From: Halobacteriovoraceae bacterium
Lineage (GTDB): Bacteria > Bdellovibrionota > Bacteriovoracia > Bacteriovoracales > Bacteriovoracaceae
Direction: 5' to 3'
Length of the DNA: 64,000 nucleotides
Assembly (NCBI GenBank): GCA_963719505.1
Contig: CAVRCF010000002.1
Coordinates: forward strand, 160,001 to 224,000
In this document: positions 1-64,000 of the stretch, in pieces
Numbering within the stretch: the stretch's first letter is position 1
How the letters are laid out: every line of letters begins with the position of its first letter
Translations under genes and position numbers: made by a program
Notes under the pieces: model-generated
What the model was told of the DNA's origin: nothing
The model's database searches: none
What the model saw: only the letters and a program-made list of their open reading frames with translations

Positions 1-617
1 CCATTAAAAAATCCACCTAAAGAATCACAGTGAACTTTTTTGGTCGTCGCCAACTGAGAATAACACTTTTGAATATTTCCCGCTCCATCAAAGATGGCAT
101 CTAGGGTAATGATCTTTTTTTGAGATCGAACAGCACCAGGGTTAAAGACGGCGTTGAATTTTTGCCCCACACTAGGCTTTGCAATTTCAATTTCAAAATT
201 GACTGCATTTTCAGAAACACTACTTCGATAGGCTTTCATCTCTTTGATTTGAAGCTTAGAGCCCCGACTAACAAATGTATTGTCCGGGTCGGCAGAGTTT
301 CCGACTCTATACTTGGGTATGTCCGGTATTGCAGGGTTGGAGGATTTAAGTATTATGGCGTCAATAGGGACGACAGTCCCATCGGCTGGGAGGGGGTAAC
401 CCTCAAAAGTGGCGACGCAGTGTTTATTTTGACCAAGAGTCTTTTCAATCTGTCCAAAAATGGAAGCAACCTCAATGGAGAGTTCTAGATTTTTCTGGGT
501 CTTTTGAGAGTCGACCATAAGTTGGCTAATGACCACAGCAATTCCGGCAGCCATCGCAACCCCCATGAGTAGCGAAACCAGAGATATCCCATTTTGATTT
601 TGCGAAATTCTTTTCAT
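1..617 (-). CDS. Prepilin-like (type IV pilin/pseudopilin N-terminus) protein, runs off the window end
   Basis: Manual translation from ATG at 617: MKRISQNQNG|ISLVSLLMGVAMAAGIAVVISQLM...; class III signal peptide pattern (basic leader, Gly, hydrophobic helix; Ser instead of Glu at +5). Frame stays open to position 1. Not in the ORF track. Confidence 0.7.
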   Translation of the reverse strand, partial: MKRISQNQNGISLVSLLMGVAMAAGIAVVISQLMVDSQKTQKNLELSIEVASIFGQIEKTLGQNKHCVATFEGYPLPADGTVVPIDAIILKSSNPAIPDIPKYRVGNSADPDNTFVSRGSKLQIKEMKAYRSSVSENAVNFEIEIAKPSVGQKFNAVFNPGAVRSQKKIITLDAIFDGAGNIQKCYSQLATTKKVHCDSLGGFFN

Positions 618-713
618 CCCTAATTATATACTCAAATCCTTAAACAATTCTATAAGGAAGTAGTTTCACGCACATAGGAAAAAGGGATATGCCACTAAAA
701 AAGTGCAAAAAGA

Positions 714-1331
714 CTAAAGAGCGGTAAAACTTATGCCAAACTTTGACTCAATTCGCTCTTTCTCTTCATTTGAAAAAGCATTTTGATCAAGGGAGAGAAT
801 ATTGAGATTTTTACATTCTGTCATAAAGTCTGGAAGGTGGGTGAGTCCATTATTATCCAAGGTTAACCGGTTGAGCAAAGGAAGCTCCGTCACTTCTTGG
901 GGGATCTCGACTATTTCATTTGAGGATAAATTGAGATTTTTAAGGGTGAGAAGGGCCTGAATATTTTGGGGAAATTTCTTCAGAAGATTTTTACTGAGGT
1001 TGATATCTGTTAAAACATTGCTGGCATTTAAAGGGATATAAAGACTTTGAATTCTCCCGCCTGACAGATTGAGGCTCGTCATATTTTTGAGCTTAAAAAG
1101 ATTCTCTGAGACACCGCAGAGTTTGGTGCTATTGATATATACAATTCTGACATTTTCTAAATCACTAATCCAATCAGGAATAGATTCGAGAGTTGTTGAA
1201 CGAATATAGAGTGTTTCAAGGTTTGGAAGTGCTGAAATCTCTTCGGGAAGAGTGGTTGTTTTTAAGTTGAGTTTTAAGCTTGAGACGGCACTGGCATTTT
1301 CAAAGGCTTTTTTTAAACTTTTTACTAACAT
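714..1331 (-). CDS. Leucine-rich repeat protein
   Basis: Repeated LxxLxLxxNxL/LPxxI motifs (LKNLNLSSNEIVEIP, LNRLTLDNNGLTHLP). Confidence 0.9.
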   Translation of the reverse strand: MLVKSLKKAFENASAVSSLKLNLKTTTLPEEISALPNLETLYIRSTTLESIPDWISDLENVRIVYINSTKLCGVSENLFKLKNMTSLNLSGGRIQSLYIPLNASNVLTDINLSKNLLKKFPQNIQALLTLKNLNLSSNEIVEIPQEVTELPLLNRLTLDNNGLTHLPDFMTECKNLNILSLDQNAFSNEEKERIESKFGISFTAL

Positions 1332-1334
1332 GGC

Positions 1335-2516
1335 TTACTCTTGGGTTCCGGGGATTCCTAAAAAATAAAGGATGCTTGTCATCGGGCCATGACTCATATG
1401 TTGACCGGCATTTTCTTTGACTATTTCTTTGGCGTGAAAAGCGATACCAAGTCCCGCTTTTGCCAGCATTTTTAAATCATTTGCCCCATCGCCTATGGCC
1501 ACAACTTGCTCGAGATTTATGCTCTCTTGCTGCGCGAGCATCTCTAAAAGCATGGCTTTCTTATCAGCATCGACAATAGATCCCGAAACAATTCCTGTGA
1601 GCTTTCCCTCTTTAATTTCAAGCTCGTTGGCGAAGGCATAATCAAGCCCAAGATCTTTTTTAAAATGATCGGCAAAAAACTGAAACCCACCAGAGATGAT
1701 GGCAACTTTGTATCCTAAATTTTTAACGGTTTTGACAAACTCGGCGACACCGTCTGTGAGTTTAATTTGTTTTAAAACATCATTCATTTTAGACTCAGGC
1801 ATGCCTTTTAAAAGAGCGACTCTTTGTTTAAGACTTTCTGAAAAATCAAATTTTCCATTCATGGCCTCTTCAGTAATTCGATGAACTTCATCTCCCACTC
1901 CATGAACTTTTGCCATCTCGACAATCACTTCAGATTGAATAAGGGTGGAGTCCATATCAAAAACGATAAGGCGCTTATTCCAGCGCCAGACATTGTCTCT
2001 TAAAAGGGCGAGATCAGTTTTGTGTTTATTAGAAATACGAATCAGTTTCTTTTTTATATTCGTCCAGTCAATATCATTTGTTTGTGCTCTCATGGCAATA
2101 TCAAGAGACTTAAACTCATCTTCTGTAATATTGTCGATTCTTTGAATATTGATACTACTTTGAGCTAGAGTTGAGGAGATATCTTCAAGAAACTCCGCTT
2201 GGAGTCCATTTTGATTTACAACTGAGATGATGTATTTGTCACCGGATTTCTTTATAGAGCCGTGATCGTCAACCACTTCAAAATCCAAATTCATTTTCAT
2301 TTTTTTTGCAATAAAAAAAAGATCTTTTAAAAGAGGGGAGTCTTCAATTTCTACTGCTTCAATGGATAGAAGGATATTTAAAGATAAAAATCCATGAGTT
2401 ATTGATTGTCCCATGTCTTCAATCTGCGCATGATTCTCTCTTATGCATTTCATAAGACCCGCTGTCACTCCGGGGTGATCTTGTCCTGTGACGAAAATGA
2501 GCACCATATTTTTCAC
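1335..2516 (-). CDS. serB: Phosphoserine phosphatase SerB with N-terminal ACT domains
   Basis: HAD motifs FDMDSTLI, ISGGF, GDGANDL; ACT-like GQDHPGV N-terminus. Confidence 0.95.
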   Translation of the reverse strand: MKNMVLIFVTGQDHPGVTAGLMKCIRENHAQIEDMGQSITHGFLSLNILLSIEAVEIEDSPLLKDLFFIAKKMKMNLDFEVVDDHGSIKKSGDKYIISVVNQNGLQAEFLEDISSTLAQSSINIQRIDNITEDEFKSLDIAMRAQTNDIDWTNIKKKLIRISNKHKTDLALLRDNVWRWNKRLIVFDMDSTLIQSEVIVEMAKVHGVGDEVHRITEEAMNGKFDFSESLKQRVALLKGMPESKMNDVLKQIKLTDGVAEFVKTVKNLGYKVAIISGGFQFFADHFKKDLGLDYAFANELEIKEGKLTGIVSGSIVDADKKAMLLEMLAQQESINLEQVVAIGDGANDLKMLAKAGLGIAFHAKEIVKENAGQHMSHGPMTSILYFLGIPGTQE

Positions 2517-3166
2517 GGAGTTTGCTTCTCCATCTTACGAAGTTTCTTCGCTTCTTTTTTCGCCATTCGATCTTGTTTCAGTTTTCTCACCATCGAGATG
2601 GAATAGAGAACTGCTGACCAAAGGGAAATAATCGAAGCTATATAAATAAAGAGAATTCCCATTTTTGGAAAAGGAAAGATCCACCAGTCTTCATTACACA
2701 TAAGCATGGGGATTCCCACCATCATGGTCGCGGTTTTCCACTTCCCAAGACTGTTTACAGGAACAGTTATCCCTTCATTCATGGCCAAAAGGCGCAGTGA
2801 AGTCATATACATTTCTCGAAGAACCAAGATAATGACCACGATAGAAGAAATTCTTCCCAAGGCCAAAAGCATAATAAGACTTGAGACGGTGATAAACTTA
2901 TCAGCGATCGGATCTAAGAAAGATCCAAAGACTGTTACGATATTTCTTTTTCGTGCAATATAGCCATCAAAAAAATCTGTGATAGAGGCGACAGTGAAAA
3001 TCCAGGCTGCGGCCCATCCAAAAAGACTCGACGTTTCTTGAGCAAAGAAGTCAGCTTCAAGCTTAACCACAAGCAGACAACCAATGACCAAGGGGATCAT
3101 GAGAACACGAAAGATCGTTATTCTGTTGGGGAGGTTGTCAATTTCGAGATCGTTTACGTCTGACAT
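2513..3166 (-). CDS. pgsA: CDP-diacylglycerol--glycerol-3-phosphate 3-phosphatidyltransferase
   Basis: NLPNRIT, DFFDGYIARK...FGSFLDPIADK, GKWKT motifs. Confidence 0.95.
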   Translation of the reverse strand: MSDVNDLEIDNLPNRITIFRVLMIPLVIGCLLVVKLEADFFAQETSSLFGWAAAWIFTVASITDFFDGYIARKRNIVTVFGSFLDPIADKFITVSSLIMLLALGRISSIVVIILVLREMYMTSLRLLAMNEGITVPVNSLGKWKTATMMVGIPMLMCNEDWWIFPFPKMGILFIYIASIISLWSAVLYSISMVRKLKQDRMAKKEAKKLRKMEKQTP

Positions 3167-3296
3167 ATTTCTAATATAACAATGAAAATTCGTGAAGCCT
3201 AATTTTTTCCTACTAACTTTTTAAAAAGCAGGTACTTATAATGGTAGGACATTAATAAATATATAATTTGCTGCGATACAAAAAAGGAAAGGTAAG

Positions 3297-4016
3297 ATGG
3301 CCCATTTAAATTTGGTTAAAAGTGACTTTGAGCAATTGGAGAAAAAAGTTTTCCCAAGGTTTCCGTTTTGTTATCTCACGTTTAAGTGTGATGAATACGA
3401 CACTCACGTTTTTGAAGTTAAAGATATCTCTCAAACTGGTATGCAACTAGCTCTTGCAAACGGTGAGCATAAAATCGGCGAAGAAAAAAAGATCAATGGA
3501 ACTCTTCAGTGGTCGGGAATAAAACTCGAAGTCTCAGCACAGGTGAAATGGACAACTAAAAGACGTTTGGGTGTTGAATTTAGCACCAAACCCAGCCACC
3601 GAGAGAGCATTTCAGATTTTCTATCGGTTCAAAATTTCGCCAAGCTTTTAAAACCAGTTCATAAAATGGAATTTGGTTTCGAGACGCCACCAAGACTTAA
3701 ATACTGGCTTCGATGCGATGGACCTGTTGAGCTTTTTGTTTGGCAACATAGCGATGGAGAACTGGCCCAGTTTGAGATTTTGATTATGGAAAACTATATT
3801 CAGTGGAAAGATGGACAAGGGCTTAAGACGGCCAGAATCATCTCAAAAAGAGATGTGGATACTCCTTTAATTACTGAAGATGAATTTGTGATAAAAGTTG
3901 ATTCGGTGATTGATGATAATAAAGTTGATCTCGCAAGTGCGCTGATTACTCATGTGGATGGAGATCTTTTAACCGATCAATGCGTAGACTTCATAAAAAT
4001 GAAACTTGGATTATAG
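3297..4016 (+). CDS. PilZ domain-containing protein
   Basis: PRFP followed by DISQTG (D-x-S-x-x-G) and a VKW...LGVEF beta-barrel pattern; first Arg of RxxxR is not canonical. Confidence 0.7.
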   Translation: MAHLNLVKSDFEQLEKKVFPRFPFCYLTFKCDEYDTHVFEVKDISQTGMQLALANGEHKIGEEKKINGTLQWSGIKLEVSAQVKWTTKRRLGVEFSTKPSHRESISDFLSVQNFAKLLKPVHKMEFGFETPPRLKYWLRCDGPVELFVWQHSDGELAQFEILIMENYIQWKDGQGLKTARIISKRDVDTPLITEDEFVIKVDSVIDDNKVDLASALITHVDGDLLTDQCVDFIKMKLGL

Positions 4017-4067
4017 TAGGCATCTTGCTAGAATCAAAAAAGACAAAAATCAATAAAAGGAAATAAA

Positions 4068-5021
4068 GTGAATAGAAACTTAGCACTAGAGTTTGTTAGA
4101 GTAACAGAGATGGCCGCACTTGCTTCGGCGAGACTAATGGGAAGAGGCGATGAGAAAGCCGCTGACCAGGCAGCTGTTGATGCCATGAGATCAATGCTCG
4201 ATTCAGTTGAATGCGATGCTACTATCGTGATCGGTGAAGGTGAAAGAGATGAAGCTCCCATGCTCTTTATCGGAGAAAAAGTGGGAAGTGGAAATGGACA
4301 AAAACTTGAAATAGCTGTCGATCCTCTCGAGGGAACAACGATCTGTGCCGTCGGTGGTTATAATTCAATCTCAGTTATGGCCATCGGAGAGAAGGGCAAT
4401 CTGATGAATGCTCCTGATACTTATATGAATAAGATCGCCGTGGGCCCCAGTGCTAAAGGTGTTATTGATATTACTATGTCGCCCACTGAAAATATTAAAA
4501 GAGTGGCCGATGCAAAAAAATGTAGAGTCCAAGACCTTACGGCCATGGTGCTGGATAGACCAAGACACGAAGAACTTATTAAAGAACTTAGAAAGACGGG
4601 GTGTCGAATTCACCTCATTGGTGACGGAGACGTTTCGGCGGCTATTGCCACGGCTCTTCCCGATTCAGGAATCGATATCCTTTTTGGTATTGGTGGTGCA
4701 CCTGAAGGCGTGATCGCTGCGGCGGCGCTTAGATGCTTGGGTGGAGATTTTCAAGGAGTTTTCGTTCCTCGAAATGACGATGAAGTTGTCCGAGCAAAAA
4801 AAATGGGTGTAGAGGATATTAATAAAATTTTAAATATTGATGATCTTGCTTGTGGAAATGTCATGTTTGTTGCAACTGGCGTTACAGATGGCTCGCTGCT
4901 TGATGGTGTAAAGTTTAAACCTTGGGGTGCGGAAACTCATTCCATCGTTATGCGGAGTGAGTCAGGTACGATACGTCATATTAGAGCTGAGCACCACTTC
5001 GATAAAAAACCGCGTTACTAG
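4068..5021 (+). CDS. glpX: Class II fructose-1,6-bisphosphatase
   Basis: VIGEGERDEAPML, AVDPLEGT, GIGGAPEGV, ATGVTDG motifs; GTG start. Confidence 0.96.
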   Translation: MNRNLALEFVRVTEMAALASARLMGRGDEKAADQAAVDAMRSMLDSVECDATIVIGEGERDEAPMLFIGEKVGSGNGQKLEIAVDPLEGTTICAVGGYNSISVMAIGEKGNLMNAPDTYMNKIAVGPSAKGVIDITMSPTENIKRVADAKKCRVQDLTAMVLDRPRHEELIKELRKTGCRIHLIGDGDVSAAIATALPDSGIDILFGIGGAPEGVIAAAALRCLGGDFQGVFVPRNDDEVVRAKKMGVEDINKILNIDDLACGNVMFVATGVTDGSLLDGVKFKPWGAETHSIVMRSESGTIRHIRAEHHFDKKPRY

Positions 5022-5131
5022 GAAGCTAAGGGGGGATGTTCATTTCTTCCCCCTTGGACAAAATCTCCATCAGGGTGTATTTTTAGAACTCAAAATTTCT
5101 GAGATTTCTCAAAAGTGTGGAGCCCTATATT

Positions 5132-6019
5132 ATGAAAAAAATTTCATCTCTTTTTATTTTTTTATTTCTCTGCTCTTTCACTGAGGCCCATTCAAATTAT
5201 CAAATGAGCATCGCCACTTTAAATACATGGATGATTCCCGTTTTGCGAAAAAAAGCAAATGAGAGGGCTTCTTTTATTGGAGAGGCCCTGGCTCAATATG
5301 ATGGAGCATTCTTTCAAGAAGTTTTCAGCAAAAAACAAAAAAGAATTTTTAAAAGAAAGTTATCAGACTTTGATTCTTATGAGGATAGAAGACCACTTGG
5401 GAAGATTACCTCTGGTCTTTTAAGTTTTAGCCGCTTTCCGATCATTGAGAAAAAATTTATAAGATATAGAAAATGTAAACTCGCTCAGTGTTTTGCCAAT
5501 AAAGGTGTTTTGCTAACCAGAGTTAAAATTTCTGAGAATGTGGAGTTGGATGTCTACAACACCCACACTGAACCTTTTTCAGATAGAGCTTGGATTAGAG
5601 AGAGACAGATAAAACAACTTTTGGCCTTTGTTGAAAGTAATGATCCTTTAAAGATGAATCCGGCTATCATCCTAGGGGATTTAAATATTCATTCAGAGAC
5701 TGAAGAGTACGTCGTAATAAATTCTCTTTTAGAGCAGGTGGGTTTTAGGGATTCATGGGTTGAAGTTAACGGCAACGATCCTGGATTTACCTGGAACTCC
5801 ATTCTTAATGAGTGGGGGCAAAGGCTCCATAGAAAGCCTCAAAATCGTACAAAAGAGAGACTTGACTATATTTATGTAAGAGATGGCGTTCATTCTCAAA
5901 TTGCCTTAGATGAGGTGGAATTGATTCTGGATCAAAAGGTGAAACTCAGACCAAATGATGGGGTGACCCATTTTGTGAGTGATCATTTTGGTGTCGGGGC
6001 AAAGCTTACTTTGTACTAA
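5132..6019 (+). CDS. Secreted endonuclease/exonuclease/phosphatase family protein (sphingomyelinase-like)
   Basis: Signal peptide from ATG 5132; motifs TLNTW, FQEVF, NKGV, NTH, GDLN, RLDYI, SDHFGV. Confidence 0.85.
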   Translation: MKKISSLFIFLFLCSFTEAHSNYQMSIATLNTWMIPVLRKKANERASFIGEALAQYDGAFFQEVFSKKQKRIFKRKLSDFDSYEDRRPLGKITSGLLSFSRFPIIEKKFIRYRKCKLAQCFANKGVLLTRVKISENVELDVYNTHTEPFSDRAWIRERQIKQLLAFVESNDPLKMNPAIILGDLNIHSETEEYVVINSLLEQVGFRDSWVEVNGNDPGFTWNSILNEWGQRLHRKPQNRTKERLDYIYVRDGVHSQIALDEVELILDQKVKLRPNDGVTHFVSDHFGVGAKLTLY

Positions 6020-6130
6020 TTAGTTAAGCTCATTAGTCAGCCTTTTATAAGAAAGATTTCCCCAAGTTTTAAAATTGAAAATTCTTGATACAATTAGACA
6101 ATAAATAGTTTTAAACCTTGGAGACAATAA

Positions 6131-6556
6131 ATGGCATCAGCACAAAGAGTTGAAACATTCGAAACAACACCTGAAAATATTTACAAAGTTTTGACCGACT
6201 ATGAAGGTTACGCCGATTTTATGGACGGAGTAAAATCTGTTAGTGTGATTGAGCGAAAGGGTAATAGTGCGAAAGTCGAATACAATATTAATATCATTAA
6301 AAAGTTCTCTTATGTTTTAACAAGTACAGAAGTTGAAAATGAGAAGGTTTCTTGGAGTTTTGATTCTGGAGATCTTTTTAGTTCCAATAATGGTTCTTGG
6401 ACTCTTAAAGATAATGGGGACGGAACGACAGAAGTTACTTATAATATCGATATTGATTTTAAAGTTAAAGTTCCTGGAATGATTTCTAAAAAATTAGTCT
6501 CAAGTAATCTGCCATCAATGATGAAGTCGGTTCATAAAAGAGCGAAGTCCCTTTAA
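6131..6556 (+). CDS. SRPBCC/START (polyketide cyclase, RatA/Coq10-like) family protein
   Basis: IYKVLTDYEGYADFM...GSWTL...TEVTY pattern. Confidence 0.85.
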   Translation: MASAQRVETFETTPENIYKVLTDYEGYADFMDGVKSVSVIERKGNSAKVEYNINIIKKFSYVLTSTEVENEKVSWSFDSGDLFSSNNGSWTLKDNGDGTTEVTYNIDIDFKVKVPGMISKKLVSSNLPSMMKSVHKRAKSL

Positions 6557-6573
6557 GATTTAAGGAAGAGAAA

Positions 6574-6909
6574 ATGGAAGAAAAAGAAAAAAAACATATT
6601 ACGGATATCTTTAAAAAGGTTGTGAGCACCGGCATTAGTGCAGCGTTTATGACTGAAGATGCTGTAAAGAATCTGATTCAAGATCTTCCACTGCCAAAAG
6701 AGATGGCCCAAGGTCTGTTGCAAAACGCCAAGCAAACCAAAGAAGAGTTTGTGGGCTCAGTTAAAAATGAATTAAAAAGTTATCTGGATAAAATTGATCT
6801 CACCAAAGAGATCGATAGAGTGCTGGATAATTACGATTTAGAAATTAAGGCCAATATCAAGTTCAATAAAAAGAAAACTAAAACTAAAACAAAGAAAAAA
6901 TCAGAGTAA
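6574..6909 (+). CDS. Hypothetical protein with Lys-rich C-terminus
   Basis: 111-aa ORF with AG-rich RBS, in operon context; no family recognised. Confidence 0.7.
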   Translation: MEEKEKKHITDIFKKVVSTGISAAFMTEDAVKNLIQDLPLPKEMAQGLLQNAKQTKEEFVGSVKNELKSYLDKIDLTKEIDRVLDNYDLEIKANIKFNKKKTKTKTKKKSE

Positions 6910-6972
6910 TTTATTCCGACCATCAAAGAGAATCTCGATTTTTTTAATAAACAACTGGGACAGGCAAAGCTT

Positions 6973-7572
6973 TTGGCCGTCTCTAAAACGAAAAGTGCCG
7001 AGGCGATTAAAAGCGCCTATGAAGCCGGTCAAAGAGACTTTGGTGAAAATAAGGTGCAGGAGCTGGCCCAAAAAGCCCAGCTTCTATGTGAAGAGTGTCC
7101 AAATATCAATTGGCACTTTATTGGCTCTCTTCAGTCTAATAAAATCAATAGTTTATTAAAGGTTCCCAACCTCGTATCTATTCATTCCATCGACAGTATC
7201 AAATTATTGAATAAGTTATTGAGTAAAAAGACTGATAAAAAGATCGGAGTCTTTCTCCAGGTCAACACCTCGGGTGAGGATGAAAAGTCGGGCTTTGAAG
7301 ATTTTGAACAACTCTCTGTTGCGGCCATGAGCATAAAGTCTGAAAGCTTTTACTTTCAAGGATTAATGACCATAGGAAAAATTCGAACGGATGAGTTCGA
7401 AAGTGACGCAAAAGCTTGTTTTTTAAGATTAAATGAGTATAAAGAGAGACTAAATAGTGATGATTTAGAACTATCCATGGGGATGAGTTCAGATTTCAAA
7501 ATTGCCATCGAGTGCGGATCAAATTGGGTTCGTATTGGATCGGGAATTTTTGGCCTAAGAGGCCAAGGTTAA
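6973..7572 (+). CDS. yggS: YggS/PROSC pyridoxal phosphate homeostasis protein; true start probably near 6913
   Basis: AVSK, FGENKVQE, WHFIGSLQSNK, GLMTIG, LSMGMSSD, VRIGSGIFG motifs. Confidence 0.93.
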   Translation: MAVSKTKSAEAIKSAYEAGQRDFGENKVQELAQKAQLLCEECPNINWHFIGSLQSNKINSLLKVPNLVSIHSIDSIKLLNKLLSKKTDKKIGVFLQVNTSGEDEKSGFEDFEQLSVAAMSIKSESFYFQGLMTIGKIRTDEFESDAKACFLRLNEYKERLNSDDLELSMGMSSDFKIAIECGSNWVRIGSGIFGLRGQG

Positions 7573-7583
7573 GGAGATAAAGA

Positions 7584-8534
7584 ATGGGTGACGATTCGAG
7601 AAAAGTTCCAGAGTTAAGTTTATTAAAATATGTAAACGGAAACGAGTCTGAAAAAGCTGAATTTGTTAAAAACCTCTATACAGGGATTAAAGACTACGGC
7701 TTTATTATTCTTACAGATCATACGATGACTCAATCTGCGGTTGATAAAGGCTATGCAGCTTCAAAAGCTTTCTTTGCTCTTTCAAAAGAAGAAAAAGAAG
7801 CTTGTATCTCTTCCGCTGGAGCTGGTCAGCGTGGTTATACGCCCTTTGGAACTGAGCACGCTAAAGACAATCCTTATAAAGATTTAAAAGAGTTTTACCA
7901 TGTTGGACGTGAAGTCCCAGACGATCATCCTTATGCTAAATACTACCCAAAAAATATTTATCCCACTCAAGTTGATAATTTTAAAGAAGACATGCTCGCT
8001 ATTTATAATGAGCTGGATAAAACATCTGAAATTCTTTTAGAGGCCCTTGGAATTGCTCTTGATGTGCCTAAAGATTATTTTCATAAAATGATTCATGAGG
8101 GGAATTCTGTTCTTCGTGCTATTCATTACCCTCCAGTTGGAGAAGCTCCTCCTGAAGGATCTATCCGTGCGGCGGCCCATGGTGATATCAATCTTATTAC
8201 GATTTTAATGGGAGCAACAGCTTCTGGACTTCAACTATTAGACAGAGACGGAACTTGGTTAGATGTTAACTCTAAAGAGGGACAACTTGTGGTTGATGCT
8301 GGAGATATGCTTAGTCGAATCACAAATGATATTATTCCAGCGACTATTCACCGAGTGATAAATCCAAAAGATGCGACCAGTGCGCGCTTTTCAGCACCAT
8401 TTTTTGTTCATCCACACCCAGAGGCGATGTTAGAATGCATTCCAAGCTGTGAAGGTGATGGTGCCAAATATCCACCGATTTCAAGTCATGACTGTTTAAC
8501 CAAGAGGTTAAAAGACATTGGATTATTGAAGTAA
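7584..8534 (+). CDS. Isopenicillin N synthase-family 2OG-Fe(II) dioxygenase
   Basis: GQRGY, DLKEF, RAAAHGDINLIT (HxD), TIHRV, RFSAPFF (RxS). Confidence 0.92.
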   Translation: MGDDSRKVPELSLLKYVNGNESEKAEFVKNLYTGIKDYGFIILTDHTMTQSAVDKGYAASKAFFALSKEEKEACISSAGAGQRGYTPFGTEHAKDNPYKDLKEFYHVGREVPDDHPYAKYYPKNIYPTQVDNFKEDMLAIYNELDKTSEILLEALGIALDVPKDYFHKMIHEGNSVLRAIHYPPVGEAPPEGSIRAAAHGDINLITILMGATASGLQLLDRDGTWLDVNSKEGQLVVDAGDMLSRITNDIIPATIHRVINPKDATSARFSAPFFVHPHPEAMLECIPSCEGDGAKYPPISSHDCLTKRLKDIGLLK

Positions 8535-8567
8535 GGTCTTAATTTTAAAACATTTATAGTCATCAAT

Positions 8568-8600
8568 AAGGGTCTGTGTTTCAGGCCCTTTTTTATTTTT
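8568..8600 (+). terminator. Rho-independent terminator
   Basis: AAGGGTCTG-tgttt-CAGGCCCTT stem followed by a T-tract. Confidence 0.65.
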
Positions 8601-8714
8601 TGAAACAGGGTCAATCTGCCTGACTCACCTCATCAGAAGTTAGCTTTTTTTTATAGACGGGACAAAATGCCAGCGATAACAATTTAGTCAAGTAATAACA
8701 AAACGGAGAGGACA

Positions 8715-9809
8715 ATGAAGATTAAACACTTATTCATGGGATCGCTATTGATTATCTCTTTTGGTTGTAAGAAAAAATACCAAGAGGGCTACAATGCGGG
8801 GTACGACGTCGGTCACGAAGAGGGCTACGCAGAAACATACGACTCGGGTTATGCCGATGGAAACTCAGAAGGTCTAGCGACTGGTTTTGATAGCGGTTAC
8901 GTCGATGGTTTTGAATCAGGACATGTAACGGGATTTAGTAATGCAAGGGGTGATTTTGCATCAGCTGAATACGAACAAGGTTTTTCACAAGCGGAAGTTA
9001 TCGGCTACGACGAGGGATACGACTTTGGAAATGCTGAGGGGACGGCCCTTGGAACAACTGAGGGTTATGCTGATGGTTATGAGCTCTCTTATAATGCAGC
9101 TTATGGTTTTCATTATAGACAGCAATATGATGTTGGTTACGATATTGGTTTTGATAATGAATACGATAATGGTTACGACGACGGTTCAATAGATGGATAC
9201 AATAATGGTTATAATAACGGATACGATGACGGATATGATGATCAAGTAAGTGAAAACTACGATCACGGGTACGACGATGGTTATGATGACGGATATGACG
9301 ATGGTTATAGTGACGGTTATGGATCGAGTACAGCTTCAAAAAATCCTTATGTAAAACTTATTTCAATGGTTAATGCTGATCTTGTTGATTACTCAAAGGT
9401 GAGAAAGTTTGATGCTCAATCTGTTAGTGAGTCCATGGGCTCAAATACAGCTGATGCAGGGACTGTCGATATGGGTAAACTTGCAGCTCTTAAGGAGAAT
9501 CACTACCTTGGACAAATTTCAAATCAATTACAAAGTAAATTTGGTCTTTCAAATAAGTCGGCAAGACAAGTGTCTTTAGTTGTTCATCAATATAATAAGC
9601 TTGCGGGTTCAAGAAGTTTAACGGAAGCCGATGCAAAAGCTTTCTCTCAAAACTTAATTGGATTTGATATCTCAACTGTTGAGGGAGCTTTTAAAGAATC
9701 ACTTAAAGGGGATTCAGCAAGACTTAATGGAATGCTAGAGCAGGCGAGTTCAAAACTGGGAACAAGCCCAGAGAACTTTAACCAAATGATCTCAACGATC
9801 TTTTTCTAG
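8715..9809 (+). CDS. GYxxG-repeat acidic lipoprotein, paralog 1
   Basis: Lipobox SFGC+KKKY, G-[YF]-x-[DE] repeats, conserved C-terminal domain ending TIFF. Confidence 0.85.
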   Translation: MKIKHLFMGSLLIISFGCKKKYQEGYNAGYDVGHEEGYAETYDSGYADGNSEGLATGFDSGYVDGFESGHVTGFSNARGDFASAEYEQGFSQAEVIGYDEGYDFGNAEGTALGTTEGYADGYELSYNAAYGFHYRQQYDVGYDIGFDNEYDNGYDDGSIDGYNNGYNNGYDDGYDDQVSENYDHGYDDGYDDGYDDGYSDGYGSSTASKNPYVKLISMVNADLVDYSKVRKFDAQSVSESMGSNTADAGTVDMGKLAALKENHYLGQISNQLQSKFGLSNKSARQVSLVVHQYNKLAGSRSLTEADAKAFSQNLIGFDISTVEGAFKESLKGDSARLNGMLEQASSKLGTSPENFNQMISTIFF

Positions 9810-9841
9810 TTTTATTTAATATAAAAATTATAAGGACAGAT

Positions 9842-10972
9842 ATGAAAAACTTAATACTTATGACAATTCTTGCTTTCTCTTTTCTAGCAACGAGCTGCAA
9901 GAAAAAATACGAAGAAGGATTCGCTGCCGGAAAACTCGACGGACATGCTGACGGAAGAGTCGCAGGTTACGATGAAGGCTTTAGTGCAGGAAATGAAGCT
10001 GGATTAACTCAAGGCTATACTGAAGGATTTACTCAAGGCTCTACTGACGGTGAAGCTCAAGGTTATATCGACGGCGAAGTTTATTTTGCAACAGCTGGTT
10101 TTGATGAAGGAACAACTGATGGATACGCTTTTGGTTATGACAACGGAAACGCTGATGGTTTTGATATAGGTTATACGACAGCTTACGACGAAAACTATAT
10201 CTTAGGTCGAGCAGACGGAAACGAAGACGGAGAGCCAGTGGGAGCTGCCGACGGTTACTCTGATGGGATCGTCGACGGTGAGATCGATGGTTATAACACA
10301 GGTTATGACAATGGTTATGATGACAACTATTGGCGTGGATACAACAACGGATACGATGACGGAGAGTATAGCGCTGGTAATACTGGATACAGTTCAGGTT
10401 ATAACTCAGGTTACTCTTCAGGTTATTCTTCGGGATATAGTGATGGTGAATGGGATACTCCTTCAGATGACTCCGACTCTGATGGGTACGGAAGTTCTGG
10501 AAAATCAAGTAACCCTCAAGTAAGGCTTATTGCAATGATTAACCAAGATCTTTTTGAGTACTCTAAGCTTCAAAAATTTGATCCTGAATCGGCAACTCTT
10601 GTTATGAGTCACGCTGATAATGGAACAGTTGATATGGGTAAACTTGCCGCTCTTAAAGAGCAACATTACTTAAACCAGATGGCCCACAAGCTTAATGCAA
10701 AATTTGGTCTAGCGACTGATAGAGCTAAAGAGATTGCAAAAGTGGCGCATCAGTTTAATAAACTCGCAGGAAGTCGTGAGCTTACAGATAAAGATGCAGA
10801 TATTTTTGCAAAAGAAGTGATCGGTGTGAATTTTAAAGACGTTGAAGCTGCAGTTCAAGAGTCAATGCGTGGAAATTCAAATCTCTTAGATAAAGTATTA
10901 GGAGAGATTGCTTCGAAAAACGGGACGAGTCCTGAGAATATGAATGCAATGATCGGTTCAATTTTCTTTTAA
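9842..10972 (+). CDS. GYxxG-repeat acidic lipoprotein, paralog 2
   Basis: Lipobox ATSC+KKKY, same repeats and C-terminal domain ending SIFF. Confidence 0.85.
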   Translation: MKNLILMTILAFSFLATSCKKKYEEGFAAGKLDGHADGRVAGYDEGFSAGNEAGLTQGYTEGFTQGSTDGEAQGYIDGEVYFATAGFDEGTTDGYAFGYDNGNADGFDIGYTTAYDENYILGRADGNEDGEPVGAADGYSDGIVDGEIDGYNTGYDNGYDDNYWRGYNNGYDDGEYSAGNTGYSSGYNSGYSSGYSSGYSDGEWDTPSDDSDSDGYGSSGKSSNPQVRLIAMINQDLFEYSKLQKFDPESATLVMSHADNGTVDMGKLAALKEQHYLNQMAHKLNAKFGLATDRAKEIAKVAHQFNKLAGSRELTDKDADIFAKEVIGVNFKDVEAAVQESMRGNSNLLDKVLGEIASKNGTSPENMNAMIGSIFF

Positions 10973-10988
10973 CAGATAGGGAGTTTAA

Positions 10989-12485
10989 ATGAAGAATAGA
11001 TTTATAAATCTTCTTGTATTGTCTTCTTTGATGGTGGGTTGTAAAGCCAAGTATCAAGAAGGGTATAGCGCAGGATTTGATAGTGGTTACGAAGAAGGGT
11101 ACGACGGAGCTTATTCCAACTCTTACTCTCAAGGTCAAGGGGATGGAACGTCTCAGGGACACAGTGATGGTTTTAACCAAGGTCATGCTGAAGGGTATGA
11201 TGTGGGTTACGATCAGGCTTATGTGGAATTTGCACAAAGCGATTTCGACAACGGTGAAGCTGATGGTCAAGTTGCAGGATTCAATCAAGGTGTTGCCGAT
11301 GGTGGCGTGGTTGGTCTTGGTGATGGTCAAAATGCTGGTCAAACTGAAGGCTATCAAAATGGTTATAATACAGGTCACTCAGTGGGATACAATGAAACTT
11401 ATCAAAGTGGATTCGATTCAACTTATAGCGGTGCTTACAACGGTGGTTACACAGATGGTTTGGCCGATGGTTTTGGAAACGGACAAGCGATAGGAAACTC
11501 CGACGGACAAAGTGATGGTTATACTACAGGTTATAATCAAACTTATAACGGGGCTTTTAATCAAGGTGAAAATGCTGGTTATGCCGATGGTTATGATTCA
11601 GCTTATGATCCCGCTTATAACTCAGCTTTTAACGAAGGTGAAAATGACGGAGCGGATGACGCTTTTAATGAAGGCTATGATGATGGCTATGCCACAAGCT
11701 ATGATAGTTCATACAGCTCTCACTATAATTCTTCATACAACTCAGCTTATAATTCAGCTTACAACTCAGCTTATAATGAAGGGGATGATGATGCGTATGC
11801 CGACTCATACAACTCAGCTTATGATGCGGCTTTTGATGATGAATACGACTACGGTTACGCCGATGGATTTGACGACGAATACTACTCCTCTTATGACTCG
11901 GGCTACAGCTCGGGGGATGCAGATGGGTACAGTGATGGCTACAGCTATGGATACGATGATGGATGGGATGATGGTTACGACTATGCCCTGGGCTTTTCAT
12001 CGACATCAAAAAATCCAAGTGTAAGAATTGCAGCTCTCGTTAACGCCGATCTTATTAACTACTCAGCACTTCCTCGTTTTGAAAGTCGCTCAGCACTTGA
12101 GAGCGGATCAATTGTTCTGTCTCACGCCGATGGTGGAAGTGTTGATATGGAAAAACTTGGAGCGATGAAAGAGCAGCACTATTTAAATGCTATGAGCTCT
12201 CAACTCGAGTCTCGTTTTGGTCTTTCAAAAGAGTCCTCTCAAAAGATGGCCCTCGTTGCCCACCAGTTTAATAAGATTGCAGGCTCTAGAGAAATGACTG
12301 ATGCCGATGCTTCGACATTTACCAAAAAGCTTATCGGTTTTGATATGACTGAAATCGATGGTGCTGTAAGACAGTCAATGCGAGGCGATTCAAACCGTTT
12401 GGATCAAATTATGCAAACGGCTTCGCAATCAGTGGGAACAAGTCCCGAACAATTTAACTCAATGATTCAAACAATATTTTTCTAA
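10989..12485 (+). CDS. GYxxG-repeat acidic lipoprotein, paralog 3
   Basis: Lipobox MVGC+KAKY, longer repeat stalk including YNSA repeats, same C-terminal domain. Confidence 0.85.
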   Translation: MKNRFINLLVLSSLMVGCKAKYQEGYSAGFDSGYEEGYDGAYSNSYSQGQGDGTSQGHSDGFNQGHAEGYDVGYDQAYVEFAQSDFDNGEADGQVAGFNQGVADGGVVGLGDGQNAGQTEGYQNGYNTGHSVGYNETYQSGFDSTYSGAYNGGYTDGLADGFGNGQAIGNSDGQSDGYTTGYNQTYNGAFNQGENAGYADGYDSAYDPAYNSAFNEGENDGADDAFNEGYDDGYATSYDSSYSSHYNSSYNSAYNSAYNSAYNEGDDDAYADSYNSAYDAAFDDEYDYGYADGFDDEYYSSYDSGYSSGDADGYSDGYSYGYDDGWDDGYDYALGFSSTSKNPSVRIAALVNADLINYSALPRFESRSALESGSIVLSHADGGSVDMEKLGAMKEQHYLNAMSSQLESRFGLSKESSQKMALVAHQFNKIAGSREMTDADASTFTKKLIGFDMTEIDGAVRQSMRGDSNRLDQIMQTASQSVGTSPEQFNSMIQTIFF

Positions 12486-12497
12486 AAGGGAAGACAA

Positions 12498-13982
12498 ATG
12501 AAAAACGTAATACTACTTATCATTGCAATCACCTTTTTAGGGACAGGTTGTAAGAAAAAATACGAAGAAGGTTTTGCAGCCGGAAGAGTGGATGGTCTCT
12601 CTGAAGGAACGGCAGATGGAAGTGCAACCGGTTATAACGATGGTTTTAATAGCACCTACCAAGGAGCTTTTAACGATGGTCATAGTGAAGGTGTAACCGC
12701 TGGAACGAATGATGGTTTTAACGACGGTGAAGCTTTTTACTCTTCACAAGACAATTATCAAAATGGTTTCGACCAAGGGTACGCGGATCAATACAACCCG
12801 GGTTACTCGCAAGGTTATGATGATCAATATGCAGCAGGTTATGCTCAGACTTATCAAGGGGCCTTTAATAACGGTGAAGCCGTGGGTTACCAAGAAGGAC
12901 TTGTAAATGGTTTTCAAACTGGACAAGCGGATGGAACTTCTACTGGGTACAGCGATGGATACAATGACGGAGAAGCGGTAAACTTTCAAGCCGGTTATAA
13001 TAATGGTTATAGCTCTGGTCTTCAAACTGGTCTGCAAAATGGTCAGACTGCCGGTCAAACGGAAGGTTTTAATAATGGTTATACTGTTGGGCACTCTTCT
13101 GGTTCAAGTGATGGCCATAGTGATGGTGATAGTGACGGGTACGCCGATGGTTATAATGCTGGAGACAGTTATTCAAATTACCAGCAAGGTCAAAATGCCG
13201 GTTCAAGTGACGGAAACTATGATGGATCAAATCATGGCTCAAGTGATGGAGCGAATGATGGGGCCTACTATGGTGACGGAGATGGTTATAGCGATGGGTA
13301 CGCTGATGGGCAAAACTCAGGAACCTATGATGGAGACTATGATGGGGCCAATGCTGGATATAGCGCTGGTTACTCAGATGGTGCATGGGATGGTTCAGGT
13401 TCTGGCTTTGATGATGGGTATTATGATGGTTATGATGATTCATTTGATTACGGTTACGATGATGGATATGACGATGGATGGGATGATGGCTACTACGCTG
13501 GATCGAGTTCAAAAATAAATAATCCTCAGGCGAAACTGATGGCCATGATTAACCAAGATCTTTTTGAATATTCAAAACTTCAAAAGTTCGATGGATCAGT
13601 GGCGACAATCGGATTAAGCCACGCGGATAACGGAACAGTTGATATGGGGAAACTTGCGGCCCTTAAAGAGCAGCATTATCTCAATCAGATGGCCAATCAG
13701 CTTAACTCAAAATTTGGTCTCTCTGCTGATCGCGCTAAAGAGATTGCAAAAGTTGCTCATCAATTTAATATGCTCGCTGGAAGTCGTGAACTGACGGAAA
13801 AAGATGCAGACATCTTTGCCACTGAAGTTATCGGTGTGAATTTGAAAGAAGTCGAAGGTGCAGTAAAAGAATCGATGAGAGGAAACTCAAATCTATTAGA
13901 TAAAGTTTTAGAGAGGATCGCTTCAAAGAACGGTACAAGTTCTGAGAATGTAAATGCTATGATTAGCACTATCTTCTTCTAA
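12498..13982 (+). CDS. GYxxG-repeat acidic lipoprotein, paralog 4
   Basis: Lipobox GTGC+KKKY, long repeat stalk; C-terminal domain very close to paralog 2. Confidence 0.85.
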   Translation: MKNVILLIIAITFLGTGCKKKYEEGFAAGRVDGLSEGTADGSATGYNDGFNSTYQGAFNDGHSEGVTAGTNDGFNDGEAFYSSQDNYQNGFDQGYADQYNPGYSQGYDDQYAAGYAQTYQGAFNNGEAVGYQEGLVNGFQTGQADGTSTGYSDGYNDGEAVNFQAGYNNGYSSGLQTGLQNGQTAGQTEGFNNGYTVGHSSGSSDGHSDGDSDGYADGYNAGDSYSNYQQGQNAGSSDGNYDGSNHGSSDGANDGAYYGDGDGYSDGYADGQNSGTYDGDYDGANAGYSAGYSDGAWDGSGSGFDDGYYDGYDDSFDYGYDDGYDDGWDDGYYAGSSSKINNPQAKLMAMINQDLFEYSKLQKFDGSVATIGLSHADNGTVDMGKLAALKEQHYLNQMANQLNSKFGLSADRAKEIAKVAHQFNMLAGSRELTEKDADIFATEVIGVNLKEVEGAVKESMRGNSNLLDKVLERIASKNGTSSENVNAMISTIFF

Positions 13983-14101
13983 AAATGTTCTCAAGCTATT
14001 TGTGGGTCTTTTTTAAGTGTTTAGGCCCACATTTAGTTTATTATCCCTCCCAAATGCCTATTGACCTCGACAGTTTATAATAGATAGTGAACACTAGAGA
14101 C

Positions 14102-14494
14102 ATGAATAAACCTATCATCTTTTTCGACGGTGTCTGCTCCCTTTGTAATGGGTTTGTGGACTTTATTTTTAAGTTCGATAAAAAAGAAAAACTTCTGGTG
14201 GCTTCCTTACAAGGACAGAGCGCCAAAGAGAAACTCTCTGATGAGTACATTGATGATATGAATACCATTGTTTTACTTATGGACGGAGAAATCTACACCA
14301 AGTCCCAAGCGGTCTTAAAGGCGGTTAAACTTTTTGGTCTGCCTTGGTCACTTCTAAGTGTCTTTTTAATCGTGCCAGCATTCATAAGAGATTTTATTTA
14401 TAAGAAAGTTTCAAAAAACAGATATAAACTTTTTGGCAAAAAAGACAGCTGTCGCATGCCGACGCAAAGTGAAAAAGAAAGATTTCTAGACTAG
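14102..14494 (+). CDS. DCC1-like thiol-disulfide oxidoreductase (DUF393)
   Basis: FFDGVCSLCNGFV (DxxCxxC), RDFIYKKVSKNRYKLFGK; ATG at 14102 preferred over GTG at 14087. Confidence 0.92.
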   Translation: MNKPIIFFDGVCSLCNGFVDFIFKFDKKEKLLVASLQGQSAKEKLSDEYIDDMNTIVLLMDGEIYTKSQAVLKAVKLFGLPWSLLSVFLIVPAFIRDFIYKKVSKNRYKLFGKKDSCRMPTQSEKERFLD

Positions 14495-14501
14495 AGGATA
14501 T

Positions 14502-15158
14502 ATGAATAGAAAAGCTATAGTTATTGGGGCCACAGGGGTCGTGGGACGTGAAATCGTAAAGCTTCTTGGAGAAGACGATAACTACTCCGAAGTGGTGACC
14601 TTCACCAGACGCGTGGTGGACTTTGATAATCCCAAAATTCTAAACTATGTAATCGATTTTTCTGAGATTGAAAAGTATGAAGACCTTATTGAAGGGGAGT
14701 ATTTATTCTCGGCCCTTGGGACGACGAAATCTCAAGCGGGAAGTGTGGAGAATCAAAGGATTGTCGATGTGGACTACCAGTTTCAATTTGCAAAGCTTGC
14801 CGCTCAAAATGGCGTGCATCATTATCATCTGGTTTCATCCCCTGGGGCGGATGGGCAAAGTTCAAATGATTACCTTAAAATGAAAGGGGCTTTAGAGGAT
14901 AAGGTGAAAGAGCTGGATTTTGCATCCACCACCTTTTATAAACCCTCCCTTATCGATGGGGATAGAGAGGATACAAGAGTGGCCGAGAAAATTGGAATGG
15001 TATTGGCCACACCCTTAAAGTTTATTCCCGGTCTTAATAAATATAGAAAAATCACCGGTCTGGAGATCGCAAAAAAGATGGTCTTTGAAGCCTCCAGGCG
15101 GGAAAGAGGCAAAAAAGAATACGTTTTAGATGAGTTATTTGATCTTGGAGAATCGTGA
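14502..15158 (+). CDS. NAD(P)-binding Rossmann oxidoreductase (YraR/TIP30-like)
   Basis: IGATGVVG, SALGTT, VDVDY, VSSPGA, YLKMKG motifs. Confidence 0.88.
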   Translation: MNRKAIVIGATGVVGREIVKLLGEDDNYSEVVTFTRRVVDFDNPKILNYVIDFSEIEKYEDLIEGEYLFSALGTTKSQAGSVENQRIVDVDYQFQFAKLAAQNGVHHYHLVSSPGADGQSSNDYLKMKGALEDKVKELDFASTTFYKPSLIDGDREDTRVAEKIGMVLATPLKFIPGLNKYRKITGLEIAKKMVFEASRRERGKKEYVLDELFDLGES

Positions 15159-15190
15159 TATAGTAAAGACAAATATATCAAGGAGAAAAA

Positions 15191-15370
15191 ATGAAATTAC
15201 TACAAACACTTCTACTAGCAACAACTTTACTTGGGCTTTCAAGCTGTGCAAGTCACTCTAAAAATAAATCGTGTTGTACTGGCGAAGGCGATAATAAAAC
15301 TTGTTCAATGGAAGGCAAGGCTTGTTGTACAAGTGGTGCATGTGATATCAAAAAGAAAAAAGAATCTTAA
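15191..15370 (+). CDS. Small Cys-rich lipoprotein (59 aa), absent from the ORF track
   Basis: AGGAG RBS at 15181; MKLLQTLLLATTLLGLSSC-ASHSKNKSCCTGEGDNKTCSMEGKACCTSGACDIKKKKES; terminator immediately downstream. Confidence 0.85.
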   Translation: MKLLQTLLLATTLLGLSSCASHSKNKSCCTGEGDNKTCSMEGKACCTSGACDIKKKKES

Positions 15371-15377
15371 AGAATAT

Positions 15378-15403
15378 GCCACTCGAAAGAGTGGCTTTTT
15401 TTT
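15378..15403 (+). terminator. Rho-independent terminator
   Basis: GCCACTC-GAAA-GAGTGGC followed by T8. Confidence 0.9.
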
Positions 15404-15406
15404 GGT

Positions 15407-15934
15407 TTAATAGTCAGTTTTTTTCGTGAACTGATTTCTCTCAACCACAAAAATTTTATTATAGCTTGGCGTATAGATTATCAGATACTCTGAAATCCCA
15501 TTTTGAGCAACAACACCCATGATAGAAACTTCAGCATTTCTTGTGTTTACTTTTCTCATGATTGAATCGATTTCACTTTCACTAAGAGGCTCGTCTCCAT
15601 CAGCACTTGAAAAATCCAGTGTTAAAAGATCGAGAATTTCGTACTCTTCTGGAGAGTAAGTAAAGTCCACAGATTGAACTTCAACACCTTGAGAGCTCAG
15701 TCTCGCCTCAATATGCTGTTGAGTGTGAAGATACATAAGATCAATTGAAAATTGCGTTGTCTTCTCTTCAAGAGTTGGCGATTCAAAAGAGATGCACTTT
15801 GTCGTTTGGCAAAAGTTTGTCTTTAGGATCATGCTGTACGGGGCAGGTCTATTGAGTTCCGTTAATGAGATGGCCTCAAAAGCGAATCCTTTAAGTGAGA
15901 TAATGAGTGAAAGTAGTAAAAGTATGTTTTTCAT
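15407..15934 (-). CDS. Hypothetical secreted protein
   Basis: Signal peptide MKNILLLLSLIISLKGFA from ATG 15934. Confidence 0.7.
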   Translation of the reverse strand: MKNILLLLSLIISLKGFAFEAISLTELNRPAPYSMILKTNFCQTTKCISFESPTLEEKTTQFSIDLMYLHTQQHIEARLSSQGVEVQSVDFTYSPEEYEILDLLTLDFSSADGDEPLSESEIDSIMRKVNTRNAEVSIMGVVAQNGISEYLIIYTPSYNKIFVVERNQFTKKTDY

Positions 15935-16086
15935 AGTGTCCTTATTTAGTCGGATACTAGCCTTTGACACTCAGCTTTAGAAATCTAAATTCAATTTGTT
16001 TCCTATCTATTTATTAGATACAAGAAAAACGAGTTTGACATGCCAAACAGATTGATTGTATTGTCTGTGAAAATCAAGGAGACTTT

Positions 16087-16458
16087 ATGAAAACACTTTT
16101 AATAGCATTATTACTTTCTACTGCGGCTTCTGCTCGTCAATATATCCAGTGCGCTGACTCAAATTCATGGGACAGAACAGTGATCAATCTCGACGGAGAA
16201 AACTCAACTCTTTTTATGACAACAGGCGTTCACGATCCAGATGAACTGAGAATCCTAAAAGATCTCGATTTTGTGGGAACGGATGAGTCGTTCACAACTT
16301 ATAAGACTGCAGGTGTCATTGAAGAGACAGTTGTGATCCCTAATGAATCTATCGGAGTGGCTTCAAGTTATTTTGAAGTTGAGATCACTTTGAAAAACAC
16401 CCAAAACCAAGCTCAAAGAACGAGAAGTGTTGGATGTTTTTCAAGTATCCATCATTAA
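16087..16458 (+). CDS. Hypothetical secreted protein with two Cys
   Basis: AGGAG RBS; signal peptide MKTLLIALLLSTAASA. Confidence 0.75.
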   Translation: MKTLLIALLLSTAASARQYIQCADSNSWDRTVINLDGENSTLFMTTGVHDPDELRILKDLDFVGTDESFTTYKTAGVIEETVVIPNESIGVASSYFEVEITLKNTQNQAQRTRSVGCFSSIHH

Positions 16459-17105
16459 TTAAACGGACAGACATTGAGCCCGCGCTGAGTTGCGGGCCTA
16501 TCCATACATCTCGAAAGCCAAGCATTAACATTTTTAAATTCTGAAAGTTTCAAAAATTCACCGGCCTCATAAAATTTATCTAAACACGATACCCATGGAA
16601 AAGTTGCAATATCGGCAATGGAAAAATCATCCACCAAATAATCGCGCCCCTCAAGTCTTTTATCGAGGACACCAAGAAGACGTCTGGTTTCATCGGCATA
16701 TCTTTTAACAGGGTAGGGATGATCGCACTTGTCACCTGCGTACTTATAAAAGTGACCAAACTGTCCAAACATGGGGCCGACTCCGGCCATTTGAAAAAAG
16801 AGCCACTGAATGGTCTCTAGTCTTTTTGTAGGATCTTTAGACAGAAGCTTTCCTGATTTTTCAGCGAGGTGTAAAAGAATGGCACCCGACTCCATGACGT
16901 TGACCTCTTTGCCGTCAGGGCCATTTGGATCGACGATGGCCGGAATCTTTGAGTTGGGATTAATCTTTTTAAACTCTTCGGTAAACTGATCATCGTTCAT
17001 TATGTTGATGGTATGAGCGTCGTACTCAATTCCCACCTCTTCAAGAGCGATGGATGCCTTTTGACCATTTGGTGTTGCAAGACTGTAGAGTTGGATTTTT
17101 TTCAT
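16455..17105 (-). CDS. Glutathione S-transferase (YfcG/YghU-like)
   Basis: TPNGQK, NPNSKIPAI, ESGAIL, WLFFQMAGVGPMFGQ; GGAGG RBS before ATG 17105. Confidence 0.92.
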   Translation of the reverse strand: MKKIQLYSLATPNGQKASIALEEVGIEYDAHTINIMNDDQFTEEFKKINPNSKIPAIVDPNGPDGKEVNVMESGAILLHLAEKSGKLLSKDPTKRLETIQWLFFQMAGVGPMFGQFGHFYKYAGDKCDHPYPVKRYADETRRLLGVLDKRLEGRDYLVDDFSIADIATFPWVSCLDKFYEAGEFLKLSEFKNVNAWLSRCMDRPATQRGLNVCPFN

Positions 17106-17194
17106 TTTGTTATCCTCCATTTAATTTGTTAAGTTTTATTGGTGACTAAGTTTACGTTAACCTTACAGATAAATCTGTGTAGAAAACTACAAAT

Positions 17195-17587
17195 ATGATT
17201 AAAGTTGATCGATCCGAATTTTCATTTTCCTTCTCAAGGTCCTCTGGAGCTGGCGGTCAGAATGTTAATAAAGTGAATACCAAGGCCACACTAGTTTGGA
17301 ATATGACTGAGTCTGAAGCTTGTTCAAACTTTGTCAAAGAGCGCTTTGTAAGAAAATATAAAAGATTTTTAAGTGATGGGGTGGTCTCGATAAGCTCTCA
17401 AAAGTATCGCTCCCAGGCGCAAAATATTGAAGACTGCATTGATAAATTGCACGGGTATTTTGCACAAGTGGAATTCGCACCGAAGGTTCGAAAGAAAACC
17501 AAACCCAGTCGATCCAGTGTGATTAAAAATAAAGAAAAAAAGAAAAAAGACTCTCGCACGAAATCTCTTCGGCGAGAGAAGTTTTAA
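17195..17587 (+). CDS. arfB: Alternative ribosome rescue peptidyl-tRNA hydrolase ArfB
   Basis: RSSGAGGQNVNKV (GGQ), RSQAQN, basic C-terminal tail. Confidence 0.93.
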   Translation: MIKVDRSEFSFSFSRSSGAGGQNVNKVNTKATLVWNMTESEACSNFVKERFVRKYKRFLSDGVVSISSQKYRSQAQNIEDCIDKLHGYFAQVEFAPKVRKKTKPSRSSVIKNKEKKKKDSRTKSLRREKF

Positions 17588-17588
17588 A

Positions 17589-18206
17589 TTATTGTAGTTT
17601 CAATTCTTTTAGTGCAGATAGAAGAATCTTCTCATTCATACGCACTTTATAATTTGGATTCACGTAGTTAAAATGAATCAGTCCTTCGGTGTCGATGATA
17701 TAGATGGCAGGGATTGGAAGGGAGAAGTGACTTCTTCCACTTGCCGCCTCGAGATCAATTCCATAGCTTTTGTATTTCTCTCTGGTCTCTTTATCCACTT
17801 TGAAAGTGAGATTAAAATGTTTCGCTAAAACGAGATCACTATCGGAGACCACCGTGTAGTCGAGCTTCTCTTTTTTCACCGTCTCTTGAAACTTAGAAAC
17901 TTTATCCGGGCTAACGGCAATTAACGTATAACCCAGCTTCTTTATATCTTTAGTAATCTTTCTGAGTCTCGCTAGTTGCTTATTACAATAAGGACACCAT
18001 CCGCCTCTATAAAAAACCACAACCATGGGCTTATCTTGTGCCACTGATTTAAGTGTGACTTTCTCTCCATCTGTATTTGTCACCATCAGTGATTGATCCA
18101 CAGATTGGCCATTCATCAAAGGTGCTGTGAGGTTTTGCTTTTGCATATTGTGAGAGGCACAGGAGATAAAGGTGAGGGATAAAAGAGCTAAAAGAGCGAT
18201 TTTCAT
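17589..18206 (-). CDS. Peroxiredoxin-like AhpC/TSA family lipoprotein
   Basis: Lipobox FISC; FYRGGWCPYCNKQL; LPIPAIYII. Confidence 0.9.
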   Translation of the reverse strand: MKIALLALLSLTFISCASHNMQKQNLTAPLMNGQSVDQSLMVTNTDGEKVTLKSVAQDKPMVVVFYRGGWCPYCNKQLARLRKITKDIKKLGYTLIAVSPDKVSKFQETVKKEKLDYTVVSDSDLVLAKHFNLTFKVDKETREKYKSYGIDLEAASGRSHFSLPIPAIYIIDTEGLIHFNYVNPNYKVRMNEKILLSALKELKLQ

Positions 18207-18354
18207 AATTAATTCCTTGGTTAGTTTTTATATAAGTGACATTAAGATTTCTTTCATTACAAAGCAACTGATTGATTTTGCGTATTTAATTTTTCTTAAG
18301 GTTGAGAGCCTTGCATCATTCTATGCTAATATATACTTCATAACTGGAGTTAAA

Positions 18355-18675
18355 ATGAAAGAAATTGTATTGATCGATGATGATGAGCTCATACACTTGT
18401 CTTGGAAGATGGAAGCGAAGAGAAGAGATGTAAAGTTACACTGTTTTCTATCAATTGAGGATTTTATAAAAAACGCTCAAAGCTTTTCTAAAAAGACGAA
18501 AGTTTTTATTGATATAAATTTGGGGAATGATGTTAGAGGTGATGTCGCATCAGAAGAGATTTTTAAATTAGGTTTTTTGAATTTGTTTTTAGCTTCTGGA
18601 TTCAGTGAAAGTGAAGTCTCTAAACCGTCCTGGATTAAAGATTTTTCAGGAAAGAGATTTCCCGAAAGTGTTTAA
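18355..18675 (+). CDS. Stand-alone response regulator receiver protein
   Basis: GGAG RBS, ATG 18355; IVLIDDDE, phospho-acceptor FIDINLG, LASG, GKRFP. Confidence 0.8.
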   Translation: MKEIVLIDDDELIHLSWKMEAKRRDVKLHCFLSIEDFIKNAQSFSKKTKVFIDINLGNDVRGDVASEEIFKLGFLNLFLASGFSESEVSKPSWIKDFSGKRFPESV

Positions 18676-18679
18676 AAAG

Positions 18680-18700
18680 TATACAGGACTATAATATTTT
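18680..18700 (+). repeat. Direct repeat (target duplication), left copy
   Basis: TATACAGGACTATAATATTTT is identical to 21763-21783; IR alignment suggests a core TSD of about 16 bp, CAGGACTATAATATTT. Confidence 0.85.
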
Positions 18701-18759
18701 GTTGAATCCCAGCTACTATGTCCGGTTAATATCCCAGCGATTATGTCCTACCTTGTGTG

Positions 18760-19905
18760 TCATATTGCTCGCTTTTTATAGTCATAAATCCTCTTTGTGT
18801 TGAACACTATTGGATATATTTCTTTACCCATAATATCAAAGCTCTGACTGCCATCAAGATGGGTATTTATATTCACTTCGCGACCTCGATAGCAAAACTT
18901 TTCGTCTATCAACCAAGTAATTGCTTTGAAAGAAAATACGTTTCCAACTCCAATTTTTCTTCTCTCTTTTTTACAAAAAACTCTGTCTAAATTTCCAAAA
19001 ACATTTTTCCTGTAAGCTGTATCGAAGCTTTGCGACTCTACCGAGAACTGCTTATTAAAAGCTTCTATAAAAGTTGTTCTCAAATAGTCATTTGCCTCTT
19101 CCAAAGTTTCTATTTTATAAAACGAAAGCTCCGCTACCAGTCGATCTTGTAGAGTCCTAAAGAGACGCTCTACTCGTCCTTTAGCTTGTGGAGAGCTTGC
19201 AAGAATTAAGTTAATATTAACCTGATCAAAGGCTCTTGAGATCTGAGATTCCCAGTCTCGATCTACCTTTCCATAAATCCCTGCTTGATCCATGTAGAAG
19301 GCTTCTGGAATTCCATTTTTATCAATTACTTCCTTGATAACTTTCATCGAATGCATCGACTTCTCTCCATAAAAAAACTCTGCTGCTAAAATCTTTCCGG
19401 TTGCATCGTCGATTGCTGCAATTAAGTCCGATTTGTGATTACCAAACCAAGGGTGATGACTTCCATCGAACTGCACGAGCATACCTTCTTGAGGGACTCT
19501 GGCTCTAGGCTTGAAAGATCTTCTCTTCGCTCTTCTTGGAGCTTTTACAAGATTGTGTTTAGTTGCAATTCGATGAAGTGAAGACTTTGAAATTTTAATG
19601 TTTTCATTTTTAATTAACATTTCGTTAAAGTGAGTGAGATTAAATCCAACATACTTATAAGTTAGAAGATCTACGATCAAAGCTTCTAGTCTTTCAGAAG
19701 TTTTATTTACTGGAGCAACACCAGAATTTTTATGTATGACTCCTATGAAGTCATGAGTCTCAACATTCTTAATAATACGTTGAGACTGGCGATATGACTT
19801 TTTAGATATGATGGAAAATTCTTTAATAGAAATTTTTCCGGCTAAGACTTCACAGGCGAGTCTATAAAGCTTCATTTGTTTAGCATCCATGCTTATTTTT
19901 CCCAT
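18760..19905 (-). CDS. ISNCY (IS1202-type) DDE transposase
   Basis: GMLVQFDGSHHPWF, IDDATG, YMDQAGIY, ASSPQAKGRVERLFRTLQDRL. Confidence 0.93.
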   Translation of the reverse strand: MGKISMDAKQMKLYRLACEVLAGKISIKEFSIISKKSYRQSQRIIKNVETHDFIGVIHKNSGVAPVNKTSERLEALIVDLLTYKYVGFNLTHFNEMLIKNENIKISKSSLHRIATKHNLVKAPRRAKRRSFKPRARVPQEGMLVQFDGSHHPWFGNHKSDLIAAIDDATGKILAAEFFYGEKSMHSMKVIKEVIDKNGIPEAFYMDQAGIYGKVDRDWESQISRAFDQVNINLILASSPQAKGRVERLFRTLQDRLVAELSFYKIETLEEANDYLRTTFIEAFNKQFSVESQSFDTAYRKNVFGNLDRVFCKKERRKIGVGNVFSFKAITWLIDEKFCYRGREVNINTHLDGSQSFDIMGKEIYPIVFNTKRIYDYKKRAI

Positions 19906-19993
19906 TTAACACCTCAGGTTTGATTACCTGAGTATTGTAATATTAATGCGTTAAGTAGGACATTTTCGCTGGGAAATAAGGATAGGACATAAT

Positions 19994-21743
19994 GTAACTG
20001 CTCAATAAAGTGTTCTTCAAATCTTTAAAAATATTTATTTTGAACTAAACATCAGAAATTGTTTGGCCATCCATCTCTTTTTTGTAAATATATCTCCATG
20101 GCATTTGATGAATTAAAAAACATGGCAATGGGATGGGTAAATACTTGGAATAAAGGCAAACTCAAAAGAAAGTTAAAAGAGACTGCTCAGCGTGCTGTAG
20201 ACCTTACTATAGAAAATTCAGAGTTGGAAAAAAAGAATAGTGAACTCATAGATGAAGTTCGTCGTCTCAAAGGTGAAAAAGAAAAACCTAAAATAAAGCC
20301 AACAAATACTAGTGACCTAAATCCACCTCCGAAGAAAGAACATAAGAAAAAGTCTAAAAAGAAAGATATCGAAGTTGATGAAGAGATTGAAATTTCTCCA
20401 GATAAAAATGAACTCCCTAAAGACGCTAAATTCATCGGTTCTAGAGATGTTGTGGTCCAAGAAATAGTATTTAATCGCAGAAATATAAAATTCTCTATTA
20501 AGAGATATTACTCTGAAAGTCTTAGTAGAGTTATCGAAGGTGAGATACCTTCAGGTTTCAAGGGCCATCAGTTTGGTCCTAAACTTCGGGCCCACATTCT
20601 TTATTTGAATTACAAATTAAGAGTTCCCCACGAAAAGATTAGAGAAATGCTCTCTGAGCTAAAAATTGATATTAGTGCTGGAACTATAAATTCAATTCTA
20701 AATAACCTGACTGATGACTTTCAGGTTGATCTGGAATCCGCAAGACATGCAGGACTAAAAAGAGATTCGAAAGTTCATATCGATGATACTGGGGCGAAAG
20801 TTAATGGAGTAAAAGCTTACACATTTGGAGTAAGCCATAAGTACTTTACTAGCTTCACTACGAGTTTTGAAAAGAATCGTTGGGCATCGGTGGGAGCACT
20901 CTTTGGAGGTGAGCAAAGGTTTATTTTCGATAGAGCTGCAATTGATTTTATTGGTAAGAAACTAAAACGTCCCAAGGTTACAGTATTTTTTAACCTTCTA
21001 GAAAAGAAGATAAGTTTTAGTCGAGAAGAATTAGAGGTCTTTTTTGAAGATTCGACTTTCTCAGATGTAACTAAAAAACAAAAAGATATCGTTAGAACTG
21101 CTGGTGCACTTAGTTATGCGAACTCTAGAGCGAATGGACCACCAATAAGATTTTTAATCTCAGATGAAGGGACAAATTTTAATGGGCTTCATAGGAACCA
21201 TCAGCTTTGTTGGGTGCATGAGATTCGTAAATATAAGCTATGTGAGGTTTTCAAAAGAATAGAGAGTGAAACCCTTGAGAAATTGGTTCGTCAGTGGAGA
21301 GCTTTTTATAAGCTCATGAAGAGGTACAGGAATAATCCTGACACCGTTAAGAGAATACAGATTCGATCAGAATTTGAGAGGATCACGTCTTTAAAAACAT
21401 TAGTTAAACCACTGGATGCACAGCTTGGAAGAACAAGAAAGAATAGAGATAAACTTTTACTATTTTTGAAATACCCACAACTTCCTCTGGATAATAACCT
21501 TTGCGAAAGAGACCTTCGAGAACGAGTGATAAAAAGAAAAATCTCACTTCAAAACCGCTCATTGAAAGGAATGAAGTCTTGGGACTTGATGCTTTCACTG
21601 GCCTCAACTTGTAGAAAAATAAATTTGAGTTTTTGGCGATATTTAGAAGATCGAATCTCCCAACGAGAAGAAATTCCATACCTGGGCAAGCTAGTTCAAG
21701 CTATTTAAATCCTATAAATTTAAACACAATATTGAGCAGTTAC
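19994..21743 (+). mobile_element. IS66-family (single-ORF, ISBst12-like) insertion sequence, copy 1, 1750 bp
   Basis: Terminal IRs GTAACTGCTCAATA...; 8-bp TSD GACATAAT at 19986-19993 and 21744-21751. Confidence 0.92.
20059..21708 (+). CDS. IS66-family transposase (start could be ATG 20098)
   Basis: Coiled-coil N-terminus, FGPKL, HIDDTG, LISD, HQLCWVHEIR, DNNLCERDLR motifs. Confidence 0.92.
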   Translation: MFGHPSLFCKYISMAFDELKNMAMGWVNTWNKGKLKRKLKETAQRAVDLTIENSELEKKNSELIDEVRRLKGEKEKPKIKPTNTSDLNPPPKKEHKKKSKKKDIEVDEEIEISPDKNELPKDAKFIGSRDVVVQEIVFNRRNIKFSIKRYYSESLSRVIEGEIPSGFKGHQFGPKLRAHILYLNYKLRVPHEKIREMLSELKIDISAGTINSILNNLTDDFQVDLESARHAGLKRDSKVHIDDTGAKVNGVKAYTFGVSHKYFTSFTTSFEKNRWASVGALFGGEQRFIFDRAAIDFIGKKLKRPKVTVFFNLLEKKISFSREELEVFFEDSTFSDVTKKQKDIVRTAGALSYANSRANGPPIRFLISDEGTNFNGLHRNHQLCWVHEIRKYKLCEVFKRIESETLEKLVRQWRAFYKLMKRYRNNPDTVKRIQIRSEFERITSLKTLVKPLDAQLGRTRKNRDKLLLFLKYPQLPLDNNLCERDLRERVIKRKISLQNRSLKGMKSWDLMLSLASTCRKINLSFWRYLEDRISQREEIPYLGKLVQAI

Positions 21744-21762
21744 GACATAATTGTCGAATCTT

Positions 21763-21783
21763 TATACAGGACTATAATATTTT
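21763..21783 (+). repeat. Direct repeat (target duplication), right copy
   Basis: Identical 21-mer to 18680-18700. Confidence 0.85.
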
Positions 21784-21837
21784 CCAGTTTCCATAACTTC
21801 TTTTGAAAAATTGTTAGTATTTTAACAAGGAGTTTAT

Positions 21838-22452
21838 ATGAATACTTTGACGCTTTTTCAAGAGCGATTCTCTATTGGAGAGATCTTTCCTGACTTTTCA
21901 ACTTTAAAGAAGAGTATCAACTTACCTTTCGTGATAGGTAGCCATTGGTATGCTTTTTCAAAATTTATGCCTGAATTTCTACTTGAAATGTCCCACAAAA
22001 CTAGTTGTATGTTTACCAAAACGAAGCTTATCTCTATATGCAATGAGGAACTTGGAGATGGGGATATTAAATCTAATCACGCTGAGCTCTTTTATAAAGC
22101 CCTTAAGGAGAATGAAATATCCTTGAATAGGGAAGCCTATCCTGACTCATTGAACTTCTTGAGAGAACAAATTACATCTGAGAAATCCAAGTTTTTCCTT
22201 CTAGGGTTGCATTTAGGACTGGAGATCATAGCCAATGAAAATATCGAGGCATTAGCCGACGGACTTGGCAAAAAACGAGAACTACAAGAGTCTTTATTCT
22301 TTAAAATACATATGGTTAATGAAGACATACATATTCAAAAGTGTCTTGATAACTTTAAGTTAGCAAAGTCCTCAGTTGAAAAAGAGCTTTTTTTACAAGG
22401 ATTTGATACGGGGTTGAAATTTTGGTCTTTATTTTGGCAGGGATTAAATTAG
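21838..22452 (+). CDS. Heme-oxygenase-like diiron oxidase (iron-containing redox enzyme family)
   Basis: EELGDGDIKSNHAELF, GLHLGLE, FFKIHMVNEDIH give the E/H/E/H/E-D/H ligand pattern of HDO enzymes; AAGGAG RBS. Confidence 0.75.
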   Translation: MNTLTLFQERFSIGEIFPDFSTLKKSINLPFVIGSHWYAFSKFMPEFLLEMSHKTSCMFTKTKLISICNEELGDGDIKSNHAELFYKALKENEISLNREAYPDSLNFLREQITSEKSKFFLLGLHLGLEIIANENIEALADGLGKKRELQESLFFKIHMVNEDIHIQKCLDNFKLAKSSVEKELFLQGFDTGLKFWSLFWQGLN

Positions 22453-22453
22453 T

Positions 22454-23695
22454 ATGACCCAGAAACTTCGTCTCACACAATCTATACCACTAGGAATCGG
22501 TTCTATATTGGGGTCGGGAGTGCTTTTCCTACCATCTTTGACCTATAAAGTTGCTTTAAATGATGTATTAATTTCTTGGCTTTTAATAATAGCGTTGTGC
22601 ATACCAGGTATTTTGTTCTTTTCAGAGATGCTTGAAGGTGTTGATAAAGATAATTCGAGTATGTCAGACTTAGTTTCTCTGGGACTTGGTAAGCATATAG
22701 CTCATAGTACACATGTGATATTACTAGGGACTGTAATCTTTGGAATGCCTTCTGCTGCTATAATTGCTGGCAATTATATGGCAAAAGCATTTTCTGTCGA
22801 TTCCTTTACAGTCCTTGTGCCATTCCTAATTTTATTAATTAGTTTTGTTGTTTGTTACAGGGGGGTGAAAGCTAGCTCTCGTGTAGCATCGGTAATAACC
22901 ATAATTCTTTTGATTATTGCTACATACCTGATAGTAACTACATTTAGACCTCTAGAAAGTTATCAAGCAATTAAGCCTTCATTTAATTTGGGGAATATAT
23001 ACGAAGGTGCGGTATTAGCCTTTTGGGCTTTTGCAGGCTTTGAAAATCTGACCTTCTTATATGATAAATTCGAAAAACCTAGAAGAGATTTAATTTTGAC
23101 AATAGCGATCTCAGTCATTTTTTGTGGATTAATCTATATCTTCCTTGTGTGTAATTACGCAGCTTTAGTGCCTGTTGGAAATATCGATGATACCGTAGGA
23201 CTACTGCAGCTCACAGGAAATGGAGAAGGTCATTTATCATTGATTTATGTAATTGGTGGATTTGCGTTGTTCTCTGTCATTATTAACTTTTTATCTTGGA
23301 CTTCAGGTATTGAGTCTCTCATTGTGAAATCTGTTAGAAAAGGGATACTAAAAAAGGAACTAGTATATATTTTCGCCACTGAAAAATCCCCCCTTATTGT
23401 ACTGTTCTGTGTTTTTGCATTCAATACTGGAGTTGGACTTGCTTCACCTGATGCCTTCAACAATATATTGAAGACAGTGAGCTCCAATTTTCTTATCCTT
23501 TATACAATGCTAGTTGCATCCTATGTTTTATATACTAAATCCAAAATTAAAAAGATAGTCAGTGGAGCCCTCTTGATTTTACTCCTTGTCACTATAAGTT
23601 CCTCTGGAAGTCTTTTAGTCTATCCCTTAATACTTTTTCTGTTCTCAGTGTTGTCATCTCTTAGAAATGAATTTTCAGAGGTTGCTGATGAATAG
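22454..23695 (+). CDS. APC-family amino acid transporter, YjeH-like exporter
   Basis: GSILGSGVLFLP (TM1), FWAFAGFE...KPRRD (TM6), about 12 hydrophobic segments. Confidence 0.8.
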   Translation: MTQKLRLTQSIPLGIGSILGSGVLFLPSLTYKVALNDVLISWLLIIALCIPGILFFSEMLEGVDKDNSSMSDLVSLGLGKHIAHSTHVILLGTVIFGMPSAAIIAGNYMAKAFSVDSFTVLVPFLILLISFVVCYRGVKASSRVASVITIILLIIATYLIVTTFRPLESYQAIKPSFNLGNIYEGAVLAFWAFAGFENLTFLYDKFEKPRRDLILTIAISVIFCGLIYIFLVCNYAALVPVGNIDDTVGLLQLTGNGEGHLSLIYVIGGFALFSVIINFLSWTSGIESLIVKSVRKGILKKELVYIFATEKSPLIVLFCVFAFNTGVGLASPDAFNNILKTVSSNFLILYTMLVASYVLYTKSKIKKIVSGALLILLLVTISSSGSLLVYPLILFLFSVLSSLRNEFSEVADE

Positions 23696-24692
23696 ATTAT
23701 TATCTCTTTTCCTTCTTCTTTCACTTCCTGTTTTCGCTAAGGATGATACTAAAGAGAAAGTATGTGTTTTTCTGAAAAAGACAAATGAATATAATTCATA
23801 CATAAAAAGGATGGAAAAAGTTTTCATCAGTTCTCTCGATGACAGTTTGTTTGATCAAGAAGTTTTTTATCATAAGTCTTCGATAGAATCCATAAAGCAG
23901 GTTGCTCAAAAAATATCCACAGATAGGTGTAAGTTCATTTGGGGGGGGATCTCGAGTTCAGATTCACTCAAACTCTTAAAACTTCTCCAGATGCCTAATA
24001 AGACTCTAATTACACCAACATCTAGTTCAATCGAACTTTCTAAACTTCAGAAAAATACTGTTTATATGACTCCTAACGATAATGAAGTTGCGGACTTAAT
24101 TTTTTCGAAGATAAAGAGAGAAGAAAAAGAGGTTATCGTCATTCAAAATGTTTCGTTCCCAAATACAAACGTCATTGGAGCTAAATTATTTGAATTATTT
24201 AAGAAAAATGGAAATAAAGTTAAAAGAATAAAGATCTTCAAACATACAAAAAATATTCTTTTTCCAGAGATAAAAGGTGAGCAGATTGTCGTTGTGCCAT
24301 CGTATGAAAGTGATTTAAATAAAGTTGTAAAGTCTTTGGGCAACGTCAAAGGTATCACTTTTGTTGGTATTGATGCGTGGGGGACGAATGAAAGCGTGTA
24401 CAAAAAATTTGCATCAGGAAGTAAAAACTTTAATTCGATTCGATTAGGTTACTGGAACAATAGAACTTGTGAAAGGAAAGAATTTCAGTCCATTTGTAAG
24501 AAACATTCTAAATACTTTTCAAAAGAGTTCGATTCTTTTATGGCGATTGCTTTTGATTCAGCAGTCTACCTTAACCAGCTAGAAGGCTCTTCAAAAGACT
24601 CCTTCATGGCTTATCAACCTTCGTCAATCTTTAGAAATGGGCATTTCTACTCTATATCAAGCAATGGTATTCAATATATGGAGACTAAGTGA
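23688..24692 (+). CDS. Type 1 periplasmic binding protein (LivJ/ABC branched-chain amino acid-like)
   Basis: Signal peptide from ATG 23688 (GAGG RBS); WGGISSS, LITPTSSS, GIDAWG, AIAFDSA resemble LivJ-family motifs. Confidence 0.72.
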   Translation: MNRLLSLFLLLSLPVFAKDDTKEKVCVFLKKTNEYNSYIKRMEKVFISSLDDSLFDQEVFYHKSSIESIKQVAQKISTDRCKFIWGGISSSDSLKLLKLLQMPNKTLITPTSSSIELSKLQKNTVYMTPNDNEVADLIFSKIKREEKEVIVIQNVSFPNTNVIGAKLFELFKKNGNKVKRIKIFKHTKNILFPEIKGEQIVVVPSYESDLNKVVKSLGNVKGITFVGIDAWGTNESVYKKFASGSKNFNSIRLGYWNNRTCERKEFQSICKKHSKYFSKEFDSFMAIAFDSAVYLNQLEGSSKDSFMAYQPSSIFRNGHFYSISSNGIQYMETK

Positions 24693-25933
24693 GAGAAACT
24701 GAGAAATTAAGACAAATTTTTTCAATTCTGTTTTGTAGCATCATGGTAATGTTATTTGTTACAATTTCAAGCTTTGTAGGCGAGCTTTATGAAGTTCATA
24801 AGAAAGAAAAAGAGCTAATAATAAAAAAGATAACCGAATCGCTTGAAATAAATACTGTAGATCTACAAGAAGAGGTTTACATGGGACAGTTTGAGTCTAC
24901 AAAACTAAGAATTGAGAGCATTTTAGATTCACTTGGAGTAGAAAAATCTCAGATTGGGATAATTTCAAATGGGAAATGCATAAACCTTTCAGCTAATTCA
25001 GAATGTAAAAATGAACTTTTACAATATAAAAAATTGAAAACTAAAACTTTAAATGTCCAAAAGACTGGAAGTTTTTCAATCTTCTCTATGCCAATTATGC
25101 TCTTTAATAAAATAGAAAATATTATTTTAATTAAGATCTCTAATGAATATACTTCTGTTAACAGGCTTGAGTATATCTTGACTCAAATACTACCTTTGCT
25201 ACTGCTCTTTGTTGGTTGGTTCTGTTTGTATCGATACGTTGAAGCAAATGTGATTACTCCTCAAATTAATAAAATTGCAGAGTTTGAATCAAATAAAAAG
25301 TTTCACGATAGGATGATTCTAGTTGCCCATGACTTGAGAGCTCCAGTATCTTTTATAACTCAGGTTGTTGATAGACTTGAACAGAGTGATGAAAGAGAGT
25401 TGTTGTCGATGAGTTCTACCAGGATAAATGATATCGTCGAAAACTGTCTCGAAGATATCAAAATTGCAAAGAATAATGATCGAATTTTCTGTCTAGAGAG
25501 TGAAGTATCAAATTTGGTATGTGAATTTATGAACCGTTTTAAATCCGTTGAAATAAAACTTAAAAATTCGATGAGTAAAAAAGTTTATCTTTCAAATATA
25601 CATAAACAAAACCTTGTAAGATCTATGTCAAATTTAATTTCTAATGCTATTGAGTCCCAATCATTTCTCGGTATAGTAACAATTGATATGGAAAGTTTGA
25701 ATAGTTACATAAATATTGTGATCTCCGATGATGGATGCGGAGTTCCTGTTGAAATACAGGACAAAGTATTAAGTGGTTTTTCAACTAAGGAAAAAGGTAA
25801 CGGTCTGGGGCTTTCCTCTGCATTGAGTTGGGCGGAATCTGTCGAAGGCTCGCTCAAATTTGTTAAAAAAAGTAAAGGTGCTTCTCTTAAGTTAAGTCTT
25901 CCACTTTCACTTTTTCAAGCGAGAATGTCATGA
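24689..25933 (+). CDS. Membrane sensor histidine kinase
   Basis: Two TM helices around a periplasmic domain; H-box VAHDLRAP, N-box NLISNAIE, DDGCG, GNGLGL. Confidence 0.92.
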   Translation: MRETEKLRQIFSILFCSIMVMLFVTISSFVGELYEVHKKEKELIIKKITESLEINTVDLQEEVYMGQFESTKLRIESILDSLGVEKSQIGIISNGKCINLSANSECKNELLQYKKLKTKTLNVQKTGSFSIFSMPIMLFNKIENIILIKISNEYTSVNRLEYILTQILPLLLLFVGWFCLYRYVEANVITPQINKIAEFESNKKFHDRMILVAHDLRAPVSFITQVVDRLEQSDERELLSMSSTRINDIVENCLEDIKIAKNNDRIFCLESEVSNLVCEFMNRFKSVEIKLKNSMSKKVYLSNIHKQNLVRSMSNLISNAIESQSFLGIVTIDMESLNSYINIVISDDGCGVPVEIQDKVLSGFSTKEKGNGLGLSSALSWAESVEGSLKFVKKSKGASLKLSLPLSLFQARMS

Positions 25934-26571
25934 TCGCTGTGTTAAAACAAAGGTTACACAAGTACTACCGAAAATCTAAGCTTGATAGGAACGAGGAGTT
26001 AACAGAGTACTACTTCGGTTATGGCGCAAATCTAGATTTTAATAGATTTAGGAAGCTTGGTATCAATGCGCAAGAAATAGGGAGCGGTCGTTTATTAAGC
26101 CATAAGATCAACTTTTCGCTGGCAACTGAGTATTTGGGTAAGAGCTATGCCGGTGTCCATCAAAGCGATAAAGATTTTGTTCCAGGAGTTGTTGTTAAAA
26201 TGAGTCCAAAATCTCTAAACTATCTAGATAGCTTGGAGTGGTGTGGGTTCGGTGCCTACGAAAGAGAAATGAAAAAGATTGAAATAGGAGGGAAGATTAT
26301 TGATTGCTGGGTTTATATTGTTAAGAATCCTGACTTCAAGAGGCTCCCATCGAAGATATATTTAGAAAATATGATTAAAGCAGCAAAGAAAAAGGAGTTT
26401 CCTGATAGTTATGTCGCGATGCTGGAAGCCCAAGCTTTTGGAGAACACTTTCCGATAGATCATACTTTCTCTTTAGTTACTTATTCTTCTTCAAGACCAA
26501 AAAGTAAGGTCTTGAGACCTTTTTTGATTGTTCACGATAAACTCAGAGACAAGCTTTGTTCACTAATTTGA
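25930..26571 (+). CDS. Gamma-glutamylcyclotransferase (GGCT/AIG2-like) family protein
   Basis: YYFGYGANL, VPGVV, LDSLE..GAYER, WVYIV, PSKIYL motifs. Confidence 0.85.
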   Translation: MIAVLKQRLHKYYRKSKLDRNEELTEYYFGYGANLDFNRFRKLGINAQEIGSGRLLSHKINFSLATEYLGKSYAGVHQSDKDFVPGVVVKMSPKSLNYLDSLEWCGFGAYEREMKKIEIGGKIIDCWVYIVKNPDFKRLPSKIYLENMIKAAKKKEFPDSYVAMLEAQAFGEHFPIDHTFSLVTYSSSRPKSKVLRPFLIVHDKLRDKLCSLI

Positions 26572-26636
26572 ATCTCCTCCAAACTTAATTAAAATTAATT
26601 TCTTGGTGTTAAAATAAAATATTGTAACATTTAACG

Positions 26637-26825
26637 ATGAATCATCTTGTTGACTTAAAAGTAGTTAGAGGGGAAGAAATTGAACCTTATCTGCTGGATA
26701 TTGCAAATCTAAGAATCTCTCTGTTTAAAAATTATCCATACCTGTCCACTGGCTACTCAAAAGAAGATATCGATAAACCGGACTGGATTCTTGATATCGT
26801 AGGGAAAAGGGCCGACTTCTCTTAA
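26637..26825 (+). pseudogene. Chimeric remnant: GNAT-like N-terminus fused to a receiver-domain C-terminus
   Basis: IANLRISLFKNYPYL resembles GNAT N-termini (LRIxVFRxFPYLY); STGYSKEDIDKPDWILDIVGKR aligns with ASGFSESEVSKPSWIKDFSGKR of the 18355 receiver. Confidence 0.55.
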
Positions 26826-26891
26826 ATTTTGACTCCCATTGATAAGATTGCTCTCTTGAGCAAAATAATTTTGCCAGTTATGATTATACCT

Positions 26892-27764
26892 ATGAAATAT
26901 CTTTTTATAATTCTTCTCATCTCTTCTTGTAATGCTCTGACTTTATTAAGCAATAAAACAAGTCGCGTTGACGAGGGATTTGAAGAAGATGAGCTTAACG
27001 AGCAATATGATAACCTTGTGTGTCCAGGCGGATACTCAAAAGTTTCAGGAAGCTCTTCATTTGGAACCAATACTTTTTGTGTCATGAGATTTGAAGCTAA
27101 GAATGTCAGTGGAGTTGCAAAGTCTCAGCCGGAGCTTACGCCGTGGTTCGGAACTGGGGTGGATCTAAGTGGCGCTAAGGCTATATGCCAAAGCTTGGGA
27201 ACAGGTTACGACTTAATCTCTAATCCTGAGTGGATGACTATCGCAGCAGAAATAGAACTTAATGGCAATAACTGGGATTCAGGATCAGTTGGAACGGGGT
27301 GTATTGTCAGAGGAAATTCAGGAGATACCGCTGGTAATTGCGGATACAATAATGCAGGAAATATAGACTTTGGACCTACCACTGGCCGAAACGTCAAAGC
27401 CCGTCACTTTTTAGCAAACGGGCAAGAGGTTTGGGACTTATCTGGTAATGTTCAGGAATGGGTAGATTGGACACTGGGGGGATCTGCAGATACTGGACCC
27501 ACCATTTGTACTGGCTCAGATATAGAGCTCAATGCTGTCAGTTGCGGTGGACTAACTGCAATCGACTATCAACCCCAAGATCCGACTCTAGATTCAACTC
27601 GAGGTGCTGGTAAGTTCTTTGGTGGAACTGGTGGTGGGATTATCAGAGGCGGAAGCTATCTCAACTTAGCTACCACCGGGATCTATCGCCTTACGACCAA
27701 CAGTCTTCCTACCAATACAACAAGTGTTATTGGCTTTCGCTGCGTCTATCGTGGTGATCAATAA
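26892..27764 (+). CDS. Lipoprotein with formylglycine-generating-enzyme (FGE/CLec-like) domain
   Basis: Lipobox ISSC; LISNPEW, WDLSGNVQEWV, RGGSY, GFRCV. Confidence 0.82.
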   Translation: MKYLFIILLISSCNALTLLSNKTSRVDEGFEEDELNEQYDNLVCPGGYSKVSGSSSFGTNTFCVMRFEAKNVSGVAKSQPELTPWFGTGVDLSGAKAICQSLGTGYDLISNPEWMTIAAEIELNGNNWDSGSVGTGCIVRGNSGDTAGNCGYNNAGNIDFGPTTGRNVKARHFLANGQEVWDLSGNVQEWVDWTLGGSADTGPTICTGSDIELNAVSCGGLTAIDYQPQDPTLDSTRGAGKFFGGTGGGIIRGGSYLNLATTGIYRLTTNSLPTNTTSVIGFRCVYRGDQ

Positions 27765-27765
27765 T

Positions 27766-28239
27766 CTACCAAGCGTGACGGGCCCCTTGCTTAATCATTT
27801 TTTTCATCGCCTCATCAATTGAATCATGACTCAAATAGACGTGGCTTCCAGAGTATTTAAGGGGAACACGAATCTGTCCGACACAGGCATAAAGATCTGA
27901 GCCGTCGGCTTTAGCCTTTTTAATGGCTTCCTTTATCATTTTCTTTTGTGTTCTAAATTTATCTTTTAAAGAGAAAGCGGTGAAAGATTTTTGTTCAACT
28001 TCACCCAAAATTAGATCGTAGTTATCTTCACTGGAGCCGTTAACGGTATAGCCGATGGGATTGTTAAACTTAGTCATTAGGACATATTTAGAATTTAATC
28101 CAAAAATGCTTGGTTCAAGACGTTTGAGAATCTTTCCATTTCGCGCCTTGATGACTTCACCACAGTTCATATTGATAGTGAAAGCCTGAGCAAGGGCGCA
28201 AAAGCTAAAAGCTGCGAGAGTGAGTAGTGTTTTATTCAT
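27766..28239 (-). CDS. Hypothetical secreted protein
   Basis: GAGG RBS; signal peptide MNKTLLTLAAFSFCALAQA from ATG 28239. Confidence 0.7.
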   Translation of the reverse strand: MNKTLLTLAAFSFCALAQAFTINMNCGEVIKARNGKILKRLEPSIFGLNSKYVLMTKFNNPIGYTVNGSSEDNYDLILGEVEQKSFTAFSLKDKFRTQKKMIKEAIKKAKADGSDLYACVGQIRVPLKYSGSHVYLSHDSIDEAMKKMIKQGARHAW

Positions 28240-28339
28240 GTTTACCTCGGGTTTTCTTTTGAGTTTATCAAAGAAGAAGAAGGCAATGGGAGGATTTGAA
28301 AATAATCCCAGGCCTGTCAAAACAATCGACAAAAATATG

Positions 28340-30089
28340 GTAACTGCTCAATATTGTGTTTAAATTTATAGGATTTAAATAGCTTGAACTAGCTTGCCCA
28401 GGTATGGAATTTCTTCTCGTTGGGAGATTCGATCTTCTAAATATCGCCAAAAACTCAAATTTATTTTTCTACAAGTTGAGGCCAGTGAAAGCATCAAGTC
28501 CCAAGACTTCATTCCTTTCAATGAGCGGTTTTGAAGTGAGATTTTTCTTTTTATCACTCGTTCTCGAAGGTCTCTTTCGCAAAGGTTATTATCCAGAGGA
28601 AGTTGTGGGTATTTCAAAAATAGTAAAAGTTTATCTCTATTCTTTCTTGTTCTTCCAAGCTGTGCATCCAGTGGTTTAACTAATGTTTTTAAAGACGTGA
28701 TCCTCTCAAATTCTGATCGAATCTGTATTCTCTTAACGGTGTCAGGATTATTCCTGTACCTCTTCATGAGCTTATAAAAAGCTCTCCACTGACGAACCAA
28801 TTTCTCAAGGGTTTCACTCTCTATTCTTTTGAAAACCTCACATAGCTTATATTTACGAATCTCATGCACCCAACAAAGCTGATGGTTCCTATGAAGCCCA
28901 TTAAAATTTGTCCCTTCATCTGAGATTAAAAATCTTATTGGTGGTCCATTCGCTCTAGAGTTCGCATAACTAAGTGCACCAGCAGTTCTAACGATATCTT
29001 TTTGTTTTTTAGTTACATCTGAGAAAGTCGAATCTTCAAAAAAGACCTCTAATTCTTCTCGACTAAAACTTATCTTCTTTTCTAGAAGGTTAAAAAATAC
29101 TGTAACCTTGGGACGTTTTAGTTTCTTACCAATAAAATCAATTGCAGCTCTATCGAAAATAAACCTTTGCTCACCTCCAAAGAGTGCTCCCACCGATGCC
29201 CAACGATTCTTTTCAAAACTCGTAGTGAAGCTAGTAAAGTACTTATGGCTTACTCCAAATGTGTAAGCTTTTACTCCATTAACTTTCGCCCCAGTATCAT
29301 CGATATGAACTTTCGAATCTCTTTTTAGTCCTGCATGTCTTGCGGATTCCAGATCAACCTGAAAGTCATCAGTCAGGTTATTTAGAATTGAATTTATAGT
29401 TCCAGCACTAATATCAATTTTTAGCTCAGAGAGCATTTCTCTAATCTTTTCGTGGGGAACTCTTAATTTGTAATTCAAATAAAGAATGTGGGCCCGAAGT
29501 TTAGGACCAAACTGATGGCCCTTGAAACCTGAAGGTATCTCACCTTCGATAACTCTACTAAGACTTTCAGAGTAATATCTCTTAATAGAGAATTTTATAT
29601 TTCTGCGATTAAATACTATTTCTTGGACCACAACATCTCTAGAACCGATGAATTTAGCGTCTTTAGGGAGTTCATTTTTATCTGGAGAAATTTCAATCTC
29701 TTCATCAACTTCGATATCTTTCTTTTTAGACTTTTTCTTATGTTCTTTCTTCGGAGGTGGATTTAGGTCACTAGTATTTGTTGGCTTTATTTTAGGTTTT
29801 TCTTTTTCACCTTTGAGACGACGAACTTCATCTATGAGTTCACTATTCTTTTTTTCCAACTCTGAATTTTCTATAGTAAGGTCTACAGCACGCTGAGCAG
29901 TCTCTTTTAACTTTCTTTTGAGTTTGCCTTTATTCCAAGTATTTACCCATCCCATTGCCATGTTTTTTAATTCATCAAATGCCATGGAGATATATTTACA
30001 AAAAAGAGATGGATGGCCAAACAATTTCTGATGTTTAGTTCAAAATAAATATTTTTAAAGATTTGAAGAACACTTTATTGAGCAGTTAC
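28340..30089 (-). mobile_element. IS66-family (ISBst12-like) insertion sequence, copy 2, 1750 bp
   Basis: Same IRs as copy 1 in inverted orientation; own 8-bp TSD AAAATATG at 28332-28339 and 30090-30097. Confidence 0.92.
28375..30024 (-). CDS. IS66-family transposase, protein identical to copy 1
   Basis: Translation identical to 20059-21708. Confidence 0.92.
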   Translation of the reverse strand: MFGHPSLFCKYISMAFDELKNMAMGWVNTWNKGKLKRKLKETAQRAVDLTIENSELEKKNSELIDEVRRLKGEKEKPKIKPTNTSDLNPPPKKEHKKKSKKKDIEVDEEIEISPDKNELPKDAKFIGSRDVVVQEIVFNRRNIKFSIKRYYSESLSRVIEGEIPSGFKGHQFGPKLRAHILYLNYKLRVPHEKIREMLSELKIDISAGTINSILNNLTDDFQVDLESARHAGLKRDSKVHIDDTGAKVNGVKAYTFGVSHKYFTSFTTSFEKNRWASVGALFGGEQRFIFDRAAIDFIGKKLKRPKVTVFFNLLEKKISFSREELEVFFEDSTFSDVTKKQKDIVRTAGALSYANSRANGPPIRFLISDEGTNFNGLHRNHQLCWVHEIRKYKLCEVFKRIESETLEKLVRQWRAFYKLMKRYRNNPDTVKRIQIRSEFERITSLKTLVKPLDAQLGRTRKNRDKLLLFLKYPQLPLDNNLCERDLRERVIKRKISLQNRSLKGMKSWDLMLSLASTCRKINLSFWRYLEDRISQREEIPYLGKLVQAI

Positions 30090-30254
30090 AAAATATGTCA
30101 TAACGGCATTTGACACAAAGCACGGTGCTCGATGCCTAGATCACTTTGGCCCCATTACCTTTTTACAGTACTAATTCTGAGTATTTAGCTCGGGTATTAT
30201 TGGCAATCCAATTGCACAAAGGGGGTAAACAAGATTTTTAATTCTGGGGAATTT

Positions 30255-30980
30255 ATGTCAAAGGCAATTGCACTGCTGCTACTATTAACTTTTTCAATTC
30301 AGACGATGGCCCAAAGTTTTATGCCAAATAAGTCGGTTTCATCGATCATGCAAAAGTATGATTATCTTCTCAATGTTCATCCAGAAGCTCATTTAACACA
30401 GTTTAAAGAAGCTCAGCTTAAGAACTTTGAAATGGAGATCACTGAGATAGCAAAGACAAAATCTCCCAAGCAACTGAGAGCAGAAGTAAAAGCGATACTT
30501 AATCAAATTCCAACACGCGAGCAAAGAGTCACTTTTGATAAGATTATTAAAAACTCAACACCAAAAGAGATTGCAGCATTTTTATTAAACCCATCTCTTC
30601 TCCAATCAGCTCTTCAAGGGGAAGGTGCAAACTTCGCCTTAAACTTTAATAGTGAAAACCTTCTTCAATATATTACTTTGGCATTAGCTGCGGCTTTAAT
30701 TTTGGCCATCATTATCGAGGTTGTTAAAAATGCACAGTACGAGCACTTTAGAGCAAGTGTTGGTGGAAGCTGTGGTGGACTTAGTTCATTTGAAAAAGAT
30801 GCCATCAAGCAAAGAGCAAAAGATAAGTGTTATACACAAGCAAAATATCCAGGGACATGTGAGCAAGATGATTTTGGAACACAAACTGAATCCTCTTATG
30901 ATGAGTACGGTGATACGACTTCGACATGGGATATCTGTGAAGCCCATTGGAGAGCAAAAAAGAGACTAACGAGACTTTAA
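30255..30980 (+). CDS. Hypothetical exported/membrane protein, paralog A
   Basis: Signal peptide, KYDYLL..HP, LQGEGANF, hydrophobic helix, 4-Cys C-terminal domain. Confidence 0.8.
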   Translation: MSKAIALLLLLTFSIQTMAQSFMPNKSVSSIMQKYDYLLNVHPEAHLTQFKEAQLKNFEMEITEIAKTKSPKQLRAEVKAILNQIPTREQRVTFDKIIKNSTPKEIAAFLLNPSLLQSALQGEGANFALNFNSENLLQYITLALAAALILAIIIEVVKNAQYEHFRASVGGSCGGLSSFEKDAIKQRAKDKCYTQAKYPGTCEQDDFGTQTESSYDEYGDTTSTWDICEAHWRAKKRLTRL

Positions 30981-31002
30981 TTTAAATATCTGGGGAAACT
31001 TT

Positions 31003-31737
31003 ATGAAAAACAATATGAAAAACTATTTTATCTATTTATTAATATTCACCTTCTCTTTGCAATCAATGGCGAGCACGATGCCAAAAAATAATATTGCAAA
31101 TGTTTTAGTGAAATACGACTACCTTTTAACCGCTCATCCACAGGCCCATGAAGAAGGTTTTGCCAAAGACAATCTCAAGGCCATGAAAGAGGAGATCGCA
31201 AGTCTTACTCAGAATATGAGTAAAGAGGAGCTTAATGCTGAGCTTGAAACTGTTCTTCAAAAGGTTCCAACTATAGAGCAAAGAGTGGCCTTTAGAAAAC
31301 TTATAGAATCTTCAACGCCTGAACAAGTGGCGAAGTTTTTTTCCAATCCAAAATTACTGCAAGCGGCGCTCAGAGGAGAGGGAGCAAATTTTGCGATGAA
31401 CTGGGAAGAAAATGCAGCCGCTTATGTGCTTGCCGCTTTAGTTTTAGCTCTCGTTATCGCCGTCATCTTTGAAGCCATTAGAAATGCAAAATATCAATTT
31501 TTTACTTCTTCAAGTCCATGGGAATGTTCATACCTGTCTGAAATTGAAAAAAATGATCTTTTAAGATCTGCTCTTCGAAAGTGTCGAGAGGGTGCTAATT
31601 ATCCTGAGACTTGTGAAAGAGAGCACTACGGTGACCGAACCGAAACGTACACGTCATACAATGATGGAGAAGAAGAAACATACGAAGATACAGATTGTGT
31701 CGCAGAATATAGAGCTTTAAAAAAGGTGGATAAATAA
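31003..31737 (+). CDS. Hypothetical exported/membrane protein, paralog B (start may be 31015)
   Basis: Same architecture as paralog A. Confidence 0.8.
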   Translation: MKNNMKNYFIYLLIFTFSLQSMASTMPKNNIANVLVKYDYLLTAHPQAHEEGFAKDNLKAMKEEIASLTQNMSKEELNAELETVLQKVPTIEQRVAFRKLIESSTPEQVAKFFSNPKLLQAALRGEGANFAMNWEENAAAYVLAALVLALVIAVIFEAIRNAKYQFFTSSSPWECSYLSEIEKNDLLRSALRKCREGANYPETCEREHYGDRTETYTSYNDGEEETYEDTDCVAEYRALKKVDK

Positions 31738-32453
31738 TGAAAAACTTACTGATATACATACTCGTTTTTACTTTCTCTTTCCAGGTGCTTGCTCAAACGG
31801 CTCCAAAGCCTTCGATCAACTCTGTTATGGCAAAGTATGACTACTTAATGACCGCTCATCCTCAAGCACACGAAGAGGCCTTTAAAAAAGATAATTTAGA
31901 AAAGTTTAAACAAGAACTGGCCACTTTAACTCAAAAAATGAGTAAAGAAGAAGTGGAAGCGGAACTTGAAATTCTTCTTGAAAAGGTGCCGACAAAATCT
32001 CAACGAACGGCTTTTAGAAAACTTCTCAAAAGCTCCACAGCTAGTGAACTTGCAACATTTTTTGCCAACCCAAAACTTCTAAGCGCCGGTTTACAAGGAG
32101 AGGGTGCAAATTTTGCGATGAACTGGGAAGAAAATGGGGCAACTATTGGTCTTCTCGCTCTTTTAATGGTGGGAGCTATTTTTCTTATTTTAGATGCTAT
32201 CAAGCACATGAAATATGAGTTTTTCACTTACAGAAGTAGTTATGGTGTTGGTTGTAATGATTTATCTTCCGATGAGAAAAATGAACTCGATAGAGGAGCG
32301 CTAAGAGATTGTCGAAATAATGCCGCTCATCCAGAGACTTGTGAGCAGTCTGATTTTGGATCGAGAACTTATAGAACAGACTACGATGATGGATCTTACT
32401 ATGAAGAGCCATATTGTGAGTCTGAGTACCGAGCGCTTAGAAAACTAGACTAA
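31737..32453 (+). CDS. Hypothetical exported/membrane protein, paralog C
   Basis: Same architecture; TAATG overlap with paralog B. Confidence 0.8.
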   Translation: MKNLLIYILVFTFSFQVLAQTAPKPSINSVMAKYDYLMTAHPQAHEEAFKKDNLEKFKQELATLTQKMSKEEVEAELEILLEKVPTKSQRTAFRKLLKSSTASELATFFANPKLLSAGLQGEGANFAMNWEENGATIGLLALLMVGAIFLILDAIKHMKYEFFTYRSSYGVGCNDLSSDEKNELDRGALRDCRNNAAHPETCEQSDFGSRTYRTDYDDGSYYEEPYCESEYRALRKLD

Positions 32454-32548
32454 TTTACAATCGGGGGCAGACGCACTGCCCTCAATGTCTATAATATTAC
32501 ACTTTTCATTAATCCCTTGCAGTGGTATTCTACACTTCACTTTATTTT

Positions 32549-32920
32549 GGGGGTGCCCTGGTTTCGACAGGGGCGCGCAAAAGACTGAGTGCGTGTCTAG
32601 GTTGGTCAGCGGGCCTAGTAAAAAGCCGACCAAATTTAGTTGGAAACAACGAATACGCAATGGCTGCATAAGACTACGTTTTATAGCAACATTTGAGGGG
32701 CCTATACCGATAACAAAAGATAGGTAAAGAGTTCGAACTGGGAACTCCGTAATCTAAACTAGTGGAGAAGAAGCCGGGAATATCTCCTTAAAAAAGCCAC
32801 CGGGTTTTGTGAAATTGACAAATTTCTCACAGCCGTCACTTGCTCCAATGTGACTACACACGTAGTACTCTTTTCTGGATCCGCTCTTGGACGTCGGTTC
32901 GATTCCGACCACCTCCACCA
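32549..32920 (+). ncRNA. ssrA: tmRNA
   Basis: 5' GGGGGTG...GGTTTCGAC pairs with 3' CACCTCC-ACCA including the G3-U pair; T-loop GGTTCGATTCC; tag frame GNNEYAMAA* at 32642-32671. Confidence 0.96.
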
Positions 32921-33053
32921 CTCAACCCGAGTGGTGGGTCTCACCCCAAAATAAATAACTTTAAGTAATTTAAATTACTTATAAAACCAATGCCAACAGG
33001 ACTTTAGCTCAACCGCTTCTTTCATCACTATAAATCACAGATAATCACATACG

Positions 33054-33086
33054 TTGTGCTACTTAAGTGCTCCATTTGTGCTACTT
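33054..33086 (+). repeat. Three tandem 11-bp imperfect repeats, possible integrase arm-type sites
   Basis: TTGTGCTACTT-AAGTGCTCCAT-TTGTGCTACTT. Confidence 0.55.
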
Positions 33087-33218
33087 CGATTTTTACCATC
33101 CATATTTTATGACTACACAGGTAGTTTAAACCCGCTAATTAGAGTGTAACTCTATAATTTTATGGGGACTAACTGTGTAGTTGAAAAGAACATCTTTAAC
33201 CTTTAATTGGAGATGTTT

Positions 33219-33572
33219 ATGCAACAGAAAAAAAGAAAGTACAGAAGAAGTGATGACAAGGTTATTACTAAAGAAGCCGGAGTCTTAAAGTACTTAAGAG
33301 AGACGAGAAAGATACCTTTAAGAAAGGTGGGATTTCTTTTAGGTAAGTCAGGAACTTGGGTAAGTCATGTAGAGCATGGAAGAATTGATCTTGATCCTAA
33401 AAAGATACTAAGTCTTCTAAATATTTATCGATACAAGTATGAATATTTTCTGGAGCTAGTTAATGGAAGTAGAGTTATGCCATCAAACACTTACGCTGAG
33501 TGTGTTGAGATTTTAAAACGTCTGGATAAAGAAAAATTAAAAACTGTGAAAGCAATTTTAGAAAGCTTCTAG
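33219..33572 (+). CDS. XRE-family helix-turn-helix regulator
   Basis: LKYLRE...LRKVGFLLGKSGTWVSHVEHGR; GGAG RBS before ATG 33219. Confidence 0.85.
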   Translation: MQQKKRKYRRSDDKVITKEAGVLKYLRETRKIPLRKVGFLLGKSGTWVSHVEHGRIDLDPKKILSLLNIYRYKYEYFLELVNGSRVMPSNTYAECVEILKRLDKEKLKTVKAILESF

Positions 33573-33937
33573 GCTAAATTATTAGAGGGCTATGGTTATA
33601 AGTTCTGAACTCTACGTACAATTTTTTGTTTTATAATTATTATATAATTCGGAGTCTTTTTTATTCTAATGTTTTTTGTAACCTATTAGGATGAACTTTG
33701 AAGAGTAATAAATCAGGAAATATTGTGAATATAGGCGCACTTAGTTTCTGAATAGTACTTTAAGACTTGAATATTATGCTTAGAATTACCTTAAAGGTTT
33801 TGTCTGTTTTCTTCTGACTTAGCTTGTTCGAAAGGGCAAATATGTATTTTTCTACAAGATTCCCTTTCATCTTTAATTTTTGTTTCAAAAATGTCATATT
33901 TGCTTAAAACCTCTTGGTGAGGATTTAGGTAGGAGTT

Positions 33938-34864
33938 ATGAGCTTGAAGAATTTTATTATTTTTATTAGTTTTCTTTTAATTTCCCAAGTGTGTAATGCA
34001 TCGACTAGAGTTATAGGAATATATGATGTTGAGGTTACAGATAAAGATGGTAGAGACGTATTAGTTTTTGCTACCAATGGTCAAGTTTTCGAATTTAATG
34101 ATGTAAACGAACTCCGTTTGCAACAGTTAAAGTTGGCAAAAGAGCACAAGGAACAAGTAACTATCGAAATTACTGACATCTCTCATTTTGAGGATGTTCT
34201 AGGCTTGAGAAATAACATCACTGAGATTCATCGGATAACTCCTGTTAAGAATTCTTCTAAAAGATTAAGTAATAGTTTTAAAAATGATTATACCCCTGCA
34301 ATGATTGAGAATGATTATGTAACTGATTTTCTAAATGATAGTGAGCTTAGTGTTCTCTTTAGAAAAATGCGAAACAACAACTCCAAGGATTCTCAATGTT
34401 ACAATAGGGCTCATATTTGGGCGTATGAGATGCGGAGAAGTACGGAACGCAACCGAGTTGTGCAACCAGGTAAGATGTGGCTATATTTTACAAAAAAATA
34501 TATTATTGAGTACAAATTTAAATGGTGGTTCCATGTTGCACCTTACGTTACCCTTCGGGGCCAAGAAACTGTCTTAGATAGGAAATATCTCAAAGAGCCT
34601 ATCGACTTGAGAGGATGGACCGATTTCTTTATAAAGCCTCGCTCCGAATGTCATTTCATTAAAAGATATTCCGACTTCGAAAACAATCCTTTAGATGGTG
34701 CAGATGATTGTTTTGTTATGAAAACAAGTGTTCATTACTATCAACCTTATCAAATGGAACTTCTAGAGAAAGGTAAAAATCCTGAACAAAAAAAATGGGA
34801 ACCATGGGAGCTTAAGCAAGCCTATAAAGATAGTTTAGGTACAAGCCGCTATCCTAGATTATAA
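33938..34864 (+). CDS. Secreted protein-glutamine glutaminase family protein
   Basis: Signal peptide; Cys-His-Asp triad pattern SQCYNRAH, WWFHVAP, VLDR. Confidence 0.78.
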   Translation: MSLKNFIIFISFLLISQVCNASTRVIGIYDVEVTDKDGRDVLVFATNGQVFEFNDVNELRLQQLKLAKEHKEQVTIEITDISHFEDVLGLRNNITEIHRITPVKNSSKRLSNSFKNDYTPAMIENDYVTDFLNDSELSVLFRKMRNNNSKDSQCYNRAHIWAYEMRRSTERNRVVQPGKMWLYFTKKYIIEYKFKWWFHVAPYVTLRGQETVLDRKYLKEPIDLRGWTDFFIKPRSECHFIKRYSDFENNPLDGADDCFVMKTSVHYYQPYQMELLEKGKNPEQKKWEPWELKQAYKDSLGTSRYPRL

Positions 34865-35216
34865 AAAAAAATAATTTGAAGATTAACAAAGAAAAGTAAA
34901 ACAGATAATGGGAAGAAAGCGAATGCTTAAGCCTCGGACAAGTAGCTAGTTGGGATACGTAATTAACTAGAATGTGCTAATTTTGAAATAATCTTAGATT
35001 AATCGCTCAGCACATTGGGTATCAATGTAGCTCTTACAAGTATTTTTGATTTCTTACTAAAATGTTCCTATCTGGTTTGGGAGGTAGAGGTTCAAATCCG
35101 TTTAGAAACATTATTCGTTGGGAGGGCTTTTATTCTATATTACTAACTTTAATTTCTAGACTCTACCCATTGTTAATCAAATATATGCGAACCTACAAAG
35201 CAAGAGGATTTATTGA

Positions 35217-35852
35217 ATGAACAAAGAGAAAAAGTCTTACGAAGATATTAAAAGAGGCCGTAGGGTGGAAATTGCTAGCCTTATATATAATACTGCAGAA
35301 GTGGGTGTTTCTTTAACTGTAGGATTCTCTACAGGCAGTGCTGCCTTAATTAGCTGGGGAGTTGATAGTATTGTAGAAGGTAATTCAGCTGCATTTATGA
35401 TCTGGCGTTTAAAAGGTGAAATGGATGAATTGCCTGAAAAAGAATTGTTAAAACGTAAAAAAATCACACTTGGAGTTTTGTCAGCTGCATTTGCAATCGC
35501 TGCTTTATTTATTTGCTACGAAGCCTTTAAAAAATTTTCGAATGAAGGAACCAACTCATTTTCTTGGTGGGGAATTGCAATTCTTGCAACTTCATTAATA
35601 ATTAACCCACTTCTTGCTTGGGGTAAGTACTTCTATGGGAAAAAAACAGGTTTGGAAACCTTGAAATATGATGCGATTGATACCATGATTTGTGAATATC
35701 AAACGATAGTAGTTCTTGTTGGAATTGCTTTAACTCAGTGGCAAGGCTGGTGGTGGGCCGATCCCGTCGCTGCTTTGTTGATTGTTCCATATGTGGGGTG
35801 GGAGTCTTATAATGCAGGCAAAGATGCTCTGAGCGTTTCTATAGGTGATTAA
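35217..35852 (+). CDS. Short cation diffusion facilitator (TM domain only)
   Basis: SAALISWGVDSIVE, WWWADPVAAL; six TM-like segments. Confidence 0.8.
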   Translation: MNKEKKSYEDIKRGRRVEIASLIYNTAEVGVSLTVGFSTGSAALISWGVDSIVEGNSAAFMIWRLKGEMDELPEKELLKRKKITLGVLSAAFAIAALFICYEAFKKFSNEGTNSFSWWGIAILATSLIINPLLAWGKYFYGKKTGLETLKYDAIDTMICEYQTIVVLVGIALTQWQGWWWADPVAALLIVPYVGWESYNAGKDALSVSIGD

Positions 35853-36427
35853 AGATATTAGTCGGGAATAATTGTGTAGTAAGTGTTTTTACAATAGGCT
35901 TTATTGCAAATTTTTATTACAGTAAATCTAACTATTTATGTCTACAAGCGATGTAAATACTTTATAGTACTGCTAATCCCAATAGGCTTCAAACCTCCTA
36001 ATTAAATTTTCCAAAATTCAGCTGAATTTGCCCAAATTCAACTATAAACCATCGTTTACTCACATAATTCACTGAAAATACCGTTAATCCAGTAATGCTC
36101 CTACGAATTTTCGTCCTATGCCGTTGGGATGAAGAGTAACGGTCGTCAAAGCTGATAGAATTAACTTCTTGGTAGCATGAGATTGGCAGAGTAGAATTAA
36201 TTAAGATACATAATTACTTCATCGTTTTCCCTATTTATTTAGAAAGTTCACTCTTTTTTCAGTACGCTGCTGCAATTTATGAAAGCCCGTAGGTTTTAAT
36301 ACCTTAAAAAGCGTCTAGAGCAGTACTTTAAAGCCTTCTATAACTGACTTACTTTGTTGAGATGTAAATGTTTCCGTATATATAAATTAACATAAAATGG
36401 GAGATAATATCATTATGGAGGACATTT

Positions 36428-37288
36428 ATGTATAAGATTTTAACCATTATCATTTTATTTCAATCATCAATATTATTGGCTCATGAGGCAAGCTGTAAAC
36501 TTCCGAAAGATGAAATTTTAAAAATTGGGTGTTCTACAAAATGTAAATATTTCTATAAAAAAGCTCTAAAACGTTTTGCTCGTAAAAAAGGATATCGATT
36601 AGAAGTTGTTGATATGTATAAAGCAGGTTTATCAAAAAACTTACAGCAACTCGATGGTATTGTCATTCCAGGGGGGGCAGATATAAACCCAGACCTTTAT
36701 AAGTATAAAGTTGAAGATGATCTCAAGGCAAGAATCGAAGAGTTAGACGGTTTCGTTGATTATAGTTTAGAAGGAGAAAGAAGAGATCCTTTTGAATCTA
36801 AAATTTTGAAAAATTACTTCAAAGACGATGATAATAAAACTCTACCACTTCTTGGTATTTGTCGAGGAATGCAAATGCTTGCTGTATCTCAAGGTATTCC
36901 ACTATATGTAGATATTAAGACAGAACTGGGCATTAAGAATAGAAGGTACTTATTTGATAGAGTTTATATTGAGGATAAAGATAGTCTTTTAAAATCAATT
37001 CTACGCTTCAAAAGCTTTCTTGGTTACAAGTATCACCATCAGGGTGTTAGAGTTGACTATTTTAATAGATATAAATCTGAACGATGGCCTGATATTGATA
37101 TAACATCTTATTCCAATAATAATACAATTGCTGAGTCATTAGAGTTTAAAGATAGACCGATTCTTGGGACTCAGTTTCATCCAGAAATAGATTTTTGGTC
37201 TGAAAGAAAGCGAATTTTTAGTTGGTTGTTGAATGAGTCTTGTGAAAATAAGAATAAAAAAATAGCTAGAAATATGTCGAGAAAATAA
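36428..37288 (+). CDS. Peptidase C26 / gamma-glutamyl-GABA hydrolase-like class I glutamine amidotransferase with signal peptide
   Basis: PGGADINP, GICRGMQ, HHQG, GTQFHPE. Confidence 0.88.
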   Translation: MYKILTIIILFQSSILLAHEASCKLPKDEILKIGCSTKCKYFYKKALKRFARKKGYRLEVVDMYKAGLSKNLQQLDGIVIPGGADINPDLYKYKVEDDLKARIEELDGFVDYSLEGERRDPFESKILKNYFKDDDNKTLPLLGICRGMQMLAVSQGIPLYVDIKTELGIKNRRYLFDRVYIEDKDSLLKSILRFKSFLGYKYHHQGVRVDYFNRYKSERWPDIDITSYSNNNTIAESLEFKDRPILGTQFHPEIDFWSERKRIFSWLLNESCENKNKKIARNMSRK

Positions 37289-37578
37289 AGATTATAATAA
37301 ATAAATTAAACTTGTTTGTTTTCTAAGTGGACAGAGGAAGATAAAAATCTTGGAATTTACTAAAACTAAAATCTAATATCATCTACATATAGTGACTTGA
37401 AGCAAGTTTTTGATGTCTCGGAATTATTGGCATCATCGAATTAAACATTTAACCCAAATAGGTGTTATTTAAGATAATCACGTATAGAGTGTAAAATATT
37501 TATACACTTTATATAAAAATTTTATCTATTACTCTCAAGTATTGCTTTAAAAGCAAATATAGAGTAATTTAATTGAAT

Positions 37579-37902
37579 ATGAAAACTTTATTCACTTTTT
37601 TACTTATATTTACGATCTTCAATGATTTTACATCCGCTTCATTTACTGAAGTGAGTGTAAGTCATTTAGAGTCACAAGTGAGTTGTGAAGAATCAGATTT
37701 TCATTCTTCTGAAAATAATCACGAAGACCACGATCATAAAGAACATAATTGCCACTCTGGACACTCACACACTGTGATTATAGTGTCAGAATCTTTTGAT
37801 CTAAAACCATCGTTATCAGAATTATATTTAGAATACCCACTCTATCAGGCTGGTAATCTACTTACCTTTATATCTAACATTGTTCGTCCTCCGATTGCTT
37901 AA
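37579..37902 (+). CDS. His-rich small exported protein with C-terminal RPP motif (CzcI/DUF2946-like leader)
   Basis: Signal-like N-terminus, HEDHDHKEHNCHSGHSH, ends IVRPPIA; first gene of the RND operon. Confidence 0.7.
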   Translation: MKTLFTFLLIFTIFNDFTSASFTEVSVSHLESQVSCEESDFHSSENNHEDHDHKEHNCHSGHSHTVIIVSESFDLKPSLSELYLEYPLYQAGNLLTFISNIVRPPIA

Positions 37903-37946
37903 TTAAACCCAGTTTTACGTTTAATTAATTGATTAAGGATAAATTT

Positions 37947-39172
37947 ATGTATGCACGTATTGTGTTAGTATTAGTACTTTCGAGTAGTACCTTACTTTCT
38001 GCTGAAAAATGTAACATCGAAAATATTAAAGACTTCTATGATAGAGTTAAAACTAGAGGACCTCTCTTAAATGAAGCAATTAAGAAGAAAGGAAGAAGTG
38101 TCTTCTAGTGTAGATGTTGCGAGTCAAAGGCCAAATCCAGAACTTGATCTAGAGTATCTTAAAAGGCGATGAGTTTGGATTAGATGTTAACACTGTCTCT
38201 TTGACTGCTAAGCATGTCATTGAATTTGGTTCAAAAAGAGATAAAAGAATCTCCAAAGCTAAAAACTACACTCAAGCTTAGAAATGCACAGATTGAAATG
38301 TCCCTTTTTAATTCTAACTTAAATGCCTCTATAGATTATCAGAGAGTTGCTCAGCTAAACGTAACAATTGCATCTGTAAAAGAAGCTATTCAGACATTTG
38401 ATAAAATCATTCGAAAGTTATCATCACGAAAAAGATTAAACCCCGAAGAAACAGTCTCGCTCTCAACTCTTCGCTTAGCTTCAAATGATTATAAAGCTCA
38501 GCTAAATGATTTAGAAAACGAAAAGACCTTACTCGTTGGTAAAATAAACTTTTTGTCAAGTTGTTCTAAAGTCAACCCTAAGTATTACTACTTAAAATTT
38601 AATAAGATTGAACTCAACTCAGTTGAGCACCAAGAAATGCGGATTATTGAATTTAGAGGATTTAAAAGTTGACTTAGAATTGGGAGAGCTAGATGTTCAA
38701 AGATCACTAGGGTATTCAAATATTTCTGTTGGACCAACAGTTCAATATCAAGGTCAGGGAAATGATGAATTTATCTCTGCGGGTGTTGCACTAACTTTTG
38801 ATTTACCAATATTTCAAACAAATGATGGTGGAAAACTTAAATGCTTTAAAAAAGTTATCTGCTCAAAAATTAGAATCTGAAAATGAAAAGAGGATGTTAA
38901 GAATTGAGAAGTTGAACCTAATAGAGAAATTCAAGAGATCTTTAAATACATTATCAAGGATGCCTAAGCTTGATGAAATAGAGTCTGAGCATAGAAAAGT
39001 TGAAAAACTCTTTTCGAGAGGTGTTGTATCAATCTCTATGACTATAGAGTCGCATCGGCAACAAATAGAATTTTTAAAATCACGTTTTGAAACAGAAAAT
39101 GATGTTTTAAGCACATACGGAAAAATAATATTAATAGATGGAAATATATCAGCTTTTGAAGAGCTATTATAA
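37947..39172 (+). pseudogene. czcC: TolC/CzcC-family outer membrane factor broken by about five +1 frameshifts (possibly sequencing artefact)
   Basis: Joined frames give signal peptide, QRPNPEL, IEFGSKRDKR, SNISVGP, FDLPIFQTN; shifts near 38089, 38163, 38263, ~38625 and ~38840. Confidence 0.72.
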
Positions 39173-39184
39173 TTAGGAGTTTTT

Positions 39185-39826
39185 ATGAAATTATTAGCAT
39201 TACTTACACTTACCATTTCTCTTTTCTCATGCAGTAAAAATGGAGATGGTCGAATTGCAGAGCAAGAAGATATCAGAGCTAGAGAGCAAGTCGAAGCCCA
39301 GAATGAGAACCAAGAGAATTGGTCGAGAAAAATGGAGAAAGACCTCAATGAAAGAAAGCATTTTATTAAGGCCATTGAAGGAGTATTTTCTGGGGAGCTA
39401 ACTGTAGAAAATATTGATTTCGATATTAAAGCAGAAATAGCTTCAAGTATTCCAATTGTTTTTTCTGATAGATCTCGAACATTAGATGAAATTAATTATG
39501 AACTTGAGAATTTGGCATTAAACTTACATATCAAGCTTGAAAACCCTAGAGTTCCTAATAGTGCAGTAAGTTGTACTATTGAAGGCTACAAACCAGATGT
39601 AGAAAAAGGTTTAATAAAAATCATTTCAGAGTCTTGTCGAAATATATTTAAACTATTTTTATCTGATGACTTAGCAAACACAGAGCCTGTTGTTGTCAGT
39701 AATAGAGCTACTGAGCTTGCAAGAAGTGCTAGCCAAAATGAAATCACTCAAATTGATATTTTAAGTGGCTCATTTGAATCAAGCGTCAGTACTACTGAAT
39801 ACCAATTTAAGTTACAAAGGAATTAG
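39185..39826 (+). CDS. Hypothetical lipoprotein
   Basis: Lipobox LFSC; AGGAG RBS; inside the RND operon. Confidence 0.75.
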   Translation: MKLLALLTLTISLFSCSKNGDGRIAEQEDIRAREQVEAQNENQENWSRKMEKDLNERKHFIKAIEGVFSGELTVENIDFDIKAEIASSIPIVFSDRSRTLDEINYELENLALNLHIKLENPRVPNSAVSCTIEGYKPDVEKGLIKIISESCRNIFKLFLSDDLANTEPVVVSNRATELARSASQNEITQIDILSGSFESSVSTTEYQFKLQRN

Positions 39827-39828
39827 AA

Positions 39829-41082
39829 ATGAAAATATTATCAATAATATCATTTATCTTTATTATTTCCTTCGCTCAAGCTGAGGAAAAGACTGTTACT
39901 TTGGAAGACGTAGCATCAGCGGTAAAAAAGTCTAATTTTACTGTAGTTGAAAATGCAGAAAGAGTTTATCAAGCTAGAGAGACTATCGCTTTTAGTAAAA
40001 GAAACCTTCTACCTCGATTAAACTTTTGGAACATTTTAAAAGTCGCTATCGATCCACTATCGGCTATTGATATAGTTCAGGATATAGCTCCATTTTTAGT
40101 TCCTAATAACTGGTTCAGAGTTTCACAAAACAAGCTATTTTATCTTGCAAAAAAGGAACAGTACAGAGCTCTATGGGCCAATGAGGTTATGACGGCTAAA
40201 CTTCTTTATGTAAATACATTAAGAGATATGGATTTCATGAAACTGCTCAAAACTCAAAAAGAACAAATTGATGAGCTTGTAGAGATTGTTAAAACAAGAG
40301 CTGTTTTTGGAGATGTACCTGCGCAAGTATTGAATTTTCTCAAAATTAGAAAGATGGAAGTTGAAGAGGATATTAGGTCTTTGGACACCATTATCTTTGC
40401 TGAGACTAAAGCTATCTCTTTGATGATTGGAGTTCCACAGGAAATAGAATTGATTTTAAATAATATACAGCTTCCTAGAGTTGAAGAATTAGATGAGATC
40501 AGCTTCGATACATTCATTTTTAGAGCACTTGATAATGCACCTGAGCTTAATCAATATAAATACATCAAAGAATCTCTTCGATTCATTAGAAAAGAAGCAT
40601 ATTTTTCTTTTATGGGGTCATCAACAACGGCAAGAGCAGCTGGAGGAGGAGTATTTAATAATATTCCAATTCAAGATGGCTTTGGTTTTGGACTTGGAAG
40701 TACTATAAGGATTGCAAAATCTGAATCTCGTATATTAGATATTAATGCTAAAGCGACTAAAGAGGTTATCAAGAAGAATTTGTATAATTTAGTCTATAAT
40801 TTCAATTCTTATATTCAAAACATCGAAAATCAAAATGAGCGCTTTACTTTGGCAGAGAACAATTATGAAACTCTAAGGACTCAACTTGTTCTCGGTATGA
40901 ATCTTGATCCAATACAAATGCTAACTACAATCGACAATCTTTTTGATGCTTCTTTATCAAGTGTTAATTATAAGTATGAAGTTGTGAATACTATTGAAAA
41001 ATTAAAAAGATCAATTTTTAATGGTGACTATTCCAAAAAAGAGGGAATGTTAGAGTCTGTGATTTTAGGAGAAGTTAAATGA
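39829..41082 (+). CDS. TolC-family outer membrane efflux-like protein
   Basis: Signal peptide; VTLED...NLLPRLN; long helical repeats typical of the OEP fold. Confidence 0.65.
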   Translation: MKILSIISFIFIISFAQAEEKTVTLEDVASAVKKSNFTVVENAERVYQARETIAFSKRNLLPRLNFWNILKVAIDPLSAIDIVQDIAPFLVPNNWFRVSQNKLFYLAKKEQYRALWANEVMTAKLLYVNTLRDMDFMKLLKTQKEQIDELVEIVKTRAVFGDVPAQVLNFLKIRKMEVEEDIRSLDTIIFAETKAISLMIGVPQEIELILNNIQLPRVEELDEISFDTFIFRALDNAPELNQYKYIKESLRFIRKEAYFSFMGSSTTARAAGGGVFNNIPIQDGFGFGLGSTIRIAKSESRILDINAKATKEVIKKNLYNLVYNFNSYIQNIENQNERFTLAENNYETLRTQLVLGMNLDPIQMLTTIDNLFDASLSSVNYKYEVVNTIEKLKRSIFNGDYSKKEGMLESVILGEVK

Positions 41083-41552
41083 AGTATATATTATTATTAG
41101 TATTTGTCTTAGGGTTCAGTTCTTGTCGATATCAGACAACATTTTCTAATCTACAAGATTTAAAAAAATCTAAAGAGAAGGTTGAGCTAATCTCTAGTCA
41201 AGATCTAAATACAGAAAACCAAGAGATATTGAGAAATTATTTCTCTCAAATTAAAAGTATTACCTATGAATATTTAAATGATTCTAAAATGCAACAATAC
41301 ACTCATCGAAAATTCGCAAGATACTTTCAAGAGTCCCTTTGTAATGAAATTCTTCTCGATATAAAAACACTTAACGAGATAAACTCTAAATGTAATGTGA
41401 ATAGCTTCTACATTTGTTCTGAAGAGGTAAGGTCTTATGTTTCAATCTTAAAAAAGGCCAAAACACTTCTGAGTGAGTATGAAACAGAGAGAGTTGAAGC
41501 AAGTAAAAGCTGTAAAGATAAACTCATTGGTTTAGGAGTTATTAATGAATAA
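41079..41552 (+). CDS. Hypothetical lipoprotein with several Cys
   Basis: Lipobox FSSC; overlaps both neighbouring genes. Confidence 0.72.
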   Translation: MKYILLLVFVLGFSSCRYQTTFSNLQDLKKSKEKVELISSQDLNTENQEILRNYFSQIKSITYEYLNDSKMQQYTHRKFARYFQESLCNEILLDIKTLNEINSKCNVNSFYICSEEVRSYVSILKKAKTLLSEYETERVEASKSCKDKLIGLGVINE

Positions 41553-42174
41553 GATAAGCCTAATACTAATTTTAATGCTTACTATTGGGACAACTTTTGC
41601 CAATGAATCTAGTGAAAAAAGTAAAGATCACTCTTCTCACGATCATGGAGAGGAGACTAAAAGTAAAGTAAAGAAAAAGAAGCATGATGATCACGACTCC
41701 CATAGTGATCACTCAAAGCATGAAGGTGAAGACTCTCATGATGATCACTCGGATCATGATGACCTTGAAGGTAAAGGTGCACACTCAGATCACGATGACC
41801 ATGATGATCATGGTGGTGGAAAGGCAATCGGCAAAGGAAAGGCTATTGAGTCAGTAGATGAAAAGAAAGGATTTAAACTGTCTAAAGAGGCGATTAAAAC
41901 ATTAGAGCTTAAGTTACAGACTGTTGATGGTGATGAATTCACTATTACTAAAACAACTCTAGTAACGTCCAAGTCTGTAAAAGGCTTATATCGGTTCCGT
42001 GGTGGTTTCTTTAAGTTTATGACGGTTAAGCTTTTAAAAGAAGTTGATGGTAAATACCTTGTTAAGGTGAGTGGCGTTGAGTTTGGTGATCAGATTGTAA
42101 CTAATGGAACAGGTCTGTTGAGAGTTACAGACGTTTACTCTACCGATACTTCAGAATACGGTCATTCTCACTAG
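41545..42174 (+). CDS. His-rich periplasmic protein with partial RND adaptor-like C-terminus
   Basis: Signal peptide, long His/Asp tract, C-terminal GVEFGDQIVTNG...GHSH resembling CzcB C-termini. Confidence 0.7.
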   Translation: MNKISLILILMLTIGTTFANESSEKSKDHSSHDHGEETKSKVKKKKHDDHDSHSDHSKHEGEDSHDDHSDHDDLEGKGAHSDHDDHDDHGGGKAIGKGKAIESVDEKKGFKLSKEAIKTLELKLQTVDGDEFTITKTTLVTSKSVKGLYRFRGGFFKFMTVKLLKEVDGKYLVKVSGVEFGDQIVTNGTGLLRVTDVYSTDTSEYGHSH

Positions 42175-42182
42175 GATTATTA

Positions 42183-45100
42183 ATGATAAATAAAATTATA
42201 CAGTTCTCAGTTAATAGTCGAATGTTCATTTTTATGGCTACGCTTGTTTTGCTTATCTTTGGTTATCGATCTTTTCAAACTTTATCTATAGATGCTGTTC
42301 CAGATATAACCAACACTCAGGTTCAAATCAATACTCCAGTAAAAGGACTTGTCCCTGAAGAAATAGAAAGAATGGTTACATTTCCACTTGAGTATTCAAT
42401 GAACGGTATTCCTGGAGTTGAAACTATCCGCTCAATTTCAAGATTTGGAATTTCACAAGTTACAATCATATTTAAAGAAGATGTTAATATACTAACAGCG
42501 AGACAATTAGTTAGTGAAAAACTACAAAACGTTAATTTACCTGAGGGAGTTGTCCCTGAGATGGGACCAATTAGTACTGGACTTGGAGAAATCTTTCATT
42601 ATTCAGTAACAGCTCGAAATGTAGAAACAGATTCTCAAAAGCGTCTAGTTCAACTTATGGAACTTAGGTCATTGCAAGATTGGTTTATTAAGCCTCGGTT
42701 ATTAACAGTTAAAGGTGTTACTGAAGTTAATACAATCGGTGGATATGAGAAGCAATTTTTTATTCAGCCAAATATTAAAAAGATGACTAAATTTGGTCTT
42801 CATTTTGATGATATTGAACAAGCTATTGAACAAACAAATATTAATGTCGGTGGTGGATATATCCAGCAAACTGGAGAGCAGCTTCTTGTTAGAGGTGTTG
42901 GTCTATTACAAAAATTTGAAGATATTGAAAAAGTCGTTGTTAAAAGACTTTCAGATTATCAAGTTATAAAAATTAAAGATATTGCACAAGTTAAATACGA
43001 TAAGCAAATTCGAACAGGAGCTGCTACTGTTAACGGTGAAGAAAGTATTATCGGTACCGCCTTTATGCTTCTTGGTGAAAACAGTAGAACTGTCTCTGAT
43101 GATGTAAACACTAAGCTGATGCAAATTCAAAAAGACTTACCGTCTTGGGTTAAGCTTGATGTCCTCTATAATAGATCTGATATGGTTGATGCGACACTAG
43201 GAACAGTTCAACATAATCTTTTTATGGGGGCTGGATTAGTTATACTTTTTCTTCTTTTATTGGTTGGTAATCTTAGAGCTGCAATAATCACATCAATCAT
43301 TATTCCTATTTCGTTGTTGATAACTTTTATTCTTATGAAATGGCAAAATGTTTCTGGAAACCTTATGAGTTTAGGAGCTTTAGACTTTGGTATTATTGTT
43401 GATGGTGCTGTTATTGTTATTGAGAACTGTGTTCATAAATTACAAAAAGAAGGTAAGAGACTTGGTAGAGAACTTACTCGTCAGGAAGTGAAAAATTATG
43501 TCACTGAAGCCGCTATTGAAATTAGATCAGCAGCGGGATTTGGTGAGTTAATTGTTATCATCGTTTTTGTTCCTCTTTTTGCACTGACGGGGGTTGAAGG
43601 TAAAATGTTTGGACCTATGGCACAAACTTTCATTATGGCTCTATGTTCAGCATTAGTACTATCGTTTACTCTAGTACCTGCTTTAGCGGCAACATTTCTA
43701 AGCGGGAAAACGAAAGATAAGAAACCATATCTTATGAATCTAGCTGAACAAGCATTTAGTCCTGTTCTTAACAAAGCTTTAGCATTCAAAAAAATTGTTC
43801 TAGGAATTGGGGTTGCTTCAATTCTTGGAGGTGTATTTCTTTTTTCTCAAATGGGATCAGAGTTTATTCCGCAGTTAGATGAAGGTGACTTTGCACTTCA
43901 ATTTATAAGGCCTGCTAATATCAGTACAGAGAACTCCGTTAAATTACAAATGCTTTCAGAGAAAGTTGTAAGTGAATTTCCGCAAGTAAAGAATGTATTT
44001 GCTAGAACTGGAGCAGCTGAAGTCGCAACAGATCCAATGGGAGTGAACATCTCTGATTCTTACGTAATGCTTCAGAAGCGTGATGACTGGCCTGATGATG
44101 ATAATATTCAAACAAAACAAGATTTGATTAAAGCTATTAAAGAAAAAATAGAACTTTACGTTCCAGCACAGGTTCTTATGGTCTCTCAACCAGTTGAGCT
44201 TCGGTTTAACGAGCTTCTTGAAGGAACTAGAGCAGATGTTTCTGCTAAAGTATTTGGAGATGATCTAGATAAAATTATTGGCTATTCTAAGCAGGTTGCT
44301 CAAATTGTAGGGGAAATTGAGGGAGCTGGCGAAGTTGAATCTGAATCTAAGGGGAAATCTCCAATGATTCAATATAATCCTAAGATTGAAGAGTTAGCTC
44401 AATTAGGGGTTACTGCTAGACCAGTTTTAGATGCGATCAGTACTGCTATTGGTGGTAAAGAAATAGGTCATGTCTACGATGGAGTGAAAAAATTTCCAAT
44501 TGTTACTAGACTATCCGAAGAAGAGAGAAAAGATGTATTTACGATTAGCCAACTTCCTGTTGGTATCTCTGAAGGATATACTGTTCCAATTGAACAAGTT
44601 GCAGATATTAACTTTGTAGAAACATTTACGGCTGTTGCTAGAGAAAATTCGCAAAGAAGAGTCGCTGTTCTTATTAACCCAGAAACTAGAGATATAGAGA
44701 CATTTGTTAACACTGCTAAAAAGCTTGTTGATGAAAAAATTGACCTTCCTGAGGGGTATTATGTTGAGTGGGGTGGAAGCTTTAAGAATCTTCAAAGTGC
44801 TAAAGAGCGATTAGCCATTTTGGTTCCTCTTGCAATGCTTATTATTATTGGAATGCTTTATGCTGCTTTTAAAAACTTTGCTCAAGTTATATTGATTTTT
44901 GCATGTGCTCCTATGGCTCTTATCGGAGGGGTAATATCTTTAAATTTATTGGGACTACCATTTAGTATCTCTGCTGGAGTAGGTTTTATTGCTTTATCTG
45001 GAATTAGTATTTTGAATGGAGTCGTACTAGTGACCTATTTTAATCGTTTGATAGCTGATGGAAAAAGCCCTGACGATGTCGTTAGAGAAGGGGCAATGTC

Positions 45101-45323
45101 TAGGCTAAGACCAGTTTTAATGACTGCCTTAACGGATATTTTTGGATTTCTTCCAATGATGTTTTCATCAGGATTGGGAGCAGAGGTTCAGAAGCCTTTA
45201 GCAACAGTTGTCGTTGGAGGTATTTTTACCGCTACGATCTTAACTCTAATAGTGATTCCATCTCTTTACAGATTGTTTATTAAACATATGCAACCATCTT
45301 TAGAGTTAAAGAAAAGTTTATAA
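42183..45323 (+). CDS. czcA: Heavy-metal efflux RND transporter, CzcA type
   Basis: DAVPDITNTQVQ, GALDFGIIVDGAVIVIEN, RLRPVLMT, GAEVQKPLA. Confidence 0.93.
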   Translation: MINKIIQFSVNSRMFIFMATLVLLIFGYRSFQTLSIDAVPDITNTQVQINTPVKGLVPEEIERMVTFPLEYSMNGIPGVETIRSISRFGISQVTIIFKEDVNILTARQLVSEKLQNVNLPEGVVPEMGPISTGLGEIFHYSVTARNVETDSQKRLVQLMELRSLQDWFIKPRLLTVKGVTEVNTIGGYEKQFFIQPNIKKMTKFGLHFDDIEQAIEQTNINVGGGYIQQTGEQLLVRGVGLLQKFEDIEKVVVKRLSDYQVIKIKDIAQVKYDKQIRTGAATVNGEESIIGTAFMLLGENSRTVSDDVNTKLMQIQKDLPSWVKLDVLYNRSDMVDATLGTVQHNLFMGAGLVILFLLLLVGNLRAAIITSIIIPISLLITFILMKWQNVSGNLMSLGALDFGIIVDGAVIVIENCVHKLQKEGKRLGRELTRQEVKNYVTEAAIEIRSAAGFGELIVIIVFVPLFALTGVEGKMFGPMAQTFIMALCSALVLSFTLVPALAATFLSGKTKDKKPYLMNLAEQAFSPVLNKALAFKKIVLGIGVASILGGVFLFSQMGSEFIPQLDEGDFALQFIRPANISTENSVKLQMLSEKVVSEFPQVKNVFARTGAAEVATDPMGVNISDSYVMLQKRDDWPDDDNIQTKQDLIKAIKEKIELYVPAQVLMVSQPVELRFNELLEGTRADVSAKVFGDDLDKIIGYSKQVAQIVGEIEGAGEVESESKGKSPMIQYNPKIEELAQLGVTARPVLDAISTAIGGKEIGHVYDGVKKFPIVTRLSEEERKDVFTISQLPVGISEGYTVPIEQVADINFVETFTAVARENSQRRVAVLINPETRDIETFVNTAKKLVDEKIDLPEGYYVEWGGSFKNLQSAKERLAILVPLAMLIIIGMLYAAFKNFAQVILIFACAPMALIGGVISLNLLGLPFSISAGVGFIALSGISILNGVVLVTYFNRLIADGKSPDDVVREGAMSRLRPVLMTALTDIFGFLPMMFSSGLGAEVQKPLATVVVGGIFTATILTLIVIPSLYRLFIKHMQPSLELKKSL

Positions 45324-45357
45324 ATAAAGTTAGTAACTAATTATAAGGAGTAATATA

Positions 45358-45687
45358 ATGAAGCTATTGTTAATCAGTATTTTAAGTATGTTTTTGTTAT
45401 CATCGTGTGCCCATCATCATAAAGATGTAGAGCACCATCATCACAAATCATGTGATGCGAATTGTAAGATTCAACATGAAAAAGGTGAGATGTTTGAAAA
45501 GCATTGTGCTCAATCTGTTGCGGAAGGGGATCTACATGTAAAGGGGAGTGATGAGTACAAAATCAGCCATGGCGATGAAATCTACTACTTTTCTACAGAG
45601 AAAAAATTGAAAGAATTTAAAAAACACTTAACTAAAAATGCCAAGAACGCTAGACAAAATTGGGATGCAGGGTCATCTAGAAGGTAA
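45358..45687 (+). CDS. His-rich lipoprotein with YHS-like domain
   Basis: Lipobox LSSC, HHH tracts, HGDEIYYFSTE; paralog of 58064-58390. Confidence 0.75.
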   Translation: MKLLLISILSMFLLSSCAHHHKDVEHHHHKSCDANCKIQHEKGEMFEKHCAQSVAEGDLHVKGSDEYKISHGDEIYYFSTEKKLKEFKKHLTKNAKNARQNWDAGSSRR

Positions 45688-45689
45688 TT

Positions 45690-46559
45690 ATGGGACACGA
45701 CCATTCACATGGACAAGACTCTAAGAATATTTTAGTCGCATTCGCTTTGAATGCGACATTTTCAATCATTGAACTAATTGGTGGGTATCTCACGAATAGT
45801 GTCGCAATCTATTCAGATGCTCTTCATGACTTTGGAGATAGCTTAGCTCTATTATTTTCATACTTCGCTGAGAAATTAAGTCATAAAGGTGCTGATGAGA
45901 AGTTTACTTTTGGCTATAGACGTTTTTCTATTTTATCAGCTCTTGTAAACGGTATTATTCTTCTTGGAGGAAGCGTCTTTGTTATTATTGAAGCCGTTAA
46001 AAGAGTAATGAATCCTGAGGTCGTTAAACCAGAGGGCATGCTTTGGCTTGCAATCTTAGGAATTGTCGTAAACTCAGTCGCAGCTTATAGAATGTCTAAG
46101 AATAAAGGTGTTAACCCTAGGATGGTTATGCTCCATTTACTTGAGGATCTGTATGGGTGGGTTGCTGTATTAGCAGTCAGCATCATTTTAATGTATAAAC
46201 CTTGGTATTTCTTAGATTCAGCTCTATCAATCTTAATCTCTTTTGTTATTCTTCGGGGAGTTTATAAGAATTTAAAGAAAGTAGCTCTCATTTTTCTTCA
46301 AAAATTTCCAGAAGAAATTGATTTAGATGATATTAAAGATAAAATTTTAAAATTAAAACCAGTCGAAGATGTTCATGCCATAAAGGGACTATCCTTAGAT
46401 GGTGAAAGCTTTTATTTGAGATGTCATATCAAAGTCGCAAGTAATACTTCAATTAATTTGCTCGACAGTTTAAGAAGTGAAATAAAGGTACTATTAAAGG
46501 AAAAGAATATTTCCTGTTCTACGTTGGAGTTTGAATCATCAAGATGTAATGAAAATTGA
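45690..46559 (+). CDS. czcD: Cation diffusion facilitator (CzcD/ZitB-like)
   Basis: GHDHSH, SDALHD, TFGYRR, HLLED motifs. Confidence 0.88.
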   Translation: MGHDHSHGQDSKNILVAFALNATFSIIELIGGYLTNSVAIYSDALHDFGDSLALLFSYFAEKLSHKGADEKFTFGYRRFSILSALVNGIILLGGSVFVIIEAVKRVMNPEVVKPEGMLWLAILGIVVNSVAAYRMSKNKGVNPRMVMLHLLEDLYGWVAVLAVSIILMYKPWYFLDSALSILISFVILRGVYKNLKKVALIFLQKFPEEIDLDDIKDKILKLKPVEDVHAIKGLSLDGESFYLRCHIKVASNTSINLLDSLRSEIKVLLKEKNISCSTLEFESSRCNEN

Positions 46560-46673
46560 AAAGTCGATAAGTTCTAATTTCTTTGAAGTATAGATTATAT
46601 TTTGTTAGGCATGCTTGACAAGTTTGTGTCTCTTGTTTTATGTTTGGTTATTCAAACAAATGATAGGGATGCA

Positions 46674-47207
46674 ATGGATTTCCAATTTGAACAATACTGG
46701 AAAGAGTTTAATGATAATGAGTTGTCACACTCTGAAACTCACTATATTTTAGCTTTATACTCTCTACTAAAGACTAAAAAATCCATAAGAGCCGTTGAAC
46801 TTTCAAAAGAATTAGATATTAGTCGGAATGCAGTCTCACTTCAATTAAAAAAACTATCTGAAAAGAACCTAATAAAAGTCTCTGATAATCAAATATCTTT
46901 ACCGGAAAAGACAATTCAATTAATTGAGAAAATAGCGAATAAGCGCCAGACAATGATTGTGTTCTTCTCTGAAGTGCTTGGATTACCCATGTCCATTGCA
47001 GCATCCGATAGTTGTAAGATAGAGCACTTACTATCAGATGAGACGGGAAATTCTTTGCTTAAATTTGTTCAGTTTCTTCGTTCAGACCGTAAAATTGTTT
47101 TAGAATTTCTAAAAGAATTTCAAAAATACTATCTGGATTGTGATCCTGAAATTGGTTGTGGGCTTTGCGAAAATATTCATATAATGGAGAAAAAAAATGA
47201 TAACTAA
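46674..47207 (+). CDS. DtxR/MntR-family metal-dependent transcriptional regulator
   Basis: SETHYILAL, wHTH, SCKIEHLLS; ATG 46674 preferred. Confidence 0.85.
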   Translation: MDFQFEQYWKEFNDNELSHSETHYILALYSLLKTKKSIRAVELSKELDISRNAVSLQLKKLSEKNLIKVSDNQISLPEKTIQLIEKIANKRQTMIVFFSEVLGLPMSIAASDSCKIEHLLSDETGNSLLKFVQFLRSDRKIVLEFLKEFQKYYLDCDPEIGCGLCENIHIMEKKNDN

Positions 47208-49095
47208 AAAAATTGTTGCGTTTATAATAATATTATCTTCTTTTAGTACTTTTGGATCAAACAAACAAAATGAACTAGCTGTTCATCTTCTTAGCTACTT
47301 AGCTCAAGACTACGGTGAGGCAGTTCAAGACGGTGTGATAGTTAGTAAAGAAGAGTACCAAGAGCAAATTGATTTCATTTCAGAAGTAGTTCGGATATCT
47401 GAAACAAATAATTATGACAAAGCACTAAAAGATTCAATTGCCAGCTTGAATTCAAAAATCTTATTGAAAGATAGAGTTTTAGTCGTATCTGAAGCGGCAA
47501 CAAGATCAAAGTCAGCTATTTTAAAAAAATATAACCTATTAACTTTTCCCTCTAAAACTATCGATCTTGTAAAAGCCAATAAGTTATATATGAATAACTG
47601 TATGAGTTGTCACGGAGAAACAGGAAGAGGAGATGGTATTTCTGGGAAAGGGTTAGAACCAGCTCCTACAGATTTTCATGATCTTGAAAGAATGCATAAC
47701 GTTTCACCTTACGGGGCATTTAATACTATTTCTTTAGGTGTTAATGGCACAGGAATGGCATCTCATGATTATATTTCAGAAGAAGATCGCTGGTCACTGG
47801 CCTATTATATTTCTGCTTTTCGATTTGGAAATATTAAAGAAATAAAAAGTTTAAAATTAGATATTAAAGAAAGTTCAGCTTTATCTGATAACGAAATAAA
47901 AGAAATTTATAGTATTGATGAGGAAGAGTTTCTTGGAGTTTTGTCAAGCGTCAGAAATACAAAAGCAAGTCCACCAAGTGCTGGTGGCGAAGGCCAACTT
48001 GAAATTCATCTTAATAAAGCAATAAAAGATTTAAAAAATAGTTTTAACTTATATAAGTCGGGACAAATTGACGATGCTAAGAATCTTTCGTTAATAGCTT
48101 ACTTGAAAGGTATAGAGCCAGTTGAGGGCATATTAAGGAGTCAAGATAGTGAAATTGTCAATAAGATCGAAGGCGAGTTATCTAAATATAGACACCTACT
48201 TAATGAGAAGGACTCAGTAAACGAAATTGAAAATGTTTTGAATCCAATATTACTTCAATTGGAAAAATTTAAAAATCAAGCTTCTTTTGATAAAGTTAAT
48301 AGTTCTTCATTTCTTATGTCTTTTGGTATTGTTTTAAGAGAGGCGTTTGAAGCTGGCTTAATTCTATTTCTACTGTTAGGCATAACTAGAAAGGCTAGAG
48401 CGAGTAAGTTTAATAAAAAAATTCACTTGGGTTGGATATCTTCACTTACTCTCGGTATTTTGTTATTTGTAATCCTCGAATTATTCTTTGAGGTCTCAGG
48501 AGAGCTTGCGGAATCTATTGAGGGGTACACCGCCATTATTGCATCAGTAATGCTATTCTACGTCGGATACTGGCTTCATAAGAATACTGACGTAAAAAAG
48601 ATTCAAGATACACTCTCAAGTGCCTTAAATACTTCTGTTAGTTCTGGAAAAGGAAATGCACTTTTTTTGATTTCATTTGCATCTTGCTTTCGTGAAGTAT
48701 TTGAAACTATACTTTTTTTAAAGATTATAATAATAGACGGACATAATGTGTTTTATGTTGGATTGGGTGCCATTATTGCAATTGGTTTAACTATGGGGAT
48801 TATTAGCTTTGCTATTAAATATTCGATTAAGTTAAATTTAAAGTATTTATTTAAAGCATCTACAGTACTGATTGTTGGATTGTCGATTATATTCCTTGGT
48901 AGGGGAATCGGTGCTTTACAAAAAACCGGAGTTTTAGATCAAACTAGAATTGATATTCTCTCTCTTCCATCAATAGGTTTTAATTCTACTTTAGAAGTTT
49001 TGATCGCCCAAATTTTAGTTATTAGCTTTATCTTTATCGTTGTGTGTTTGGAGACCTTTAATAAGACTAAACTTTTAAAAGAGGGTATTAAATAA
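47197..49095 (+). CDS. Cytochrome c / FTR1-family iron permease (PbrT-like)
   Basis: CMSCHG heme motif; two RExxE motifs (REAFE, REVFE). Confidence 0.9.
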   Translation: MITKKIVAFIIILSSFSTFGSNKQNELAVHLLSYLAQDYGEAVQDGVIVSKEEYQEQIDFISEVVRISETNNYDKALKDSIASLNSKILLKDRVLVVSEAATRSKSAILKKYNLLTFPSKTIDLVKANKLYMNNCMSCHGETGRGDGISGKGLEPAPTDFHDLERMHNVSPYGAFNTISLGVNGTGMASHDYISEEDRWSLAYYISAFRFGNIKEIKSLKLDIKESSALSDNEIKEIYSIDEEEFLGVLSSVRNTKASPPSAGGEGQLEIHLNKAIKDLKNSFNLYKSGQIDDAKNLSLIAYLKGIEPVEGILRSQDSEIVNKIEGELSKYRHLLNEKDSVNEIENVLNPILLQLEKFKNQASFDKVNSSSFLMSFGIVLREAFEAGLILFLLLGITRKARASKFNKKIHLGWISSLTLGILLFVILELFFEVSGELAESIEGYTAIIASVMLFYVGYWLHKNTDVKKIQDTLSSALNTSVSSGKGNALFLISFASCFREVFETILFLKIIIIDGHNVFYVGLGAIIAIGLTMGIISFAIKYSIKLNLKYLFKASTVLIVGLSIIFLGRGIGALQKTGVLDQTRIDILSLPSIGFNSTLEVLIAQILVISFIFIVVCLETFNKTKLLKEGIK

Positions 49096-49896
49096 ATGAA
49101 AAAATCCATCATATACATTAAAAAAATGGATTGTCCGTCAGAAATTAAAATGATTGAAGGTTTATTTGAAAATTTAGATAGCTCTATAAAAATAAGCTTT
49201 AACTTATCATCTAGAGAATGTGAGTTTTACCATAACAATAAATCTGAAACTATCCTTGAAAGACTGGGAACTATCGGTCTACCAGGAGTTTTAGTTTCTG
49301 ACGAAGAGATTAAAGAAGACAATATTCCCAATATATCTCAAAGTGTAGAATCAAAGACTTTGAGATACTTATTAATTATCAATTTTTCCATGTTTATTGT
49401 TGAGATATTATTTGGTTTATATGCTCAGTCGACAGGCCTCATCGCTGATGGTTTAGATATGCTTGCTGATTCTTTCGTATATGCAATTAGTCTTTATGCT
49501 GTAGGAAAAGCAATTTCCACAAAAACTAAAGCTGCTAAGTCAAGTGGTATTATGCAGATTACGTTGGGTTTACTTTGCTTATTTGAGGTTGCACGCAAAT
49601 TTATTTACGGAAGCGAGCCAATATCTAGTCTTATGATTATTGTTTCTGTTTGTGCTTTGATTGCAAATGTAGTGTGTTTAGCTCTTATTCACAAACATAA
49701 AGATGGTGAAATCCATATGAAAGCAAGTTGGATATTCTCAGCAAATGATGTGATCGTTAATGTGGGCGTAATTGTATCTGGTGCATGCGTATACTTTTTT
49801 GATAGTAATATCCCCGATTTACTTATTGGAGGGTTTGTATCATTTGTTGTTATAAAAGGTGGGGTTTCGATAATAAAAATGAGTAATATAAAATAA
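49096..49896 (+). CDS. Cation transporter with N-terminal HMA-like domain (CDF-like)
   Basis: KMDCPSE, STGLIADGLDMLAD, HMKASWIFSANDV. Confidence 0.85.
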   Translation: MKKSIIYIKKMDCPSEIKMIEGLFENLDSSIKISFNLSSRECEFYHNNKSETILERLGTIGLPGVLVSDEEIKEDNIPNISQSVESKTLRYLLIINFSMFIVEILFGLYAQSTGLIADGLDMLADSFVYAISLYAVGKAISTKTKAAKSSGIMQITLGLLCLFEVARKFIYGSEPISSLMIIVSVCALIANVVCLALIHKHKDGEIHMKASWIFSANDVIVNVGVIVSGACVYFFDSNIPDLLIGGFVSFVVIKGGVSIIKMSNIK

Positions 49897-50239
49897 GTTT
49901 TATAAACTAGAATAATGACCTTAGTATATTCTTTTAATGTTAGATCATCTTATTGTTTAATTGACTTTTGTGCCTAAATATTCTGTATGGAATTGGTAAC
50001 TCTTCTCGGGACTTTCCAGTTATTTTTCCTTAAATGGTTTCTCTATGTCAATGTAACCAGTAATTGTACTGAGATGTTCAAGGGATCGACTTTAACTAGT
50101 CACGCTACAAACTGGTGGAGTGTACATAATTCGTCAACTATAGGGTATTTGCAAAATATTTAGATTTATTAACAGTTGATCTCTAAAAAAGAATAGATAA
50201 AGCAAAAGTTATTTCGTATATTTAACATGCGAGGTAAAT

Positions 50240-50524
50240 ATGAGTGCTAAAACTGGTGCAGACCACAAAGACCAAATAACAAGAATAAATAGAATTGAAG
50301 GCCAAGTTCGTGGCATAAAGTCGATGATTGAAGAAGATAAATATTGTGTTGATATTGTTAATCAAATTAAAGCAATTAGAAGCGCTTTAAAATCAGTTGA
50401 GTTTATAATCTTAGAAAAGCACCTAAATTGTTGCGTAAAGCAAGCAGCCAGCAAAAAAGATAAAAGAGACATCGATGAAAAAATCGACGAATTAATGAAG
50501 TTGATACGTAATATAAGCAAGTAG
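50240..50524 (+). CDS. csoR: CsoR/RcnR-family metal-sensing repressor
   Basis: RINRIEGQVRGI, YCVDI, HLNCC (Cys-His-Cys ligand set). Confidence 0.9.
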   Translation: MSAKTGADHKDQITRINRIEGQVRGIKSMIEEDKYCVDIVNQIKAIRSALKSVEFIILEKHLNCCVKQAASKKDKRDIDEKIDELMKLIRNISK

Positions 50525-50539
50525 TAATAGAATTTGAGA

Positions 50540-51058
50540 TTATATCAAAATCGCTCTTTTCACTTTTAAACCTAGATCAAACATAAAAAAACCACAAAAT
50601 GTAGCACCCACTACCCAAAAGTAAGTAAGCTCTTTATATATATCTGCGCCAAAGATCATAAAAATTGGCAAAACAAAAATAGACAATGCTAAATATAGTA
50701 TTAAGCTTTTAGATCTTATTAGCTTAATTTCTGATTCAGATAGTACACTTGAGACAAAAAATGCTCCAAAGCCCATAAAGATACCTCCACACATTACCAT
50801 GCAGACATTGCTTCCAAAGCTGTTGTGTAAATAATGAAAGAGTCCCAAATTACTTGTTAAGCTTAAATTAAACTGAGGACAAAAAAGAAGTGTTATAAAT
50901 CCTAAAATTAATTGAGTAACGATTAATTTGGAAATCACAATTTTGAATGATGGCTGTAAATCATCTCTTACCATCTTTAAAACTGAGACTGTTAACTCTA
51001 GTGGTGGGGCAGAAGTATTATTTTTTTGAAAATCGTTGAAATCATCAATATTCTTCAT
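50540..51058 (-). CDS. Hypothetical membrane protein with Cys residues in or near TM segments (possible anti-sigma)
   Basis: Soluble N-terminus plus about 4 TM; FCPQF, CMVMCG. Confidence 0.65.
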   Translation of the reverse strand: MKNIDDFNDFQKNNTSAPPLELTVSVLKMVRDDLQPSFKIVISKLIVTQLILGFITLLFCPQFNLSLTSNLGLFHYLHNSFGSNVCMVMCGGIFMGFGAFFVSSVLSESEIKLIRSKSLILYLALSIFVLPIFMIFGADIYKELTYFWVVGATFCGFFMFDLGLKVKRAILI

Positions 51059-51141
51059 TTTTCCCTCAATTGTTCAAATAGTTAGTATTGCGAAGGTAAT
51101 AACTTAGAGTTAATCGTGGATTAATCTCTCTTATATAGTTA

Positions 51142-51168
51142 TACGATTTGAATTCTATATTTGTGACA
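51142..51168 (-). promoter_or_regulatory. Putative ECF-type promoter TGTCACA-N16-CGTA
   Basis: Reverse strand reads TGTCACA-aatatagaattcaaat-CGTA, upstream of 50540-51058. Confidence 0.6.
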
Positions 51169-51183
51169 TATTATAAATTCTAT

Positions 51184-51202
51184 TATACCCTAAGGGGGTA
51201 TA
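51184..51202. promoter_or_regulatory. CsoR-type operator
   Basis: TATACCCTAAGGGGGTATA matches the TACC-tract-GGTA pseudo-palindrome of CsoR operators. Confidence 0.8.
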
Positions 51203-51243
51203 AGTGATCATAATTACTATAGATTGTTGATAATTTATAAATT

Positions 51244-51270
51244 TGTCACAAAATACTTAATTAGATCGTA
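51244..51270 (+). promoter_or_regulatory. Putative ECF-type promoter TGTCACA-N16-CGTA
   Basis: TGTCACA-aaatacttaattagat-CGTA about 30 nt upstream of the cus operon. Confidence 0.6.
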
Positions 51271-51302
51271 ATAGTTAATGTACTAATAAAATAAGGTTTA
51301 TT

Positions 51303-51776
51303 ATGAGGCTACTACTTTTTTTAATATTTTCAAGTCTTGCTTTAGGCCATGGTGGTGTTAAACATGAAGAAGTTGATACGCCTAAGAGTATTAAGAGTAG
51401 CTCTGCACCTAATTATAAAAAAATTAAAAGCACGTATATTGAAAAAGTTAAACCAATTTTTAAAAAATCATGCTTTGATTGTCATAGTAATCAGGTGGAG
51501 TACCCTTGGTACTATAATATACCAGTAATAAAGCAAATGATTGATAGTGATATTGCTGAAGCTAAAACTCATTTAGACTTCTCTAACGACTATCCTTTTA
51601 AAAGCCATGAAACACCTTTAAAAGACTTAGAGAGTATCAAGCAGGTTGTTATTAGCGGAGATATGCCACCGATTGAATATAATTTACTTCATCCTAGTAA
51701 AAAGTTATCGGATAAAGAGAAATCTAGAGTTATTGACTGGGTGAATAAATCTATGGAGATATTAAAAAATGAATAA
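51303..51776 (+). CDS. Heme-binding domain protein (cytochrome c-like)
   Basis: SCFDCHSN, YPWYYNIP, MPPIEY. Confidence 0.85.
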   Translation: MRLLLFLIFSSLALGHGGVKHEEVDTPKSIKSSSAPNYKKIKSTYIEKVKPIFKKSCFDCHSNQVEYPWYYNIPVIKQMIDSDIAEAKTHLDFSNDYPFKSHETPLKDLESIKQVVISGDMPPIEYNLLHPSKKLSDKEKSRVIDWVNKSMEILKNE

Positions 51777-52977
51777 AGAAATATTAGGATTAATCTTAAT
51801 TCTTACTAGTTACACATGCTTTGGCTACACGTTTAGTGATGCAATAAAATCAATCGAATCACATGAAGTAATTGATAGTTTAAAGTTTGAGTCAAAAGCA
51901 TTGCATGAAGAGGGCAATTCTAAAGGATCATGGGGAGACCCCGTTTTTAGAGTCGCGGCGAAAAATTTTCCTAAAGACAATCTTAGTGATGATCAAACAC
52001 CTATGACAGGTATCGAGTTTGGAGTCTCTCAGAGAATCGCACTAACAACGAAATATGGAAATCTTAAAGAGGCGTTTAATTTGCTTGCTAAAGCAAAGAA
52101 AATGGAGGCTGTTGATAAAAAAGATGAACTTATTAAAAGTTTTTGGTTGATACTTATTAATACTAAAAGGCTCAAAGAAGAAGCAAAAATAGTTAATGAA
52201 AATATTAGTTGGATATCTAAAATTCTAAAGGTTTCAAAAAAACTATATTCTAACGGAAAAATTACACAGCAAGCATTATTAGATATTGAGATTAGAAAGA
52301 GTGAACTTGAAACATACTACAGTAATAAACAGTTTGAAATAGAGGCATTGTCGGATCAATTGTCATATCTTCTAAACTTTGAAGGAAAAAAAATAAATGA
52401 AAAATCAATTCCATGGAATTTATTAGATAAAAAGAAGACAGTTGCTCAAGACAATAAGGAACTTTCATTAAAATCTATCTCTAACGCTAAAAATAAAATC
52501 CTGAATGCTCAAAAATTAAATTATATTCCAGATTTAACGTTATCATTTGGTTACACAAAGAGATCCGACATCGATGACAATGGTGATTTTTTATCTGCTA
52601 TGGTTAGCTTTCCATTACCTTTTTCTTCAGTGAAATATGCTGAACATGATAGGGCATCATATGAAAAGTATTCTTCTGCTAAAAAACTAGACAACTATAA
52701 ACGATTTAAGCGAAGTGAGAAAAGACGAATAGAGACACTTCTAAATAAGTCTAAAAAAGAGTACCAAATCTTGTCTACGAAAACTGTTAAGTTTGCTGAT
52801 AACTCACGAAAGGTGACTTCTAAATCTTATACTCTCGGAAATACAAGTTATATTGAACTACTTCAATCGGAGCTAAAACTACAAAACCTACTTGTTCAAA
52901 AAACTAACGTATCTGCAAAGCTACTAGAACATAAAGTAAATCTAAAATATCTCATCGGAGAAAAGCTATATGAATAA
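51769..52977 (+). CDS. cusC: TolC-family outer membrane factor (CusC-like)
   Basis: WGDP...QTPMT...VSQRI, PDLTLS, SFPLPF; precedes cusBA. Confidence 0.82.
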   Translation: MNKEILGLILILTSYTCFGYTFSDAIKSIESHEVIDSLKFESKALHEEGNSKGSWGDPVFRVAAKNFPKDNLSDDQTPMTGIEFGVSQRIALTTKYGNLKEAFNLLAKAKKMEAVDKKDELIKSFWLILINTKRLKEEAKIVNENISWISKILKVSKKLYSNGKITQQALLDIEIRKSELETYYSNKQFEIEALSDQLSYLLNFEGKKINEKSIPWNLLDKKKTVAQDNKELSLKSISNAKNKILNAQKLNYIPDLTLSFGYTKRSDIDDNGDFLSAMVSFPLPFSSVKYAEHDRASYEKYSSAKKLDNYKRFKRSEKRRIETLLNKSKKEYQILSTKTVKFADNSRKVTSKSYTLGNTSYIELLQSELKLQNLLVQKTNVSAKLLEHKVNLKYLIGEKLYE

Positions 52978-54340
52978 AATATATACACTAATTACACTTT
53001 TATTAATCCTTACTAGCTGTGATAAGGTAAGTTTTCATAAAGATCATTCTAAAGAGTCGGAAAGTAATACTAAAGTAGAGAGTTATTATACCTGTTCGAT
53101 GCACCCTCAAATTAAAGAAAGCTCACCTGGAAAATGTCCTATATGCCATATGAATCTCACTAAAGTAGAAGTCGATAATTCAGATGATGATATAGTTGAT
53201 ACTGCTAAAAGCTCAATAAAAGATCTATGGCAATGCCAAAGTTATCCAGATGTTACCAGTGAGGTTAAAGACATATGTCCCATAGATGGCACAGAGATGG
53301 TCAAGGTTGAAAGGCCAGATCTTGGTGGAATTGCAATCGCAAAAGTAAAACTTAGAAAATCTCAACTAAGTCATTTTAATCCAGCTTTCTTCCCCGTTAC
53401 AAATATGAAAATGAATAAAAATATTAGATTATTAGGCTCTGTAATGCAGTCAGAAATAAAAGAGAGTAATATACCAGCGAGAATTGATGGTAGAGTTGAA
53501 AAAGTTTACGTCGCATCAACAGGGAGCTTCATTAAAGAGGGAGATCCAGTTTTGGACCTATATAGCCCAAAGTTAATATCAGCTGGTGAAGAATATATTA
53601 TTGCTAGAAGGTCTTCAGAAACCTCTAAGGCAAAAGAATTCAAGGAAATGTATAAACAGAGTATTGAAAGACTTAAGCTATGGGGAATTAAAAATTCTCA
53701 GTTTGAATCATGGTACTTAACTAAAAAAGTTCCTAGAAGAATAACTATCTACTCACCATCTACAGGGATTGTAACCAAGAGAAATGCCATTGTAGGCAAA
53801 TATTTTAACGAAGGACAAAACTTTTTTGAAATTTCTGACTTATCCGATGTATGGGTAGAGATAGATGTTTATGAGCATGATGCATCATTAGTTAGTCTTG
53901 GTCAAAAGGTAAAGTTAGAGTTTTCATCACTTCCTGGGGAAGTTACCGAGGGAGAAATTGACTTTATTGCACCTGTGTTAGATAGCACTTCAAGAACTCT
54001 AAAAATTAGAACTACAATAAAAAATCCTAATGGAAAGCTCAAGCCCGGAATGGTTGCAGATGCAAAACTTGAAATCGATATTGAAGGAAAACCACTTGTC
54101 GTGCCAAGGTCAGCGATTATAGATACTGGAAAAAGAAAGGTTGTATGGATAAAAGTTTCTAAAAAACAATACCAAGCAAAAGTTATAAAAACCGGATATG
54201 AATCTGAGGGGTATGTTGAAGTCAAAAGTGGATTAATGAAAGGGGAAGAAGTTGTAATGGATGGAAACTTTCTTTTAGATGCGCAGGCTCAGTTATTTGG
54301 TGGTTATGAAGACTTTAAAAGCTCTGGACATAATCATTAA
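52970..54340 (+). CDS. cusB: CusB-type RND periplasmic adaptor with heavy-metal-binding domains
   Basis: YTCSMHPQI..PGKCPICHMNL, LYSPKL, LKPGM, DTGKRKVV, GNFLLDA. Confidence 0.92.
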   Translation: MNKIYTLITLLLILTSCDKVSFHKDHSKESESNTKVESYYTCSMHPQIKESSPGKCPICHMNLTKVEVDNSDDDIVDTAKSSIKDLWQCQSYPDVTSEVKDICPIDGTEMVKVERPDLGGIAIAKVKLRKSQLSHFNPAFFPVTNMKMNKNIRLLGSVMQSEIKESNIPARIDGRVEKVYVASTGSFIKEGDPVLDLYSPKLISAGEEYIIARRSSETSKAKEFKEMYKQSIERLKLWGIKNSQFESWYLTKKVPRRITIYSPSTGIVTKRNAIVGKYFNEGQNFFEISDLSDVWVEIDVYEHDASLVSLGQKVKLEFSSLPGEVTEGEIDFIAPVLDSTSRTLKIRTTIKNPNGKLKPGMVADAKLEIDIEGKPLVVPRSAIIDTGKRKVVWIKVSKKQYQAKVIKTGYESEGYVEVKSGLMKGEEVVMDGNFLLDAQAQLFGGYEDFKSSGHNH

Positions 54341-54352
54341 AGGTAAATCACT

Positions 54353-57300
54353 ATGATTCAAAAATTAATTGAATATTCAATTCGAAATAGAATATTGGTC
54401 GTAATGATTTTTACACTAATTGCTCTTGGAGCAGTATTTAGTATGAAAACTGCAAGAGTAGATGCTATTCCCGATATTGGTGAAAATCAACAAGTCGTTT
54501 TCACTGAGTGGGCGGGAAGATCGCCTAAAGATATAGAAGAACAAGTTACATATCCTTTGAGTATTATGCTTCAGGGAATTCCAGGTGTAAAAAATATTAG
54601 AGGAATGTCTGCTTTTGGATTTTCAACAATCTATGTGATTTTCAGTGAAGATGTCGATTTCTATTGGTCTAGATCACGTGTTCTTGAAAAGTTAGCAACT
54701 GCAAGCTCAATTGTTCCAGAAGGTGTTACTCCTCAGATGGGGCCAGATGCTACTGGTTTAGGGCAGATTTATTGGTACACAATTGAAAATGATATTAATT
54801 CAAAAAGCCCAAAGTCTTTGTCAGAGCTCCGATCAATACAAGATTTCTATGTACGCTATCTTCTTCAAGGAGTTGAAGGTGTTAGCGAGGTTGCAAGTGT
54901 TGGTGGGTTTGTAAAAGAGTATCAGATTGACGTCGATCCAAAAAAATTATTTGCTTATGATATACACTTTAGCAAACTTTTAGATTCTATTAAAGAGAGT
55001 AATGTGGATGTTGGAGCTGAAGTCATTGAGGACGGAGCTAGAGAATTTATTGTTAGAGGAAAAGGTTTTTTTAAATCATTAAGTGATATTGAAAACGTAG
55101 TTGTAGCTATAAAAAACAAGACACCAATTCGGATTAAAGATATTGCGACGGTTGGACTTGGACCAGGTTTCAGAAGAGGAGCTCTTGATAAAAATGGTGT
55201 CGAAGCTGTTGGCGGTGTAGTAACGATGAGATTTGGTGAAAATCCTAAGCTCGTTATTGATAAGGTTAAGAAAAGGCTAGAGGTTATAAAGTCTGGATTA
55301 CCTGAAGGTGTGTCACTAGTACCTTTTTACGACAGAACTAAGCTAATTGAAAATACTATTGGAACTGTTTACTCAGCACTCAGTGAAGAAATTATTATTA
55401 CAATCGTTGTAATTCTTTTATTCTTACTTCACTTTAAATCATCAATTCTTGTTTCTCTTACTCTTCCATTTGGAGTGGGTATAAGTTTTATTTTAATGAA
55501 GGTTATTGGTATTGATTCTAATGTGATGAGCTTGTCTGGAATGGTGATCGCTATTGGCTCGATGGTTGATATGGGTATTATTATGACTGAGAATATTTAT
55601 TCTCATCTAAGCGAGAAACCTCAATCGAATAAAAAAGAAAGAATTGAAATTATTATTAGATCTGCTAGAGAAGTTGGACCAGCGATACTAACAGCAGTAA
55701 TGACAACAATTGTCACATTCTTACCAGTATTTGGCTTAGAAGGAAGTGAAGGTAAACTTTTTGGTCCATTGGCATGGGCAAAAACATTGGCCATGTTCGG
55801 TTCCGTTGTTGTGGCAATTATTCTTATACCGGCACTATCGGTTTTTATGTTAAACGGTAAGTTAAGACCAATTGAAAAAAATAAAGTTAGTACGCTAATT
55901 TTGAATTTTTATAAACCATCATTACGGTGGGTATTAGGTAACAGGAAGACTTTCTTAATTGCTCCATTTGTATTGTTGTGTCTTGGAGGCTTAGCTTTTG
56001 TAAATTTAGGAAAAGAATTTATGCCTTCACTTAATGAAGGTGACATCTTATATATGCCAACAACTACACCGGATATAAGTCTTACTAAAGCAAAAGAGTT
56101 ACTTTCTTATACAGACAAAATTTTAAACAATCACCCACTAGTTGAGTTTGCTGTTGGAAAGCTTGGGAGAGCTGATACTGCAATTGATCCAGCTCCAGTC
56201 TCTATGTTTGAAACAGTTGTTAAGCTGGTTGATAAAGATAAGTGGCCAAAAGGAAAAAGTATTTATCAAATCATGGAAGACCTAGATCAAGAGTTACAAA
56301 TCCCAGGTCTAGTGAATTCATGGGATTTTCCAATTCAAACACGAATTGGAATGATTTCAACTGGTATTAAAACACAAGTCGGTATTAAAATATTTGGACC
56401 AAACATAAAAACTCTTGAAAAGTTAGCTTCAACTATTGGAGAAGAGGTTGAAAAAGTAAAGGGGGCTTATGGAGTTTATGCTGAACAAATAACAGGTAAG
56501 CCTTATATCGAGTTTAATATCGATAGAATTGCAGCAAGTCGCTATGGAATAAACACTGGAACTATTAATAAAATCCTCCAAACAGCAGTTGGAGGAATGA
56601 AAATTGGACAATTTTATGATGGTAGGGAACGCTATCCAATACGAGTTAGATATAAAAAAGAATTTAGAGATAGAATCGATGAACTAAAAAGAGTATTAGT
56701 TCCAAGCCCACTAGGTCAACATATTCCATTAGAACAATTAGCTGATGTGAAAATCGTTACTGGTCCAGCTGCTATTCAATCTGAAAATGGACTTTTAAGG
56801 TCTATGGTCTTATTAAATGTAAAGGATAGAGACTTAATTGGTTTTGTAGAGGAAGCTAAAGAGACGATATCAAAAACAGTAGATTTGCCAAAAGGGTACT
56901 CCGTCGTCTGGGCCGGACAATACGAAAACCAAGTTAGAGCAACCGATAGATTAAAACTATTAGTTCCTATCGCTTTAATTATTAATCTACTTATTATTTA
57001 CTTAGGTATAAAAAATCTTCGAAACTCAGCAATCATTTTCAGTGCAATCCCAATCGCTATGGCGGGGGGACTGATCTTGTTGTGGGTAGGTGGTTTCAAC
57101 ACATCTGTTGCCGTTTGGGTAGGGTTTATAGCCTTATTTGGAATAGCTGTAGATGATGGTGTTTTAATGATGACTTATTTGCAAGAAGCTATCAAAAAGA
57201 ATTCTCCTAAGAACTGGTTTGAACTAAGAGATTGTATAGTTGAAGCTGGTTCAAGAAGAATTAGACCTCTTGTCATGACTACGACCACTACTTGCGTGGC

Positions 57301-57481
57301 ACTTATACCTATCATGTGGGCCACTTCTACAGGTAGTGAAGTCATGAAGCCAATGGCAATACCTACCTTAGGTGGAATGTTGGTAGAATTAATTACTTTA
57401 TTTATAGTTCCAGTTACATTTAGTTATTTTGAACAAAAACATATCGAACAAGGAGAAGAATATGACATGTCCAAATTGTGA
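54353..57481 (+). CDS. cusA: CusA/SilA-type Cu/Ag efflux RND transporter
   Basis: MGPDATGLG, AIGSMVD; Met triad contexts LYMPT, SMFET, RIGMIS. Confidence 0.93.
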   Translation: MIQKLIEYSIRNRILVVMIFTLIALGAVFSMKTARVDAIPDIGENQQVVFTEWAGRSPKDIEEQVTYPLSIMLQGIPGVKNIRGMSAFGFSTIYVIFSEDVDFYWSRSRVLEKLATASSIVPEGVTPQMGPDATGLGQIYWYTIENDINSKSPKSLSELRSIQDFYVRYLLQGVEGVSEVASVGGFVKEYQIDVDPKKLFAYDIHFSKLLDSIKESNVDVGAEVIEDGAREFIVRGKGFFKSLSDIENVVVAIKNKTPIRIKDIATVGLGPGFRRGALDKNGVEAVGGVVTMRFGENPKLVIDKVKKRLEVIKSGLPEGVSLVPFYDRTKLIENTIGTVYSALSEEIIITIVVILLFLLHFKSSILVSLTLPFGVGISFILMKVIGIDSNVMSLSGMVIAIGSMVDMGIIMTENIYSHLSEKPQSNKKERIEIIIRSAREVGPAILTAVMTTIVTFLPVFGLEGSEGKLFGPLAWAKTLAMFGSVVVAIILIPALSVFMLNGKLRPIEKNKVSTLILNFYKPSLRWVLGNRKTFLIAPFVLLCLGGLAFVNLGKEFMPSLNEGDILYMPTTTPDISLTKAKELLSYTDKILNNHPLVEFAVGKLGRADTAIDPAPVSMFETVVKLVDKDKWPKGKSIYQIMEDLDQELQIPGLVNSWDFPIQTRIGMISTGIKTQVGIKIFGPNIKTLEKLASTIGEEVEKVKGAYGVYAEQITGKPYIEFNIDRIAASRYGINTGTINKILQTAVGGMKIGQFYDGRERYPIRVRYKKEFRDRIDELKRVLVPSPLGQHIPLEQLADVKIVTGPAAIQSENGLLRSMVLLNVKDRDLIGFVEEAKETISKTVDLPKGYSVVWAGQYENQVRATDRLKLLVPIALIINLLIIYLGIKNLRNSAIIFSAIPIAMAGGLILLWVGGFNTSVAVWVGFIALFGIAVDDGVLMMTYLQEAIKKNSPKNWFELRDCIVEAGSRRIRPLVMTTTTTCVALIPIMWATSTGSEVMKPMAIPTLGGMLVELITLFIVPVTFSYFEQKHIEQGEEYDMSKL

Positions 57482-58040
57482 AAAAAAGTTTTCGATTAAA
57501 AAGATGTTTCTTACTTTAACATTGATTGGAGTTGGTCTCTACAGTTTAAAAACTTTTGCCTCAGGATCTGAGCACAAGATGAATAACGGTGATCAAATAA
57601 AGATGAATGATCAAACTCGTAAAAGCTTAGATGAAAAGTCAAAAGGGCAAGTTATGGCTGTCTTAAGAATCAATGAGAAGTTACATGATTCCTTTTATAC
57701 TTATGATAAAGAGAGTATTGAAGTCAATGCTAAGAAGCTAAAAGAGTCAATTGATGAGGTTTCAAACCCAGAAATATCAAAGTTATTAAAATTCTCACAA
57801 GGAAAGCTCAGTAACATAAAATCCTCTAATGATAGAGAGACTAATAATAAAAATTATCATCTAGTATCTATGGCACTAATTCATATAATCAACACATATA
57901 ATGTAGGTAAAGACTATAATGCTTACTCTTGTCCTATGGTTAAAAAGAAGTGGCTTCAAAACTCAAAAAAAGTATCAAAAATTCACAACCCTTATGCACC
58001 AGGTATGCCACATTGTGGAAGTCAAGATTCGAGTTATTAA
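57462..58040 (+). CDS. DUF3347-like periplasmic metal-binding protein
   Basis: AGGAG RBS, ATG 57462; YSCPMVKKKWLQ...NPYAPGMPHCG. Confidence 0.78.
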   Translation: MTCPNCEKKFSIKKMFLTLTLIGVGLYSLKTFASGSEHKMNNGDQIKMNDQTRKSLDEKSKGQVMAVLRINEKLHDSFYTYDKESIEVNAKKLKESIDEVSNPEISKLLKFSQGKLSNIKSSNDRETNNKNYHLVSMALIHIINTYNVGKDYNAYSCPMVKKKWLQNSKKVSKIHNPYAPGMPHCGSQDSSY

Positions 58041-58063
58041 TATAGATCTACAAAGGAAGTAGT

Positions 58064-58390
58064 ATGAAATTATTTATAGTATCAAGTTTAAGTCTGTTTC
58101 TATTGAGCTCATGTTCTCACCATCATAAACAAGATGGAGGACACCATCATCATAAGTGTATGCAAAGTTGTGAAATGCACAGTAAAAAGGGTGAAGCGTT
58201 TAATAAGCACTGCGCAATGTCTATGGCAATGGGAGATATCCATGTTGCCGGTAGTGAAGATTATAAAATTGTTCACGGCGGTGAAACCTATTATTTCTCA
58301 ACTAAAGAAAAAATGATTGAGTTTAGAAAAAATATAAATAAAAATATACAGCGAGCGAATCGCTTCTGGACAGTTGGTGACAAGCGATAG
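58064..58390 (+). CDS. His-rich lipoprotein with YHS-like domain
   Basis: Paralog of 45358-45687. Confidence 0.75.
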   Translation: MKLFIVSSLSLFLLSSCSHHHKQDGGHHHHKCMQSCEMHSKKGEAFNKHCAMSMAMGDIHVAGSEDYKIVHGGETYYFSTKEKMIEFRKNINKNIQRANRFWTVGDKR

Positions 58391-58426
58391 GGATTGAGTT
58401 TTTAAGCTAAGTAGAATGTTATTTTT

Positions 58427-58464
58427 CTTGTAAGAATGTTTAAAAAACTAAACATTCTTACAAG
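58427..58464. terminator. Perfect 16-bp inverted repeat after the cus operon (terminator or operator)
   Basis: CTTGTAAGAATGTTTA-aaaaac-TAAACATTCTTACAAG. Confidence 0.5.
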
Positions 58465-58472
58465 TGACATGC

Positions 58473-58489
58473 ATACCCCCCTGGTGTAT
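58473..58489. promoter_or_regulatory. CsoR-type operator
   Basis: ATACCCCCCTGGTGTAT just upstream of the multicopper oxidase RBS. Confidence 0.7.
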
Positions 58490-58512
58490 ACTCCGTTTAA
58501 AGGAGTTACTCA

Positions 58513-60760
58513 ATGTTTTTTAAGTTATCTATTCTAATACTGATCACTTTAAGTTCAAATTTACAGGCTAAGACAAAAAAGTATACTTTAACTATTACTA
58601 AAGGCGATTATCAGGTTGGCAATAATATCTATAAAGATAGAATTCTTGTAAATGGCTCAATGCCAGCTCCTGAGTTAATATTTACTGAAGGCCAAACTGC
58701 AAAGATTAAGGTTATAAATAAGCTTAAAGATAAAACACTAATCCACTGGCATGGTTTACTAATAAAAAATGATCAGGATGGTGTGCCCTACGTTAATTCA
58801 ATGCCCATAGAACCATTTTCTGAAAAGACTTATGAATTCAAATTAATTCAATCCGGTACTTATTGGTACCACTCTCATGTAATGTATCAAGAAGAGGACG
58901 GCCTATATGGGGCTTTCACTATTTATCCTAAAAAAGGGAAAAGTAACTTACCAGAAAAAACAGTTATCTTGTCTGATCTTTCTCATGATGGAGGAGAAAC
59001 GATTCAAAAGAATTTAAAAAAACAGGGTGAATATTACGACGTTAAAAAAGGCACAGTTCAGTCATGGCTAAAAGCTTTTCAAACTAGTAACGTATCAACA
59101 AAGTTTAGAAACAGTTTTCAGCGAATGGAAGGCATGGACTATGCTGATATTGCTTATGATGAATTTATAGCAAATGGAAATCCTCAAATTAAATTGTTTG
59201 AAAATCTCGATTACAATAAAAATAATAAAGTAAAGCTAAGGATCATTAACGGTTCTGCAACAAGCATATACAAGCTCACTTATGGAGGAGATTATATTAC
59301 TGTTATTGGTGCTGACGGTCTAGATGTTGAGCCTGTTAAGGTTAAATCACTTCCAATTAGTGTTGCTGAAACATACGATATTCTACTCAATGTTGAAAAT
59401 AATAAAACTCTAGAACTTAGAGCAACCTCTATAGATAATACGGGAAAAGCTTCAATGCTTATTGGTAATAGTACTGATGAATTTGTAAGTGCCTCTGAGA
59501 TGCCTTGGGAACATCCAATCGCAGTCTCTATGGGAGAGATGATGGGCATGAAGGAAATGGGGTTCTTTTCTGGGCTTTTAATGAATTATAGAAACGAGTT
59601 TAAAGATATACCTAAAGATATAGAGTATTTGATTTTAGAGAATTACTCATATCCTGATATGAAAACTTTAAAGCCTATGATGAATGAAATGAGTCATATG
59701 GACATGCAAAAGTCTAAAGAGCAATCTTTTAGAATTATGAATAGGAATGAAGATATAAGAGAAAGTAATGTTTTAAAGAATAGTAAGCAAAACGAAGAAG
59801 TCTATAAAGAACTTACTTATGGTTTGTTAAAGGATGTTGAACCCATACAGATCAAAAAAAATCAAAAACTAAGAGTCGTAAACTTCACACTCAACGGAAA
59901 TATGAATAGATACATATGGTCGATAAATGGAAGGCCTGTTGGCCCAGAAAACTTATATAAAAATAAATAAAGGTGAAAGAGTAAGATTCGTTATGAAAAA
60001 TACAACAATGATGAACCATCCTATGCATCTTCATGGACATTTTTTCAGAGTAATGACTAACCAAAGAAAATGGTCTGTGAAAAAACATACTGTGAATGTT
60101 GCACCTCTGGATCAAGTTGTAATTGAGTTTGATGCGAATGAAGAAAAGGATTGGTTTTTTCACTGTCATATTCTTTATCATATGATGGGAGGTATGACTC
60201 GGATAGTTCGCTACGAGAATAACCCAGGATCTATTAAGTTGGAAAAAGCCAGAGAAGAATCTGAAGAATTCAATTTTGCAGATAAATACTTTTTGCGTTC
60301 AAGAAATTTTATTCAAAATAATTACTTTAGAACTGAAACATCTTTATTTAATTCATTTTATGCTTTTGATTTTGATATATTGGGGAATTACGATGGAAAT
60401 ATGGAAGGAGAGGTTCATGTTTCAAGAATTCTAACAAGGTATTTAGAACCGTATATTGGTGTGAAAACTGAGGCTGAGGAGGGAATCTATAAGTCTACGC
60501 CAACAGTGGGATTTACTTGGGTACTTCCATTAAATATATCAATCGACCTAAAATATCAGCCTGAGTTAGAGAAAGATTTTGAATTAGAGTTTGAAAGTGA
60601 AATACAATTAACTTCAAAGCTACAATTTAATTACGAATACAGTTCAATTCGTAACTTTTATAGTGAACTAGAGTATCGACAGACAAAGAATTTGTCGTTT
60701 GTTACTAGTTATAACAGGACATACAATAAATGGGGACTGGGCCTCGGATACACTTATTAA
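58513..60760 (+). CDS. Multicopper oxidase (CopA-like) with C-terminal beta-barrel-like extension; split by one +1 frameshift near 59950
   Basis: HWHG and WYHSH in the first ORF; HPMHLHGH and HCHILYHM..GM in the second; removing one A from GAAAAC joins the frames (GPETYIKINKGERVR). Confidence 0.85.
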
Positions 60761-60784
60761 TAAAGACATAAATTTAGGAGTAAT

Positions 60785-61510
60785 ATGAAAGCAAAATTAT
60801 ATAGAATGGTTACAAATGAGCATATTTGTCCTTACGGAATAAAGTCTAAGGATCTTCTCAAAAGTGAGGGGTACGACGTAGAAGATGTACACCTTACAAC
60901 AAGAGAAGAGACAGACTCTTTTAAATCAAAATACGATGTTAAAACCACACCTCAAACTTTTATTGATGATAAGAGAGTGGGAGGTTATGACGATTTGGTG
61001 AAGCATTTTAATCGTTCCACATTAAAACAGGAGGGAACGACTTATCAGCCAATCATAGCAGTGTTTTCAACTACTTTGTTTATGTCCTTGGCTTTAGTGT
61101 TCTCAAGTTCAAAATCATTAACTTTTATTCCTGTTTTGGAGTATTTCATTGCTACTAGTATGTGCGTTTTAGCTATATTGAAATTACGTGATTTATACAC
61201 TTTTTCTAATAGCTTCATTACTTATGATGTCATAGGGAAGCGATTTGTAAAATATGCTTATATTTATCCCTTCGCTGAAATGATCGCGGGAGTTGGAATG
61301 TTATCAGGGTTACTTACTCCGTACGTAGCATCAATTTCAATCTTTATTGGAATGGTAGGAAGTATCTCTGTTGTAAAAGCTGTTTATATTGAAAAGCGAG
61401 ATTTGAAGTGTGCGTGTGTTGGAGGAGATAGTAATGTTCCATTGGGATTTATATCTCTAACTGAAAATATTATGATGCTTGGAATGGGAATTTGGATGTT
61501 GATTAAATAA
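60785..61510 (+). CDS. Glutaredoxin-MauE/DoxX fusion membrane protein
   Basis: HICPYG, TTPQTFID...GGYDDL; YPFAE, LKCACVGG...PLGFISLTEN. Confidence 0.85.
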   Translation: MKAKLYRMVTNEHICPYGIKSKDLLKSEGYDVEDVHLTTREETDSFKSKYDVKTTPQTFIDDKRVGGYDDLVKHFNRSTLKQEGTTYQPIIAVFSTTLFMSLALVFSSSKSLTFIPVLEYFIATSMCVLAILKLRDLYTFSNSFITYDVIGKRFVKYAYIYPFAEMIAGVGMLSGLLTPYVASISIFIGMVGSISVVKAVYIEKRDLKCACVGGDSNVPLGFISLTENIMMLGMGIWMLIK

Positions 61511-61532
61511 TTAATATAATAAGGAGAAAAAG

Positions 61533-61856
61533 ATGAAAAAAATTGTTTTAATTTTATGTTTATCTAGTTTTAATGTGTTTGCTTTCAATGTAAGCGAACA
61601 AGATATTGTGGATAACCTACTATTATCAGACAAAGCGTTGAACTCTTACATTTCTACTGTTGAAAGCACAAAAGGTGTAAAATGTCAGTTGATGAAAGAG
61701 TTAACTTCAGTTTATCCATTTTCAAATGGAGCTTTAGGCTTTACTACAAGTTTTGAGTGTTACAATGCTATGAATGAGTTAATTTTCGATTATTTAGTTA
61801 AGGGTGATATATTCTCAAAAACTGATTTTGTATCAACTCGAATTACAACTTTATAA
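61533..61856 (+). CDS. Hypothetical secreted protein
   Basis: AAGGAG RBS; signal peptide. Confidence 0.7.
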   Translation: MKKIVLILCLSSFNVFAFNVSEQDIVDNLLLSDKALNSYISTVESTKGVKCQLMKELTSVYPFSNGALGFTTSFECYNAMNELIFDYLVKGDIFSKTDFVSTRITTL

Positions 61857-61980
61857 TACTGAAAACTAAATGTATCTAAAGCCAGCTTGTCTGTAATAGG
61901 CTGGTTTTAAGACATAAAATAAGTATAAATAAGAATACTCTATACTATAAATCTACAATGGAGAATTTACCTACTCCTTT

Positions 61981-61998
61981 TATACCCACTGGGGGTAT
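61981..61998. promoter_or_regulatory. CsoR-type operator
   Basis: TATACCCACTGGGGGTAT. Confidence 0.72.
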
Positions 61999-62109
61999 GG
62001 TATGCTTGATTTCATATAATCTATAAAACAGCGAATTAAGTTGTGATTTTGATCAATGCAGTTTCTCTGTAACTTATTGATAAGAATACACTTAGATAAG
62101 GTGATGTAA

Positions 62110-62637
62110 ATGAATAGTGATACTTATGGTAAAAGCCAAGAATTGATTGTTGTACTAGAAAACCCTCATAGTGTAATCCAATTAAGCAAGATGGTTGAAA
62201 GTGTAATCAGGCTTGGAGCTGATCGTTTATATGTTGTTGACAATAGAAAGCCTTTACCTGATGACTGGAAAGTTTTTTATTATGAGCAGTCAAAATTAAA
62301 GTCTTCCTCTTCAAACATAAACTCAAATCTTACAAAGCGATTTAATGGTACACATGAATGTTTTGATGAGTTACTCAAAAAAGGTTTTGTTTCTATTGCA
62401 GCCACTACAAGTATACATGATAAAGAGTTTTATAATTTAGATGAGGTTAATTATGCAGATATTGAGAAACTAGCAATATGGTTTGGAAGTGAAACGGGAG
62501 GTATTAGTGAGGATGTTCTCGTTAGAAGTAACTGCATAATAACTGTTCCTACAGTTGGCTTTGTAGAAGTTATTAATACAGCGACTTTAATTAGCCAGGT
62601 TCTGTATGAAGTTTCTAGTCAGACACGAAAAGCATAG
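62110..62637 (+). CDS. SpoU/TrmH-like RNA methyltransferase, divergent
   Basis: VVLENP, IWFGSETGGIS, VLYE motifs; motif 1 degenerate. Confidence 0.72.
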   Translation: MNSDTYGKSQELIVVLENPHSVIQLSKMVESVIRLGADRLYVVDNRKPLPDDWKVFYYEQSKLKSSSSNINSNLTKRFNGTHECFDELLKKGFVSIAATTSIHDKEFYNLDEVNYADIEKLAIWFGSETGGISEDVLVRSNCIITVPTVGFVEVINTATLISQVLYEVSSQTRKA

Positions 62638-62974
62638 CTTGATAGATGCTCGATACCTTTTTAAGAAAAAGGTGAACATAGGAGCTTTGCTTTTGATCTG
62701 GTTTTCTAGTACATCTATGTGAATGGGTGAGAATATTAATGTTCCCATGAAATAGCTGTCTGTTAGAAGTGGTGGGTATGTAGAGAGTAGATTTATCAAA
62801 AAACTTACAACTACTATTTGGCGGGATTATTATCTCTCGAAGCCACATAGTTGTCATATAATAAGTTTAACGTCTATGCAAATCAATGAGAATGAGTTTA
62901 CTTGAGCTTGGGTGTCTAATCTTTATACATTATTGTTCTAAACCATGTAAACGATTCTCATTCGTTGTTTCCGC

Positions 62975-62989
62975 TACCCCCCTGGGGTA
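62975..62989. promoter_or_regulatory. CsoR-type operator
   Basis: TACCCCCCTGGGGTA upstream of the second multicopper oxidase. Confidence 0.72.
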
Positions 62990-63032
62990 TCCTGGGTTTA
63001 GTTAGAAACAAAAGTAATCTATGGAGCCACAA

Positions 63033-64000
63033 ATGTACTTATTAAAGAAATCCTTCTTTCTATTAGCGCTAGCCTTAAGTTTTAACACTTTTGCAAAGGT
63101 TGTAGAGTACGAGCTAAACGTCGAACACAAAACCGTCAATTTTACAGGAGTCGATGTTAAACACGCATTAGCCATTAATGGCTCAATTCCAGCACCAACA
63201 CTTAAATTCAAAAAAGGTGATACAGCTCTAATAACAGTTAACAATAAGACAAATGAGCCAACAACTCTTCATTGGCATGGATTATTAGTGCCTTGGGATC
63301 AAGATGGACCTCAATTTGCCAACACCCTTATTATTGAGCCAGGAAAAACTTATGTTTTTGAATTTCCTCTAACCCATACAGGAACCTATTGGTATCATTC
63401 TCATACGGAACTCCAAGAACAACGAGGTCTTTACGGCGCCATAGTTATTGAAGATGATCACGACCGTTTTGAAACGGATCACGATATTGAAGTGGTAATG
63501 AGTGATTGGACTAACGAGCATCCGGATCAAGTCTTAGCAAACCTTAAAATGGACGGAGATTATTACGTTTATAAGAAAAACACTAATACATCAATTTATA
63601 GTGCAATTAGAGCAGGAAAGTTTTGGGACTACGTTAAAAGTGAATGGACCAAAATGGGCCCCATGGACTTAAGTGATGTAGGCTATGATGCATTTTTAAT
63701 TAACGGAAAACAAAATCAAAGTCTAATGAATATAAAGGCTGGAGACACTGTAAGGCTCCGCTTAATAAATGCTTCTGCTTCAACTTATTTTTATGCCAAT
63801 CTTGGAAAATTATTTGATTTTAAAGTTATCACTAAAGATGGTGTTGAGATACAACCTCTTGAGGTAAATGAAATTTTAATTGGTATTGCTGAGACTTACG
63901 ATATTATTTTTACCATGCCAGAACATAAGGCACTAGAGTTTAAAGCAACTGCTCAGGATATTACGGGAGCTGGAAGTTTAATTTTAGGAAAAGGTCATCA
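63033..64000 (+). CDS. Second multicopper oxidase, 3' end outside the window
   Basis: Manual translation MYLLKKSFFLLALALSFNTFA...NGSIPAPTL...LHWHG...YWYHSH...LRLINAS; not in the ORF track. Confidence 0.9.
   Translation, partial: MYLLKKSFFLLALALSFNTFAKVVEYELNVEHKTVNFTGVDVKHALAINGSIPAPTLKFKKGDTALITVNNKTNEPTTLHWHGLLVPWDQDGPQFANTLIIEPGKTYVFEFPLTHTGTYWYHSHTELQEQRGLYGAIVIEDDHDRFETDHDIEVVMSDWTNEHPDQVLANLKMDGDYYVYKKNTNTSIYSAIRAGKFWDYVKSEWTKMGPMDLSDVGYDAFLINGKQNQSLMNIKAGDTVRLRLINASASTYFYANLGKLFDFKVITKDGVEIQPLEVNEILIGIAETYDIIFTMPEHKALEFKATAQDITGAGSLILGKGH

Follow-up and report, generated by a model that had tools for sequence, protein, structure and literature searches.

A conserved, conjugation-linked gene cassette of Bdellovibrionota unites a heme-oxygenase-like diiron oxidase with a candidate exporter and a putative binding protein-kinase receptor

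The 64,000-nucleotide stretch of Halobacteriovoraceae DNA analyzed here (the window) carries a copy of a gene cassette that is a conserved unit linked to conjugative elements. We read this locus, tentatively and with a probability of roughly 0.4, as belonging to a conserved cassette that moves horizontally and would make, export and sense an amino-acid derivative. The families of all cassette parts are amino-acid-related. A cassette of such composition was not found described in the literature, in agreement with the original prediction, which knew of no such system.

That prediction had placed five co-oriented genes at 21838-26571, separated by short gaps or overlaps, with the binding-protein gene directly before that of a membrane kinase and a receiver gene about 80 bp upstream once a nested insertion sequence (IS) block is taken out. 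The ORF coordinates confirm this arrangement, the IS block between receiver and operon is real, judging by its repeats and transposase matches, and its in-silico removal leaves 79 nt between the receiver stop and the HDO (heme-oxygenase-like diiron oxidase) start. The features are:

18355-18675, + strand: stand-alone receiver-like ORF, 106 aa, with likeness to hybrid-kinase receivers
18701-21762: nested IS block, an ISNCY element carrying an IS66-family element
18760-19905, - strand: ISNCY transposase (NCBIfam NF033594, 302.8 bits)
19994-21743: IS66-family element with terminal inverted repeats, transposase at 20059-21708 (PF03050/NF033517)
21838-22452, + strand: HDO gene, ORF coordinates as originally predicted
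22454-23695, + strand: gene for an APC-superfamily permease, YjeH-like, candidate exporter; 1-nt gap after the HDO gene
23667-24692, + strand: gene for a putatively secreted LivJ/Peripla_BP_6-type binding protein, candidate receptor; 29-nt overlap with the permease gene
24689-25933, + strand: membrane histidine kinase gene; 4-nt overlap with the binding-protein gene
25930-26571, + strand: gene for a GGCT-fold enzyme; 4-nt overlap with the kinase gene
28340-30089, - strand: second IS66-family copy, inverted (1794-nt inverted repeat, 99%)
32549-32920: tmRNA gene, between the cassette and a region of metal resistance, T4SS remnants and integrase

All six reading frames of the window cassette are intact, and all six predicted gene identities hold at the family level. 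The G+C content is 0.32-0.36, compared to 0.38-0.40 in the flanks. An FGE-sulfatase-like gene (26829-27764) and the ORF at 27766-28332 were considered as further members and excluded, because neither has a counterpart in 19 related loci.

A search of 401 genomes of the phylum with an HDO profile returned 15 strong matches (E<=6e-41), G000 included. Together with those from added searches, including one with a four-sequence HDO alignment, there are 22 related loci, 19 of which lie on contigs long enough to judge the gene set. In all 19, HDO, binding protein and kinase are encoded by co-oriented neighbors; the gene set recurs in other genomes, and because of this recurrence we regard it as more than a chance grouping. 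These three proteins are only 17-45% identical to those of the window. The loci are not independent: all come from one phylum, Bdellovibrionota, and among L006, L029, L030 and L031 the compared proteins share 63-98% identity. The cassette abuts genes of a conjugative type IV secretion system (T4SS) in 8 of the 22 loci. Two of these eight could be traced to a relaxase or replication-relaxation gene plus a recombinase: TrbC pilin, TraC, TrbI, an FtsK-like ATPase, Replic_Relax and a serine recombinase adjoin the cassette in G008, and an integrase, a MobA/VirD2 relaxase, TraC, TrbI, TraK and TraU do so in G176. The context of an integrative conjugative element is therefore found in G008 and G176 and not in the window. 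The conjugative link, the sigma54 regulator and the permease-binding protein fusion described below had escaped the original prediction.

The HDO belongs to the heme-oxygenase-like diiron oxidases by Pfam match, fold and ligand residues. It matches PF14518 with 48.6 bits (cut-off 28.9), and 115 relatives share its six putative metal-ligand residues (E71, H81, E129, H158, E162 and H165) with a conservation of 90% or more; a five-sequence comparison shows them invariant. The ligand pattern of the family is three His and three carboxylates on core helices. The AF2 model is all-helical with a pLDDT of 95.7. Foldseek matched it to CADD-like, HrmI, BesC, CADD and SznF structures at 11-19% identity, with TM-scores of 0.6-0.7 to CADD, HrmI, BesC, SznF and UndA. 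By sequence, BesC (7TWA) is the sole PDB match (E=3.5e-4). The cassette HDO thus shares the fold and the six conserved metal-ligand positions with the amino-acid-modifying HDOs BesC, HrmI, SznF and MboA, but is 11-19% identical to solved HDOs, and none of the BesC, HrmI, SznF and MboA pathways includes a binding protein-kinase pair. The subfamily is small: an exhaustive search of 1.84 billion representatives gave 95 clusters at E<=1e-30. A word-based search of proteins turned up only two others, and tblastn against a plasmid collection gave zero matches.

The permease matches PF13520, and its best NCBIfam model is PRK11021 (YjeH; E=4e-31, 108.5 bits), with the runner-up at 1e-15. PRK11021 is again top-ranked for the orthologs (96-143 bits), and for the permeases the YjeH E-value is lower than that of any other NCBIfam family by 14 orders of magnitude or more. 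Since it is the best family throughout, yet the 108.5 bits remain below the 284-bit equivalog cut-off, we call the permease YjeH-like and not a YjeH equivalog. In five loci, permease and binding protein form a single ORF, a fusion seen in 34 protein clusters, and the fused permease orthologs carry the JGI name 'amino acid efflux transporter', an annotation by likeness. Two loci have an MFS transporter, whose best family is an H+ antiporter, and an ATP-grasp ligase in place of the permease; the ligase also occurs in a third locus. L007 is devoid of any transporter, yet retains HDO, SDR, binding protein and kinase. Family matches favor efflux types as the closest relatives of both the APC and the MFS transporters, and the use of ATP by the ATP-grasp ligase fits synthesis rather than catabolism. 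Clusters of HDO plus ATP-grasp genes are described in PMC13185094 as biosynthetic, acting in amino-acid modification.

The product of the gene at 25930-26571 belongs, by its family matches, to the gamma-glutamyl cyclotransferase fold (GGCT/AIG2). It matches PF13772 (43.6 bits) and PF06094 (39.2 bits), both above the Pfam cut-offs, and aligns over residues 23-167 with human GGCT (2PN7, E=1.3e-7). In this alignment the YGxNL motif is matched and a Glu of the query lies opposite a Glu of the human 'EQEG' stretch, so that the motif and the catalytic Glu characteristic of the GGCT fold are both preserved. Within the cassette the enzyme might serve in 'deprotection'. In some related loci it is swapped for an SDR.

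The binding protein has a hydrophobic N-terminal segment (residues 6-24) and an AF2 model with a pLDDT of 87. Searched alone against Pfam, it yields only ANF_receptor, at 19.6 bits compared to a cut-off of 25.4. A family profile of 17 sequences matches LIVBP-type structures, with 3TD9 (E=1.5e-47) and LivJ (1Z15, E=6.5e-22) among them, as well as mGluR ligand-binding domains, and the orthologs match PF13458 above the cut-off; family profile and orthologs point to a protein of the LivJ/HAAT type (PF13458). The kinase has two hydrophobic segments (TM 13-31 and TM 162-180) that would flank a periplasmic loop of about 130 aa, followed by a DHp domain with His214 and HATPase_c (PF02518). H214 and Cys97 of the sensor loop are invariant among related kinases, and the loop matches no known sensor family in Pfam. 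The binding-protein gene lies beside the kinase gene in every complete related locus.

The binding protein has no ABC partner, as no ABC-transporter family was found among 59 window ORFs scanned, and no ABC permease or ATPase lies inside the cassette in the related loci scanned. The modeled complex of binding protein and kinase periplasmic domain favors docking, scoring 0.64 compared to 0.15 for the best control; 116 of 157 solved complexes attained this mark, as did 2 of 215 mismatched pairs. Three runs share 100% of the contacts, and the partner has a pLDDT of at least 78. On the kinase side the predicted interface has a lower entropy (2.08) than the remaining sensor loop (2.53; permutation p=0.0065), whereas on the binding-protein side conservation is no higher than in the remaining protein (p=0.68). 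The complex model supports a binding protein docked on the sensor loop of the kinase. As a separate observation, the lone ABC_tran match, in L038, is part of an lptB-rpoN neighborhood.

The ORF at 18355-18675 has no match in Pfam or NCBIfam. Over 103 residues it shares 48.5% identity with the C-terminal receiver of the L047 hybrid kinase; identity to the L046 hybrid-kinase receiver is 43%, and to a stand-alone L007 homolog 38%. An alignment of ten sequences shows D53, G62 and K100 without exception, D8-D10 at 90% conservation or more and S/T at position 81 in most cases. An acidic pocket, a phospho-acceptor Asp, Thr/Ser and Lys identify the 106-aa ORF as a probable two-component receiver domain. 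Most related loci encode receiver and kinase as one fused protein; in the window, the nested IS insertion separates its gene from the operon.

A sigma54 response regulator adjoins the cassette in 13 of the 22 loci, with NtrC, AtoC and PrdR as best NCBIfam matches and the LuxO model also matched. The window copy lacks this gene, and the best match elsewhere in its genome, at 30-33% identity, was rejected as an ortholog since this is paralog-level identity. An Hpt domain, which could link the hybrid kinases to the sigma54 regulator, was looked for in the kinases and in small neighboring ORFs and not found. Scanned with a weighted consensus for sigma54 promoters, the regions upstream of the enzyme genes hold good sites in L033, L036 and L037, 3 of 19 loci, and none in the window; with convincing sites in so few, we do not take these promoters as support. 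Sigma54-like sites face the tra genes in 7 of the 8 tra-linked loci, with a -12 element of TTGTA, TTGAA or, in L035, ATGCT (consensus TTGCA). Their observed scores are reached by 5-97 of 300 shuffles of each region, and we treat these sites as suggestive only.

In the proposed circuit, the cytoplasmic diiron HDO would oxidize a free amino acid or close derivative, and a second enzyme would tailor the product (GGCT in the window; in other loci an SDR, alone or with an ATP-grasp ligase). Export would fall to the YjeH-like APC permease or, in one variant, to the MFS transporter. The LivJ-type protein would bind the product or a close analogue in the periplasm and dock with both lobes on an acidic helix that is conserved in the kinase sensor loop. 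The kinase would transfer phosphate to the receiver, separate in the window and fused elsewhere, and in most relatives to the adjacent sigma54-dependent regulator, which may activate the cassette and also the neighboring conjugative T4SS genes where these occur. Export, ligand identity, loop closure and the outputs of the cassette are the steps that we infer. The original prediction of a make-export-sense system gains from the efflux-like transporters, the ATP-grasp ligase, the lack of an ABC partner, the modeled docking and the receiver-kinase fusion; its closing of the loop gained no such backing. Several points count against the circuit. The tethering of the binding protein to the permease is odd for a diffusible signal, and LivJ-type proteins normally serve uptake. 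The YjeH score below the equivalog cut-off, the lack of raised conservation on the binding-protein side of the modeled interface, the small number of convincing sigma54 promoters, the missing Hpt link, the non-independence of the loci and, in the window, the absent sigma54 regulator and the IS insertion also speak against it. A more specific version, which we find doubtful, is a new type of autoinducer circuit on integrative conjugative elements of predatory bacteria: the HDO would make a non-proteinogenic amino acid, the YjeH-like or MFS exporter would release it, the LivJ-type protein, sometimes exporter-tethered, would report it to the hybrid kinase, and the sigma54 activator would set the T4SS transfer genes, the element thus sensing the density of carrier cells.

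Some of the same features fit substrate-responsive uptake, a reading that we consider rather unlikely. Here, the binding protein would capture an external amino acid or analogue, for instance one released by prey, signal via the kinase and also pass the substrate to the APC permease as importer, and HDO with GGCT or SDR would detoxify or catabolize it in the cytoplasm. LivJ-type proteins are uptake components (PDB matches), GGCT enzymes are degradative, the permease-binding protein fusion recalls binding domains fused to importers, and a two-component system with a sigma54 activator beside transporters often governs nutrient use (NtrC, AtoC and PrdR matches). However, the best families of the transporters are efflux types, an ATP-consuming ligase in one variant is at odds with catabolism, and L007 keeps its enzymes and receptor pair in a locus with no transporter. 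In addition, the characterized HDOs matched are mostly biosynthetic, as are those cited in PMC13185094.

We judge it slightly less likely still that the product is a regulated secreted antimetabolite or public good, in which case the HDO and tailoring enzymes would make a toxic or useful non-proteinogenic amino acid for export and the sensor would time production by an unrelated cue (prey, recipient or nutrient amino acids) with no autoinduction. In its favor are the indications of synthesis and export that also back the make-export-sense reading; BesC, the nearest solved enzyme in sequence, makes a precursor of a toxic amino acid, and HDO plus ATP-grasp clusters make antimetabolites, mangotoxin among them (PMC13185094). 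On the other hand, the tethering to the exporter in five loci is easier to understand if the binding protein meets the exported molecule, the receptor genes lie within the operon in 19/19 complete loci, and we noticed no separate immunity gene in the flanks scanned. Passive cargo, with enzymes and sensor functionally unlinked and the window copy a decaying remnant, would agree with the absent sigma54 regulator, the splitting by IS elements and the low G+C of this copy; it is very improbable given the six intact frames and a gene set that persists across deep divergence, together with translational coupling and fusions.

Under the make-export-sense reading, a close parallel is AI-2 quorum sensing in Vibrio through LuxS/LuxP-LuxQ/LuxU/LuxO, where LuxP is of the ribose-binding type and LuxQ has a tandem-PAS sensor. 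LuxPQ uses a periplasmic binding protein as co-receptor of a membrane hybrid kinase, as modeling suggests for the cassette, and the output LuxO is a sigma54-dependent NtrC-type response regulator. The cassette differs in its LivJ-type binding protein, set apart from LuxP by family membership, in a sensor loop outside Pfam, in that no Hpt protein was found, and in having synthase, exporter and receptor genes in one operon, with an HDO instead of LuxS as synthase. In CqsA/CqsS and Legionella LqsA/LqsS/LqsR, a synthase gene likewise adjoins that of a sensor kinase, and a stand-alone receiver occurs. CqsA and LqsA are PLP-dependent acyl-CoA transferases, and CqsS and LqsS sense a lipid signal in the membrane; these systems have neither a binding protein nor a dedicated exporter, whereas the cassette has candidates for both.

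ICEBs1 RapI-PhrI, pCF10 PrgZ/PrgX and Ti-plasmid TraI/TraR use peptide or acyl-homoserine-lactone (AHL) signals and cytoplasmic receptors. They place a make-export-sense circuit beside transfer genes, as in the eight T4SS-abutting loci, and the binding protein PrgZ captures the signal of pCF10, a part for which the LivJ-type protein is the candidate here. In place of their components, the cassette combines an HDO with a candidate amino-acid-type exporter, a putative periplasmic receptor and its kinase, and a sigma54 regulator. It may control conjugative transfer; its association with conjugative elements hints at a counterpart, based on a small molecule, to the peptide and AHL systems gating horizontal transfer. 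In DctA-DcuS, BceAB-BceS and LysP-CadC, a transporter and a membrane sensor form one sensing unit; a permease-binding protein fusion beside a kinase would fit a comparable three-part complex. Those systems have neither a dedicated biosynthetic enzyme nor an APC permease that carries a tethered binding protein. With a closed loop, the cassette would be the first signaling system known to use an HDO as signal synthase, and likewise the first in which an APC-family exporter carries such a protein. We know of no dedicated cell-cell signal described in Bdellovibrio-like predators, which would then gain a testable one. Even under the other readings, the cassette points to an uncharacterized HDO reaction on an amino acid and to a LivJ-type protein-kinase receptor pair whose modeled interface can be tested by mutation.

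Around the window copy, the ISNCY element is bounded by an exact 21-bp direct repeat (18680-18700 and 21763-21783). The inverted IS66 copy at 28340-30089 had been missed before; with the nested one it brackets 21744-28339. A composite transposon over this segment was rejected and the two copies are considered independent insertions, because each has its own 8-bp duplication (GACATAAT for the element at 19994-21743; AAAATATG, at 28332-28339 and 30090-30097, for the other); we found no evidence that 21744-28339 moves as one unit. That the cassette is part of the downstream island was likewise discarded, as the tmRNA gene intervenes. No repeat of at least 16 nt of the tmRNA 3' end occurs in the next 130 kb, and the 64-kb window holds no tra genes. 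T4SS remnants lie 52-61 kb downstream, past the tmRNA gene, and nine complete IS66 copies occur in the genome, with rounded identities of 100%.

Within positions 18355-26571 of the window lie six plus-strand genes, whose core of HDO (heme-oxygenase-like diiron oxidase), binding protein and histidine kinase is a conserved unit.

Genes of the cassette in the window
18355-18675, plus strand, receiver-like protein of 106 aa, with likeness to hybrid-kinase receivers
21838-22452, plus strand, HDO-family enzyme (PF14518, 48.6 bits against a cut-off of 28.9)
22454-23695, plus strand, APC permease (PF13520; best NCBIfam match YjeH, PRK11021, E=4e-31, 108.5 bits against a cut-off of 284)
23667-24692, plus strand, secreted binding protein (ANF_receptor, 19.6 bits, under cut-off)
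24689-25933, plus strand, histidine kinase (PF02518)
25930-26571, plus strand, GGCT-fold (gamma-glutamyl cyclotransferase-fold) enzyme (PF13772 and PF06094)

As read from the sequence in the original prediction, the five genes from HDO to GGCT run in one direction with a 1-nt gap or overlaps between them. The overlaps measure 4-29 nt, and every reading frame of the cassette is intact. The receiver gene is parted from the HDO gene by an ISNCY element (transposase 18760-19905; NF033594, 302.8 bits), whose edges are an exact 21-bp direct repeat (18680-18700 and 21763-21783). This repeat is unusually long for a target duplication; long target duplications are made by the IS1202 group of ISNCY. An IS66-family element with terminal inverted repeats and an 8-bp duplication, GACATAAT, is nested in the right end of the ISNCY element (19994-21743). 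Deletion of the IS block and one repeat copy leaves 79 nt between the receiver stop and the HDO start, close to the predicted 80 bp. A second, inverted IS66 copy (28340-30089) has its own duplication, AAAATATG, so the two are independent insertions; the genome holds nine full copies at 100% rounded identity. A preferred target is suggested by the similar stretches of about 43 nt in which both copies sit (21744-21786 and 28297-28339; some 70% alike). The cluster has a G+C content of 0.32-0.36, lower than the 0.38-0.40 of the left flank.

A sigma70-like site at 21751-21778 (TTGTCG, 16 nt, TATAAT; 10 of 12 matched), with its -35 element in the IS end and its -10 element in the duplicated target, may drive the HDO operon, and the insertion may thus have created a hybrid promoter; promoter-like sites are not enriched in this region (26 found, against a mean of 29.3 in shuffled sequence). 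A terminator-like hairpin with a T run (26506-26521) falls within the GGCT frame, in its final 65 nt, instead of beyond it. Between the cassette and an FGE-sulfatase-like lipoprotein gene, a 62-aa ORF (26637-26825) without a Pfam match resembles by eye the N-terminal part of some longer protein; it may be what is left of a gene.

With the HDO alone as query, relatives turned up in 4 of 40 related genomes. A five-sequence profile run against 401 genomes of the phylum Bdellovibrionota gave 15 strong matches at E<=6e-41, one of them in the window's genome, and four weak ones; carriers are 10 of 100 genomes in f1, the family of the window, 3 of 34 in f6 and the single genome of f17. Scanning 185,579 species genomes with a pattern yielded four further loci, all seven of the records found being titled as Bacteriovoracaceae, Bacteriovoracales, Bacteriovoracia or Bdellovibrionia, and a metagenome scan contributed two more usable loci. 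The total is 22 loci, three of which (L045, L049, L057) end at a contig edge before the kinase. In all 19 with enough contig, the HDO gene is next to those of a Peripla_BP_6-type binding protein and a two-TM histidine kinase, all three read in the same direction, and these three proteins are only 17-45% identical to those of the window. The HDO subfamily is rare. A search of 1.84 billion representative proteins gave 95 clusters at E<=1e-30 and 218 with the limit relaxed to E<=1e-3, and 72,556 plasmids searched with tblastn gave no match.

Around this core the loci vary. An APC permease is present in 18, in five of which (L006, L008, L029, L030, L031) permease and binding protein form one ORF of 784-803 aa. 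The same fusion occurs in 34 protein clusters, 54-97% identical to the L006 protein and with both Pfam domains present, which are named as Bacteriovoracaceae proteins (NCBI) or 'amino acid efflux transporter' (JGI). Two f6-family loci (L034, L036) have an MFS transporter in place of the APC permease, with an H+ antiporter as best NCBIfam match; L033 has a 177-aa ORF without family assignment at the transporter position, and L007 no transporter. An ATP-grasp ligase is found in L033, L034 and L036, an SDR in 11 loci and a GGCT in nine, the latter two never in the same locus, and L038 has neither. In 14 loci the kinase bears one or two C-terminal receiver domains, and in 13 a sigma54-dependent NtrC-type response regulator adjoins the cassette. 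Single-domain response-regulator genes (PF00072) just past the kinase in L035 (15440-15832), L047 (15495-15902) and L034 (17721-18251) may be extra outputs. In L038 (4207-5661; genome G253), a cassette without the sigma54 regulator directly adjoins the housekeeping lptCAB-rpoN-hpf cluster.

The structure model of the HDO (pLDDT 95.7) matches CADD-like proteins, HrmI, BesC, CADD, SznF, PqqC, FlcD, UndA and RohS with TM-scores of 0.5-0.7 at 11-19% identity, while by sequence BesC (7TWA, E=3.5e-4) is the only PDB match. Six residues (E71, H81, E129, H158, E162 and H165) reach at least 90% conservation among 115 relatives, a pattern that agrees with the three-His, three-carboxylate metal site of HDOs. 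Together with PF14518, these matches and residues support the predicted family. The nearest characterised enzymes, BesC and HrmI, have free lysine derivatives as substrates according to their PDB titles. The GGCT assignment likewise holds, by both Pfam families and by an alignment to human gamma-glutamyl cyclotransferase that covers residues 23-167 (E=1.3e-7) and retains the YGxNL motif; a Glu, presumably catalytic, stands opposite the Glu of the human 'EQEG' stretch.

The binding protein had been called LivJ-type, and its family profile agrees, matching the branched-chain amino-acid binding proteins 3TD9 (E=1.5e-47), 4GNR (3.5e-42) and LivJ 1Z15 (6.5e-22) as well as the ligand-binding domains of metabotropic glutamate receptors. 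G93, S97, P117, N161 and D236 are invariant; the Ser, the 'TPT' stretch and the Asp presumably match the LivJ-type residues that hold the alpha-carboxylate and alpha-ammonium groups. As predicted, it has no ABC partner in the window (no ABC-transporter family matched among 59 ORFs scanned). All 15 kinases scanned (14 full-length, L007 partial) have two hydrophobic segments flanking a loop of about 80-150 residues, with an invariant Cys, C97, and a conserved 'EE' in a 17-sequence alignment. C97 is common to 17 of 17 cassette kinases, though the rest of this periplasmic loop is poorly conserved.

The complex of binding protein and periplasmic domain, proposed as a check of the original prediction, was modelled from residues 26-341 and sensor-loop residues 32-163 with paired 17-row alignments. 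It scored 0.64 against 0.15 for the best control, with three runs agreeing in 100% of contacts and a partner pLDDT of at least 78. Of solved complexes, 116 of 157 attain this mark, and of mismatched pairs 2 of 215; these counts are only rough with custom alignments. Kinase residues 58-77, E61 and E62 among them, make the contact with the binding protein, in which both lobes take part (73-77 and 98-105; 162-168 and 189-194). Conservation is higher at the kinase-side contacts than elsewhere in the loop (entropy 2.08 vs 2.53, p=0.0065); contacts on the binding-protein side show no such excess over the remainder (2.18 vs 2.10, p=0.68). The modelling supports docking of the binding protein on the sensor loop.

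The 106-aa protein has no match in Pfam or NCBIfam. Over 103 residues it shares 48.5% identity with the last domain of the L047 hybrid kinase (640 aa); identity is 43% with the corresponding domain of L046 and 38% with a stand-alone homolog adjoining the L007 cassette. Ten aligned sequences all share D53, G62 and K100, with D8-D10 at least 90% conserved, and D8-D10, D53 and K100 presumably correspond to the positions expected of a phosphorylatable receiver. The predicted receiver character is thereby upheld, and by homology the protein appears to be part of the cassette system. The window's copy, with its frames intact, is split by IS elements and has no sigma54 regulator beside it; elsewhere in the genome, the best match to the regulator is only 30-33% identical.

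Judged by sequence families, every cassette part belongs to an amino-acid-related family. We tentatively favour a circuit that makes, exports and senses a signal, as originally predicted, at a probability of roughly 0.42, with the product, the direction and the ligand being what we infer. The conserved unit stands, and this reading is favoured because the binding protein lacks an ABC partner, is followed by the kinase in every case and docks on it in the complex model, because receiver and kinase are found fused, and because the overall logic runs parallel to LuxPQ-LuxO. It is weakened by the permease, whose predicted likeness to YjeH holds as the best NCBIfam match but at a score under the cut-off, by the cassette search, which found no Hpt domain, and by the sigma54 promoters ahead of the enzyme genes, which are convincing in only 3 of 19 loci. 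Substrate-induced uptake and conversion, which we consider rather unlikely, would agree with the usual role of LivJ-type proteins, and the permease-binding protein fusion fits it at least as well as export; the efflux-like character of both transporter types and the ligase in one variant argue against uptake and for making, exporting and sensing. A regulated secreted antimetabolite without autoinduction seems improbable.

A full-text literature search (HDO neighbourhoods and permease; HDO with autoinducer or two-component; quorum sensing in Bacteriovorax/Halobacteriovorax; conjugative elements there; YjeH/PF14518) gave no description of the gene set among the matches listed. PMC13185094 reports 1,447 HDOs near ATP-grasp ligases, and at least 25 cluster types; the f6-type cluster might be among the clusters of its supplementary figures.

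In 8 of 22 loci, spanning three cassette types and two families, the cassette adjoins conjugative T4SS genes, which in each case lie at its sigma54-regulator end. In the relative's genome G008, the regulator and an operon with TrbC/VirB2 pilin and TraC point away from each other, and farther along lie a resolvase, TrbI, an FtsK-like ATPase, a replication-relaxation protein, a large serine recombinase and then housekeeping genes. In G176, a tyrosine integrase, a HepT/MNT pair, MobA/VirD2 relaxase, NikA/MobC, TraC, TrbI, TraK, a T2SSE ATPase and a TraU-domain protein lie ahead of regulator and cassette. Sigma54-promoter-like sites face the tra genes in seven of the eight loci (TGGCAY, 5 nt, YTTG[T/A]A in six; TGGCAT, 5 nt, ATGCT in L035). 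We keep control of the transfer genes by the cassette as a hypothesis because the -12 element is atypical, the observed score is reached by 5-97 of 300 shuffles per region, and five of the loci are close kin.

The 64-kb window contains no tra genes. Past its end lie a 412-aa TraG/VirB4-like P-loop ORF, TrbI and a tyrosine integrase that shares 37% identity with the G176 integrase. A tmRNA gene (32549-32920, tag GNNEYAMAA) is followed by metal-resistance genes (CDF transporters, two RND systems, a multicopper oxidase and an iron permease), and the region downstream is probably a genomic island at ssrA. The cassette cannot be placed inside it, since the tmRNA gene is downstream of the cassette. 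A search for att-like repeats found none. The multicopper oxidase domains are split across overlapping ORFs (58513-59970 and 59927-60760), which may reflect a frameshift or a two-gene arrangement. Four tandem paralogs of 364-498 aa at 8715-13982 each match a Yae1_N-type glycine-rich motif and no other Pfam family.
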